64,000 nucleotides of DNA from Podarcis liolepis (GCA_965112155.1 OZ218102.1); one strand, 5' to 3'; positions 1 to 64,000 are shown, counted from the stretch's first letter. Translations and numbers: made by a program. The notes: a model not told the origin generated them from the sequence alone.

Positions 1-1254
1 CTAAATGCTTCAGTTATTCTACTTCTGGGAACTTGGATTCTGACATGTACTCAGCTCTATACTAAATCTTCTGAAAACAAAATTTCCTTGCAGTCTCTAT
101 CTTATTATTGTGGGGTGTGAAACACATAGCAGTCAAGTAAAACATTCCTAGAGTGGACAAAAGGAGGAATGTTTGCACCAGCCAGTAGGTAAACTTCCTG
201 TTTCTTCCTAGGCTGGGGCAAACTTCTTCTGCATGTGACTAGAGATGGGTGTGACCATACCTGCCCAGGTGACAAAAGCACCTGGGACACAGCCCTCCTT
301 CTCTCTCTCTCTCTCTCTCTGACTCCATTCCTAGAAAAAGCAACATCTCTTCAAAATGGGTGGGTCATGGTAGTAGGTGAAAGGTACCTCTGGCCAATGC
401 CACCATCTAGGTGTGTAGACTAGTAAAACAAGGGACATCTTATGATACTATGCCTCAGTCTCCAGAGCAGGGTAAATCCATCGATTATGGAAGTTCCAGT
501 ATCTTTTAAAAGGGCATATTGATCTCAGCACCTGATTTAGGGAGGTGTAGGTGGTTCCCCCACCCAGGATGCTGAGCCAAGTGGGCACAAAACTGAGAAG
601 ATCCATAATTGAGAAGATCCATTTGGGGATGCCAAATGCTGGCCTTATACAGGGCGTCATATTATGAAAGATTACCTTAACCTGCCCCTGCTTGACCTAA
701 CTTCCAATGTTTTCTATGCAGCCAGTCTCTAACCATGGCCAGACAGTGGGAAAGCACTTGGCTCTGGATCAGATGAAAAGGAGAGGTGCAGATGAGTGTC
801 ACCATAGTACTGATAGCTCCTGAACACCATGTGTTCATGCGGTCTCACTCAATGGCCTCATCTATGCATTGAACAGAACAGGGAGCAAAACCAAGGAATA
901 ATTCACAGTCCAGAGGTATAACCACACACAAACGTATCTGACTCAACTTTCATGTATTGTTGCCATTAAATACTTATTCATTCCTAGTAATAAATTAACA
1001 AGCTAATGAGGTTAAAACATAAACTGGGCACTGAAAGACATACCCTGCAATGCACAAAAATACTTGCATATCAAGTGCTAATTAGCAGGTTGCACAATCA
1101 CTGGTGGCATTTTTAAATGTACAATAATCGCTTATGAAAGAGAGCAGTTAAGTAAAAATCCAAATCTGAAGGGTACAAAAAGTAGCTTAGGTATAAATCT
1201 GTATTATAGCATTTAAGCATGTCAAGAAGAAGAAACCACCCTAAGCACATTATA

Positions 1255-1726
1255 AAGGGGCTATCCTATGCACAAGATGCTGGTGTAATGTTAAGCTCGG
1301 TCAGGGTTAAGTATGGCGGATCCAAGCTTCATTCTGGAGCACGGCTACTGCTGACTGAGGCAGTCTAAGACTGGCAGAGGGGAAACAAACCATAGTTACA
1401 CAACTCTTTTTGCCAGTTTAATTGATGTCAGGGTCCCAGGTCACATGACCAAGTTGAATGGGCTTAAGATCAAGTCCAAATCCCTGCTCTATGGTCCCAC
1501 CCCCAGAATGCCCCTTTCCCAGGGCTTAAGACCTGCTAGGCTCCACTTAGCTGGCTTTGTCCTGGCTGAGCTGGAATGAGGGAGATAGAATATCTCTGTC
1601 TGAGCTGAGGATAGGGAGCTACACCAGCACAGCCTGACTGCGCCAGGAATCTCCTAGCTCAGCTAGAGATCCACTGGTTCCTGACCATGTTCATCCCGCC
1701 AGATCTTGCTATAGGATTGCTCCCTT
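1255..1726. mobile_element. Probable PIF/Harbinger-like non-autonomous element
   Basis: Imperfect TIRs aaggggctatcctat / ataggattgctccctt; short relatives near 29025-29110, 33428-33525 and 56637-56726. Confidence 0.45.
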
Positions 1727-3936
1727 GATGTGCAAAGAATGCTTTTCTATTTCACTTATTATGATTCAGGTCTACCACACAAATAAGATGCCAGTGCACA
1801 TTAGAATACATATCTCAGTCAAAGCAACACAGTGTAAACAGGCTATCCTCACTCACATGTCCATTCAGTTGTGATTTAAGTGCTGGTTCTCAAGGCAGCA
1901 AGCAACACACAATTACTTGTAGAGTATAAAATACGTTTTTTAAAAACTCCCTATCAGTGAATACTTTGCTACAGAAGGAGTGATCACCCATGTTAAGTGA
2001 TGACCGTCTATGATTAGCAGCCTTCACCACTAATGGAAACTGGAAGAAGGGGAGTGCTTTATTTTACTTTTGTGTAGTAGCAAGAAAAACAAGAATCTGC
2101 CCACAGGTACAAAAATGGTAAATATTTCCATCCAAACCTTTCCAATTCTATGTGGATTGTATTGGTTGCCAGTAGTCTACTTGTAACATCGAATGGTAGC
2201 TTCAGTTGCATGGTAAGCTTCAGTTGCATAGACTCCATGTGTCTGTTATAATGAACAGACAAATCTGGGACTAAGGTACACCCCTATAATCCATAGAAAT
2301 CCACCTAACTGCCTCACAACTAGCCAGCCAGCCTTCTACAAGGCAGCTGGTAAGGGGAAGAGAAAGCATCTCTAGTAGTTCCATGCAGACCCAACATGGA
2401 AAAAGTTTATAAGCTCTTGGTTCCTGTGCAAGACTCATTCAGTGGCCCATCTCTTGGAGTGCTAATGATGCTCTCATGAGACCTTGTGAAACAATCTGAC
2501 TTTTTGCAAGATCTCGTTAGAACATCCCCACCTCGCCTGAGAATAGCTAAAACCACATACGTTGAAAGTGTGTAAGAAGCAGGCATAGTGTAATGACAGA
2601 ATCCAGCTGAGCTGACTCACCTTTAATATAGGTCTGTGGGCCTATATTTAAGAATAAGCCAACTATCCACAGCCAATTATTCAGTCAGCAGCAAACAAAA
2701 AAAAACCTGATAAAGATTAAATAATCTATCATAATCACACACACTTTAGAGCTTATCTACACAGAAAAAGCCAGTCATATGGTAATGCAGTTCCTGGACA
2801 TTTCAAATTTCAATTGGGAGGTGGGACCAAAAAAAAAGGAAGTCCCCTTCACATTGATAGCTGTAGAGATTCCCTGATATCAAATTTTCTTTGTGAAGGG
2901 AGATTTTATAAATGAATTAATGGGAGGGTATTTTAACATTTGGGTCTCACATCAGCCTGAAGTGGTACAGTCCAGAAGCAATTTTACCATGCTTGAGAGA
3001 CATGTAGACAAAAACATATGTCACATGCATGTTCAGAGGAAATTCACACTTGTGTGTTCATCACTATTTCTGTAGGTTCGCACACAAACCTAATTTGAGT
3101 ACTGACAACTGAATGTGTGAACTATGTCTGAGATGTGATCACTGTTCTGAAGATTCTACTGATGATTCTACATCTGTAATGGCTTGTTTACATATGAAAG
3201 TCACCACAACACTGCAGCCATGAGCATGCACGTTTGAACAAGGCCTATGTGACTTTTTGGTGGCAGTAGCCCTTTTAACTTTAGCATCAAGCAATGGCTT
3301 GCACATGTGAATTGGCAATCACATATTAATTGCCACAGACAGAACTTTAGTATTATCTACTGTGAAAACACACACAGTATTTTCAGAGGGGAAAAGGCAT
3401 GCATTCTTCAGAGAGCCCCCAAATATATGATGAATCAATACAATGAAAGGCTGGTACCTGGATGTCTGACCCACCAAACCCAAAAAGTGCATTTGGTGCA
3501 AAAAAAAATTAAAATAACAAATCACTAGCACTCTTTTAGTATTTTTTCCTGGGTGTACCGTACTTAAAAAACAACTACTGATCTCTATACTCTGGCTTCT
3601 CTTCAGATTGTATTATTCTATAGCACTTGTTATTCTAAAGTGCTTCCTCTCCTCAACAGGTGTGGTCCACATCCTGACAAATGTGTCTCGTTGATTTGTA
3701 TGGACCTGGATAACACCCAACATAGCATCTATCTGGGTTCCAATTCTAACAAATAGCAGGGCCTTCTTCAGACATTATGTTCCTTATGTGACATGGGAGG
3801 GAACAGGGATGAGCTCGTGGTCTCCACCTCCTCATTGTCCATCCCCACTGCACTCCATAAACTGAGGGCTTTCTGTCTGCATTGGGGAGCCTTATCTACT
3901 TGTCTGCCTCTTCTTTTTTTGTCCTGTCTTCTGGAT

Positions 3937-4074
3937 CAGCAATTCTCAACCTGTGAGTCCCCAGATGTTGTTGGACTACAACTCCCATCATCCCTAGCTA
4001 GCAAGGCCAGAGCTCAGGGATGATGGGAGTTGTAGCCCAACAACATTTGGGGATCCACAGGTTGAGAACCGCTG
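3937..4074. mobile_element. Palindromic hAT-type MITE
   Basis: Near-perfect foldback (ggactacaactcccatcatccct / agggatgatgggagttgtagccc); 8-bp TSD TTCTGGAT/TTCTAGAT; degenerate relatives near 10.1, 14.8, 19.3, 20.5, 34.3 and 37.5 kb. Confidence 0.8.
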
Positions 4075-4124
4075 TTCTAGATTGTAAGTTGAGGGAAGGC
4101 ACTGTCTTGCTTTTATTGATCTGG

Positions 4125-4289
4125 ACTACTACTACTACTACTAATAATAATAATAATTTGTTTATACCCCGCCCTTCTGGCTGGGTTTCCCCAGCCACTC
4201 TGGGCGGCTTCCAACAAAATATTAAAAATACAATAAAACAACAGACATTAAAAACTTTCCTAAACAGAGCTCCCTTCAGATGCTTCCTC
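4125..4289 (-). mobile_element. L2-type LINE 3' end with (ACT)n(AAT)n tail
   Basis: ataccccgccc..ggctgggtttccccagccactctgggcggctt, shared with copies at 16.0, 24.0 and 48.9 kb. Confidence 0.75.
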
Positions 4290-6939
4290 TGCAAGCCTTT
4301 ATTTATTTATTTTTGGCTGAAGAGTAAGGCAAACGTTCTTTAAACAAATAAATAACTAAATACTTGCTGGTTATGATAAACAGTCTTAAGGAACTTTAAA
4401 CATTGCTTTTTTTAAAAAAATGAATAAAGTGTCAAACAATTGGTCAGAAACTCAAAAGATGCTAGCAGAGTAGTATCTCCCTATATACATAAGAACATAA
4501 CATGTTGGCGGCCATGCCAACTGCAGCATGAGAAATAACAGGCCAGCCCAGGCACAGTGTTTAATAGAGCCTTGGTTAAATGTACCCACAGCAAGGTTTA
4601 ATGGGGGGCTGAGGAGCCCTTAACCCAGCAGTTTAGCAGCTCACTGGGCAAAGCAACTCACGTCCCCATTAAACACATCTGTAGGGAAGAGAGGCATTTC
4701 ACAGAGCAGTTTAGTGAGCTCTGTTAAACCTTGAGTTGGGTGGGGTTGACAAGCTGATGGGCAGATGGGATCTCACATCCAGCCACTCCCGCATCTCCTT
4801 CAGACCTTCACTGAAATCTGAAAGCTCTGTGCTTCACTTTGAAGTCCTGACCTCACTATGACATCAGAGATTGACAATTGGAGAGCATGGGGGTGGAATG
4901 AGCTCAGTGAGTGAGTGGAAGGAGCTGGGGAAAATTTTTGGGAAGGTGTAAAGAGTAAGTGGAGTTGACAAGAAGAGTGAGCACCAGTGGAACACCTAGG
5001 TGGTGATGACGACAGCAACAGCTCTAGCTCTGCTTTATCTATTTGATTGTGTAGTTGGAGCGGGAAGTGAACTGTCCTCTTCATTGTCTTACAGATGCAG
5101 TGGAAGGGCATTTCCTCTGAACTCATACAACCCCTAACACCAAGCCACTTCCTCAGCCTTATCCGGGTTTTTCTTATTTGGGAATAGTCTCATTCAAGTA
5201 CTGTATGTGTGCAGAGCCATCTTTCCCATAGGGCTTAGTGGTGCGTCGCGCCAGCGTGCTGGCCTCTCAGGAACGCCCCAGCGAGTGGGGGAGCTGTGCG
5301 GCTTTGCCAGTGGCCTCCCCTTTCCCTGCATGCCCGCCAGCTGTGCCCTGCCAACCATATGGCTGGCGGGCGTGCAGCTTGCCTCCCAAGCTTCTGTAGG
5401 GATCGCTCTCCCACGGCAGCATGGGAGAGAGTTGCAAACCCCACCCCACCCCGGATGACTGGCAGTTCGCAGTTTCACCGCCCCACCCCCACTATCTGTG
5501 GTAATTTGGGGGTGCTGGGCAGGCAGATATTTGCACCCCGGCGCCGCATCTGCTAAAGAAATGGTAACATAAGAAATGGCAGTTTTACACATTTCTTATT
5601 TGCATTTCATAATGCTAGCTCCAATTCTTTTCTCATCTCTGTGGAAATATGAATGGTAAAGAACTCCCAAGGAACAATAAGTGGGTCTGGTTTTGCCACA
5701 CCTTGCACATCAGAAAGACATACAGTTGCAATCACTTTCTAACCACTTCTTTCATTTTCAAAGAACAAGAATAAAGGAATGTGACATGAAAGACCTGCCT
5801 ATTTGAATGGCCTATCCCATACCCCAGCTTTGCTCCAGCTTTAACCACAAAAATATAGCAACACATATGATTCTACATCATGATCAACTGCATGGGGTGC
5901 CACACAACAAATACCACATTTCTTCAGTATGTCTTGGGGGAGCAGTGCATAATTTCTGAGAGAGGAAAGCATTTGTCTGCCTTGGAAGGTGCACCATCTA
6001 ATCTAGGATGTGCATGAGGATTGTCCTTGGAAGAAGTGAGGAAAAGGCACTCTACAGAAACTCACTCTGCTTTAAACATTCCTGGAGTTTTAACTTTGGC
6101 ACAACAAAGAGATGGCAGGGCTAAGTCCAGTCCAGATGCAAAAAAGGAACTCTGCAGGAGAGGTCATTGGCCTAAGACTTTTTTCCAGCCCATCATTCCT
6201 TCAGGAGGGTGAAAGTTTCATTCTTTTATTTCTCCAACCTCTGGGACCCTCCCAGCTTGTGTGGCAAGCTGGGAGATTTCTTCCTCATGGCCTTCCCACA
6301 AGAACGTGGGGAGCTGCCATTGGACAAGTATTGACCACTTCACTTCTACGGAGTCTTTCCCAGCCCTACACAGAGCAAAGGGTAGCCCATAAGAAGAAGA
6401 AATCAAAAATCATATTAAGGCAATGCCTTTATTAGACCAGAGCAGTGTGGAAACTTCCAAGTTCTCCAGAACTCTTCAACCATCTAATCACATGGAAGAG
6501 CTCAAAATCTCACACACTATTTTGTGTCATTTGGGTTGGCCCAATAAATACATTGCCCTAATGTGGATTTTGGAGTTTTCCCTGCCTACCTACTCAAGGT
6601 CCCTTTAACTAGTGTTGAAATTGTGATCTGCATGCAAAGGAGAGCTATGGACCCCTCCCCCCCAAAAAAAAACTTCCTACCTAGCATGCAAATCAGAAAC
6701 CTTGCCAGGGGAAAAGGTGGCAACCCTGCCAAGGGTAGGAATCGCAAGCGTCCGGGTTGCCACATCTCTTGTTCTAACCAGGCTCCTATACCTTTAATAG
6801 TCGCCCGACATGAGAGACATTCGGAAGAGAAAGCTTTTCCCAGCCCGGCTGTGCAAATGTGGCGGGGAAGACCCCACCTGCTTAAACATCATGCAGCTTA
6901 TCATGCACCGGAAATAAAGGAAGGAATAAATAAATTAAA

Positions 6940-8430
6940 AGCGGAGAGGCCGCCCCAACCCCGCCAGTCTAGCAGCGGCTCCTGCCCTCGGCAGCCACGC
7001 GGCCTGCGGGAGTGCTGCGCCCCGACGCCACCTCCCTGGAGCCGCCGGCCGTCGCTCTGGTGAAGAAGATAGTCCTGGGCTCGCTCCTGGATTTGTAGCT
7101 GTACATGAAAGGCACGGTGGAGGCGAAGAGGAGCACGAGGGCCACGCCGAGGAAGATGGAGCCCGTCAGCCACTCCATCCATGCGAAGCCCAGCAGCACC
7201 ATGGCCAGGAAGGTGAACACCAGGCAGACACATCCCGCCTTCCGCCGGCAGGAGGCGCAGCAGTGGCCGTCGCCGGGGTCCTCCGAGCAAGAGGCGTCCG
7301 GGCTGCCCACGGTGATCGTGGCCGCGCCGCTGCTGCGGTCCGACGACGGCGAAGGCTGCCGGGCGGGGGGCCGGGGCACCTGCAGCAGCAGCAAGCGCTG
7401 GGCGCGCAGGTCGCGCAGCAGAGGCGCCCAGCCGCGCAGCTGCTGCAAGATGCCCTCCACCAGCTTGGTGTTGACGGGCAGGCTCTGCACGCGTCCGTCG
7501 GGCAGGGCCGTGCGGTGCCGGCACACCGGGCACGTGAGGTGGGAGTCGGGGGGAGCGCCCCGGCCCCGCGGAGAGTGCTCGCCGCCGCGCAGGTGCAGCT
7601 GCGCCAGGCAGTCCTGGCAGAAGGTGTGCAGGCACTCCAGCAGCTTGGGCGCGTGGCGCTCCAGGTCGAAGAAGTTGTAGCAGATGCGGCACTCGTACTC
7701 GCCCGAGCTGAGCAGCGCCTCGGGCTGCGGCGGCGCGGAAGGCGGCGCAGAAGGCACCCGGATGGCAGCTTCTGCAGCAGCAGCAGGAGCAGCAGCAGCA
7801 GGAGTAGGCTGCGCCTCGGTCCCTTTCAGCGCCTCCCCCTCCTTGCCATCCTGCCGAGCCCCTCCCTCGAGCTCGCCTGGGGTGCAGGCTTCCTGCTCTG
7901 CCTGCTGGTCCATGCTGTCCTCTTTGCCTCCGCGCATCAGGGGGCCGGGGCGGGAGATGCTCACTTTCCCCCTCCCCGGGATTCCGCGGGCTCTTCACAT
8001 GCTCAGCTGGCCGCAGTTGCGCGTGATGCTCCCCCTTCCTTCCTCTCTCCTTTGCCTGGCGAAGGAGGCTTCGGCACCCCCTCGGGATGGCTTGGATCTC
8101 AGCACGACTCCCCTCCCCTCCCCCGCCTCCGGTGCCCCTCTTAAGGCTGCTTCTCCCCAGCCCGCTGACGTCACGCGGGTAGCCCCCCTCCCGTGGCCCG
8201 AGCGGGCAGAGGCTCTCTCCGGTGGCGGCCCCGCCACTCCCTCTCCGAAGCGGTGGGCCTGCCTGTGCGTGAGCTCATTTCCTCGGAGAGGGAAGCCGGA
8301 AGCTGCCGCCTGGCTTAAGGGGGCGGGTTTGGGGGGGAGCACCGGCACGAGCGGAGGAAGGGGAGACGGCGGGGAGCGAGACCCGCACCGAAGTGCTGCT
8401 ATGCGGACAAGGCGTTCCACCCCATCCCGT
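6940..8430. promoter_or_regulatory. CpG island covering the RNF228 CDS and promoter (CRE 8166-8173, ETS CCGGAAG 8296-8302, GC box 8321-8326, TATA-like TTAAGA near 8144-8139 on minus)
   Basis: Dense CpG and high GC against an AT-rich background; motifs read directly; boundaries approximate. Confidence 0.75.
6969..7913 (-). CDS. RNF228: Single-exon RING-HC (C3HC4) E3 ubiquitin ligase with two C-terminal transmembrane helices, RNF183/RNF182/RNF152-like family; probable RNF228 (314 aa from ATG 7913, 322 aa from weaker in-frame ATG 7937)
   Basis: Motif CRIC..CLHTFCQDC..CPVCR followed by the family motif HRTALPDGRVQSLPVN, then a hydrophobic hairpin (VCLVFTFLAMVLLGFAW / IFLGVALVLLFASTVPF). ATG 7913 has strong Kozak context (agcATGg); the ORF-track start at 7964 is GTG. 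The symbol rests on family motifs plus recalled synteny (human RNF228 lies near SGPP2 on 2q36.1). Confidence 0.8.
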   Translation of the reverse strand: MDQQAEQEACTPGELEGGARQDGKEGEALKGTEAQPTPAAAAPAAAAEAAIRVPSAPPSAPPQPEALLSSGEYECRICYNFFDLERHAPKLLECLHTFCQDCLAQLHLRGGEHSPRGRGAPPDSHLTCPVCRHRTALPDGRVQSLPVNTKLVEGILQQLRGWAPLLRDLRAQRLLLLQVPRPPARQPSPSSDRSSGAATITVGSPDASCSEDPGDGHCCASCRRKAGCVCLVFTFLAMVLLGFAWMEWLTGSIFLGVALVLLFASTVPFMYSYKSRSEPRTIFFTRATAGGSREVASGRSTPAGRVAAEGRSRC

Positions 8431-8698
8431 GTGTGTGTGTGTGCGCAAGTGCTTTCAAATCCATATGTATATTCATATAGGTATAACAGAGAAAGGTAAA
8501 GAGGCAAGAGAGCCTCCCCTCCCCACCAGATTAGTTGCAGAATGCATTAAATTCACTAATTCAAAACGCATTCAAATAAAGGTGCCCGTCCACAGCCTCC
8601 CGTGAGTGCCAGGAGGTTCCCATGCTCCTTTGGAACCGTTTGTGAAATAAAGCTTATTTAACAGCACTATTCTTTTAGAAGTGTTATGGGAGAGAGCG

Positions 8699-8822
8699 AG
8701 AATCATAGAGTTGGAAAGACACTCCGTGGGTCATCTAGTTCAATGCGGGAATATTTTGCCCAATGTGGGGCTTGAACCCACGACCCTGAGATGAAGAGTC
8801 TTAGGCTCTACCAACTGAGCTA
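8699..8822 (-). mobile_element. tRNA-Lys-derived SINE with a CR1-type 3' tail
   Basis: Minus strand reads tagctcagttggtagagc..gactctt..ctcagggtcgtgggttcaagccccacattgggc, then ..ttccaactctatgattct. Confidence 0.8.
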
Positions 8823-9096
8823 TATATAAGGGAGTCTGCACTACGTTCAGGCTCAGCTGCCTGCTTTTGTTGTTGTTTCTCTACCATTAGGTATCTTGCT
8901 GTTAATTTATCCACTAAGTCCCATGTTTGTATTATTAGCCACACTTGGTAAAAGTTTGGGTTCAGCTGTGTGAATGTTTAAATAATGGCTGCACTTAATA
9001 AGAGGCTGCAAATCATGCCATGCACATAAGGGGGTAAAACAAACTTTGCATTACAATTTATAAAATTCAGTATTGTCAAAAAAGAGTGATGAGGGG

Positions 9097-9442
9097 AAAA
9101 GGTAAAGGGACCCCTGACCATAAGGTCCAGTTGCGGGCGACTCTGGGGTTGTGGCGCTCATCTCGCTTTATTAGCCGAGGGAGCTGGTGTACAGCTTCCG
9201 GGTCATGTGGCCAGCATGACTAAGCCGCTTCTGGTGAACCAGCTCAGTGCACGGAAACGCTGTTTACCTTCCCGCCAGAGCGGTACCTATTTATTTACTT
9301 ACACTTTGACATGCTTTCAAACTGCTAGGTTGGCGGGAGCAGGGACCGAGCAACAGGAGCTCACCCCGTCACGGGGCTTCGAACTGCCAACCTTCTGATT
9401 GGCAAGCCCTAGGCTCTGTGGTTTAACCCACAACCACCCCCT
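9097..9442 (-). mobile_element. Sauria SINE
   Basis: Reverse (ACCTTT)n tail aaggtaaagggacccctg; body ccgggtcatgtggccagcatgact; tRNA-like head. Confidence 0.88.
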
Positions 9443-10217
9443 AAAGGGGAACAACATTATTTTTGTTAATAACAGCACATACAATTTTGGCATGTATTTA
9501 TTTTTTTATTACCTTGGGTTGAGGGTAGATGTTCTAAGGCAGGGGTGCATAAACAACTACCTCAGTTTCATATACATTGCCATCGGAAGAGGACAGAGCA
9601 TTAAGCCCAGAGCCTAAAATTACCAACTGCACATCTGTATCCCTGTCCTTGCAGTGATGCTGCTGCCTGCCATAGAACAGCCAGCACTAGACTGTATGGA
9701 CCAAAGGTACCTTCTTATGCACCTTTTTCAGGCTCCACTGAGTAGCATTGAGGCTGGTTGGTTTTCATTTTTAAAGCATATAAAACATTTTGCCCCATCT
9801 TTCTTCCAGTGGTGTTCAAGGCAGATCTTAACAAGAAAAGATTGAAACAAAATTCTAATACAAAGCAAAAAAACACACAAACAAAACCCAGAATGATCCA
9901 AAGCCACAGACAACAAATAACAACATCCATTAAGACCAATTTCCAGCAACATTAGAACAATTTCCCAATCAGACTTAAAACACTTAGTGCCCAAAAGCCT
10001 TCCTAAAAATGCTTCAGGGGCATTAGCAAGAGACCAAAGCAGACTTCCCTTCAGAAAGAGTTACAGAGTTACAGAAGAAAGGATCCTTCAGATCCTTCAG
10101 TTCCAAAGAACTTGTGGCCCTCCAGGTGTTGTTAGACTCCATGTTCCATTAGCCTCAGCCAACATCTGGATGACCACAGATTACCAGTCCATGCCATACA
10201 TAAAGTAATATAAAGTA

Positions 10218-10990
10218 ACAAACAAGATGAACTTTAACAGGGAGAAATGTAAAGTATTGCACTTGGGCAAAAAAAATGAGAGGCACAAATACAAGATGGG
10301 TGACACCTGGCTTGAGAGCAGTACATGTGAAAAGGATCTAGGAGTCTTGGTTGACCACAAACTTGACATGAGCCAACAGTGTGACGCGGCAGCTAAAAAG
10401 GCCAGTGCAATTCTGGGCTGCATCAATAGGAGTATAGCATCTAGATCAAGGGAAGTAATAGTGCCACTGTATTCTGCTCTGGTCAGACCTCACCTGGAGT
10501 ACTGTGTCCAGTTCTGGGCACCACAGTTCAAGAAGGACGCTGACAAACTGGAACGTGTCCAGAGGAGGGCAACCAAAATGGTCAAAGGCCTGGAAACGAT
10601 GCCTTATGAGGAACGGCTAAGGGAGCTGGGCATGTTTAGCCTGGAGAAGAGGAGGTTAAGGGGTGAATGATAGCCATGTTCAAATATATAAAAGGATGTC
10701 ACATAGAGGAGGGAGAAAGGTTGTTTTCTGCTGCTCCAGAGAAGCAGACATGGAGCAATGGATCCAAACTACAAGAAAGAAGATTCCACCTAAACATTAG
10801 GAAGAACTTCCTGACAGTAAGAGCTGTTCGACAGTGGAATTTGCTGCCAAGGAGTGTGGTGGAGTCTCCTTTAGAGGTCTTTAAGCAGAGGCTTGACAAC
10901 CATATGTCAGGAGTGCTCTGATGGTGTTTCCTGCTTGGCAGGGGGTTGGACTCGATGGCCCTTGTGGTCTCTTCCAACTCTATGATTCTA
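10218..10990 (+). mobile_element. 5'-truncated CR1 LINE (ORF2 C-terminus plus 3' end)
   Basis: Translations [43 protein letters not shown] and RKNFLTVRAVRQWN; one frameshift near 10667; ends in ccaactctatgattcta. Confidence 0.95.
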
Positions 10991-11163
10991 ATCATCAGTA
11001 TTTTGATTTGAAACCAACTGGAAGCTATTATCAATAACATGGTGTTCTATGTTCCCAACAGGCAGCCTGCTGTGAACAATTTCAGGCTAACAATCCTAAC
11101 CTGCCCCCATTGACAGTGCTTGGCATAATGGCTGGGCTACTACCACATCCTCAGCCCTACTGA

Positions 11164-11300
11164 TCATAGAATTGTAGAGTTAGGGACCCTGAGGATCATC
11201 TAGTCCAGCCCCCTGCAATGCAGGAATATGCAGCTGTCCCATACAGGGATCCAACCTGCAATCTTGACTTATCAGCACCATGCTCTAACCAATTGAGCTA
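11164..11300 (-). mobile_element. tRNA-Ile-derived SINE with a CR1-type 3' tail
   Basis: Minus strand reads tagctcaattggttagagcatggtgctgataa..gatccctgtatgggaca, then ggactagatgatcc..actctacaattctatgat. Confidence 0.78.
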
Positions 11301-11832
11301 TCATGGCAGCCATGGTGGAAGGTGAAAGAGGAATGATAAGGGCTGATGTCTTCACATGGCACTTAAGAAAACAGCTCAGGATTTGTCCCATCCCCACCCT
11401 CCAAACACCCCATTTGGGGGGTTTCCACTGGTTCCCACCAGCAGGGAATCTGCCACCATGGCACTTTCCCATCTTGCAACTAGTGGGAAGCTGGCTGAGC
11501 CAGGGTAGTTGGGCAGAAGGACACCTACCAAACCCACCATCCCTAGTCCAGCACAAGGGGAGGACAGCATTGCTCTGTTATTCACCACTTTGTGGACCTG
11601 TTAAAGCTCCTGGACACAGGAGGCAGCCTCAGAGTGTGCTGCAGTGGTCCACATTTGAAAGTGTGTGTTATCTTCAAGTTCTAGGAACTGACACACCTGG
11701 TGGAGAAGCCTAAGCTGGGCAAAGATGCATCTGGCTACAGCCATCACCTAGACACCCAAGGTTAAGTCCAGGCCCAGAACCACCCATTCCACAAATGGGG
11801 CACAAAACGGCTTATCAGAATATCATCAAATA

Positions 11833-12216
11833 CAGTGGTACCTCGCAAGACGAATGCCTCACAAGACAAAAAAACTCGCTAGACGAAAGGTTTTTCCGTT
11901 TTCGATTTGCCTCGCAAGACGAATTTCCCTATGGGCTTGTTTCGCAAGACGAAAACGTCTCGCGACTTTGTTTTCTTTGTCTAAAAAATTTCCCTTCAAT
12001 TTTTGAACTTCTCTTTACAGTATGTGTGACTTTAAAGAGCAGTTAATAAAGTGTTGTTGTACCAAATTTGGCTTTGTTTGGACTTTTTTTGACCATAGGA
12101 ACACATTAATTGATTTTCAATGCATTCCTATGGGATTTCGTGATTCGCAAGACGAAAAATTCGCTAGACGACAAAACTTGCGGAACGAATTAATTTCGTC
12201 TTGCGGGGCACCACTG
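11833..12216. mobile_element. Tc1/mariner-type MITE, family B (gcaagacgaa repeats)
   Basis: TIRs cagtggtacctcgcaagacgaa / ttcgtcttgcggggcaccactg; TA TSD. Confidence 0.88.
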
Positions 12217-12557
12217 TAGTAGCAACATAAAATGTTACATGAGAGTTCTTTCTGCCTTATTTGGAAAACTTGCAATGGCTCACTCACTGTTGACCTTCAA
12301 TCACACACTCTATTTCTTTGGCAGATCTCGTTCTAAAGTGTTCCCTTTACACAACAGATGCAACCCACATCCTAATTGCAAGAGGCTCGTTTATTTTAAT
12401 GGAACCGAATCGCACTCCATGGCAGCTTTTGCTAATGTGATACAAAAAATAAGAATTTTAATTCTCTTGTTTGCTTTGAGGCAAAATGAATAATAAAAAA
12501 CCCATTGTGACCTATCCAAAGATAGATAAAACAAATATGAAACAGGTTCTAACATGC

Positions 12558-13366
12558 TGTGACAGACACCCTCACTGAAGGTGGGTGCTGGGTAATGTGG
12601 CTGATTTTATGGGTGTATTCATAGATTTAAAAAACCCTCCCCTTTCTAACCTCAGAAGAGGTCTATAATTAACTATTTCTGGTAATGTTTTTATTATTAT
12701 TACTAAACAGCAGCAAAGTTTTGTGCTTCTGTGAAGGCTGCCTGATAGCCACTCTCCCCCCCCCCCCATCCAGTGGGTGAAAGTATGAGAAATCACTTCT
12801 GCAACAAAACTGAATTGTTTATTTATTTACACTCTATGAGGGTTTAAAGTGTGATAGCTTCACAAGTGAGGACAAAGCTTCTTTTAAGACACACATTCAT
12901 AACAGAGAATTTCAAAGCAGCACTAGTTTCCAAACCAAGTCTCAGGAAGACTTTTTCCACCTGGAATAGCTATCAGTGTCCTAACTAGCAACACCCACGT
13001 AGCCCCTTCCAAGATTTAGCTTCCTCTCAGGGAATCCAAACTGAGTTGCACTACCTGGCTCGCCCCACTTAGATAGTCCAAGCTCCCAGCTCCCCACAGT
13101 AACATTTAGTCCCTATCTATACCCACTGACAGGTAATCCATGTCTGAGCCCACAGAGATAGTCAGAACCCCCCAATGCCCACACTGATGGAAAATCCCTT
13201 CTATCCTCAATGACAGATAGTCCCTATCTGAACCCTCTCAGTCAGAGACATCATCTGCCCACAGTGACAGAAAGTCCCTCTCTCTCACTCCTGATTGGCT
13301 GGGGGTTTCATCAGCTCTCGATGGTGGCTCCATCACCAGAGGCTGTCCCAGGGCCTCCCCACCACA
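12558..13366 (-). mobile_element. Solo LTR, 809 bp
   Basis: TG..CA termini (tgtgacag..ccaccaca); 5-bp TSD CATGC at 12553-12557 and 13367-13371; minus-strand AATAAA pair at 12818-12827 suggests orientation. Confidence 0.7.
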
Positions 13367-16031
13367 CATGCATTCTTTGAAAACTAGTATGAAACCACAT
13401 GCTTTAAATACATTTTCCTGGATGTGCGGTATACTAATGGTCCCTAATATTACTAGACAAGGAGTTCCAGAGAAAAAGCACGGATTGATTCTTTGCAATG
13501 AAACAATGGACATTATTTGGCACTTATAAAAGTGCCAGTTCCACAGACTTAAATGTTGAGAGGCTAATGTGTTCCTTAAAGTAAACTGGCCCCATTGGGC
13601 TTACACATTGGTAAAGTTATTTATAAGCACTTCAACAATTTAACCTCTTAACTCTCCACGACACCCCCCTTCCCCCCACCCAAAAAACTGAATGACATCA
13701 GAGGGTGCTTATGCTATGTACAAAAGGACTGCAGTTATGACAGTCACAATCAAACATATTTAAGTATCATAAATATTACAGAGAAAAAACAGCACACTGA
13801 AGCATGCATTCTAAGCATGGGGTGTTCCTTCCTTCTGCATAATCTAAAATGAATGTTTAAAAGGACCCTTGAATTCAAGCTCCCATGTACAGCCTTTTAT
13901 TTTACAAGTTGTGTACGAGCAAACCCTAGCCACAGTCACATGGCTAACAGGCTGCAAATGTTACGCAGTTTCCCAAAGTTCAGATCATGCATATGAAATC
14001 TCAGATTCAGACAGGAATATTTTAGAGCATTTATAGTTTTAAATCTCAAAGCACAGCAAGCAGGACTTCAGATTAAGCAGCATTTGGAGTTTTACTTTCA
14101 AAAGGCATTACGTGTAAACCTAAGGTAGATATGTTTGGAACAGTTACAATGCAAAATATACAGGTACTTATCATCTGAGTATACACGTTCAGTTTACAGA
14201 GCTCCTTTACATAGCATTTATCCTTAATCTTTACCGTATTTCTCTTTATTTATTTAGTTTAGCATTGCATTTAAATCCTCCAAGGAACTGAAGGCAGTAT
14301 AATACATAGTTCGCCCCCTTATTCAGATGATCCATTGAGCTTCATGAATGGAGCCATGAACCCAGGTCCTAGTCCAATATGCTGACTCACTCAAAGGGGT
14401 CAGCAAATGTACAGCACACTCTGACACAGCAGCTTGGAAACTATAGGAGCTTCAAGACAGACTGGGCCATTCTCATAGCTTTCCTTAGGAAATTAGGTGG
14501 ATCTAAGGCATTTCCCCCTTCCCTCTTGGAAATAAGCTGGGAGAATCACAACTGGAACTTTGCCCACAAGGCACTCTGAGTCCCAGACCTCATTTGGTGT
14601 AGCTGCTTCTTCAGAAACAGGAATGGGGTTTACATTTGCTTTAGGCACTCATTGTTGTTGAAAGTTCTAGCAAGACTGGGAGACTCTAACCTCAATGAGA
14701 TAGCTACTGCACGCTCAAAACGTTGTACAGAAACACAATAGTCCATGTTCGATTTATTAAATTTTATCCCTGCAACTTGGTAGGTTATGAGTTTGAGGTA
14801 AGGGGTTGTTAACCAGTGGCCCTCCCATCTACAGATACATACTACAACTTCCATCATCCCTGACTTTTATCATTCTGGGTAGGAGCTGATGGGAGCTGGA
14901 GTCCCACAACAATTGGAGGGTCCCTGTTTCCCCATCCCTGCTTTTGATCAACACAACGATCCATTCAAATTCCAGTGGATACACAGCTCCAAAGTTAGAG
15001 TTTAAAAAAACACACAATTGCATCTGTTGTGGGAGTGATAATGGGATCAGGCCACACATGAATTGAGGCTATGACAACCTTCTTTCTTCCTCTGCTGCAG
15101 TCCTGAGGAAAATCAGCTATTTGCTTTGGTGAGGGGCTTCCTTTGGTTGCAAGTCCCCACTTGCATATATTTAGCAATCTCAGTTCTTTGAGTGCTAGTC
15201 CTTATGTAGTACTGTATGTACCCAAAAAAGGCACTGTCCATGCAGAAGAGGGAGCTTTGAGCAGGTTTAGGGGAAGCCCAAGGCTTGCAGAAGTATAGAA
15301 AGAACATCACAGGGAGGACAGAGTATACATACAGAGTATGGCAGTGGAATGCTGACTGGATGTTGCCAAGAGGGAAGGAAAACCAGGGGAGGAGTAGAAA
15401 TGGACTGGATTGTCCTGGAAGAAGACAGGGCTGCAGCTAGCCAGCCATGAGCAGAAGCACTTCTTGCTGCAACTTTTTGTTGCAGGTTCCCCTTGTAGAT
15501 ATTAATAGCAAAATCAGTTCTTTGGGTGCTGGTTCTTATGCAGCCAAAGTGTCATTACCAAGAACAAGAAGGGGATATCAACACATTTAGGAGAAGTACA
15601 AAAAATATTTAGGGAGAAAAACTATGGGGCAAATGTCTTTCCCACCAAAAAAACAAAACGTCCAAAGAAGACTGTAAACGCAGAATACTGTCTGACTGCT
15701 GGTGAGAAAGGAGTGGAACCCTGAAGAGGAGCATTGCCACACTGCAAGATGTCATACATACACATTTATGTACATTTTCTACAATGTAACTCATGCTATA
15801 AGATGCTATTTTTGTAGATGCATCATATGCCTTGTGGGTTTTTTCATGAACATGTTAATGATTTATATGAATGTTTAATGGTGTTTATGTTTTTAAGTAT
15901 AAACCACTTTGAGATCTTGGTAACAAGTGAGTAATAAACCTATTAACAACAACAACAACAACAGCAACAACAACACTGATAATTCTCTATATGGAGACAA
16001 ATCCCTTTAATTTCTGATTTCAGCAGTCTTT

Positions 16032-16376
16032 TAATAATAATAATAATAATAATTTATTATTTGTACCCCGCCCATCTGGCTGGGTTTCCCCAGCCACTCT
16101 GGGCGGCTTCCACAGAAACCAAAAAACATTAAAATATCATACATTAAAAGCTTCCCTAAATAGGGCCACCTTAAGATGTTTTCTGAATGTCAGGTAGTTG
16201 TCCATCACCTTGACATCCGATGGGAGGGCATTCCACAGGGCGGGCGCCACCACCGAAAAGGCCCTCTGCCTGGTTCCCTGTAGCTTCGCTTCTCGCAATG
16301 AGGGAACCGCCAGAAGGCCCTCGGCGCTGGACCTCAGTGTCCGGGCAGAACGATGGGGGTGGAGACGCTCCTTCAG
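16032..16376 (-). mobile_element. L2-type LINE 3' fragment
   Basis: Same 3' end; reverse translation includes RNQAFSVVAP-like and LWNALP-like L2 ORF2 terminal motifs. Confidence 0.8.
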
Positions 16377-17035
16377 AAGAAAAGTTCATTTTCTTCTCTC
16401 ACAGGGAAGAAGTGAGAACTAGTCAGAGAAATCAATGGAGAAAACAAATATTTTACTGTATCTGTGACCAGGCTCCAGCCTGTTCACCCCAAAACAAAAA
16501 GGTACAATCAAAAATAAAAGTTCACATTTATTTTATGTGAAACATTTGATTTTTTGATTTTTTTTTTATTTAGTTGTGGAATATTTAAAAATGTGCCTTT
16601 TCTGCAGGCAAGGCAGTGGAGCACTGGAAGTGACTTGGAAGGACTGGGTTACACTTTGCATGAGCTGTTTTTTGACTGTGAATGAGCCTCAGCCCCACTT
16701 CTTACCAGCAATATTAACAGTAGACTACAGTGCAAAGCAATCTCAAACTAGTGTCTCTGAGAGCAGCTCCACAGCCTTCAATAGGGGCATAATAGAGCAG
16801 ACTACCTTACACAGTTGCACTGTAACCTAGGCTGACTCCCAACTTGTAACAGGTGATATGATGTAACTGGGCAACATGGGAGGGTTGTTGTACACAATTA
16901 ATTCAACTCCTAACAGCAATATAATTTCAGAATTGACAGGGCTGTTGTAAACCATTATCTCTCAGCCACAACCCCTTCCAACACAGGAATGGATGCTTTT
17001 GCATTGGTATTTGCAATGGCAGGGCAATTTTTCAA

Positions 17036-17037
<2 letters not shown>

Positions 17038-17070
<33 letters not shown>
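17038..17070. repeat. (GAT)n microsatellite
   Basis: Read directly. Confidence 0.95.
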
Positions 17071-17797
17071 AAAGAAATGGCTTAAATGCCTCTCTTATTA
17101 TTATTTGTCTGGGGATGGAAACACATTAAAATCTGTTCCATTGATTTCTACGGTTATCTCCCACTTGTACTGGAGGGGTGGGGTCCATATTACAATGAGA
17201 GTCAGAAAATGGGAACCGCCCAAAATCTTGTGGCATATTCAAGATTAACATATTTATTATAGATCATCTGCTGCCTTAGATGGAGCATAAAGTGCCCCTC
17301 TCCAAAGTCAGGGTGCACAGTCAAGTCATTTTGGCAGCTTAGGCAGAAACACCAGCATGGACCTCTTCCCCCCTCCCTGGCAATAAAAAAAACACAGCAA
17401 TCGTTGCTGAGTGTACATGGCTCCCCTAATAGGGCCAGCCTATTAGGCAGAGTGAGGTGTGGGCAGGGAGCAGTAGGATGGTGCTGAAGGGCAGAGCTGT
17501 GCATGCAATCCAGCCCCGTACTACCCTGGCCAACACCCTTTAAGTTAGTCTGCTGTCCCTTCACCAGTGCTGAAGTACGATGCCGCTGCTAGCCTGGTTA
17601 GTTTCTGTGCATGGAATGGAAAGGCTTCCCGAAGTAAGCATTCGGCTGGCCACCGTGAGAATAGGATGCTGGTCTGCGATGGGCCATTGACCTGATCTAA
17701 CAGGTCTCTTCTGACGCTCTTTGCCTAACGGTAGGGCCGGTCCCCATTAAGCCCTTAGGTGCCAGAGGTCCACCAGAACGTCTTCAGGTGCAAGAAC

Positions 17798-18598
17798 CTA
17801 AAAGGGAAGGACCAGGCAGGGTGGGCAAGGAGGGGATTCCCTCTGGTATCTCCTAATCTCTGTGTAACAGAGGATGAGGCAACAGGGCAGGATGCAGCAG
17901 AGGGAAGCCCCCAAGAATAGGACCCACGGGCTCCAGTTCCACAGCAGAGCGCTAATGAACGCTATGGAGAAGAACACCCCGAAGAGGAGGCAGAAGGCGA
18001 CCCACACCCAAGGAATTTTCTCCACGAGCCGCTGGGGGCGCCCGTGGCAAGTGTGGCATCCCGAGCCCGGCTCCGCTTCTCCGTCGGGAACTGCAGAAGG
18101 AAGCGGCTGGGGCGCCGTCCCGTCGCTGCTACTCCTGCCGCCGCCCTGGTCCGGCAGGGGGCGCTGCTGGGCAGGCTGGGGTGCCGCTTGCGAAGGCCGA
18201 ACAGGCTGCAAGGGCTCTGGAGGCAGCGGGCAGCTTGTGGCGGCCAGTGCGCGGTCGACGGGCAGGTTGGACACGCGGCCGTCTGGCAGGGCTGTCCGGT
18301 GCCTGCAGAGCGGGCAAGTGATGGTGGCCGCGCCGGGGTTACTGTGGCGGAGGCCGCGCCTGCAGCGCTCGGCTTGATGTACCTGGCTCAGGCAATCCAG
18401 GCAGAAAGTGTGGAGGCACTCGAGTTGTCGGGGAGGGCGGCACTCCACGTCGAAAGGGCCGTAGCAGATTCGGCATTCCTCCGTCCTGGAAGGGGCGGAC
18501 ACCCCCGCCGGCTCCCCTTGGGAACCTTCCGGCTCCCCATCCGGACCAGCTTTTGCCTTCAAGCTGTTGTCGCCGCAATCGTCTGCGGTGTCGCCCAT
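17798..18598 (-). CDS. Second single-exon RING-HC plus two-TM protein (266 aa), tandem RNF228-like paralogue
   Basis: Intact ORF with strong Kozak context (acgATGg); CRIC..CLHTFCLDC..CPLCR and HRTALPDGRVSNLPV; 23/34 and 18/21 identities to the two RING blocks of the 6969-7913 gene; C-terminal hydrophobic segments; sits in its own CpG island. Confidence 0.85.
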   Translation of the reverse strand: MGDTADDCGDNSLKAKAGPDGEPEGSQGEPAGVSAPSRTEECRICYGPFDVECRPPRQLECLHTFCLDCLSQVHQAERCRRGLRHSNPGAATITCPLCRHRTALPDGRVSNLPVDRALAATSCPLPPEPLQPVRPSQAAPQPAQQRPLPDQGGGRSSSDGTAPQPLPSAVPDGEAEPGSGCHTCHGRPQRLVEKIPWVWVAFCLLFGVFFSIAFISALLWNWSPWVLFLGASLCCILPCCLILCYTEIRRYQRESPPCPPCLVLPF

Positions 18599-18790
18599 CG
18601 TCTCATCCGAGGGGTGGGGCGCCTCTCAGGAAACCTCCTGCCCTGCCCGGCCTTCCTCTCGGCTGGCTCGACTCCACGGGAAAAGGGGGTGGTGGGAAAA
18701 ACCTCAGCTCCGTGGGTGGGAAAGCAAATGCTGGGCGGGGGGATATTGGCGGCTGCGGAGCGCTGAAGCCAAAACAGGTGGTCGTTTCTC
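17960..18790. promoter_or_regulatory. CpG island over the RNF228-like paralogue and its 5' end
   Basis: High CpG density relative to flanks; boundaries approximate. Confidence 0.65.
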
Positions 18791-19308
18791 TCTCCCTCTG
18801 TCAATGCATTTCAGGTTGCGTGGTTCCCCCTCCCCTGTCACTGCTTCCGGGTCTCTTAGATCCTATAGCGGTCCTTTCCAAGTGTAGCCACAGGATGTTC
18901 CCCCTCCCCCTCCATCATGAGCTGGTCGATGATGTCATTCGAGGGGGTTCTGCATGGATTGCGGACATGCCAAGCAGTGATTCCAGCGTCAATTCCCGGA
19001 AACGATCATTCACTATGTAACCCTTCCATCCCCTGCGGATAGAAAGCCTGCATGTGGCAATGATTTTGGTTGTTTTTTTTAAACAAAAAAACAACACACA
19101 CACACACATTTGAATTTCGATAAAGGAGGGCTGGCTCTCCGGACGTTCTATGAAAGCGTGCAATATGTGTTCATCTTCTGGAACCCCTCCTAAAATCTGA
19201 AGGTGGGAAGGAGGCACAGACAATCACCCACATATGACGCTGAGGCCCTCAAGGCAGGACTGGGGAACCTACCGCCCTCCAGGTGTTGTTGGAGTCCAAC
19301 TCACATCA

Positions 19309-19885
19309 TAATAGAATCATAGAATTGGAAGGGACCCTGAGGGTCATCTAGTCCAACCCCCTGCAATGCAAGAATTTCAACTAGCTCATACATGACAGGG
19401 GGACATCCATCCTCGGCCTAAAAACCTCCAAGGATGGAGAGTCCACAACCTCACATGGAAGTCTGTTCCACTGTCAAACAGCTCTTATCATCATAGAGTT
19501 CTTCCTAGTTTTCAGTCAGTATCTTCTTTCTTGTAACTTGAATTCATTGGTTCCGGTCACAACCTCCAGAGCAGGAGAAAACAATATTGCACCATCTATC
19601 ATATGGTAAGCCCTTTAAATAAACAGGGGTACCTTGAGTTACATATGCTTCAGGTTACAGACTCCACTAACCCAGAAATAGTACCTCGGGTTAAGAACTT
19701 TGCTTCAGGATGAGAACAGAAATCGTGCAGCGGTGGGGCGGCAGTGGGAGGCCCCATTAGCTAAAGTGGTACCTCAGGTTAAGAACAGTTTCAGGTTAAG
19801 AACGGACCTCCGGAATGAATTAAGTACTTAACCCGAGGTACCACTGTATGAAGATGGCTACCATATCTCCACTCACTCTCCTCTG
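19309..19885 (-). mobile_element. CR1 3' fragment interrupted by a MITE (19624-19846)
   Basis: atagaatcatagaattggaagggacc tail in reverse; CR1 sequence resumes (tgaagatggctaccatatctcc) after the MITE. Confidence 0.8.
19624..19846. mobile_element. Tc1/mariner-type MITE, family A
   Basis: TIRs cagtggtacctcgggtta/taacccgaggtaccactg (left TIR degenerate); inserted in a CR1. Confidence 0.85.
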
Positions 19886-21285
19886 GCCAGGGAAGACGAG
19901 AGTTGAAGTACACCACCACCACAGGGCCAGAGCTTTCCATCCCTCTGAGAATGCACAGTAGGAAGAGCATTGTGGTTCCTTTTGGCTCCCATCCACATTC
20001 TTTCAATTCTACCTTACTACTCATCTGGTTCAAAGAGCTGCCCCTTTAATATTATTAAAGCAGCCAAACCTTCCATCAAACCCAGTGTACCTGTGCATCC
20101 TCTGCCCCATCTTGTCTGATGAAAGTGGCATTCAGATCCCGAATAGCTAACCTGGTTTGCATCTGCAACACTGGTAGACATCGTAACCACACTATGACAT
20201 CTTGCTTTGTGTCCCTGTTCTTGATTGACCAAGTCTTATGACTTCTTCGCACATTACTCCTGAAAGATACACTTTCTCCTGGTGATGGGGAGAAGGGGAT
20301 TCATATGAGAAATGAAACTTTTTGTGTTGATTTCAGAGAAAAGATGCACAAGCTTAAACATTATTTCAAGAGTTCTGACCAAAATTTGTCAATGAAAGAC
20401 CTCTGTAAACAGGGATTAGGAGCACAGGAAAGTTGCCTTTCCTGGGACAGACCAGTTGGCTATCCCTAGCTAGCAGGAACAGTGATCAGGGATGATGGGA
20501 GTTATAGTCCAACAACATCTGGTGACCCAAGGCTGAAAAAGGCTGGTCTACACTAACTTGAAGAAGCTCCCCTGCGTCCCAAATGAGAGTCTGTCCCTGG
20601 CCCACTTGGAAATCTCCTGCGTTTCAGGTAGGTAGTCCTTACCAGCCCTGCCTCAGGATGTTGGAGATTTGACCTGGGACCTTTTGCATGGAAAGCATGA
20701 GCTCTACCACTGGGCTATAGTCCTTCTTCAAGGTTGGGGCAAATTCTGTGATGAAACCTAAATAAAGGCTAGCATGCTCTGTCCAACAGATTATCACAAA
20801 ATGATTAAGTAAACCAGTTAGAGGTTGTCATGATTATAATAGAAACAAATAGATAAATAGACAGGCAGGCAGACAGACGGACGGATGGATGGATGGCCTG
20901 GATAGTCATTTTAGGATAAAGTAAGTTCAATGGGTAAGTACAAATGCTGTTCCCAACCTATTAGGATTTTGGCTGTGCCGTTTATGGAGAATGTGCCTAT
21001 CATTGATAAACAAATTGACTTCACTTTCTCAAAGATGACAAACAGCTGTTGCTTCTTTGTCCCAGAATCCAAGGGTGTGACCTGATATTTGTAGCACCTG
21101 GGAGGAACTTTTTCAGCCTACGGTCTCCTTCTTGGGCCTAAATCTACAAGCTGATCTCATGGATGCAACACCAGCTTTATACCCGTCTCCCCCTTCTTGT
21201 GTAGCATCTTGCCTAACTACAAGATCTGGAGGACTTGAAAGCTTGTCACATTTTAGGGATATTTGGGACATTCCCAATAAAGATA

Positions 21286-21527
21286 CAGTGGTACCTCGGG
21301 TTACATACGCTTCAGGTTACATACACTTCAGGTTACAGACTCCGCTAACCCAGAAATAGTACCTCAGGTTAAGAACTTTGCTTCAGGATGAGAACAGAAA
21401 TCGTGCTCCAGCAGTGCGGCAGCAGCAGGGGGCCCCATTAGCTAAAGTGGTGCTTCAGGTTAAGAACAGTTTCAGGTTAAGAATGGACCTCCTGAACGAA
21501 TTAAGTACTTAACCCGAGGTACCACTG
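21286..21527. mobile_element. Tc1/mariner-type MITE, family A
   Basis: Perfect TIRs cagtggtacctcgggtta; TA on both sides. Confidence 0.9.
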
Positions 21528-21704
21528 TATTGCCTAGCTGTGTATTTTGGACTTCTTTTCTTAATTCAGCCTAATGCAGCTACTTTTGCTCTCTTTTTCA
21601 TTGGTTGTAGACTTTAATGAGAGAATATTAATGCTGCTTCATGGTTGGTAGGTTTGGAAGATGGAAGGTGCAGAGAAACAGTTTGATGGGAGTTTGAATC
21701 TGAA

Positions 21705-21962
21705 CAGTTGGGTTTTTAGTGGGATGGTGTTCAAAGAGAATTAGACAGATTCATGGAAGACAAGGCCAACTATTGCTACTAGCCACTACCTCCACAGTCA
21801 GACACATTGATACTTCTGAAAACCAGTTCCTGGGAAATGCAGGAGGGGGGAGGGCTCCTGTTTGTGGACTTCCCGCAGGCAACTGGTTGTCCATTGTGAA
21901 TACAGGATGCTGGACTAGATAGGCCACTGGCATGATCCAGCAAACTCCTCTTATGTTCTTAA
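21705..21962 (+). mobile_element. 3' end of a second CR1-type LINE subfamily (cttatgttctta tail)
   Basis: gaattagacagattcatgga..ggatgctggactagat..cttatgttctta; related fragments near 17590-17720 and 61660-61813. Confidence 0.55.
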
Positions 21963-22398
21963 CTGGACTGTAAAAAGCCTGGGAGGCTGCAGGAATCCTA
22001 CTGTTCCCGGAATCTGATGTGGAAACAGTGGACGGTTTTAAACTAAATGGTTATGCCTGTACAATCACTTCTAGCTGTGCAATGTAACTTCTTCACACAC
22101 ACCCTAAATATGCTATTGGGTTTCTCCAACCCTCTGGAGCAGATTCAGGGACACAAAGTGAGAAAGAAAGAAATAAAATCCTGTAATGCTAACTCTGGGC
22201 TTTTCATTGCTTGGGGAAATGAGAAGCGCATTACTACACATAACAGGAATGAACAACACACACTTTCAGTCATTTTATTTTCTTAATACATGGTTTGTTT
22301 GTTTTTAAATGGCTTATTGCATGATCCAGGGAGTATCCTCCTAACTGGATTTAGAATTGCAGGGAAAGAACTGGGATTGCAAAGGAAGAAGGATTGAA

Positions 22399-22771
22399 TG
22401 TGCTACTATTCCCACCTCAACAACCACACCCCAACCGCAGCTGCTGGCAGCAAAGGAGCATCAGGGACTTCTTACTCATGAGTAGGCTGATGACTCTGGG
22501 GCTGAAGATGTATGCTGCATCATTGTTCTCCATCCCGAACCAAAGCTTTTTACACTGGCGCTGGGGTATGGCGGATGGCTCCATCTCCTCCTCTAACAAT
22601 TCCTGGGGTTCTTCATTGGCTATCAACCCAGAAAGCCACTGAAAGGGATGCTCAGCATTGGATTTAGGGGGCCTTCCTTCTCCTCAAGATCTTTGACCCA
22701 CAGGGTGCCTGGTTCATTCTCTGAGACGTCAGTGTCTGGCCCTGGTCAGAGCTAGGCATGGCAGCTTACCA
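22399..22771. mobile_element. Solo LTR, 373 bp
   Basis: TG..CA termini; TSD TTGAA at 22394-22398 and 22772-22776; an uninterrupted copy of the target site lies at 24247-24309. Confidence 0.75.
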
Positions 22772-23029
22772 TTGAATAGGTACGGACAGGAGGCTAAAAT
22801 AAAGCAAATTCACATGCCTAGCTAAGCTGATGCAGCGAGCCCTGCTGTCTCTCTCTGAGGTGCACAGTTCACATAGACAATTCTGGGAAGGGATGTGCCA
22901 TGTGGTTTGCTGGTCCCAGCTGAGCCAGTGGAAGAGTCTTGCCGTCTCACCTCTTCTGCACATAATGCAGGCAGATAGAAATAAATCTTTATCAACCAGA
23001 GAGACCTCTGCTTTAGATTTATTTTGTAG

Positions 23030-23686
23030 CAATTTATTTATTTCATTTATATACCACCTTTATCTTCCAATGATATCAAGGTTGTTTATGACAGGAGCTC
23101 GTCCTACACTCGAGTAGGACCCTGGTAGAGACACATGCCCGACTGGCATGTTCTCTCCCTCCTGGTCGTTCGTTCAGGAGCTTCATAAGCTTTCTTCAGC
23201 CCGAACATCACAGCAACCGATGCCAACAGACACCGGCACACTTATGGATCCACAAAGTCTTCGCAGCTTGCGTAACAGACCTCAGCATTTTGGCTAATCT
23301 ACTGTATTTACATATAAACACACGCGGAGCACTGCAACATGGCCCCCTCTCTCTCTAGCATCAGACAGCAAAGAGAAAAGGACAATAGTCTCACTTCATG
23401 GAACACAGTAACACAAACATCCTGTCTCCGTCACTTCCCACTCTGTGGAGTCATAACATACACCGTCATGTGATAGACAACAATCCCATGACTGCAGTCA
23501 TGGAGCAGGAATTCTAACAGTTTACACGGTTCTCCTTCACATTTCATCCTCACAACAACCCTGAAAAGTAGGCTAGGCTGAGAGATGGTGACTGGCTCAA
23601 GGTCACCCAGTGAGCTTCATGGCTGAGTGGGAATCCAAACCCTGATCTCCAAAGTCATCGTCCAACACTCTAACCATTACATCACA
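23030..23686 (-). mobile_element. tRNA-derived SINE split by the solo LTR at 23089-23519
   Basis: T-rich tail near 23030-23060; body catcctcacaacaaccctg..aaggtcacccagtgagcttcatggctgag..aacactctaaccatta continues after the LTR. Confidence 0.65.
23089..23519 (-). mobile_element. Solo LTR, 431 bp, inserted in a SINE; same family as 43604-44049
   Basis: tgacaggag..attctaaca termini; TSD GTTTA at 23084-23088 and 23520-23524; second copy in this window; strand tentative. Confidence 0.85.
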
Positions 23687-23954
23687 GTGTTTTATTGTGA
23701 ACCAAGGAAGACATCAGACACTCTTGGAAGATTTTTTTCGGATTGAGGAACCACTTATTTATATTCTGCCTTTTTGCTGCTTGACTGCATGACTTGACCA
23801 CAGCTAGAGTTTACGTGGTGAAGGGGAACCTGCCTTATCTTTTATTCATGATATTTGCTCACATTTCCAAGAATGAGAAAAGGGGCCTAACTGCCTTGTG
23901 ATGAGTATAATGGCTACCTCAATATTTTCATCCCATATCATATCCCATTTCATC

Positions 23955-24065
23955 CCTGTTCAGGGAAGTTTTTAATGTATGATATTTTAGTGGTTTTTGG
24001 TTTCTATGGAAGCCGCCCAGAGTGGCTGGGGAAACCCAGCCAGATGGGCGGGGTACAAATAATAA

Positions 24066-24110
<45 letters not shown>
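23955..24110 (+). mobile_element. L2-type LINE 3' end with (TAT)n tail
   Basis: aagccgcccagagtggctggggaaacccagccagatgggcggggtac followed by (tat)n. Confidence 0.78.
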
Positions 24111-24246
24111 TACAAGTCCTAAGTGCTCACAATGACCTACATGATAAACTTCTGCTTCTGTCTATAAACATACATATTCCTCAATAATTTATACTTAAAA
24201 GTGCTTTTGAGCATCATTTCCCATATTTGGGACACAAGTGTGCATA

Positions 24247-24309
24247 CTCCTAACTGGATTTAGAATTGCAGGAAAAGAACTGGGAATGCAAAGGAAGAAG
24301 GATTGAATA
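24247..24309 (+). repeat. Direct repeat of about 62 bp, matching 22338-22398
   Basis: ctcctaactggatttagaattgcagg(g/a)aaagaactggga(t/a)tgcaaaggaagaaggattgaa; two mismatches. Confidence 0.9.
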
Positions 24310-25070
24310 TGTCTATATTCCCATAAGCCCTCCATATATATTATTCAGTACCGTCTCATTCATTCCACTGTTTAAACTGAATGGCAGCTGAGCCTGACTT
24401 TCCATTCTCTCCCTTTACGCTCAGTACTGAGCTATTTTTGAAAGCCTGAAAATAAAACCTTCTATAGCTCAGTTGCTTTTCCAATTCATGATGGCCTCGG
24501 CTTTTCCTTAAGATTTTCTCATTCATCCAAACAAGTATTCATTTGCTCTTGGCTGTGCATATCATTGCAATCTTTGCTGGAGAAACATGCAAAGGAAACA
24601 TTTGTCATTTGGGTTCTCAGTTCCCACAATTTGTCTTCTTAATTCAGAAAGCAGTTGGCTCCATATGTTCCAGAGAAAATCTCCAAAAACTGCTATGACT
24701 AGGCTGAGAAAATTCAAGGCACAGGACTCTAGCTTTGCAGAGAGGCGGGAAGTATTTGGACCATATGATGGTTTCAGAGCCAGTCTCATCATGAATTTTA
24801 ACAATGACATCTTATTTGTATGAACATCTTTGTATAGCATTATTTGAATGAACATCTGCGTGTGTCTGGATGCAGAAATTGAGAAATAGAGGGGTTGAGC
24901 ATGGTAGGAGCTTTTTGTTGTTGGTTGAGAAGAACAGAACAGAGACTCCTCACCTCTAAACATAGGCTAAGATTTGTAGTTGTTGTGCACTTATTTCAAA
25001 TAGCTTCATCTGCAATTGAGTCTTGCCTATCCTTGGTTATTCAGAAAGAGGATGATGATCCAAACCTGAT

Positions 25071-25507
25071 TGTAATGGTTCTAGGGGTTGCTCGTGCGTA
25101 AGCCGGTGCAAACACCTGGCTGGGTTGCCTGAGTGAACCTTTTCTGTCCGGACAGCCACTCACCCGTGGCTGTCTCAATCGCTGGCAGAATCCGCCAGTG
25201 GGCGTTTCTTAAACTTCTTCCAGCAAAGAAGCTCTTTGACGCCTAGTCTCCTCCTACTCTCTCTGCGCAAAAGCCTTCTGCGCAAGGAGGGCGTAGGTAG
25301 CGGAGGACCTCTACTCTCCCCCTGGTCCCCGGCAAGGAGTCATGGGACCACCTCGCCGCTTCCCCCATCTGCCCCCCTTCTCCTCTGGTGCTACGCTGAT
25401 TCTCTTCCCCAGAAGATGGGCTGCTGCCTCTCCCAATCCCGGGACGCTCTCTGGAATCCCTCTGGATTTTGCTCTCTCCCTCCGGCACTGATGGCAGTTC
25501 CCTGACA
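25071..25507 (-). mobile_element. Solo LTR, 437 bp, CpG-rich
   Basis: tgtaatgg..ccctgaca termini; perfect TSD CTGAT at 25066-25070 and 25508-25512; strand tentative. Confidence 0.85.
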
Positions 25508-27460
25508 CTGATCAACCAACAGCCGGCCCTATCAATTGGCACAGTAAGGAAGCTGTCTCAGATAGCAGTTATGGAGAAAAGGGGTTGTCAGCAGCCTCCC
25601 TCTGAACTCCCTAAAATAAGCTGTTACTCTCAGGTGTGGGGTAGGACGCTGTCCCATCACCAGTGCTAAAGTAAGATTCAGCTACTCATTTGTATGTGGA
25701 ATTGGCTAGGCTGCCATCTTGTCCTTTTCTTCAGGTGGCAATGAACTGTGAGCAGGTCCTGGTTCAACCACTCTTTGCTGCTGAAGCGATCATGGAGACT
25801 GGATTGCAGAGAAGAAAACATGACTTGCCACTACAGTCTTTTCCAGTGTTCTACAAGACTTCCATACCCCAGTTGCTTTAGGTACTAAGAGAGGTGAACA
25901 GCCTCAAGCCACACCTATCCCTGAACCAGTCAAGGGTTGTTGTTTTTTTAATCATCCAGGTGCTTTGTTATCCCAGCACCAACGGAGAAGAATCCATGTG
26001 TCAAGTACTTAGAACAGGTTTGTCATTTTTTGTCCTCTGATTTCAGTCTGAGCCTTTGATGACCTCTGCATGAATTCTGCTCCAACTTGAGTGGTGGTGG
26101 GGAGGCTTGGCTTTAAATGCAAATTATTTCACATTTCTCCTTCCATCCATAGTAGGGTGTAGGATCTTGATGCACTTACCTTACCTATGAGGTGGCCAAG
26201 GGGACTTTGTAAGTGTCCTTTCATTCTTCAAATAATATCACAGGAACATAGCAATGTGGGAAGGAAGGTGCTTTATACAGAATGAAACCACTGGTCTGTC
26301 TAGCTCAGTACTTCCTACGCGGACTGGCAATGACTCTCCAGGGTTTCACATGGGGCTCTAACATGGTGCTACCTGGAGGTGCCAGGGATTGAATTTGGGC
26401 CCTTTTGCATGCAAGGAAGATGCTCTACCATTGAGCAACTATTATGCAGAAGCAAACACACAGCTGCTTCTGCATAACACATGAAACACTTCTCCATGGA
26501 TTAAAAAACAGAATCATTTGGGAAGGTAGGATTGGGTTTAAAAAGGTAACGAATCCTACTATTTCATCATTGCTCAGGATAGCGTAGGAAGAATTTGTAA
26601 AGTATGTTTTCGCTTTTGTGGTTAAGACAATTGCTACCTTCCACTGCTTCCATCCTACCTTTTAAAATTATTATTTTGCAACCGTATCACTGAGCACATA
26701 CATTGAGGGGGGAATTGCTTTGGAAAGTCTTCCCCCCCCCCCGAATTGTGTTAAAACTCAACCAGCCATACTTCCTCATAACATTAAAACAATTTGGAGG
26801 AGATTAATTATTTTAAATGGCCTGCAAAACTTCAATGGAAATTACCCGTACCGTTTCGTGCAATGCAAATCATACATAATTACATAGCATTATCTGGTTA
26901 CTTACCACATAAACAGGAAAGTTAATTGCTTCTATCTGAAGCAGATAAATATGCAGCAGGCAGCTGCTGTGCTGCTCACCCTTTTTACTATTTCACAGGA
27001 TATGTTTACCTCACAATAAAATTCACTTCTTTTGTTCTTATGGTACCTTGAAATAGAAGTGGATGCCAAATGCAAAATAAGCATGCTAATGAGCAGAATT
27101 AAAAATATCCCAGTAACTATTAGATCAAAAAAAGCAAAATCTGAATAAAACTATTTAAAGAACAGATTTAATTTGGGGGGCTTACAGGGGTGGGGAACTT
27201 TACTTTTTGTTGAGGGCTGCATCCCCTCAGTTAATTTGTAAGGGGCTGCATGCCAGCTGGTGGGCAGAGTTTGAGCTGCTGATTGGCAAAGACATTCCTT
27301 TTTTGATGGCCCTCCTTCAAATTTACCGGTACTTCAGATTAGAATTCCCAGTCCTATTCAGGTCTATGCAGATAAACTCTACTGGGTTAGAAAAGGTTAC
27401 AGTAAAATAAGCATACAGAGGATTTTGATTTTTCTCTCCAATACAACTGACCATATAGCT

Positions 27461-27488
27461 ACACACACACACACACACACACACACAC
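27461..27488. repeat. (AC)n microsatellite
   Basis: Read directly. Confidence 0.95.
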
Positions 27489-27602
27489 CCCTACCAACTT
27501 GTTCTCAGATAGATGGGGCACTATTTCTTTTCCCCAAAGTCTTGCAACCAAGGAAAAAAAGTTCAAAAAGCAAACATTGATTTATTTCTATTCAATAAAA
27601 TA

Positions 27603-27844
27603 CAGTGGTACCTTGGGTTAAGTACTTAATTCGTTCCGGAGGTCCGTTCTTAACCTGAAACTGTTCTTAACCTGAAGCACCACTTTAGCTAATGGGGCCT
27701 CCTGCTGCTGTCGTGCCACCGGAGCACGATTTCTGTTGTCATCCTGAAGCAAAGTTCTTAACCCGAGGTACTATTTCTGGGTTAGCAGAGTCTGTAACCT
27801 GAAGCGAATGTAACCTGAAGTGTATGTAACCTGAGCTACCACTG
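27603..27844. mobile_element. Tc1/mariner-type MITE, family A (inverted relative to the others)
   Basis: Same TIRs and body in reverse complement; TA TSD. Confidence 0.9.
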
Positions 27845-28357
27845 TACTGCCCTTTCCAGTTGTTCTGAATTTACATAGAAAGGAGCAATTGCACAGGAAG
27901 GAACTCTGACAGGATGTGAGAGTGGGGCAGCTTCAGGAGACATTGGGGCTAAATAAAATGAGGCCTAAATAACTTGTAGCCCATGAGAAGCAGGGTGCTC
28001 ACCTGTGATGTAAAAGCATCAGGTAGGAAGTGATGGCGCAGACCCTTCTCTAAGCCCCTGAAGAGCCACTTCCAATTGGAGTCAACAGTACTAAGCTGGA
28101 TAGATCAATGGTAGCTTCCTGTTCCTATGGTTATTCAGCAAACATGTGACCAAGTAGCAAATTCCATCCTTTCTGTGTCTGCCTCTCTGTCCACTATAGT
28201 TACGTAACTGGTTCTTATACAGGGAGAGAGATCTGAAAGTAGCCCTCTGGGATAACAAATGCTGGTGGCTTTGTTTTCCAAAAATTGCAGAAACCAGACT
28301 TTTCAGGTTTTTCTGCTGTCGTGATCACCACCGCTCACAACTTGGATCTCTCTAAGG

Positions 28358-28445
28358 CAGCATTCCCAAACCCGGTGCCATGCTGGCTGCAGCTGATGGG
28401 AGTTGTAGTCCAAAACACCTGGAGGGCACAGGTTGGGGAATGTTG
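28358..28445. mobile_element. Internally deleted hAT-type MITE
   Basis: TIRs cagcattccc / gggaatgttg; perfect 8-bp TSD CTCTAAGG at 28350-28357 and 28446-28453. Confidence 0.8.
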
Positions 28446-29915
28446 CTCTAAGGGGAGCAGAGTGAGTTGTATATGGTTGGAAGGGGTTCTTTTCAGGCAG
28501 TTTGCAGAGCTAAACCTGCTTAACTCAACAGTAGAAGGATGTTTACTTCCAGGCCATTCTGTGGGTACTCCTTTTTACAAACAGATTTGTTGGGGAAAGG
28601 GCTGGAGTTGTTGTTTTTATATTTAAAAAAAGAGGGGCAATCAGTTTCCTGAGGTTTCTAGGCAAAACGTCTGTGATGTGTCTTTGCAAAGTTTCCACAC
28701 AAAAATGTATATAAAAGAAGATGAATCAGATACTTAATGTTCCATGATTTTAAATTAATGCTTCTTGGAAGTATCCTGATTGCATTTATGCTGTGATACC
28801 ATACCAAATAATTTCACATTAAGCTTAAGTTAAACTCCGTTAACTCTGGTTTCCTAGAGCAAGGTCAGCAAAATATTGAATATATTTTAAAGGAATTGCA
28901 TATAACACAATACTTTTTTGTGTTAATTGGCACTGTCTGTTCTACTGGCATACTGATGTTTTTATTTATTTATTTATTTGGCTTCCTTGATTGTGGCACA
29001 CTGTCCTCTGGGTTATGCACCTTTACAGTCCAATCCTATACAAGCGTACTCAGAAGCCCACAGAATTTCATGGGATTCCCAGGAAAGCATGAATAGAATC
29101 GCAGCCTTAATCAGTGGGAAGGTGCTGTGTGAACAAGCTTTCTTTGGGGCAGTAGTATAGGTGCAAATGGGGCTGGACCTTAGGGTCTCTCCTTACGCTT
29201 TGAGCAGAAGACCCTCTCTATTCTGTGTGGCAGAACGCTGGGACCACAGTGAAGTGCACAGCACAAAGCTTTGGAAAGACAACAGCATCAAAATGAGGGC
29301 ACCAGGCTGTGCTGAGAGCAGTACTCTGTAAACAGGCGCATCTGCATTGCAGTCTTGTTTAGCCCCAGTTAAAGCGGCAGCACAGCCCAAAGTAGGCTGG
29401 CAGATAAGTAGCACCTGCAAAAGGAAAGAGCGGCTTTTTCTACAAAATCAACAATAGACTCAGAGCACCACTTGATGAGCTTTTGATGTTATTTAATCAG
29501 CCAGGACAAATTAAAGGTGATCCTATTATTTCAAGATGAGCATAGCGATACAAAGCACTGCTTTATGTGGGTCCCAAGTGGCAGATGTAACACAGCTGTG
29601 TCAGACTTATTGGACAGCACCTCTCCTGATTCTGGCTGAGAAACTGGAACTCATACATACTAGTGAATGAACTTTAACTAAGGCTGCAGTCCCAAGTCCA
29701 CTTACCTTGAATTCAAAGGGGAATCTGAGCAGAAACGGTTTGGCTCATGCTGTAAATTTAGCAAATCTCTTACCTGGATTCAGTAGCTTTCTTTGGCCCT
29801 AGCACACCCATTGATTTTGTTGGTTACATTTCTATTCCACTTCCTTCTTATGCTCAGTAACTAAGGCTATGGCCCTATACAATTTACACAGCAGCAAGCC
29901 TCACTAAACTTAGAC

Positions 29916-30048
29916 TCATAGAATTGTAGAGTTGGAAGGGACCTGCAGGAACATCTAGTCCAACCCCCTGCAATGCAGAAATATGCAGCTGTCCCATACA
30001 GGGATCGAACCTGCAACCTTGGCGTTATGAACACTATGCTGTAACCAA
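29916..30048 (-). mobile_element. tRNA-Ile-derived SINE with CR1 tail (second copy)
   Basis: Nearly collinear with 11164-11300. Confidence 0.78.
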
Positions 30049-31189
30049 ACCGTAAAAGGATTTCCTTCTGAGTGCACAAGATTACTTGGGACAGTATGTC
30101 CCTGCATCCCTTCTCTTTGTCCTCACACAGAGAGGTTGCACCTAGGGGCTGGTTTGGTTGGCCCTTGCCAAAGGTCCAGGCCCAAGGAGGGCACAAAAAC
30201 TGAACCTCTCCACTCTGGCTTAGAGTGGCTAGAAGCCAGTCTGCCCATCCACACACTGCCTGGACTGCCCTTCTGCTGCTCTGGGCATCTGGACAAGGTT
30301 TTCAGGCTCCTCCAGGTGCCACGGTGGGGGAATCCAGTCACTGGTATGGGGCATAGCAACAGCTCTGCGGGGCCTCCTTCTCAGTTGGCCAGCAGTGCTA
30401 TTAGAAGTGCAAGTGGACTCAGAGGGGAGAAAGAGGGAGAGAGTAATAAGAGTTGCCAGAGGAGGGAAAGGAAAGGAAAGGCAGAAGGAGGAAGAATGGA
30501 AAGCAGTGAGTGGAAGGAAGGAGGAAGGCTGGGAGGCAGGTAGACAGACTGATAGAGGAGGAGGAAAGGCAGAGCAGAGCAGACCCAACCTTGATGGCTG
30601 TGGACTTTAGGCTCTCAAATTTCAGCAGTGCCCTGTGTGGTACTAAAATTCAGTGCCCCTGTCTCTCAGGCTCCATTCTACAGCACTGTCACAGCGCCCA
30701 GTGCTGCTGAACCAGTTGTACTGCCCTAAAACCGCCTCTTCATGGAGGAAGTCACTAGCAGAGCGCGAAAGGCAGTGAGAAGGAAACTTTTGGGGTTTCT
30801 GGTCCTTGGTCTCCGATACATCTCATTGCCAAGGGTGCAAGTGATGCGGCAGGGTGCCGATACAGCTCATTGCCAAGGGCACAAGAGCTGAGGTACACCT
30901 CTGTCCCTGAAACAGCCTTGAAGGCACGTTCAGCTAAGAATCAGTGCCTTGTCCAAGTTCCTTCAAGGAGCTTCCTGGCGGAGTGGCGATTTGAACCTGG
31001 GTCTCAGCCCAACATCTAACCACCACCAGAGCAGATGCTCTATATAGCCAGAAGAAAGATCATTTGCAGTATTTCCCAAGGAAGATAGGGAAGTAGTCAG
31101 GCAGGTGTGGAGTTGGCTGGGTTTGAATGGCATTGGTTTCAGCTCCACATGGAGCAGGTTCGTGCAGCAATCTTGCGCTCCTGTCGGAC

Positions 31190-31960
31190 TAAGAGATCAC
31201 CCTGTCACCTCTCCCGCCTTCGTCATGCAAGGCGGGGCGGGGCGGGGCAAGGAGGGTCGTGGGCAGCGGCCAGGGGTGGGCGGGGCCTCGCCGCCTGCAC
31301 CTGTCCGCGGGGCGCCAGGAGCCCCGCCCTTTCTCCTTGGCTCCTCCGCAACGCGGTGGCCGGCCGGCCGGGCTGGGCTGTGTTTGCGCGCCGCGCCTGG
31401 GCGGGGGAAGCGAGTCCCCAGCCGCCGGGAAGGAGGATGGCCTGCCTGCTGGACTCGCAGCCCGTGGCCCGCTTCCAGCGCTGCTGCGGGCTCTTTCCGG
31501 CCTCCGAGGGAGCGGCGGAGCAGGCCGGCAAGGTGGGGAACGGCAGCCCCCTCCACCTGCCCGCGAGGGACGTCGCCAATGGGCGCAGCAGTCCGGCCAA
31601 GCAGCGCGCCCACCCTCCGGCCCCCGGCGCCGCCAGCAACGGCTGGAAGGTAAGAAAGTTACAAAGGGAGAGGAAGGGGTTAATTGATACAGCGGCGGGG
31701 AGGGGGAGAGGAAAAGGTCCCGGGGCTCAAGCTGTAGCCTCTGACCCAGAAGCGCGTCCTAGAGACAGATAAGGAGCTTGGCACGTTGGACGGAAGAAAT
31801 GGCACCTCCTTGAAAGCAGGTGAGTTGCGAGACCGCGTGAAATGCTTGCTATCCCGAGGAAATGGACTCTTCTCAGTCTTGCGCAGGTTTCCCCTGTCCG
31901 GGTCTCTCGCCCCACTATCTCGCTCCTTCCCCCCCCCCCCTTTTTCTCGCGGAGGCAGAT
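31190..31960 (+). promoter_or_regulatory. SGPP2 CpG-island promoter with tandem Sp/KLF GC boxes (31231-31248, 31273-31286)
   Basis: GGCGGGGCGGGGCGGGGC and GGGGTGGGCGGGGC lie 150-200 bp upstream of the ATG; CpG-rich through exon 1; no obvious TATA box. Confidence 0.8.
31437..31649 (+). CDS. SGPP2: SGPP2 coding exon 1 (71 codons)
   Basis: aggATGg start; MACLLDSQPVARFQRCCGLFP..NGWK; donor AAG|gtaaga; inside a CpG island. Confidence 0.93.
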
Positions 31961-34900
31961 GGATTTCCTGTTGTCCAAGTGAGGAAGGTTAAAGGGAGGG
32001 GAAGGGGAAAGAACTGCAGCCCCCGTTCCTTAGCTCAGCAATAACTGAGTTGCAAGTCTAGGACATCAGGGATAGCCGAAGATATTGTGCAGGACGCTTT
32101 TCATTTCAAGCCGAGCACCACAGCCTTTCGACCTCGGTTGTGCTGAGCTCGGGTTGACATGGCAGAGCACAGATAGGGAAGGCAGACTCTGCAATATCAC
32201 GGAACGAGATTGTTGCAGAAGAATTTGGCAGTGTTATACCTACCTGACTTAATATCTAGCAAATTTCCTAGGCTGCTTTATTTTTCAGGTTAATTTTAAA
32301 TGAAAGCAAATTGGGTGATTATAGGATAACCGCCCACCCCCCACCCTAAAGAAAAGGACTAGCGGATGATGAGATACTTGCTTCAGGATTTGTGAATGAG
32401 TTGACACTTTCCCAAGAGTTGCTGGTTTGCATTCATTTGAAATAAAGTACAAAATCAGGGCCTAGTGTGACAAAATTGAATTTGACCTTACATAGGTAGG
32501 GTGATGGCATTTTCATTTCAGTGAGAAACTAGGTGAAGAATTGGACTCCGCCCTTCAATAAAACTGAAAACGTGAACATTGTATTCCTTCCTGCTCCCAG
32601 AACTGATTAACTTCTATGATGTCAGAAGAAAATTATAATAAACCTCAGATATTGTGACATCATAAACCTATTGGCTTGGATCAAAAGATGTAAACTTTAA
32701 AGGAGTTCCTCCAATATAGCCCTTACCCCAGATTGTTTAAAGGCTCTGTTGATCCCAAAGCAATATTTTTGGGCGGGATCACAGGTGGTTATAGGGAAGT
32801 GTAAGGACTGAGAAACTTTCCTATTGTACAGTTCCTTAAGTAACCTTCGTATCCTAGCCATTGATTTCCTTTGTACCACCAGACTGGAATGATTCTGTAC
32901 TAACGCAAGCAGGAACTTGATAAGGTAATGTTGGCTTACTCTTTGAAACTGTAACGCTTCCCTTGAGCATGGCAAGGCTGCTTAAGTGTTAAGAGATCTT
33001 CCCCCCCTCACAGTACTATGTCATAGAATTCCATGGAGACCATTGTGCACAAATAGAAACAATATGACTCTGTGATAATAGCTATTGTGATATGCCCAAA
33101 CTGAACTCTGTTGAAAAGAGACACAAATTAATTAATTCTGATTGTGTGGGCACTGACGCACCAAGAATCAAGTGTGCTACCTGTGTAGCACTGCTAAAGA
33201 GGGTGTATGTGTGACTTTTATGAAATACTTCACTATTCAGGTGGACTTTGTAGATGAGCTAGTAATATCTGACCACTTCAATTTGTTTATCCTCTTGTCT
33301 CTAAAGGCTGGAGGTTTCTGAGCAGGGATCTATCACGTAAATGTACCAAAAGTCTCTTCCCTTTGTATTCTGTCCTCCCATGCTCCATTTATTATCTTAT
33401 TTGTTTCCAGCTTATTGCTTCTGCACTTTACAGTGCAGTCCTACATACATGTTTCCTTGGAATCAAGTCCCATTACGATCCACAGGACTTATTCCCAGAA
33501 AAGTGGTTCTAGGGCTGCAGCTTTAATTTTTCTTTCTTATGCTATTGTTGTTCCTTCATAGGAACACAGGAACTTGTCTCATGCCAAGTGCAGCTCTTCA
33601 GTGTCCCAGACGGGCAACGTTCTGAGCCCTATCTAGAGATGTCTGGGCTAATAATAATAATAATTTATTATTTATACCCTGCCCATCTGGCTTGAACCTG
33701 AGACCTTTGGCTTACAGAGCAGATGTCGCGGCCCTCCCTGCCTTCCTCCTCTTCCTTTTCCAAAATTTGGTTTGTTTCTTGTGTCATCTCAGCCAACTAC
33801 TTTCCTCCTGAATCGAGTTCATTTTCCTCCCCCCCTCCCCTTCTTTTGTTCCATAGCTTTCTCATTTTTTCCTTTCAGATCCTCTCCAATCCAATCCAAG
33901 CAAGCCAGTCTTTACTCTGATGTGAAAAACCCTTGCGTCAATCCAACAACACTGGGAGGGTGAAAGGTTCTTCATTCACACTCTAGTGGGATAAATGAGC
34001 TTTTTCATATTCAGAATAATGGAAACATTTAAAAAAACTTCTTTCCACCTTAAAGATCTCTATTGCCTTGCTCTTTCCTACCATTCCACTTACTCTGTCC
34101 TTCACATGTGTTTTTTAAATATATAACACACATACTCTATGCTGGTGTGCAGATTTTGTTTCTCCCCCACCCCTTCTCCAAGATGCTTTTCCTCCCTCCT
34201 TCCCCCAATCAACACATTAGCTTAGAACTATGCAGAGCAGCTCCAAAGAGCAAATTTCTAACGCAGGTGTGGAGGTTTGGCCCTCCAGGTGTTGTTGAGC
34301 TGCATCTCCCATCAGCCCCTGCAAGCATGGCCCGTGGCCAGGGATGATGGTAACTGTACATCTGGAGGGCCAATGGTTCCCCATGAAAAAGATGGGGAGT
34401 CACTTAACTTCTCTCTTAGAAAAGCCAGGCACTCACATCTGAATGCTGCGGTTCATGGAGAAAGTTTGGGCCCTGTCAAAAGGAGGTGGGGAATAATTCT
34501 ACCCTTCCTTCCTCTGGTGTGGCTAGCAGCTGATTGGAAGAATCCAATTCTGTTTCTTCTCCATGCCTGGTTCATTTCTGGTGCTGGGCTTTGGGTTTGG
34601 ACAATTGACTTCAGGAATGATGATTCAACTCTCTCCCTTTTGAGGTTATAATTAGATGGATACAATTATGGATAGACGCATGAAAGTGATGGTGTCTGCC
34701 ACTGTTGCATCTAGTTTGGCCCCCATAAAGGTAGTTCTCCACTTAAAATCTAGCAAGATCTCGTATAGGGTCTGCTTATGTTATGTGAAACTGACGTTGC
34801 CTTGTAGGTGTCTTAAGACCCTAGCTGCCACTTTTACATGATTTCAAAATCATTAAATCTGCAAGGTATGCTAAAATCCTACTTGCCTTCAGCTCTGCAC

Positions 34901-37900
34901 CATTTGGTAACTGTACAGCAGAGCTAATGTATTTTAAATCCTGGAGGCCATAATACCTAAAAGACTTTCTTAATTTTGGATTGCATTGCCTTCAGCATTT
35001 TACAGAACAATATTAATTTGGCACACAAATTATAGTTACTTTAAAAAATAAGCCTGACTAAGTAGAGTCAGGATTGGCTATTGTGCATTGTGTGGGTCTG
35101 ATTATGAGTAACACTCAAATTCTAATCCCAAATCTGAAAACACCTATTTACTTGCCTTCGGCAACTCATTTTTCTACATAAAGTAGGGGTGATGGCTACA
35201 TTAGAGTAGTGGAGCTTAATTTATTAATGTTGTACAACCCTTTGAAGATACAAAGCTCTAAATGAATGCTGAGGATTAGTATTGTCGAATCATGTTCCTC
35301 AGTTGGGTATTAAACTATAGAAACTCAATACAATATTGCAATTCTTGTGCTGGTGAAAGGTGAGGAGGAGGAGCAGGTTTGAAGTTTTATGGCATTATGT
35401 TTATTGCTGAAAGCAGAACAGGTAGGGGTATTTGTGTAGAAATGCATGTGTTCATGAAGAAAAAATCTGGTTTACAACCACACGTTATAATCTTCTGCTT
35501 TAGATGAAGGCTGAGCCAGATCTGATAAACTGATGCAGCAGAATTTTGTGGCACACAGATTTTCCTAAATGGAAGGGAATCACATTTTTGAATGCTCCGT
35601 GGTGACAGATAGTCCCTGTGCACTGAAAACTAGCATGTCTTTTGAAAATTATTCTTGAAATTACTGTCCCTCCCACGTCTGGAGCTGAGCTCAACTGAAT
35701 ACTGTTTGTAACTAGATCATGTGTTTAATACTTCATAAGGGAAATTTAATAATTTAAGACACTTGCATCCTTCAGTAAAGTATAACCATTTTTAGATTGC
35801 TATGGGAGTCTCACAAAGAATTTAGATTTAAACATCCATGTAACATCTCTGGAAAAATACAGGGATGGTGAGTTTAGACATGTCTGCTGCCTAGAACCTG
35901 AACAGAGCCTTGAATGCACACATTTTTCATTCTTGTGGGAGACTTGAGCCATTGGGAGTGCCTACAGCCCTGTTTTCACATCACTTTTCAAGGGAACAGG
36001 TTGTGAAATATACAGGGAATGGTCCCATCTACACTGCCACAGCCTCTTAGGAAGAAGGACAATCAATTCACAATTGTTGTAATATCCAGTGACAGCTGGA
36101 GGTAAGCTTGCAAGTTGCAGGCATCTAGGTGCAGCCCTGGGTACAGTGTGTGGCTCTTTGCACATCAGAGATTTAAGTTTCTCTCAAAGTCCTGTTGTAG
36201 CTGGTCCAGGATAATGTTACAGGATAACTCATGTGCATCACAATAGGAGAGCATTCCCTACATGCTTCTTGGAGTCAGAAAACAGAAAGGCTTAATCGCT
36301 GCCAATGATGGCAAGGTGCTTATATCTGGAGGCTATTCACAGAAGTCATTAAAAACTTGTTGCCAACACAGCTGCCCTGCTCTTTAGCTGTTTTCCCTTC
36401 ACCTTTATCTTAACCACACACAACTCCTCTTGTCCCTAGGTTCTGTGGGATTTCCCCACAGCCTATTGTTTTTCATCTCTCTCCTTTTTTGCACCACTTC
36501 TCATCCTCCCATATTTTCCATCTGTCCTTTCATCATGTCATACTTCTGTATCCAGGTCCTCTCTGACCATTGTTGAGCTTCCTGCCCAAAGTTCTTTGTA
36601 AACTGCTTAGAGGTGTTTTATGCTAGTAAGTGGTGTGCATTTTTAAAAAATGCACACATTTTGTTTTTATTTATTGCATGTTCATCCTGCCCTTTCTGCA
36701 AGCAACCTGGGATGGTCTACTGTACATAATTTCCCACATTTTGCCCTCAAAATGTTCTTACCCTGGTAGGTAGAGAAATGAGGGAGAAATTCACTTTGCT
36801 TTTAAAGGCAAACCAACCCAATTTTCACCAACAATACATGAACCAACTGTTTGCAAGCAATGCATGAACCAAAGCGCAGTCGTCTTTCAAAATTTGCACT
36901 ACTCTGAATTTTGCAGTGCAGTGTTCCCACCAAGCAGTGAGTTCAAAAATACATATTCCACGCTAAAGTGTGCATGAAATGAAAACAACATTAAAAAATG
37001 CATTGTATTGGGGAAAATTGCCTTGCAAAAATGTGCATATTAGGCTAAACTGCATTAAAAAAAATGTTTATTTTGAGAAATTCACACTTAAATGCTGACA
37101 AATTTTCAAGAGGACTTTAAAAAAATCACAAACTGATGTGAAAATGTAAAGAACTGAACTTAAGAATGGAAAACAGAGAAACTAAGAGAGATCAAAATTG
37201 TCTGTTTCACCTATTCCTCGTGGTAGACTTTGCTGAGAGAAGAATGCATTAAAGTCACACACTGAGCTTTGTGGCTCAATGAGATTTGAACAGCCACCAT
37301 ACCAGACTGGCTGGCAGTTTACTGCTCCCAGGGCCCCGTTTCCATTTAGCTTTACACTTCCTGTCGGCATCCTTCCTCCATGGAAAGCTGCCTTTATACT
37401 GAATCAGAGCATTGGTCCATCTAGCTCAGTATTGTCAACACTGACTGCTAGTGGTTCTCCAGGGTTTCAGGCAGGGATCTATCCCAGTGCTACCTCTAGT
37501 GCTTGGTGTTTTTGGAGTATACAGTCATGCTGGCTGGGAATGATGGGAGTTGTGCTTCAAAATCTCTGGAAGACACATGGTTAGTGGATGCTGCTTCAGA
37601 CCATCATACAAAAAGGAGAGACCTTACGAAACAAGCTGCTGTCGCTACTCACTTTGTTGTTGTTCAGGCTGCTTATCCAGTCTGACCTCAGAGTTCAGTT
37701 CAGATGAATTTACCACTGTTGAAGTCGTGCCCCAAAAGTGTCTTCAGTCTATTTGCTTATTCCATTTCATTGTGTAAAATAACTTATTGTGTAAATATTA
37801 TGTGTGGAAATGAACACTGTGATGAAGCGGTGCTGTTGCCCGGAATGAAAAGGAAGTATTAAAAATGGAGTTGCCTTGAAGGAAATTACTCTGAAAATCA

Positions 37901-39905
37901 AGCAGGAAGAAAATATCATTAACGCCAGTTAAGTTATGTGGTTCAAACTTCCCCGCACAATGCATTTCATAACTATGCATTTGTTTGGTTTCTGGATGGA
38001 CAGCCCCCCCCTCTCTCTCTCCCTCTCCCTCTCCCCCCTGTTTTCATTAGATTTGCATAGCTTGTTCACTTAAATAAAACTGAGCTTTCCCAAATATAGT
38101 TAGAAGGGGACAAATAAGGCCAACCCATCCATGAGGCAAGGAGAGGTGACTGCCTCAGGTGGAAGGATTCACAGGAGCAGCAAATCTGGCCTTCAAGGAA
38201 TGCATCTCCTGCTGCCACTCCTGTGGTGGCAGCTATGGCTGTGGCATGCTCCTTGGAGACTAGATCTGTCTCCTCCCTTTCAACACCTTCCCCACAATGA
38301 TGCCTCTACCTGGTGGCTTCTTGGTGAATAGGAGGCTATACTGGTCTCATCCCACCCTTTGGGAGGAAATGGTGGGGGCTCCTGGGCTCTGCACCCCCTG
38401 GGTGTGATTCAGAGTGGGCCCCTTCCCACGATGGCCTTTGGTTCCACTTCAACCATTGGGTAAGGTTGATTTGAGTGCCCCCTGTTCTCAGTGTAGATCT
38501 TTATTCCCCCCCTTCCATGTTCTTGACATAAATCTTCACTCACATCTTCTTCCCTGATGGGGAAGTCACCATTTTGTGGTTCCTATCTGATGTCTTTCTT
38601 ATCTTGGCCTATATAATGTTTATGTTTCTTTGTTTGTTATTGTTTTATATCATCCTCAGCAGGATAAGTGTTTCATTAATCGTTGATGGCTATATTGATT
38701 TTTAAATCTTGTATCCTGGAGTTTTTTGTCCAGTGACAACTAGATCTAGTGACGATGAAAAATGAAAAGCATCGCATCTAGCTTGGCCTTGAGAACCCAA
38801 GAACTGGCTTCCAGTCTTGGGCCAGAATTCCACCCAGTCCGGTTTCCTGTCTTCAAAAGTGCCTGGCCACATGCCCTGCAAAACTTGCAAATAATGCTAG
38901 TTTTTGTACTGGCAACTTTGCCCCTCTTTATAGTGCCTTGGGGAGGCAAGGATGTCAGTGAGCAAAATGCTCAGTCTGCTGTCTCAGTCACTGAGAGTAA
39001 GATGTCTGCATCTGCCTTTGCAACTATCCATGCCACCTTAGAAAGGTGTCCCTCGTCCTTTGAGAGCAGTTGGCTGTTCGGGAAGGCATATGCCTAAGTG
39101 GAGATTTTCCTTTTGTTTTCCAACGAACAGCTCCCCCCCCCCCAAATACGAGAAGCAAAGGAAAACTTAAAGGAAATGCTGTATCCTGTCCTCTGCCCCC
39201 ACTGCCTGCACACATCAACACTCACATAAGAACTTTGTTGATTTGTGGGCGTTAATTGTATTCTCAGACTAGAAAAATGCTTTTCTGTTGAGAAAATAAA
39301 TACTGGTTGCTTGTATCTTGTCCAAGGAAGAAGATTTTCACTGTGTGCCATTCACTGTGATATAGTAACATTTAGATAATATTGCAAACTAAATGAAATG
39401 AAGTCTGAGGTTTTAAATAATCAGCCCTATAAGTTTTTGTTCTGATCACAGGGACAGATTAAATTATGGTGTCTTGGTTCCCCTCCTTGTTATGTATTCA
39501 GAGCAATACTTTATCAGCATGGTATCTTGTACAACATGGATTTGATTCATTATTTGCTTATTATTTAGTTGGTTTTAGCTTAGGAGCAAATAGAAAGCAG
39601 GCTGTTACTTCTTGAGCTACGTTAGGCTTTTAAATTTTTTGGTACATTACCAGCTTTGTTTGTTTTGCATGATGTAATAGATTAATGTGGGTTAAAAGAC
39701 ATTTTTAACAAATTAATTTTTTAAAAAAGGCCAGTTAGGCAGGAAATGCATTAAACCCATGTGTTAAAACATGAGGACCCAAATGTCACATGCAAAGAGA
39801 TCATTTGAATAACAAATTAGTTTCTGGAGGGCTGTTAGAGTGGCGAAGTAACATTGGTTTCTCTTCAGCAAAACATATTAACCTGTACAAAACAATTTCT
39901 CTTAG

Positions 39906-40064
39906 GACTGTTCACAAGAATACGTTGTAAAGAATTATTTCTACTACTACCTGTTCAGGATTTCCGCTGCAATGGGTCAAGAGGTTTTCTACATCACATT
40001 CCTCCCATTCAGTTACTGGAGCATTAACCCCTATGTTGCCAGAAGGCTGATACTTATGTGGTCT
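39906..40064 (+). CDS. SGPP2: SGPP2 exon 2 (53 codons)
   Basis: Acceptor ttctcttag|GAC; DCSQEYVVKNYFYYYLFRISAAMGQEVFYITFLPF..LMWS; donor TCT|gtaagt. Confidence 0.95.
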
Positions 40065-40184
40065 GTAAGTATTGCTCGGATTATTACTATATATGTTCAA
40101 GTTGTTGTAACATTATCAGCTGTTTTTTCTCTAGCTTTCTGGTTGCCAATCAAGCTGTATAACTTTTGACATTTCTAGCAACGA

Positions 40185-40375
40185 AAGATCTAGGGACACC
40201 TTAAAGACTAACAGCTTTCTTGGACTAGACTCTACTTCATCTTGCATCTAAAGGGAATGGATTCTAGTCAATGAAAATACCTCATACCATAATAAAATTG
40301 GTTGGTCTTTAAGATACCACAATACATGCTTTTGTTTTGACTGCAACATAATAGCATGTCCACCACTCTGGAAAC
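40185..40375. mobile_element. Penelope-like terminal repeat remnant
   Basis: caccttaaagactaac..ttggtctttaagataccacaa inverted arms, typical of squamate Penelope-derived hairpins as recalled; degenerate. Confidence 0.5.
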
Positions 40376-41597
40376 AGAAAGGATGATAGTGTGCCTTCTA
40401 AAAAGGTAACATTAAAAAACGGTACTTATTTTATAGGTTGAGCTCGATTTATATGCAATTATAATTTTTGTATTAAATTCATTTTTTCGAAACGTTTCAC
40501 CTGAAGTTCAAAGTTCTTGTCCCCAGTTTGGAATGTACAAGTGTCACACTTTACACAACTGGTATTACATCCAGTTGGTCGTTGATTCCTAGCATGTGTT
40601 CATACTGTTTTGGGATACACCAGGATAAAAATTTAGCAAACATAACTGCTTGCTCTTGCAGTATTTGAAAATCTGTGGGGGGGGGGGTTGGGGGGCGTGT
40701 TTGTACAGTTGTGGTGGACATCCTTAAGTTCAACGTTGTTTGGTATCAAGTAGTGCAAAATTAGTCAGTGGCACTTATTTCACTGATTTTTGAATCGGCC
40801 CTATACAAGACGTCATTCCATAGTTTTAATATATTGCTTGAAGCCATAAAAAAGAAACATGGCACCAACCAATCCAAAACTTTCAACTCCAACCCAAACA
40901 TTCCATTGTGAAGTAGATGCAAGAATCTGTACAGCCATTCTTGCACCAGCACTGAATAGCCTTTTGAGAAAAGGTAGAGCTTACCTTCATTGATATTCAC
41001 CCCTGACAGTGTGTGCCCAATGTCTCTGCAGGAGATGGTTGGTTGGTGAGTGCTGTTGAAGGCGACAGCCCTAGCCACCAACTGAACTTTGCACACACAC
41101 CTGATAGACACCTGGGCACATAAATTGTGTGCATTGGCAGCCTCTTTTGCACTGTGTCGAAGCCAGCAGGGAATACTTGGCAAGGATCCCTGTTTCTGTG
41201 CCCAGACCTCCCTCAGTGAATTGGGGCAATAAAACACTCAGTTACAGAACTCCCGAGCCATGTTATTGCTTCAGTTTTCACATGGGTTAATGCTTGTTGC
41301 AAATTTGCACATCTCTTAAATGCTCTCCACGCTCCATGTTCTAAAGACAAACAAACAAACCCACCTTGCCATGTGAAAATGGAGATCATATGATCCTCCC
41401 ATGCAGCTGTACCCACCTCAGTGACAGACAGTGTAAATTGGCCTTCATATGCTGTAGCTGAACTGAACCTGGCAAACCTTGCTTTTTAAGTTGAAGTACT
41501 CACGCCAGTTGTTTGCACTGGTTCTCCCTCATCGATGATTTTAGACTTGCTAGCTTTTCAGGAGTTTTAGGCCCAGGCTTTCTGGAGTTATTCATCC

Positions 41598-42050
41598 ACA
41601 CACACCTGCCTGGGCTCTGAGATCTTTGGGTGAGGCCCTTCTCTCGGTCCCACCACCTTCATAGGCGCGCTTGGTGGGGATGCGGGAAAGGGCCTTCTCA
41701 GTGGCTGCTCCCAGGCTTTGGAACTCTCTCCCTAAAGAAACTAGACTGGCTCCCTCCTTGTTGTCCTTCCGCTGGTAAACAAAGACTATTTTATTTCAAA
41801 AGGCCTTTGGGGACTGTTTTTTTTTAAAAAAAGAAAAAAGAAAAGAAAGAAATAGCTTTGCTGTGCTGTACTGTACTGTTTTTGGTATGTATATTTTAAA
41901 AGGTTTAAATTTTGTTAGATTTTAATTACTTTTCAGCTATTATCTTTTAGCCTTTTGTATTTTATCTGTGTTGTTTCAATTTGTGTAAGCCGCCTTGAGT
42001 CTTGCTCTGGGGAGGAAAGATGGGATATAAATAAATGTTATTGTCATTGT
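41598..42050 (+). mobile_element. L2-type LINE 3' fragment, different subfamily
   Basis: agggccttctcagtggctgctcccaggctttggaactctctccc (RAFSVAAPRLWNSLP), then gtaagccgccttgag..ataaataaa. Confidence 0.7.
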
Positions 42051-42075
42051 TGTTATCAGAACTGGACACAGAATA

Positions 42076-42328
42076 CAGTGGTGCCTCGTAAGACGAAATT
42101 AATTCGTTCTGCGAGTTTTTTCGTCTTGCAAATTTTTCGTCTTGCGAAGCACGGTTTCCCTGGGTATTAACGGTTTTAAGAAAAAGGAAACAAACTTGCA
42201 AGACATTTTCGCCTTGCAAAGCAAGCCCATAGGGAAATTTGTCTTGTGAAGCAACTCAAAAAACGAAAAACTATTTCGTCTTGCGAGTTTTTCGTCTTGC
42301 GAGGCATTCGTCTTGTGAGGTACCACTG
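42076..42328. mobile_element. Tc1/mariner-type MITE, family B (shorter, inverted)
   Basis: Same TIRs, TA TSD, repeated ttcgtcttgc. Confidence 0.88.
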
Positions 42329-42853
42329 TAGTTTGGGCTAACCGACTGAAAGCAGACAGTGAGCTTTGTCCCCCGCTCTATATTCATTCTCCAAAATCCA
42401 TATTCATCCCCGTATTTTGAAGCTGCTTAATAATATAATTCTTGACATAAACTTAAAACTTTTTGCAGCTGTGTGTAGTAGTGACCTCTGCTGGAGCCTG
42501 CTGGGTGTTACTAAGAAAGACCAAACTGATGCATGGAGTGTGTTTCACCCTCTGTTCTCCCTCTCCCTTGTAGTTCAGATGTTTTTTGAAAAATCTCAAA
42601 CAGAAAAGATGAGGGGGAGAGACCAATACGTTCCATTTTTTTGAGTAAGATGCATTACTTTAGGCAATATCTCTGGGTCCAAAGGAGAGTGTCTCCCTGC
42701 TAGAAATAGACATCGTTTTTATTCCCTGCATGCTGGAGATAATATATAGGTACATTCAATAGTTTCTCCCAAGGCTTGGTGCATTCAAATGGCCATTCTT
42801 TGGTTAACACACAGGCAAGCCAGTTGCTTAATTTGCTAAGTTAAAAAGTATGT

Positions 42854-43042
42854 GGAGTTGTGACTCAGTGGTGGAGAATCTGCTTTGCATTCTGAACGTT
42901 CCAGGTTCAATTCCCTGCATCTCCACATAGCACTGGGAGAGAACCCAGCGTGAAACCCTGGAGATCTGCTGCCAAGCTGTGTGGACAATACTGAGCTAGG
43001 AGCATTGATGGTCTGACTTGGTTTATGGCAGCTTTCTAGGTT
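42854..43042 (+). mobile_element. Older tRNA-derived SINE (related degenerate copies near 20424-20722 and 26262-26436 on minus)
   Basis: A-box gactcagtggtggag, B-box ggttcaattcc, body gaaaccctggagatctgctgcca..gacaatactgagctag. Confidence 0.65.
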
Positions 43043-43414
43043 TCTAATTTTGGGGGGGAGGGAGGGGGCATTTTTAGGCTTGTCAGTATATCACAGCGTT
43101 TAAGTATTGGGAATGATGCAGTAGACACTTCTGTCTGAAAACTATATTTCTGCTAGAATTAACACACACAAAAAGTGAATTTATAGGTAACTTGTGTTTA
43201 ACAACGTTCTACGCTGCCTGGTACTGGGAGATGTTGCTGCTGCACTCCTGCAATTTCCTCAGATAATGCCATTCGACATTCCAGAGCAAAAACTATGACG
43301 TCTCCCACTTGGGGAGACAAACCTAAAAAGTATTGTGGTATGTACCTGCTTTCTCACACCAGCCCTGACATCCTCTGCTTCAGGAATGTCTTGAAAACCT
43401 CAATTTCATAAGGA

Positions 43415-44340
43415 AAAGAGCCTGATAGATCTGGCCAACAGCCCAACTAGTCAGGATCCTGAACTCGCGCTAGCCAACCAGATGCCTGTGGGAAGCATGC
43501 AAGCAGGACGTGAGCACAAGATCCCACTGCTCTCCTGCGGTTTCTAGCAAAAAGGAATTCAGAAGCATTACTGTCTCCCATTGCTAAGAGTCATTGATAG
43601 CCTTGTCAGGAGTTCAGCCTACACTCGAGTAGGACCCTGGCAGAGACACATGCCCGACTGGCATGTTCTCTCCCTCCTGGTCGATCGTTCGGGAGCCTCA
43701 AAAGCTTTCTTCAGCCCGAACATCACAGTAACCGATGCCAACAGACACTGGCACACTTGGGGATCCACAAAGTCTTCGCAGCTTGCATAACAGACCTCAG
43801 CAACTCAGCATTTTGGCTAATCTACTGTATTTACATATAAACACACACAGAGCACTGCAACATGGCTCCCTCTCTCTCTAGCATCAGACAGCAAAGAGAA
43901 AAAGAACAAGGACAATAGTCCCACTTCAGGGAACACAGTAACACAAACATCCTGTCCCCATCACTTCCCACTCTGTGGAGTCAAAACATATACTGTCATG
44001 TGATAGACAACAATCCCATGACTGCAATCATGGAGCAGGAATTCTAATAAGCCGCCTCCTCCATGAATTTGTTTACTCCCCCTTTAAAGCTCTCCAAGCT
44101 GGTGGCCATTGCAGCTTCCTTCCTGTGGGAGTGAGTTCCATTGTTTGTCTTAAATCTCCCAACATTCAGCTTCACTGAATACTCACAAGTTCCAGTGTTA
44201 TGGGAGAGGGGGACATTTCTCTGTGAATTTCCTCTATGCCAGGCATAATTTTATTAACTCCTATTGTGTCACCACTCACCTTGTCTCTAAACTGAGAATT
44301 CCCAATTGCTGCAAGCTTTCCTCATAGGGAAGTTGCTTCA
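43415..44340 (-). mobile_element. Degenerate CR1 3' fragment split by the solo LTR at 43604-44049
   Basis: cctcctccatgaatttg..gagttcca..ctttcctcatagggaag is the reverse complement of the CR1 ORF2 end; boundaries approximate. Confidence 0.6.
43604..44049 (-). mobile_element. Solo LTR, 446 bp, inserted in a CR1 3' fragment; same family as 23089-23519
   Basis: Aligns end to end with 23089-23519; TSD AGCCT/AGCCG (4 of 5 match); right end mutated to ctaata. Confidence 0.85.
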
Positions 44341-45051
44341 TCAGCTTTCATCAGCTTCTTCCAGTGTTAACTTGGACGTTATATATTGCCTCATTCTTCA
44401 CATGACAGGAATGGTTTCAGCAGGTTTTGTTCATGAGAAACTGAAGTTCTGAGCAAGTAACCTAAATGGAATGAATTGCCATGCAGTTTTCCAGTTACAT
44501 TGTTGATCTTATTTGACTGCATTGACCTGGCTAGAAGATGCAAAAAGCAGTCTTTAAAGATAAAGGTAAAGGTACCCCTGACCATTAGGTCCAGTTGCGG
44601 ACGACTCTGGGGTTGCGGAGCTCATCTCACTCTATAGGCCAAGGGGGCCGGTGTTTGTCCGCAGACACCTTCCAGGTCATGTGGCCAACATGACTAAGCT
44701 GCTTCTGGCAAACCAGAGCAGGGCACGGAAACACCGTTTACCTTCCCACCAGAGCAGTACCTATTTATCTACTTGAACTTTGATGTGCTTTTGAACTGCT
44801 AGGTGGGCAGGAGCTGGGACTGAACAATGGGAGCTCACCCCGTCACAGGGATTCGAACTGCCGACCTTCTGACTGGCAAGCCCTAGGCTCTGTAGTTTAG
44901 ACCACAGGGCCACCCGCGTCCTAAAAGCAGTCTTGGAACACTCATGGATCAAGGAAGTTGGTTTTCCCATTGCCAGGGTGCACAAGGAAATACAGAGAAC
45001 ACAACTCCTATTCGAAACAGGCTTTTAAAGCATGTGGGAGAAGAATTTTCC
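44231..45051 (+). repeat. Intronic duplication, copy 1 (contains the Sauria SINE)
   Basis: 44231-44555 matches 52313-52635, and 44937-45051 matches 52955-53069, with few substitutions. Confidence 0.92.
44555..44922 (-). mobile_element. Full-length Sauria SINE with 12-bp TSD
   Basis: taaaggtaaaggtacccctg..gccacccgcgtcct; TSD AAAAGCAGTCTT at 44543-44554 and 44923-44934. Confidence 0.92.
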
Positions 45052-46123
45052 ACCTGCTTAATCTCAGTGCTATTGTAAGCAGATTGTTAAGCTATTTGAC
45101 TATCATGGTTCTCCATATTGTTCAGAACCTGCGGGGACAGGAATTGCTCCATAGCAGGAATAAACCTCCAGATCTCTATCCTTGGCTTTCGGAGTTCTGC
45201 CCAGGCTTCACCCTTCTCCACAACATGCCCAGTTCTGCACACACTGTGAGTGCTTTTACCTGACTGGACTGAGAAGTTTTTGGGTGGTGGTCTAGAAACC
45301 ACACTGACCTTTGTGTATGAAAAGTTCCTCAGGAGGGAATGTGGCCCTGAGGCTGGCAAAAATTCCACACGCCTCCCTGCTTTATAGATTTACAAATGCA
45401 CACCGGCATGTGCTGCCAGCTCAGGGACTCAAGCAGCATATATATGTGTATCTATGTTGAAGGGCTGAGCAGTGTGGACTTTGGCAGGGGAGTGTTTCAT
45501 GTAAACTGATAGATTGCAGAAAAACAAGATGCCTGGCAGTAACTGGTGGAGAAATATTAGTGGTTGGACGATTTATTCCACCCCACCCCACCCCAGAAAA
45601 CCAAGAGTGTCTCTACAAAGTGTGCACTGAGGTTTTTTCCAGCATTTTCATGATTGATCTCATTTTTGCTGTTCAGAGCATCTGTTCAGACCCCTCAAAT
45701 ATTTCATCAACAATGAATGTGCCTCATTGTATTCAATCATTAGATTTTAAAAGTGTGTGTCCTGCTTTTTGATGTAAAATACAACCATTGCAACTGTGTC
45801 AAGAGTAATTTTGACACAAATTTTAAAATGAGGCTTGTCTCAAAAGTACTATTTTACAACATGCAGAGAATAATATGCATAAACAAAACAGAGAGAGGAG
45901 CTGAGGGAAGTCTTTGGAGGCTGGGAGAGGGAGGGGGGAAATGTAATTGGTTACATTTGATTCATAATTTGATTTGTTAAATTTGTTTAATAAAAAATAT
46001 TTTTTTAAAAGTACTAAAAAGCCAGAGGCAGCAATGCAACTAAGTATTCTTTTTTAAAAGCAGGATACAGAATTAGAACAAATGTTTATAAAATAAAAGA
46101 CTCTAGCATGCAGGATTGTTGAA

Positions 46124-46126
<3 letters not shown>

Positions 46127-46199
<73 letters not shown>

Positions 46200-46207
46200 G
46201 TGTGTGT
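46127..46207. repeat. Compound (TC)n(TG)n microsatellite
   Basis: Read directly. Confidence 0.95.
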
Positions 46208-48880
46208 CCATATTGAAAACCTTGTTCATAGGATTCCTTCAAAATAAGAATTAGAGCTCGAGGACCATGGAATCCACCAAGCTGATTGGGTGCTGGCCAC
46301 TAAATTCATTTCTACAAAATCCCCATTGAGAGTTAAATTACAACTGAAAATTATCTATCTGTACAAATACAAAAACCACTGCATTAGTGATCCTTCCCAT
46401 TGATCTGTGCTGGTAAATGGCATTAAGCTCTTCAGGTGGGCATGCTCTGTGGTTTTTTAAATAACTCTCATAATCATGAGGTCAGATGATAGGTTTCCAG
46501 AAGAAGTCTCTCAAAATTTAAAAAGAGCTTTCTAATAGAAAAGCATTTCACAAACTTGAGCGCATCGATACATTGCTTCCCCAAGGAAGAAAAGAACCAG
46601 CAGCTTGCTAATAACTGTGGGTTCTCAAATAATCCTGTGCATTAGGTCCCCTAATTACAACTGTATGTTCCAATTTTGTATCGTACTTGGAATATTTAAT
46701 TCCATTTGCCTCTGGTGTGTGTCACTTCTTGGGGGTTTTAGAGGAAACCTGACATCATGCGGTCAGTGTAATTGCATGCAGTCACAAGAGGAATTCCCAC
46801 AGCCTCCAATCGCTAGTCAACAAATGCACCCTGCCTCAAAGCCCAGACAGTTAATGCAGAGAAGGGGACAGCATTTCTGGAGAAACGATCCCAGTGCAAC
46901 GTGTCTGCTGGAGAAGGGATGAAGGTCCAAAATGTTATTGGACAGAGCACGGGCAGCTAACACCTGGCCCAGGAACCCGATTAAACCCTCAAGCAAAATT
47001 TTCCAGCACCCCAAGATCCCACCAGTTTTGGTGGTGGTGATGAAAAACAAAACAAAAATAATAAAGACACAAGGTTGTGGTGGGGCAAAAGGTTTGAACT
47101 TTTCTGAGCTTGGATAAAGATGCAAATTGCACCTTTCTGGGCCACCAGATAGGCCATTTGAGAAAATAAGAGTTGGTAACTGGCTCTCCTTGACTGATCT
47201 ACTTATGCCCCTGTGTGTACACATGTGCAGGAGTGTGGTGTGGCCACAGCTACTTGTGGCATGCAGTTTCCCAGAGGTTTGACCAAGGGGAAATATGGTC
47301 CTTGAGATAGAGGCAAAGAATTGGGAAGGGAACGGTGCCACTAAAAGAATAGTATGTGGGACCACAAGAATTGTGCTATCTGTGGCGCGAACAAGGCAGT
47401 GAATATGTGGTGGTTGAAAAGTGCTGGAAAATCTATCGGGAGAAGGCCATGAGGAGGAAAGGCATCTTTCAAGTTGATGTGCCACTTTTCTGCCATCGTT
47501 GGTAGAATCAAGGCAGCTTAATAGAAGGTCACAAACACAATGGAATAAGAACTCCTGCAACATGATATGATATAATTAATGGCAATGCAATCAGGAGAAC
47601 AGGCCATTCTTACAGCAATAGGAAAAGCAGAAGATCTGCTCTACCTATCCACCCACCCAAACATTTACACAAGAATGAAGCAACATCTGGAAAAAGGGGT
47701 GCATCTTGGAGTATTTTAAATTTATTTTCGAGACTTCGTTAAACGAATCCCGGTGATTCAGCAGCACTCTAATTAGCCATCTTGGAGAGCACATAAACAT
47801 CTAAATGCAGCTGTCTTCTGTTACAGTAAATGTTTCTCTCTCTCAAATTAGGCCCACTTCCAAGTGGAAAAAGCCTTTGTGTTGAAGGTTGCATTTGAAC
47901 GCCGACTAATTGGTTAAGAGCCTATAATTCGGTATTGGGTAGGCAAGGAAGGAGGTCGGGTGTGTGCTTCCACTGCTTGGATTTGAAATCTGAGACCAAG
48001 TAATTCCTTGTATGGATTAGAAATTTAAGTATATAGGAGTTGTGAGAGAACATGAAACCAAAGGTGCAAGCAGCGCTTATATCTAAAGTAATACAAAAGT
48101 GAGGGGGAGGGAGCAAGAAATCCCTCTCACTCCAAACCCAAAATAATTAAAATAAGTGAACAGGGAAGTTCTGCCACATGTCTAATTTGACATGCTCTTT
48201 TACTCCTTTACTGGTACTCTAAATTATGGACTATATACCAGATTTGTTTCTAATCTTGGGCTATCAAAATGGTCCAATCACATTTAGGCTGTCTTCATAT
48301 ATATTTCAGAAGTTCAGGGGCTTTCCTCTGTATTTCTGCTGAAAGAGGAGAGAAATATGTTGCCTTTTGTATTCCCATATCCCCCCCTTTGTTTACTGTA
48401 GCGCCTCTTTCTCCTTCTGTTTCTTAGACCTATACTTTGACCACACCACTGTACCTTCCCCCTCCTTCCAGTCTCTTCCATACATACAACACTTCCTGTT
48501 TTTAAATCTTGGGCTGCAGCGTTCCTTGGAAATGAAGGAGTTAAAACTGAGCTCTAAGAGGAAGCAAAGCATTGTGAGGTGTTTCTGTGCTTTACTTCAG
48601 TTTTCTAAATGTTGTGCAGAAAATTAGTCATGCTTTTCCCCCTCAGTTTTTGTGAGTCACACAATTTTAATCCCCATGCATTGCTTTGAAACTGTCAGCC
48701 CTGCTATCTTGCACTATCCATTATGTTTCCATTTTGCTGCTGCGGTAATGGGACCAAGAGCTCTAAATTCATTCTCTTCCAGTGCAAAAAAAGAAGCATG
48801 AAAAGCATACTGTTTGTATTCTAGTTGCTCTTTAAAAATTCCCCCTGTAGTTGGTCTGTATGGGTCAAGATCTGTAATGA

Positions 48881-48928
<48 letters not shown>

Positions 48929-49417
48929 TAATAATATAATTTATTTATACATACATACATGCCCTACCCATCTGACTAGGTTTCCCCAGCCACTCTGGGC
49001 AGCTCCCAACCGAATGTTAAAAACACAATACAACATTAAACATTAAAAACTTCCCTAAACAGGGCTGCCTTCAGATGTCTTTTAAAAGTCAGATAGTTGC
49101 TTATTTCCTTGACATTTGCTGGGAGGGCATTCTGCAGGGCAGGCGCCACTACTGAGAAGGCCCTCTGCTCGGTTCCCTGTAACATCACTTCTCACAGTGA
49201 GAGAGAAGGCCCTTGGCGCTGGACCTCAGTGTCTGGGCTGAACAATGGGTGTGGAGACGCTCCTTCAGGTATACAGGGCCAAGGCCATTTAGGGCCTTAA
49301 AGGTCAGCACCAATACTTTGAATTGTGTTCGGAAATGTACTGGCAGCCAATGCAGGTCTCTTAGGACCAGTGTTATATGGTCTCAGCGGCCACTCCCAGG
49401 CACCAGTCTAGCTGCCG
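48881..49417 (-). mobile_element. L2-type LINE 3' fragment with (AAT)n tail
   Basis: Collinear with 16032-16376 and extends further 5' (reverse LHWLPV motif at tactggcagccaatgcagg). Confidence 0.8.
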
Positions 49418-50239
49418 GACATCCTTTAAAAAAAAACCTTTGACAGAAAGTCTTTAAAAAGAAGAAGAGAGAGACTTGGAACACTAGCTGTAAATAAAAA
49501 TTGCTTTGAGAAAGAACATAAGACTCTTCATATTTGCAAAATCACTATCACCTCCATCATGGGATCATGGACAATTCTGTCCCAAGAAAACATTCTATAG
49601 TGAGAGGACACAGGGAAGGAAACCTCAGACCTGGGGGCCAAAGGTGACTCTCCAGGCCTCTTTACCTGACTCATAAGATTCTCCCCAGGCCACACACTTT
49701 CCAAAGACACACTCCCCTCACTAGCCCTACTTTCCACTCCCCTTGTGAGTTTTTCGTTGGCTGGGATGCATCCTCGAACTCACATAATGATTGCCTGAGT
49801 ACACGTTTTGTTTGTGTGTGTGAAGCAGCCAGCCTATAGTCCAAAGGCAAAATCACATTTTGTTGCTCTGCCCTCTTTTGCCTCTGGCACCATCCCCACC
49901 ACTGGCATGTGGTCTGCAGAAGCTTGCCCCCAAGGAAATCAGGTCCCACTAGCCAGAAAAGGATTCCCCAGTCCTGCTAATATGGTTTTCAGGTTTTGAC
50001 TTGTAGAGTGACTTAATGAGCAACAGTTGGATTAAAAAGTTAAAAACAAACCTGTCTGGCACCAGCATCTAATTTTGCACTACCATCCCCAGGGATAGGC
50101 CTTCCTGTGCAAACTGGCATACAATTCCTGCCCAGGAATTTCCTTGTATGGAAGTTTCACACTCTTTCAGGACACACAGTAAGTGCATCAATAGCAGGTT
50201 GTGGTTCCACAAACCATTCATTGCTCATGCTTTCAATTA

Positions 50240-50481
50240 CAATGGTACCTCGGGTTACATCTGCTTCAGGTTACATATGTTTCAGGTTACAGACTCCGCT
50301 AACCCAGAAATAGTACCGTGGGTTAAGAACTTTGCTTCAGGATGAGAACAGAAATCGTTATCTGGCGGCGTGGTGGCAGCAGGAGGCCCCATTAGCGAAA
50401 GTGGTGCTTCAGGTTAAGAACAGTTTCAGGTTAAGGATGGACCTCCAGAATGAATTAAGTACTTAACCCGAGGTACCACTA
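50240..50481. mobile_element. Tc1/mariner-type MITE, family A
   Basis: Same body; TIR ends slightly mutated; TA flanks. Confidence 0.88.
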
Positions 50482-50957
50482 TATTACTATTCATTCAGTT
50501 TATATCCCACACTTCCTCCCATCGAAGCCCAGAGCAGCAAACATAGAAATAATTGTGATATTAAACGGTTATTATCTTATCTTGACTAAAGCCTTATTAG
50601 TAATTCTGCTTCTCTCACACATCGGGGGGGGGGGGGGAATTGCCCTCAAGAGTGGCATTTCAGGTCTACTTTGTCATGAGCCAGAGTCACTTGCCCATAG
50701 TTTCCTTCCATTCATCAATGGAAGGAATCATCAAATGCCTGAGTAAACAGAACAGCTTTTTAATCTCCCCCCCCCCCTCAGGAAGACAGACAGACCTTAT
50801 CAGGGAGGGCATTCCACAAACAGGTAACTACCATTGAAATGGCCCTGTCATGCCATGTTCAACATCACCTGGGCAGCCCATTTGTGTGATGTAAGTGCAT
50901 CTTAAAGCTATCCTACAAATTAGTGGCCTTAAAAAGAGCAAAGACTAAAGCCAATGG

Positions 50958-51360
50958 TTTTCCCAGTAGTGATGTATGGAAGTGAGAGCTGGACCATAAA
51001 GAAGGCTGATCACTGAAGAATTGATGCTTTTGAATTATGGTGCTGGAGGAGACTCTTGAGAGTCCCATGAACTGCAAGAAGATCAAACCTACCCATTCTT
51101 AAGGAAATCAGCCCTGAGTTCTCACTGGAAGGACAGATCCTGAAGTTTGGTCACCTCATGAGAAGAGCCCTGGAAAAGACCCTGGTGTTGGGAAAGATGG
51201 AGGGCACAAGAAGAAGGGGACGACAGAGGACGAGATGGTTGGACAGTGTTCTTGAAGCTACCAACATGAGTGTGACCAGGAGGCAGTGCAAGACAGGAGT
51301 GCCTGGCGTGCTCTGGTCCATGAGTTCACGAAGAGTTGGACACGACTAAACGACAACAAC
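50958..51360 (+). mobile_element. BovB/RTE LINE 3' fragment
   Basis: ttttcccagtagtgatgtatgg..gaattgatgcttttgaa..GRQRTRWLDSV..ggacacgactaaacgac(aac)n; 11-bp TSD AAAGCCAATGG at 50947-50957 and 51361-51371. Confidence 0.9.
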
Positions 51361-52312
51361 AAAGCCAATGGCAGCTAAAAGATGTTGCCGCTAACTAAAC
51401 TTGTGACATCAGCTTTTGAATTCTCAGCCATCCAACAAAATACAAGAAGTGATTCGCTTTGATATCATCGCTGGCTACGTTGCACGTGACAGCAGTAGTG
51501 AGCCAGAGTACTGATCACTTTTTAAGTGTTTTGAATCCCAGTGTCTTGTCTTCAACCATTCTGCAGTTGTGGTTCTGAACCAGAACAGCCGCTTCTTGTT
51601 CAGCAAAACTCATTTGTAAAAGTGAGGACGAAATGATGACAGAAGAGCATTCACACAAAAAGCTAAAATCCTCCCCAAAGATGCTGATGTGACCTGATGA
51701 GAAAAGACCTAGTTAGCCTTTTGCTATGATCTTGACCTCGTGACCCAGTTGAAAAAGTCACTACAGGCACTGTCCGTTACTAAATGTGTCTCATGGTCAT
51801 CAAAGGAATTGTAACACTTCAGAAATGAGTGATTCATGGAGGAATTGAAGGCAAAAGCTGCAGTTCATGGGCCTTCAGTCTTGATTTTGGGATGGGGCTG
51901 GGGTGTTCTTCAATAGTTCTGTGACCTTCACTGCTGCATGTGTGAGAGCATTCTGGGAAAGTTCCTTGTACATGACAGCCAAATATTGACTCTTTAGCAC
52001 CACGTCTCTATTCTTTAAGACCTTCACAGACATATTTAATCAAGATTTAATCAACTTAAAAGGAGCTGCTTAAAGGCAGTATAATATATTTGGGGTTTTA
52101 GCTCACCAAGGAGGATTGTGAATTAAACACAAAAGGAGGCCAGGAGGAGTCTTGGAAATAAAAGCAGGAAAATGATATGAAACTTATTCTGGAGGGGGAT
52201 ATTTGAGAATGTATAGGGAGTCCCAAGGAGAGAGAGATTTCATGTGGTGCTTGGTAGGGAAGAAGCACGGAGATAGAAAACACAAATCCCATGGATAGCA
52301 AACCACTGAGAA

Positions 52313-53069
52313 CCTCTATGCCAGGCATAATTTTATCAACTCCTATTGTGTCACCACTCACCTTGTCTCTAAACTGAAAAGTCCCAAATGCTGCAAGCTT
52401 TCCTCATAGGGAAGTTGCTTCATCAGCTTTCATCAGCTTCTTCCAGTGTTAACTTGGACGTTATATATTGCCTCATTCTTCACATGACAGGAATGGTTTT
52501 AGCAGGTTTTGTTCATGAGAAACTGAAGTTCTGAGCAAGTAACCTAAATGGAATGAACTGCCATGCAGTTTTCCAGTTACATTGCTGATCTTATTTGACT
52601 GCATTGACTTGGCTAGAAGATGCAAAGCAGTCTTTATTTGTACTAAATTAAGACTGGTGTAGAAATATGTAGGCTTTAGAGTTTTGCAGCAGCACACACC
52701 CTTCCAATGCCTTAACAGGCATGTATCTAAGTTTTAGCAGTTCTTTAGCAATTTGCAAATTGTTGCCACATGGGTGAAAATTAAAGCGTTTTGCTCCAAT
52801 CTCCTTGATTTGTTTTATTGGGGATAAGAAATATGGTTTTGGGAGATTTGTTTAGTTGGGGAGGAAACTGAATGACAAAGTGATCAACTCTGAAAAGCAG
52901 GTGGTGTAAAACATATATATATATTGCATTAGTCTGTGTCCCAAAGTTTACTGAAACACTCATGGATCAAGGAAGTTGGTTTTCCCATTGCCAGGGTGCA
53001 CAAGGAAATACAGAGAACACAACTCCTATTCGAAACAGGCTTTTAAAGCATGTGGGAGAAGAATTTTCC
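52313..53069 (+). repeat. Intronic duplication, copy 2 (no SINE; extra segment 52636-52954)
   Basis: Direct comparison with copy 1. Confidence 0.92.
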
Positions 53070-53824
53070 TCTTGCAGTGAGATATGCTAGCACAAATTGT
53101 TATTTTTTCAGGTCTTTAATAATCTAGCTCTTCATGGCTTGCCATATCTTTACCCAAGGCATATATTTGCACAAGAAACTAAGTTCATAAAATGTGGAGC
53201 CCTTTTTTTCCCTTTTAAAGTTGAAATTTGCTCTTTTTGTTTTGATGGTCCCTGTTGTGAAGTTTAGCATTTTTAACCTGCTTCTTTCTATACACTCCAG
53301 TAATATTTCCTGTTGTTATTTCATTCACAGCAATATAAACTACAGAAAGCCAGAGGTAAATTATGCAATATTGCTGGTGTAACTTACCTCTTTTCCAAAC
53401 TCTAAACAGGAGCAGGGGCTCCCCTAGCAGAGGGGTAATAATCCCTTAAAACAGAGTTTGACATACACCGCTTTTTTGCCAGTATAACTTTCTCTGGGTT
53501 ACTTAGTCACATGTCTCTCCCCGCACCCAGTGTCTTGTCCCCACCATTCCCCTGAAACATCCTTTTGTGGGGACTTAATTCAGAGTCAGCTTTGCTAGCT
53601 GAGCCCCAGTTGATCTGGGATCAAGGAGCTATGCTGGCATATATCTGGCTGAGCTGGAGAGATGCCGATATGCTGGTCTCAAAAGTACCATGCCAAGATG
53701 ACAGGAGTGAATTGCTGTAACTGAAAATGTGTCTGAGACTTGAGGGGGGGTGCTACTTGGGTGAAAGGCAGGGTATAAATGAAATGAAATAAGCACATCT
53801 CTGTTATCTGTGTGCTGTCTCCAG

Positions 53825-54004
53825 GTGGTTATGTACATTGGCCAAGTCTCAAAGGACCTGCTCAAGTGGCCCCGCCCTTGTTCTCCACCTGTTGTCAAGC
53901 TAGAAAAAAGGACCACTGCAGAGTATGGAATGCCATCCACACATGCAATGGCAGCAACCGCCATTTCTTTTACATTTGTGGTTACAACTGTGAACAAGTA
54001 CAAG
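53825..54004 (+). CDS. SGPP2: SGPP2 exon 3 (60 codons; C1 KDLLKWPRP and C2 PSTH motifs)
   Basis: Acceptor tctccag|GTG; [35 protein letters not shown]; donor AAG|gtaggc. Confidence 0.96.
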
Positions 54005-54101
54005 GTAGGCATGCAGTGTGGTGTGCTGGATAAGGCAGATCTTTCCAAACTTTTCGTGTTGGTGACACACTCTTTCTCATGCATCATTTCATGACACAGT
54101 A

Positions 54102-54375
54102 CAGTAGTACCTCAGGTTACAGATGCTTCAGGTTACAGATGCTTCAGGTTACAGACGCTTCAGGTTACAGACGCTTCAGGTTACAGACTCTGCTAACCCA
54201 GAAATAGTACCTCAGGTTAAGAACTTTGCTTCAGGATGAGAACAGAAATTGTGCTCTGGTGGCACGGCAGCAGTGGGAGGCCCCATTAGCTAAAGTGGTG
54301 CTTCAGGTTAAGAACAGTTTCAGGTTCAGAACGGACCTCCAGAATGAATTAAGTTCTTAACCCGAGGTACCACTG
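54102..54375. mobile_element. Tc1/mariner-type MITE, family A, with expanded 16-bp internal repeat
   Basis: TA TSD; four tandem gcttcaggttacaga(t/c) units; about 100 bp downstream of the SGPP2 exon 3 donor. Confidence 0.9.
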
Positions 54376-54894
54376 TAATTCAGTTTTACTAGCAAACTGG
54401 AGGCTAAACTAACCCCTTTCCAGCCCCAGAAAGTGTAGCCTCTCCAAAAACTTTGGCTTAAATCTAAGAAGTGTAGGCTTGGTGTGTTCCCTTTCTCTCC
54501 CTCCCACACCATCTCAGGCAAAATTGCCCCACTGATCTTGCCACACAGGGGCAGCTCTAGCTGAATCCAGCATGATCTAAAAGCCTTTCCCTTTTACTCT
54601 GCAACCAGACCCCACATTCTACACATTCATCTGTATAATGGCATCATGACCACTTTGTTTTCAAGCCATGACCTAATAGTTTCTGTTATGTGCCTTTTCC
54701 AGGGATCTGAATCTCTCTTTCTGACGTGAGCTTTTCGCTCAGATCATTCCTAAGGATTTATAGCCAATTTGTTTGTTTGTGCTGATGTGAAGTTAGAATA
54801 TTCTGTTCCATTTGGCTCCTGTCTGCTATTCTGTTACATAACCATACAGTTTGGAGACCTTATTTGGGAGCCCTTCACAATTGAATTTTGTATT

Positions 54895-55010
54895 CTTGAC
54901 TGACTTTGCCATCTGCAAATGTGGCTACATCCACTGCTTGATTCCATATATTTATGAACAGGTCTAACGGCACAGGTCCAAATACGGGGGTGAGGTCCTC
55001 TTCACTATCT
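54895..55010 (-). mobile_element. Degenerate CR1 reverse-transcriptase fragment
   Basis: Translation PVFGPVPLDLFINIW..TFADG resembles the RT motif SVLGPVLFNxFINDL..FADD. Confidence 0.55.
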
Positions 55011-55348
55011 GTTGACTTCTTCATCCAGTGTTGGACTAAATAGAGTGCAGCTTTTGCATTTTCCATTCCTAGGGCTCAGTAGCCCCTGTGGAGGTTGAAA
55101 TTTTATCCTTTTCCAACAATTGTAGGTGATTCATTTATTCTAAGGATAACATTACAAATCATCACTGCTAGTCCAGGTTGTTTGGAAATGTTACTTGAAT
55201 ACATCAAACTTCTGCTATTCTAGAATGCAGTTGATTCTGAATTAGAATGGCCTGGCCATTGATAAAAGTCTGATGGTGCCTTATTTGATTCTTTGTGATA
55301 TATGCAACTGCTATTAATGTATCTTTCACTCCCCTTTTATGTTTACAG

Positions 55349-55438
55349 TACCCACTTGAACTAGGCCTGCTGGGAGCCTTCTTATTTTCAACTCTGGTAT
55401 GCCTCAGCAGAATTTACACTGGAATGCACACAGTTTTG
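55349..55438 (+). CDS. SGPP2: SGPP2 exon 4 (30 codons; most of the C3 motif)
   Basis: Acceptor tttacag|TAC; YPLELGLLGAFLFSTLVCLSRIYTGMHTVL; donor TTG|gtaagg. Confidence 0.96.
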
Positions 55439-56866
55439 GTAAGGTCTCTCCTTAGTTTATTGCCCATTTTTTGGGATTTATATCCTGAAGCATGAACATA
55501 AACCAGTGCATGTTCAAAGCAAATGGAACACAAAAACTGCCTAAATTGTAGTTAAACCCTCTTCTAGAAATAGCACATAAACTTGCAGCTCAACCTATTC
55601 TGCATCCATTTTCTCTCTTTTCAACCTATCTTTTCCATGCAAAGCTCATGTATGTAACATATAATAAACAAGTAAGGCTGTTGTCATGTTGCAGTTCTCT
55701 TGGTGGCTGACAGGTGGCTGCTGCAAATAACAGCATGATGGTAAACTTCTGATAGCTGTTGGCCATTGGATGAGGAAGACAGAAGAAGGCAGGTATAAAT
55801 CAAGGGAGGGGTGGCTTTGGTGGCCTCTAAATGGAGCGGGTAGGGTAGATGGGGTTGGTAAGTGAAGCAGAGGCACAGCCCCTTGTTTATAAATAATATC
55901 CTATGCTTGAACATCATCAGCCTCTCTCACTGCACGCATACATTGAGCACCATTCTTTAGGCATCTCTTGTTTTTACTGTAGTTACCCCTTGGGGCAAAG
56001 CCTTACTGGTAGAATTAAGTACAGTAGCTTGCTAGCTTAGTGGTGAGCTGGACTTTCTGCTCCTCCTTCTCCCAGGGCTACAAGTATTTCTGGTGACTGG
56101 GAAGGGCTGCAAAGCTGGGCGATTTGCTGGCTGGAATGCATAATCTTGACTCACAGTATGTTATATGACTACTCCTACATGTAGCCTCTTTCACTGAAAA
56201 TTAGGCCTGATGTAGCTACTGTAGTGAGAAGAGGTGTGCATCATTTTTCATAGTGCCGCTAGCTGATTCTATACCATGAGCCTCCTGGATTCACTCATGA
56301 CATTTGCTTGTTTACCATCCTCATCAGGCACATTGGTAAAGGTCTTGACCTCAGTAGATCAAACCAATAATTTGAAAGGGAGGATGTCTCCAGTCTAGAT
56401 TTAACTAATGACCTAAAGTCAGACAGTAAAAATTCTCTGCATATTTCCCTTGATAAGTGATAAGAAGAGACTTTTCTAAATTCAGATGGGGTTGGTGGTA
56501 AAGAAGAGAGAAGCCTTTGTTGACATTCTTGAAAGAACAAAGCTACTGTAATTTGGGTGGGGAGGGGAGTCCCCTCCTTTCAATAGATTTAAATTATAGT
56601 TCTGTGAGATTTTTTTGCTATCACAAGAACATGAAATACAGTGCAGTCCTGTGCATGCCTATTCAGAAGTAAGGTCCATTCCATGAGACTTTGTCCCAGG
56701 TAAGTAACTGTTGAATTGTAGCCTTAAAAGATTTTAATATGGTTGCATAATTGGTTTATATATATTTTTTGTAAGTCACTTAGAGGCCTACTGTGGCATT
56801 TAGCAGTATATAACATAATAAAGACTAATAATAATAATAATGTAGCAGCAAAAAAATGTTCTGCAA

Positions 56867-56908
56867 TTTAAATCTATTTGAATAAACTTTAAATCTATTT
56901 GAATAAAC
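56867..56908. repeat. Perfect 21-bp tandem duplication
   Basis: tttaaatctatttgaataaac twice. Confidence 0.9.
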
Positions 56909-58037
56909 TTAGTTATCTATGTAGAAGATTTCTTGAATCTTGTCCTGATCCTAGAATAACTTCCACTCTTCTCTCACAACACCCTGGAATGTTGTAGATT
57001 CCAGCATCATGGAGGATGTAAAATGGTGGTCTGACCATCAACACAGTTGCTGCTACTATCACCTACAGTGGAAAAAACAAAACTAAAAAATAGCAAAATT
57101 GGAAGTCTGTGCTAATGGTGAATTCCATCCCTGAGAAACTGTTGGAGAGATTCCTTGCTTTGCTCTTGCCCTAAGAAATTCAACAGTGCCCACAATATAT
57201 TTGCATCTGCACCCAAATATGGAGAATTTCAAGAGGCCATTAGTGCATAGCTCTAGGGTGAACCACTTGGAGGTTCTGTTTACCATCAAGTGGTATATAC
57301 ATTTTGTTTAAATAATAAGTAGCATATTATTACAAAAGTTGGGTGTCACCCCCCCCCACTCTCTCTACCAAGCCGTAGCAAAATTTCAGGGGGGTTCCAG
57401 GTGCTCACCCAGGGGCTGTGCTCCTTTGGAAAATTGAAGATGTGGTGGAGACAGTCTTAGCTTTAAGAAATATGATTGATTCAGCTATTTACACCTTCAG
57501 TCTGCATGGAGGGAGTCAAGCTCTTACAGCATAGTCATCTCAAGCAGGGCTTGTTTCCCACAGCAGTGCAACTTTGGAGTCAAAGGCATCACAACCAGTC
57601 AGCCTTCGGCCAGCCGTCCCAAGATGGATCTCAGTCTTCTCTTTCCACCCCCTGTCTTCTTCTTCTCCGTTTTTTAACTAAAAATCACTCTTTTCCTGTC
57701 ACCGCTCACACATACCCCATCACCCTGGCAACCTCTGCCTGCCCAGGCCCAAGAAGGGCCAATAACACCTTTTGTCATGTTAATGCCTCTATGCCAGGTG
57801 AGCCCCTGGCTTGGAAAGGAACCTTAGCCTATATTTATCCACTGGCCTGCAATCTTCCCTTCAATACTCCAAATAATTAAAATCAAAATTTCTAGGGTTT
57901 AGCTCCCCCCCCCACCCTGCATACCAATAACCATATTCTTCATTTTACATTCACCATGGGCTGCAGATGTGTTGACATGATTTTAACATGCTATTCTTCT
58001 CGTATGTAATTGACAGTAGCTGAAGTCCTCTAAATGG

Positions 58038-58083
<46 letters not shown>

Positions 58084-58092
58084 GCTTGCTTC
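58038..58092. repeat. (GCTT)n tetranucleotide microsatellite
   Basis: Read directly. Confidence 0.95.
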
Positions 58093-59965
58093 TCTTAATA
58101 AATTCCACTCTGACCTGACAAAGCTGGTTTCAGGCTGCTCAGCAGCAATCCAGACTTCAGTGTTAACATATGTTTTTGCCTGAAGATGCCTGTGCTGATC
58201 AACGGAGAGGCATAACTTAAATCCTTTGAACTGCATTCATCTACTTTTGTGATGGTTTTCTCCTTAATCTTTTCATTAATAGAGCTTCCTCCTTGTGCAA
58301 AAGTGGATGAAGGAAACATAATCCTCCTTTGAAATTAAGAGATTTAACAGATTATGGGTGGGGAAGGGCTTGGCATAGACAGAAACCTGTTGTTTAAACT
58401 TGCTTTAGATGTGTTCCTGAAACTATTTGCTTCAGTGAATTTGTCGCCAGTTTTTATTTGGGGGTTATATTGATGGTTTCATTGTCCTTTAGCAAGCAAA
58501 AAGAATGAAAATATCTATAGGGTTCTCCATGTGTACGGTGTGCACCAGAAGTGCCAGTATATTTGGGCACACTTAGATATTTTTGAGTGAGCACTGTCAG
58601 CATCACTCTGGTCACTTCTGCCCCCTTATCCCTGCCCCACACACAGCAGGAAGAGTGTGTCAGCAAACACACTTTGCTTTTACAAGGGCTCTGGGTTAAA
58701 GTCAGATCTGGTAGACTTGATGTGAGCCTTGAAAAGCACCCATAGCTGAGAGAGAAAATGCAAAAGACTTTGATTCTTCCAGCTTTCTTCTTCCTTCAGC
58801 TGCATGCACTTTTTCAAGGGAGAAAAAGCTAACACCTTTGTGCTGGTACTGCAGTAGAAGTTTCAAATATGACCATAAACTCAATAGCTTTAAAATAATA
58901 ATTATAACAACAATGGGAGCACTATGGAGGAAACAGAGAAATTCATAGAGGCTTGTGAAGAATGTAGTCTGGATTCTCTGGAACAAACTGAGAAAGTACT
59001 ACATAAATAATCGGGATAAAAGTTCTCCTCCTTCTTGTTTTAGCCTTTGAGTTTTGCTGCATAGGAATATGGTTGCTGCTGCAAATACATGAAATGGTAG
59101 GAAAATAACTTTTAGCAAAGAACTGGTGCAGAATGCACAGAATGTTACCAGGCAAGGAAATCACCTGCAAGGAAAAAAGTTTTCTGGGTTGATATCTCTT
59201 CCACTTGCCCCTCCCCCCCCCCGGTGTTTGTCAACTTGAACTAAATAAGGTAATTTATTTTTTGTGCTGCCAGGTAGATGAACCTATATGCACACTTTTC
59301 AGCGGGCATGCAGTTGTTCAAGTCCTTATCCAAATGCATTCTAAAGGAAGTGATTCATCTGTTAATCATTAACCTGGTAATACATAAAGCAAGATGACAC
59401 AAGTTCCAGGGCCATAGCCTCAGAGGCCAAGGGTTGCTATGAGACTTTAGAGCCCTTCCTGAATTTTCAGCATTTTATTATTTCATTTGATTAAAGTTAA
59501 TCTTTAGCCCCTGTACTTCATTCTTGAACAACCATGCATGTTTTCCCTTATATGCCCGTAAGTAAACTGTGGCCCCACCTTCTTCTGTCCCACCTAACTG
59601 GTTTGCAAAAGGCACTAAGAGGAGACGAGCATTTGAAACTTTTTTGGTTATGAAGTTATAAATTTAACTTAAATTAATTTGCTTAATTTGCCTGTATTTA
59701 GGCTTCCTTAAGGTCCATTTAATTTGTCAGCGGTCTTGCGAAGCTCCAAAATGCATTAACTTCAAAACAATTTGGCTCCGTTGTTCATAGGTTTTCTGCT
59801 CAGCATAGTTACATGTTCAATATACATAATATGCTCAAGCATCACAGCTCAGTGATCTTTAGCAATTCATCAGATACCCATTCTTACAGTTACTTTGGGA
59901 GAAGGATGGTCTGCTTGAAGGAAATGAGAATGCGCTGTATGCCTAACACCTCTATGTCTTTCTAG

Positions 59966-60508
59966 GACGTGATTGTTGGCAGCCTGATCTCAGCCATATT
60001 AACTGCTCTGGCTTATCCAACTTGGGACCTCCTTGACCACCTGATGCTGACCAGCCCCTGGTGCCCCATGTTCTGCATCGTTGTCCCCCTCATCTTATGC
60101 TACAACTACCCCAAACTGGATTACTATAGCCCCACTAGGGCAGACACAACCACTATTCTGGGAGCTGGAGCTGGAGCAATTACAGGGTTCTGGATAAACA
60201 ACCACTACGTTTCAAATGTTTCGGCTGAAGAAGCGACACACAGCATCCCTTCGGTCACTGGCGAAATGCTCTTGATGGTTCTTGCACAGTTTTTGGTGGG
60301 AATTGCTGTACTGCTGATTATACGGCAGATCATCAAAAGCCTGGCTCTTAAATCACTGTGTTCTTGGTACAAGGTTTCTATTAATGACATTGAAGCTATG
60401 CAGCAAATAGAAATTGAAGTGCCCTATAAATTTATAACCTATTCTACCATCGGCCTGAGTGCTACAGTGCTTGTGCCATTGCTGCATAAATTATTGGGCT
60501 TAAACTGA
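59966..60508 (+). CDS. SGPP2: SGPP2 exon 5 coding part (180 codons plus TGA)
   Basis: Acceptor ctttctag|GAC supplies the C3 Asp; DVIVGSLIS..DYYSPTRADTTTILG..EIEVPYKF..LLGLN stop. Confidence 0.96.
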   Translation, partial: DVIVGSLISAILTALAYPTWDLLDHLMLTSPWCPMFCIVVPLILCYNYPKLDYYSPTRADTTTILGAGAGAITGFWINNHYVSNVSAEEATHSIPSVTGEMLLMVLAQFLVGIAVLLIIRQIIKSLALKSLCSWYKVSINDIEAMQQIEIEVPYKFITYSTIGLSATVLVPLLHKLLGLN

Positions 60509-61280
60509 ATGGTGCACACTTTTTTTTAAGAAGCAGTCCTGATTATAGGGTGCAATAAAAATGCACGCAGAAGCAAAAACTTGAGCAGCAAAGTGTCGTG
60601 CCTTCCTGCATAGCTCTACAACATAGATAATAGTGGAGATCTAAACTGAGTTTCCAATAATTTTTGTTCGCTGCAATCTTTTAACACGCTGTGGCTGCTT
60701 CAGCGACTATGGCTGTCTGAGCTAAACGTTTAGTGCAACTAGAAGCCTGCCATGACAGACAGTCAGATCTGTTCTTCCTAGATCTAGTGGTTTGAAGAGG
60801 TTCTTCAGGGTTGTCAAACCTCAAAACAAGCCCTTCAAGGGATGCAGCCAGATCAGGGTAGTTGGAGAAGAGCCTCCCTTTTAGAAGACAAAGCAAAACT
60901 ACAAAGTAATTATCCTTACAAGCTTAACAGTCTGAGAATTGGGAGGAAGATAAGCACTCTCAGGGAGAAATAAGATGCTGTAAACAGGGAAACTGGGTTG
61001 GCACTGAATCTGGCTGCCCATCTAGCAGGATGACGAACACTGGAGTCATATCTTGCAAAACAGACTCCCAGTCATACAAATTCACATGTATGGGTATAAT
61101 TGTGTTGTGTTCTGAACATATCCATGTTATTAAATTAAGCTGTGTCATGTCTGAAACTGTGCTCTGGTATGGTATGCTATGGCATTGGCCCAGAATGTTG
61201 AAAACAATCACTGCTGCTGTGACTTGTAGGCCACCAAGAAATGAATTGCAAGGACCAAGTAACTGATGGCAAGTGCAAAT

Positions 61281-61329
61281 GTGATTGCAGATTTTATTTT
61301 TTAACGTGATTGCAGATTTATTTTTTAAC
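61281..61329. repeat. 24-25-bp tandem duplication in the presumed SGPP2 3'UTR
   Basis: gtgattgcagatt(t)tattttttaac twice. Confidence 0.88.
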
Positions 61330-62520
61330 ATGTCCTCTTTGTTTCCACTAATTGCTCTTGTGCAAAGTGATATTTCCCATTGGCAATGAAGGCTCCAGCA
61401 AGACCTGTGAAACAACTGTTGCCCTTTTTGGAGCTTGAGGACAGGATGAAACTAGCATTGGTCTGACTTTGACGCCGCCATTCCAGGTGTTGGTAAATTG
61501 CTATCTGCCTGCTGCTTTACATAGATTCCCACTGTAGGGAAGCAAATATAGCACTTATCAGAGCCTTTAAATGAAATGCTGCTTAGACATGCAGATTTGA
61601 GAATTAATGTCTAAATGTTAACCTAACTTTAATATAAACAACAACAACAACAAAAACCTAAACTAGGAATGGCTTAGGATGGGAGAGGGCTATTCTGTTC
61701 ATGTCTTGCCCACGGGTTTCCAATAACGGCATCTGGTTAGCCACTTTAAGAACAGAATCTTGGAACTAGAAGATGCTTCCTTCTGATCCATTAAGACTGT
61801 TCATATATCCTTAAGCTTCAGTATTACATTAAGGGTATAACTCCTACGTATATCCCTGCAATTTGAACTTGTCCTATAAGAAATACAGGGCTCTCATCTT
61901 TCCCGCCATGCTCATTCTTTAGTTAACATGTTCTGTAAAATGTGGGGGTTGTATGAAGGCAAAGACCTGAAACCCACGGGGATTCTAATGACAATACAGA
62001 ACTCCCCTGGAGCAGAATTTTTCAATATAAGTGTGGTTCTCTTCATCATGCTAAAGTAGACGCACTTGCAAGGTAGTGCTGGCATATATGGTATACTTGC
62101 TAAACCCCTCAATCTTCATCTAAATTGGAGGTGAATCTGTTGAGCTGGTAGGCAAGAATATGGGTTGTAAGAGAATATAAGGGTCCCTCCCATCTGCCAG
62201 CTACTGCATTCTCAACATCTCAGCAAATTATCGGTGTAACAGCAAGCTTGCACAGAAACGTGTGGTTGGACAGGGATATATATTTGCAAATAAATTTATG
62301 TGTCCCCGCCTTTGCAATGGCTTCAGATTTAGCTGTAGCTCTAAAACTGCTCTTTTAAATGCATCTATTTTATTCTTTTATGATCACATATGTATGCTGC
62401 GATTTATAAACCACAAGCTGCACAATTTCTATTTTTGTATTGTTTTACTGTAAGTTGTAAAGTGTATTCTGAAAATTCTGACTTTATTCAAACTGAAAAT
62501 GTTTCCAGAAACTATTTTTT

Positions 62521-62526
62521 ATTAAA
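62521..62526 (+). terminator. Candidate distal SGPP2 poly(A) signal ATTAAA (other candidates: AATAAA 60554-60559 and 62289-62294)
   Basis: Hexamer at the end of an AU/GU-rich 3'UTR-like stretch, just before a CR1 insertion. Confidence 0.4.
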
Positions 62527-62656
62527 GCTTATTTTGTCACATACATTGCAAGTGTATTATATAAAGTAGGAGGCTTCTATGAAGCAGGCAGGCATAAATG
62601 CCAAGTGGGCAGAAGATTGAAGGGCAACCCACTATTTTCATGCAGCAGATTTTTTG

Positions 62657-63775
62657 TTCATAGAATTGTAGAGTTGGAAGGGGGTCTTCTAGTCCAACTG
62701 CCTGCAATGCAGGAATCCCAACTAAAGCATCCATGGCAGACGGTCATCCAGCCTCTGCTTAAAAACCTCCAAGGAAGTAGAGTCCACCACCGCCAGAGGG
62801 AGACCATTCCAGTGTTAAATTACTCTTACTGTCAGAAAGATGCTTAGTTGGAATCTCCTTTCTTGTAACCTGAATCCACTGGTTCAGGTTCTACCCTCCA
62901 CAGCAGAAGAAAACAAGCTTGCTCCATCCTCCATATGACAACCCTTCAGGTATCTGAAGATGGTTATTGTATCTCCTCCCAGTCTCCTCTTATCATACCC
63001 AGTTCCCTCAACCATTCCTCCTAAGGCTTGGTTTCCAGACCCTTGATCTTTATTGCCCTCCTCTGCACAAGTTCCAGCTTGTCAATGTCCTTCTTAAATT
63101 GTGGTGCCCATAACTAGACACAGTACTTCAAGTGTGTTCTAACCAAGGCAGAATACAACAGTACTATGACGTCCCTTGATCTGGACACATAACTTCTGTT
63201 GATGCATCCTAGAATAGCATCATTTTTTACAGCTTCATCACTGTTGATTCATGTCATGCTTGTGGTCTACTAGGACCACTACTTGCCTACTGGCAAGCCA
63301 GATGTCCCCCATCTTATATTTGTGCAGCTGGTTATTCTTATTTCATTTTGTTAGCTTTGGGCCAGTTCTCCAATCTGTTACGGTCATCTTGAATCCTGAG
63401 TCTGTCTTCTGCAGCATTAGCTACTCCTCCCAGTTTGGTGTCATCTGCAAATTTGTTGAGTATCACTCAATTCCTTCATCCAAGTCATTTATAAAGGCGT
63501 TGAACAACAACAGACCCAGGACAGAACAAGGAAACATTAGGGGGTACTCTTCGGGTTCCGTCAGCCAACCAGCTACAAATCCAAGTAACTGTCCAGCCCA
63601 CATTTACCAGCTTCTTTGCAAAGGTATCATAGGGGACTTTGTCAAAGAATTACTGAAATCAAGATACACTACATCCACAGCACCCCCTGATCCACCAAGT
63701 TTATAACTATATCAAAAAGAGAGATTTGTCTGGCATTACTTGTGTTTGAGAAACCCATGTGCAGCATTCTTTTTA
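62657..63775 (-). mobile_element. Degenerate CR1 LINE fragment
   Basis: Reverse tail catagaattgtagagttggaaggg; tgtcatctgcaaa is the reverse complement of FADD; tactgaaatcaagatacac corresponds to VYLDFSK. Confidence 0.85.
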
Positions 63776-63830
63776 AATTGGTCACACACTGACTAATTGC
63801 TCACATTACTTCTTCCCAAGGTTCTCAGTA

Positions 63831-64000
63831 CAGTGGTGCCCTGCAAGACGAATGCCTCGCAAGACGAAAAACTCGCTAGATGAAAGGGTTTTGCGTTGCT
63901 TCGCTAGACGAATTTCCCTATGGGCTTGCTTCGCAAGACGAAAACGTCTTGCGTTTTTTTTTAAAGCCGCTTGAAGAGGCGCAGTTGCGACGGACCGTGC
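63831..64000. mobile_element. Tc1/mariner-type MITE, family B, truncated by the window end
   Basis: ta|cagtggtgccctgcaagacgaatgcctcgcaagacgaa. Confidence 0.85.

Follow-up and report, generated by a model that had tools for sequence, protein, structure and literature searches.

RNF228 is a single-exon gene in humans (HGNC:55809), recently annotated through phyloCSF and Ribo-Seq according to excerpts of one report (PMC12807706). A predicted RING fold with UBE2D2 docking is given for it in passages of an E3-ome paper, the assays of which, in those same passages, concern RNF227 (PMC13061254), and RNF228 is listed together with PAX3 and SGPP2 in an excerpted account of a human 2q36 deletion (PMC12549294). 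A second group with a similar build, the RNF183 family (RNF183, RNF186, RNF182, and RNF152), is characterized in an excerpt of PMC7313026 by a C3HC4 RING at the N-terminus and by one or two transmembrane domains at the C-terminus.

We analyzed a 64,000 nt stretch of Podarcis liolepis DNA (hereafter the window) and observed two single-exon ORFs in tandem on the minus strand, at 6969-7913 (gene A) and 17798-18598 (gene B), 10 kb apart, the arrangement given in the preliminary description. On its sequence, gene A is the orthologue of RNF228. Both would be genes for membrane-anchored RING-HC ligases, and gene B is probably a tandem duplicate of RNF228 that arose in the squamate stem. The features of the window are as follows (o/e, observed/expected).

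6900..8500, no strand: CpG-rich island over gene A (GC 0.68, CpG o/e 0.77; GC 0.706 in the 7001-8000 bin)
6969..7913, minus: gene A, single-exon CDS of 314 aa from the ATG at 7913 (ORF list)
7095..7244, minus: C-terminal hydrophobic hairpin of A, residues ~224-273 (hydropathy; matches the two-helix part of other RNF228 proteins in the alignment)
7521..7691, minus: C3HC4 RING of A, residues 75-131 (Pfam zf-RING_5, zf-RING_UBOX, and zf-C3HC4 over 74-133; ligand columns invariant)
17700..19100, no strand: CpG-rich island covering gene B plus its 5' flank (GC 0.61, CpG o/e 0.68; GC 0.652 in the 18001-19000 bin)
17798..18598, minus: gene B, single-exon CDS of 266 aa, probable squamate-only RNF228 paralogue (ORF list; B clade in trees)
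17837..18010, minus: two predicted membrane helices of B, residues 197-219 and 224-254, with a 4-residue turn between them (AlphaFold2 pLDDT 80-83)
18305..18475, minus: C3HC4 RING of B, residues 42-98 (Pfam zf-RING_UBOX 27.0 bits, cut-off 25.2)
31107..31772, plus: CpG-rich ORF, possible first exon of the PAP2 neighbor (GC 0.60, CpG o/e 0.60 over 30500-32000)
53789..54004, plus: exon for part of a PAP2 phosphatase domain (Pfam PF01569, 27.2 bits, equal to the cut-off; E 3.7e-6)

One gene of the pair had been taken for RNF228, and gene A bore this out. Its protein was 95% identical over 100% coverage to "RNF228 [Podarcis muralis]" by BLASTP, followed by graded matches named RNF228 in squamates including snakes, then birds, turtles, mammals, and frogs, and it nested in an RNF228 clade with members from sharks through mammals; the coelacanth also carries RNF228. 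A single unbroken ORF matched the P. muralis and P. lilfordi models end to end. The ORF list starts gene A at an upstream GTG (7964 in the 64,000 nt stretch), and a second in-frame ATG lies at 7937, 8 codons upstream, where the P. muralis RefSeq model starts.

The protein of gene B was 96% identical to P. raffonei XP_053243419.1 and 95% identical to P. lilfordi CAI5775556.1, and among its BLASTP matches identity fell to at most 40% beyond the P. raffonei model. Its start codon is the first in-frame ATG past a stop 10 codons upstream. The strong ATG contexts and separate CpG islands ascribed to the two genes were both found, with A at -3 and G at +4 in each case, and the RING identity counts (23/34 and 18/21 in two RING blocks) were reproduced exactly. 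Over 228 aligned columns, A and B shared 33% identity (BLASTP, E 8e-28); tblastn of the whole 64,000 nt window found no further A or B copies, all other matches having E values of at least 0.9.

PAX3 lies outside the window, and the evidence for the locus within it is the PAP2-domain exon, which was located with PAP2 motif patterns and scored at the Pfam cut-off. From its sequence, we infer that this exon belongs to an SGPP-type gene. The CpG-rich ORF at 31107..31772, in which Pfam found no match, may be SGPP2 exon 1.

By their ligands and spacing and, for B, the predicted fold, A and B are RING proteins of the RING-HC (C3HC4) type, for which E3 activity would be expected. The zinc ligands of B (C42, C45, C61, H63, C66, C69, C95, and C98) were invariant in a 76-row family alignment and occupy the same columns in A, and I44, P96, and R99, the arginine after the last cysteine, were each at least 90% conserved, in agreement with the eight ligands and the arginine behind the last CxxC reported earlier for both genes. 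The positions of I44, P96, and R99 are those that contact E2~Ub in RING ligases. With the 76-row alignment, AlphaFold2 predicted a RING cross-brace fold for B with a pLDDT of 86-95 over residues 41-120; an earlier model from 12 rows was poor (mean pLDDT 47.8) and had the same two C-terminal helices. The best Foldseek matches of the B RING model were TRIM2, TRIM21, TRIM23, and TRIM32 (TM-score 0.63-0.78 by target length, E 1e-4 to 3e-3), and PDB sequence matches of B were to TRIM RINGs alone (E 6e-4 to 3e-3). These TRIM RINGs are active, and several have been solved with E2 or E2~Ub. However, B has only the RING in common with TRIM proteins, at 23-34% identity; it lacks a B-box or coiled coil and is predicted to be membrane anchored.

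In RNF228, A, and B alike, the CDS is a single exon, the C3HC4 RING is N-terminal, and two hydrophobic helices form a hairpin at the C-terminus. The two C-terminal helices of A were found by hydropathy (Kyte-Doolittle 19-residue windows of at least 1.6 over 224-250 and 243-273), and those of B were found alike by hydropathy, with windows over 191-249, and by AlphaFold2. The claim that the linkers and flanks of the two genes are past alignment failed for the membrane hairpins, which still align, weakly. B also has the architecture of the RNF183 family, which is further marked by tissue-restricted expression and a lysosomal location, by Pfam, hydropathy, and AlphaFold2, a likeness of build that is no proof of membership, and the language-model clusters nearest to B were auto-named RNF182, RNF152, and RNF186-like (scores 0.95-0.96, a lead only). 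We rejected B as a member of this family, given that its kinship is closer to RNF228 (107-170 bits against the B profile for RNF228-type rows versus 77-85 for RNF223-like, RNF186-like, and RNF182-like rows) and that Pfam matched RING models only in A and B, leaving RNF152_C (PF19325) unmatched.

B and RNF228 differ behind the RING. In a 23-row alignment, a post-RING helix was present in A and in all non-squamate RNF228 rows, from fishes to mammals; B rows had a proline-rich stretch at this site instead, and the AlphaFold2 model of B has just a 4-residue helix (116-119) after the RING. The C-terminal end of the hairpin, strongly conserved outside squamates, was missing from both squamate copies, and their inter-helix turn was short in the alignment. 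The toxicoferan B hairpin, 49-51/54 identical among snake, Anolis, and agamid, had some motifs in common with RNF228 of fishes and the coelacanth, motifs absent from squamate A.

The proposal that the cores were kept by selection was supported for B. Its ORF was intact in the window, in P. raffonei, in P. lilfordi, and in a tegu model, with intact B genes in a total of three further Podarcis species besides the tegu, and a comparison of A and B over 55 RING codons gave a dS of 0.87 and a dN of 0.17 (dN/dS 0.20). Among three full-length Podarcis-type B proteins, just 2 of the 18 variable columns fell in the RING and hairpin (152 residues), the remaining 16 lying in the N-terminus and linker (110 residues; Fisher p 3e-5). 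Lacertid and tegu B likewise shared 43/68 residues in the RING and 29/58 in the hairpin versus 7/36 in the N-terminus. In a DNA contig of a relative that spans the B ORF, one 3-nt in-frame deletion was the sole ORF indel among those listed; the flanks on the same contig had indels of 10, 3, and 1 nt.

These patterns, together with the retained zinc ligands, ATG context, and CpG island, argue against the idea that B in lacertids is decaying or close to neutral, a duplicate whose open frame yields no working protein. We consider this unlikely, even though the lacertoid B stem is very long (0.99 + 0.75 to Podarcis B in the 49-row tree described below, or 1.72 in another tree), the hairpins of lacertid and snake B match at just 12/54 residues, and B is slightly more variable than A among Podarcis (18/~262 versus 14/~310 variable columns). 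The RNA data also lean toward decay: in a single bulk RNA-seq run from a related species, ~12% of which was read and in which depth was near zero outside repeats, 0 of 14,604 placed reads fell on the B ORF. The only possible RNA signal from B was two short low-depth contigs (17082-17305 and 17811-18043) from a run presumed to be RNA. B was neither disrupted nor free of constraint, though without reads in that bulk run.

The trees placed B within RNF228. In a 49-row tree, squamates formed one clade (98/99) that contained an A clade of 19 rows (97/97), with geckos basal, then scincoids, then episquamates, and a B clade of 11 rows (89/82) made up of Lacertoidea B (100/99) and Toxicofera B (99/99). 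When scincoid and Varanus copies were included and the tree was rooted on shark RNF228, squamates were supported at 100, a B super-clade of 17 rows at 90, and the A clade at 99. Squamate A and B formed one clade in three trees rooted on fish or shark RNF228 (98/99, 100, and 100), with B as the sister of all squamate A, geckos included, and with moderate support for the B clade throughout (89/82, 83, and 90). In this tree set, assembled without verified human RNF222-RNF227 references or a verified RNF223 reference, B nested in the vertebrate RNF228 clade with squamate RNF228 and not with another named, broadly conserved family, as expected of the extra paralogue that had been proposed.

AU tests, with groups chosen after the tree was seen, rejected both a grouping of B with episquamate A (p 0.0035) and one of all copies outside geckos (p 0.017). 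From these sequence comparisons, the duplication seems to date to the squamate crown or earlier, in early squamate evolution. Of the lineage-restricted duplication put forward in the preliminary description, the squamate-only paralogue stands, but the event is older than a lizard-level one, because the trees and AU tests place it at or before the squamate crown.

An improbable account is that the B clade is a long-branch artefact and that lacertoids, toxicoferans, and scincoids duplicated RNF228 separately. The locus does duplicate readily, as scincoids show with later duplicates of their own in the A clade (Lerista_133 with Tiliqua P0044; Hemicordylus P0125), and long branches meet in two of the trees, in which support for B is moderate. 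However, the first AU test rejects a grouping of B with episquamate A, the second Varanus copy, a partial one, is nested in Toxicofera B with support of 100, and lacertoid and toxicoferan B differ from A in the same respects, both having lost the post-RING helix and carrying shared substitutions near the first RING loop and the end of the helix.

B-type copies were also found in snakes, iguanians, Varanus, and scincoids and, among the proteins found by our searches, in squamates only. None was found among annotated gecko proteins, and the protein listings contained no tuatara entry. B was numbered next to A in 4/4 genomes that could be checked, judged by consecutive locus tags or accessions with contigs equal in size: Naja (E2320_008937 and 008938), Phrynocephalus (JRQ81_017897 and 017898), P. 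lilfordi (CAI5775555 and CAI5775556), and Lerista (lerEdw1_008131, 008133, and 008134). A B-clade profile separated B-type proteins (at least 344 bits) from all others (at most 197), and an exhaustive HMM search over 1.84 billion cluster representatives returned three with B-level scores (435, 342, and 273 bits), followed by an A-type representative at 170.

In NCBI, Ensembl-derived UniProt, and submitter gene sets, B models are called RNF223, RNF183, RNF186, RNF182, RNF228, or "ZFPM1-like", at least six probably wrong names, with the RNF223 label on P. raffonei and P. lilfordi B. The labels RNF223 and RNF225 are unreliable, since many proteins so labeled fall in the RNF228 clade. B had been called an undescribed gene; this holds for the literature, in which we found no paper on it, but not for databases, as pipelines already predict B under these names.

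That B represents an older paralogue or belongs to a different named family (for example RNF223) and was kept beside RNF228 by squamates alone is very improbable: its public names, the toxicoferan hairpin motifs common to fish and coelacanth RNF228, and a remote-outgroup tree in which an Oryzias "RNF223-like" row joined the B group (SH-aLRT 92) would fit, but that grouping rests on end branches of 2.5 to 3.2, squamate A and B are united under a fish or shark root, the B profile scores favor RNF228-type rows, and separate losses would be required in mammals, birds, crocodilians, turtles, frogs, and fishes. In the same remote-outgroup tree, the root, on lamprey, was placed at an unresolved node among the squamate rows, and these misplacements indicate long-branch pull at work.

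Overall, our analyses favor the view that B probably arose when RNF228 was duplicated in tandem in the squamate stem, with B-type copies that would have persisted in scincoids, lacertoids (Podarcis and tegu), Varanus, iguanians, and snakes. The scheme that follows presumes ligase activity, topology, membrane compartment, substrates, and expression for B. Its N-terminal RING would of necessity face the cytosol and bind ubiquitin-charged E2, and a long, putatively disordered Pro/Gln-rich linker would join the RING to the C-terminal two-helix membrane hairpin. The hairpin would anchor the enzyme in the membrane, and hairpin and linker together may select nearby substrates. Divergence after the duplication may have been complementary: judging from the alignment, the post-RING helix would have been kept by A and lost by B, the B hairpin of snakes, iguanians, and Varanus would have kept motifs resembling those of non-squamate RNF228, and the lacertoid B hairpin would have been rebuilt and would have gained cysteine clusters.

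More tentatively, B may be a working squamate-specific ligase of pre-crown origin that splits the ancestral RNF228 role with A. In such a split, A would retain the cytosolic post-RING helix, and B would retain an ancestral-like, nearly frozen hairpin in snakes, iguanians, and agamids. Geckos would have lost B, and in scincoids the array would have grown to at least three copies, some with long repeat tails. Scincoid B-type copies bear cysteine clusters like those of the lacertoid B hairpin; these clusters could be lipidated and, if this is true, would shift B to another membrane or substrate set. As an additional member of an already known ligase type, gene B is a modest, ordinary novelty.

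We observed two uninterrupted single-exon reading frames on the minus strand, hereafter copy A (the RNF228 orthologue) and copy B (its paralogue), followed in the window by a plus-strand gene:

6969-7913, minus strand: copy A, uninterrupted open reading frame, 314 amino acids from the ATG, with another in-frame ATG 8 codons upstream
17798-18598, minus strand: copy B, uninterrupted open reading frame, 266 amino acids
53789-54004, plus strand: PAP2-domain exon (Pfam domain) of the neighbouring gene

The two proteins are 33% identical over 228 aligned columns (E 8e-28). For their RING cores, the preliminary description had counted identities of 23/34 and 18/21, and we reproduced both counts exactly. 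The zinc ligands that it noted hold well beyond the pair, all eight being invariant among 76 family members, and the arginine after the last cysteine is at least 90% conserved in the same alignment; both ATGs have the strong context it reported (A at -3, G at +4), and CpG-rich DNA lies around each gene. A weak-context, out-of-frame ATG is found 10 nt upstream of the B start codon (18608-18610, minus strand), and the P. raffonei B model starts 4 codons further in than the B frame in the window. A third copy within the 64-kb window was ruled out, as tblastn with A and B found none.

A Pfam scan of A and B returned RING models alone, and hydropathy analysis revealed two adjoining hydrophobic segments at the C-terminus of each protein. 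An AlphaFold2 model of B from 12 rows was too poor (mean pLDDT 47.8), and a model from the 76-row alignment was used instead. In the latter, the RING of B is well folded (pLDDT 86-95 over residues 41-120), the linker that follows is disordered, and two C-terminal helices, 197-219 and 224-254, form the membrane hairpin (pLDDT 80-83). The closest PDB structures to the B RING are the RINGs of TRIM2, TRIM21, TRIM23 and TRIM32, with TM-scores of 0.63-0.78 by target length.

Copy A matches "RNF228 [Podarcis muralis]" along its entire length at 95% identity, and its similarity steps down to 51-59% in other squamates and ∼36-47% in birds, turtles, mammals and frogs. The best match of copy B, at 96% identity, is a P. 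raffonei model that carries the name "RNF223"; the following match has 40%. Neither window protein has an identical entry in the protein collection searched. The 90% cluster of that model includes P. lilfordi CAI5775556.1 (266 amino acids) and a P. muralis UniProt model, so B had already been predicted by annotation pipelines. The P. muralis model, P0119 (231 amino acids), exits the B frame within the first membrane helix (∼17950, minus strand) and continues in a frame matching a window ORF ∼400 nt downstream of the exit (17202-17564, minus strand). In the window, GT is missing at the would-be donor site, and P0119 may therefore be a pipeline artefact or reflect a species difference; a contig from run X15 (17811-18043) passes the exit point unspliced.

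To define the reach of B, we searched with a profile of the B alignment, in which B-type proteins scored at least 344 bits and all others at most 197. It also brought in a protein labelled RNF182 from the tegu Salvator merianae, with a hairpin that clearly belongs to the lacertid B type. In an exhaustive profile search covering 1.84 billion cluster representatives, three of these reached the B level (435, 342 and 273 bits), and scores then dropped to 170. Among lower-scoring profile matches were a Crotalus protein labelled "ZFPM1-like", a second Varanus protein that is partial but clearly of the toxicoferan B type, and extra copies in three scincoids, Lerista, Tiliqua and Hemicordylus. In scincoids, a single contig holds at least three copies (Lerista 008131, 008133 and 008134; Tiliqua P0044, P0128 and P0133; Hemicordylus P0040, P0125 and P0130), and the scincoid-type B proteins P0130 (Hemicordylus) and P0161 (Logan) have long C-terminal repeat tails, rich in Gly, Ser, Asp and Cys, after the hairpin. 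We found no gecko B among predicted proteins, as distinct from genomes: four named gecko species and one Logan protein have A only. A tuatara protein was absent from every listing of matches.

The tandem arrangement recurs in other genomes, where adjacency was read from consecutive accessions or locus tags on equal-sized contigs. A and B are consecutive in Naja (E2320_008937 and 008938), Phrynocephalus (JRQ81_017897 and 017898) and P. lilfordi (CAI5775555 and CAI5775556), and Lerista has the tags lerEdw1_008131, 008133 and 008134. The gene with the PAP2-domain exon beside A and B may be SGPP2. A CpG-rich ORF at 31107-31772, in which a Pfam scan found no match, may be its first exon. RNF228 is listed with PAX3 and SGPP2 at 2q36 in a passage of PMC12549294. 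Between A and B lie two adjoining plus-strand ORFs (10227-10921) that, by eye, resemble the tail of a retroelement polymerase; their Pfam scan was blank. High-copy interspersed repeats flank B on either side (15922-16404 and 19303-19946), with summed contig depths of 1e5 to 4e6 in DNA runs and hundreds to thousands of RNA reads showing many loose ends and strand-switch joints. Downstream of B are AATAAA-like signals near 17255 and 17105 and, ∼730 nt beyond the stop codon, an ATC-triplet run (∼17040-17075, minus strand).

We then placed the duplication by phylogeny, in trees for which birds, mammals and frogs were thinned. Each tree included the 2 window proteins: a first tree had 59 of the 117 proteins collected by then; a careful, fish-rooted IQ-TREE analysis and the first AU test had 47 (49 rows in all); a tree with scincoid and Varanus copies and the second AU test had 43; a remote-outgroup tree had 36; and a shark-rooted tree had 47. 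In the 49-row tree, squamates formed a clade (98/99) containing an A clade of 19 rows (97/97), in the species-tree order geckos, then scincoids, then episquamates, and a B clade of 11 rows (89/82) made up of Lacertoidea B (100/99) and Toxicofera B (99/99). With the scincoid and Varanus copies added, a B super-clade of 15 rows had an SH-aLRT of 83; rooting on shark RNF228 gave a B super-clade of 17 rows at 90, with A at 99 and squamates at 100. Two Logan rows, which also stood in the remote-outgroup tree, are scincoid-like B, grouping with Lerista_134 and Tiliqua P0128 at 96 in the shark-rooted tree. Later duplicates also occur inside the A clade (the scincoid Lerista_133 with Tiliqua P0044, and Hemicordylus P0125).

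AU testing rejected a duplication after the scincoid split, in which B would join episquamate A (p 0.0035), and one after the gecko split, in which all non-gecko copies would group together (p 0.017). The groups for both tests were named after a tree had been seen and branches are long, so the date is probable and not settled: from the trees, the duplication probably predates the gecko and scincoid splits. In the remote-outgroup tree, whose rows included a lamprey "RNF182-like" protein, an Oryzias "RNF223-like" protein, a garbled Serrasalmus model and the two Logan rows, the root fell among squamate rows on an unsupported fork, end branches reached 2.2-3.2, and the Oryzias protein joined the B group at 92. 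We read the odd root and the Oryzias grouping as long-branch pull; the position of B is thus sensitive to sampling, and this tree was excluded from rooting and kept as a sign of long-branch risk.

The preliminary description proposed that the second gene had been kept by selection, and comparisons of A with B and among B orthologues support this. Within the window, the 55 RING-core codons of A and B gave a dS of 0.87 and a dN of 0.17 (ratio 0.20), indicating purifying selection rather than recent gene conversion; gene conversion as the cause of the conserved core was ruled out by this high synonymous divergence. In addition, substitutions among Podarcis B proteins (window species, P. raffonei and P. 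lilfordi) avoid the RING and hairpin. The 18 variable columns comprise 1 in the RING and tail (75 residues), 1 in the hairpin region (77), 9 in the N-terminus (36) and 7 in the linker (74), an uneven spread (Fisher p 3e-5, omitting the partial P. muralis model P0119 and every gapped column). Counting against constraint, B is overall slightly more variable than A among Podarcis (18 versus 14 columns). Across Toxicofera (snake, anole and agamid), B hairpins are identical at 49-51 of 54 positions, and N-termini have only 6-13 of 29-40 residues in common; lacertid and tegu B are identical at 43 of 68 RING and 29 of 58 hairpin positions. A related-species DNA contig over 16380-18646 showed 41 substitutions along the whole span, with a 3-nt in-frame deletion as the sole indel listed inside the B frame and 10-, 3- and 1-nt indels in the flanks. 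In one related-species contig, from run X11, 3 nt are missing at 18132, in a Ser-codon run at B codon ∼156 (depth 8.5 of 26.8), which may be a polymorphism. Run X4 gave hardly any coverage of the B frame.

Expression is the weakest point of the case for B. In one bulk RNA-seq run of a related species (2026, ∼12% of the run), 14,604 reads mapped to a 4.8-kb stretch around B; they fell in bins with the two high-copy repeats, which explain nearly all of them, depth was near zero elsewhere, and none lay on the B frame. A small run with a guessed RNA label yielded low-depth contigs at 17082-17305 and 17811-18043, its depth being limited to 16566-18175, that is, the 3' part of the B frame and ∼1.2 kb downstream, with empty unique flanks. 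This pattern fits a 3'-biased B transcript and proves nothing.

Next, we compared the architecture of the two copies. In a 23-row alignment, the helix after the RING is present in every RNF228 row from fishes to mammals and is kept in A, whereas B has a proline-rich stretch instead. Non-squamate RNF228 hairpins are very uniform, whereas squamate A has an altered end of helix 1 and a shortened turn; toxicoferan B retains, where helix 1 ends and within helix 2, short motifs matching the non-squamate form. Such ancestral characters, kept by B and lost by all A copies including those of geckos, agree with an early duplication. Lacertoid and snake B hairpins have just 12 of 54 residues in common, and lacertoid B, like some scincoid copies, carries paired cysteines within helix 2 and after it, whose lipidation is speculation.

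By analogy with RING ligases at large and with the RNF183 family, B is most likely a membrane-tethered E3. Members of the RNF183 family combine a C3HC4 RING at the N-terminus with one or two membrane domains at the C-terminus (PMC7313026), the plan that B resembles. If activity, topology and targets follow this plan, a cytosol-facing RING would activate E2~Ub, and the hairpin and linker would set place and substrates. For RNF228 itself, PMC13061254 predicts a RING fold and a complex with UBE2D2, and its assays concern RNF227.

RNF228 is a recent addition to the human gene set with no known function, according to PMC12807706 and PMC13061254. The suggestion that B is an undescribed gene stands in part: in the library searched we found no description of a squamate RNF228 paralogue in print, supplementary files aside, none of the listed papers on RNF228 deals with reptiles, and no paper combines "RNF223" and "lizard", but B is already present, misnamed, in public gene sets. 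Public annotation calls B-type proteins RNF223, RNF183, RNF186, RNF182, RNF228, ZFPM1-like and "hypothetical"; at least six different names attached to B orthologues are wrong. Within the RNF228 clade, numerous proteins of birds, turtles and mammals are named RNF223, RNF225, RNF224 or RNF152-like, and fusion-like names also occur ("TFIID subunit 4-like" and "forkhead box D1-like"); for this young gene, naming is unsettled far outside squamates too. The wrong names of B will cause errors in orthology tables, in expression studies and in selection scans of lizards and snakes; the remedy is a single consistent name, e.g., RNF228-like.

Apart from this naming issue and the contrast within RNF228, B is an ordinary lineage-specific gene duplicate. 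That contrast makes squamates a natural experiment, with two RNF228 copies, some >100 million years apart, in which the RING was kept and divergence affected different parts, suggesting that the separable functional modules are the post-RING helix and the membrane hairpin.
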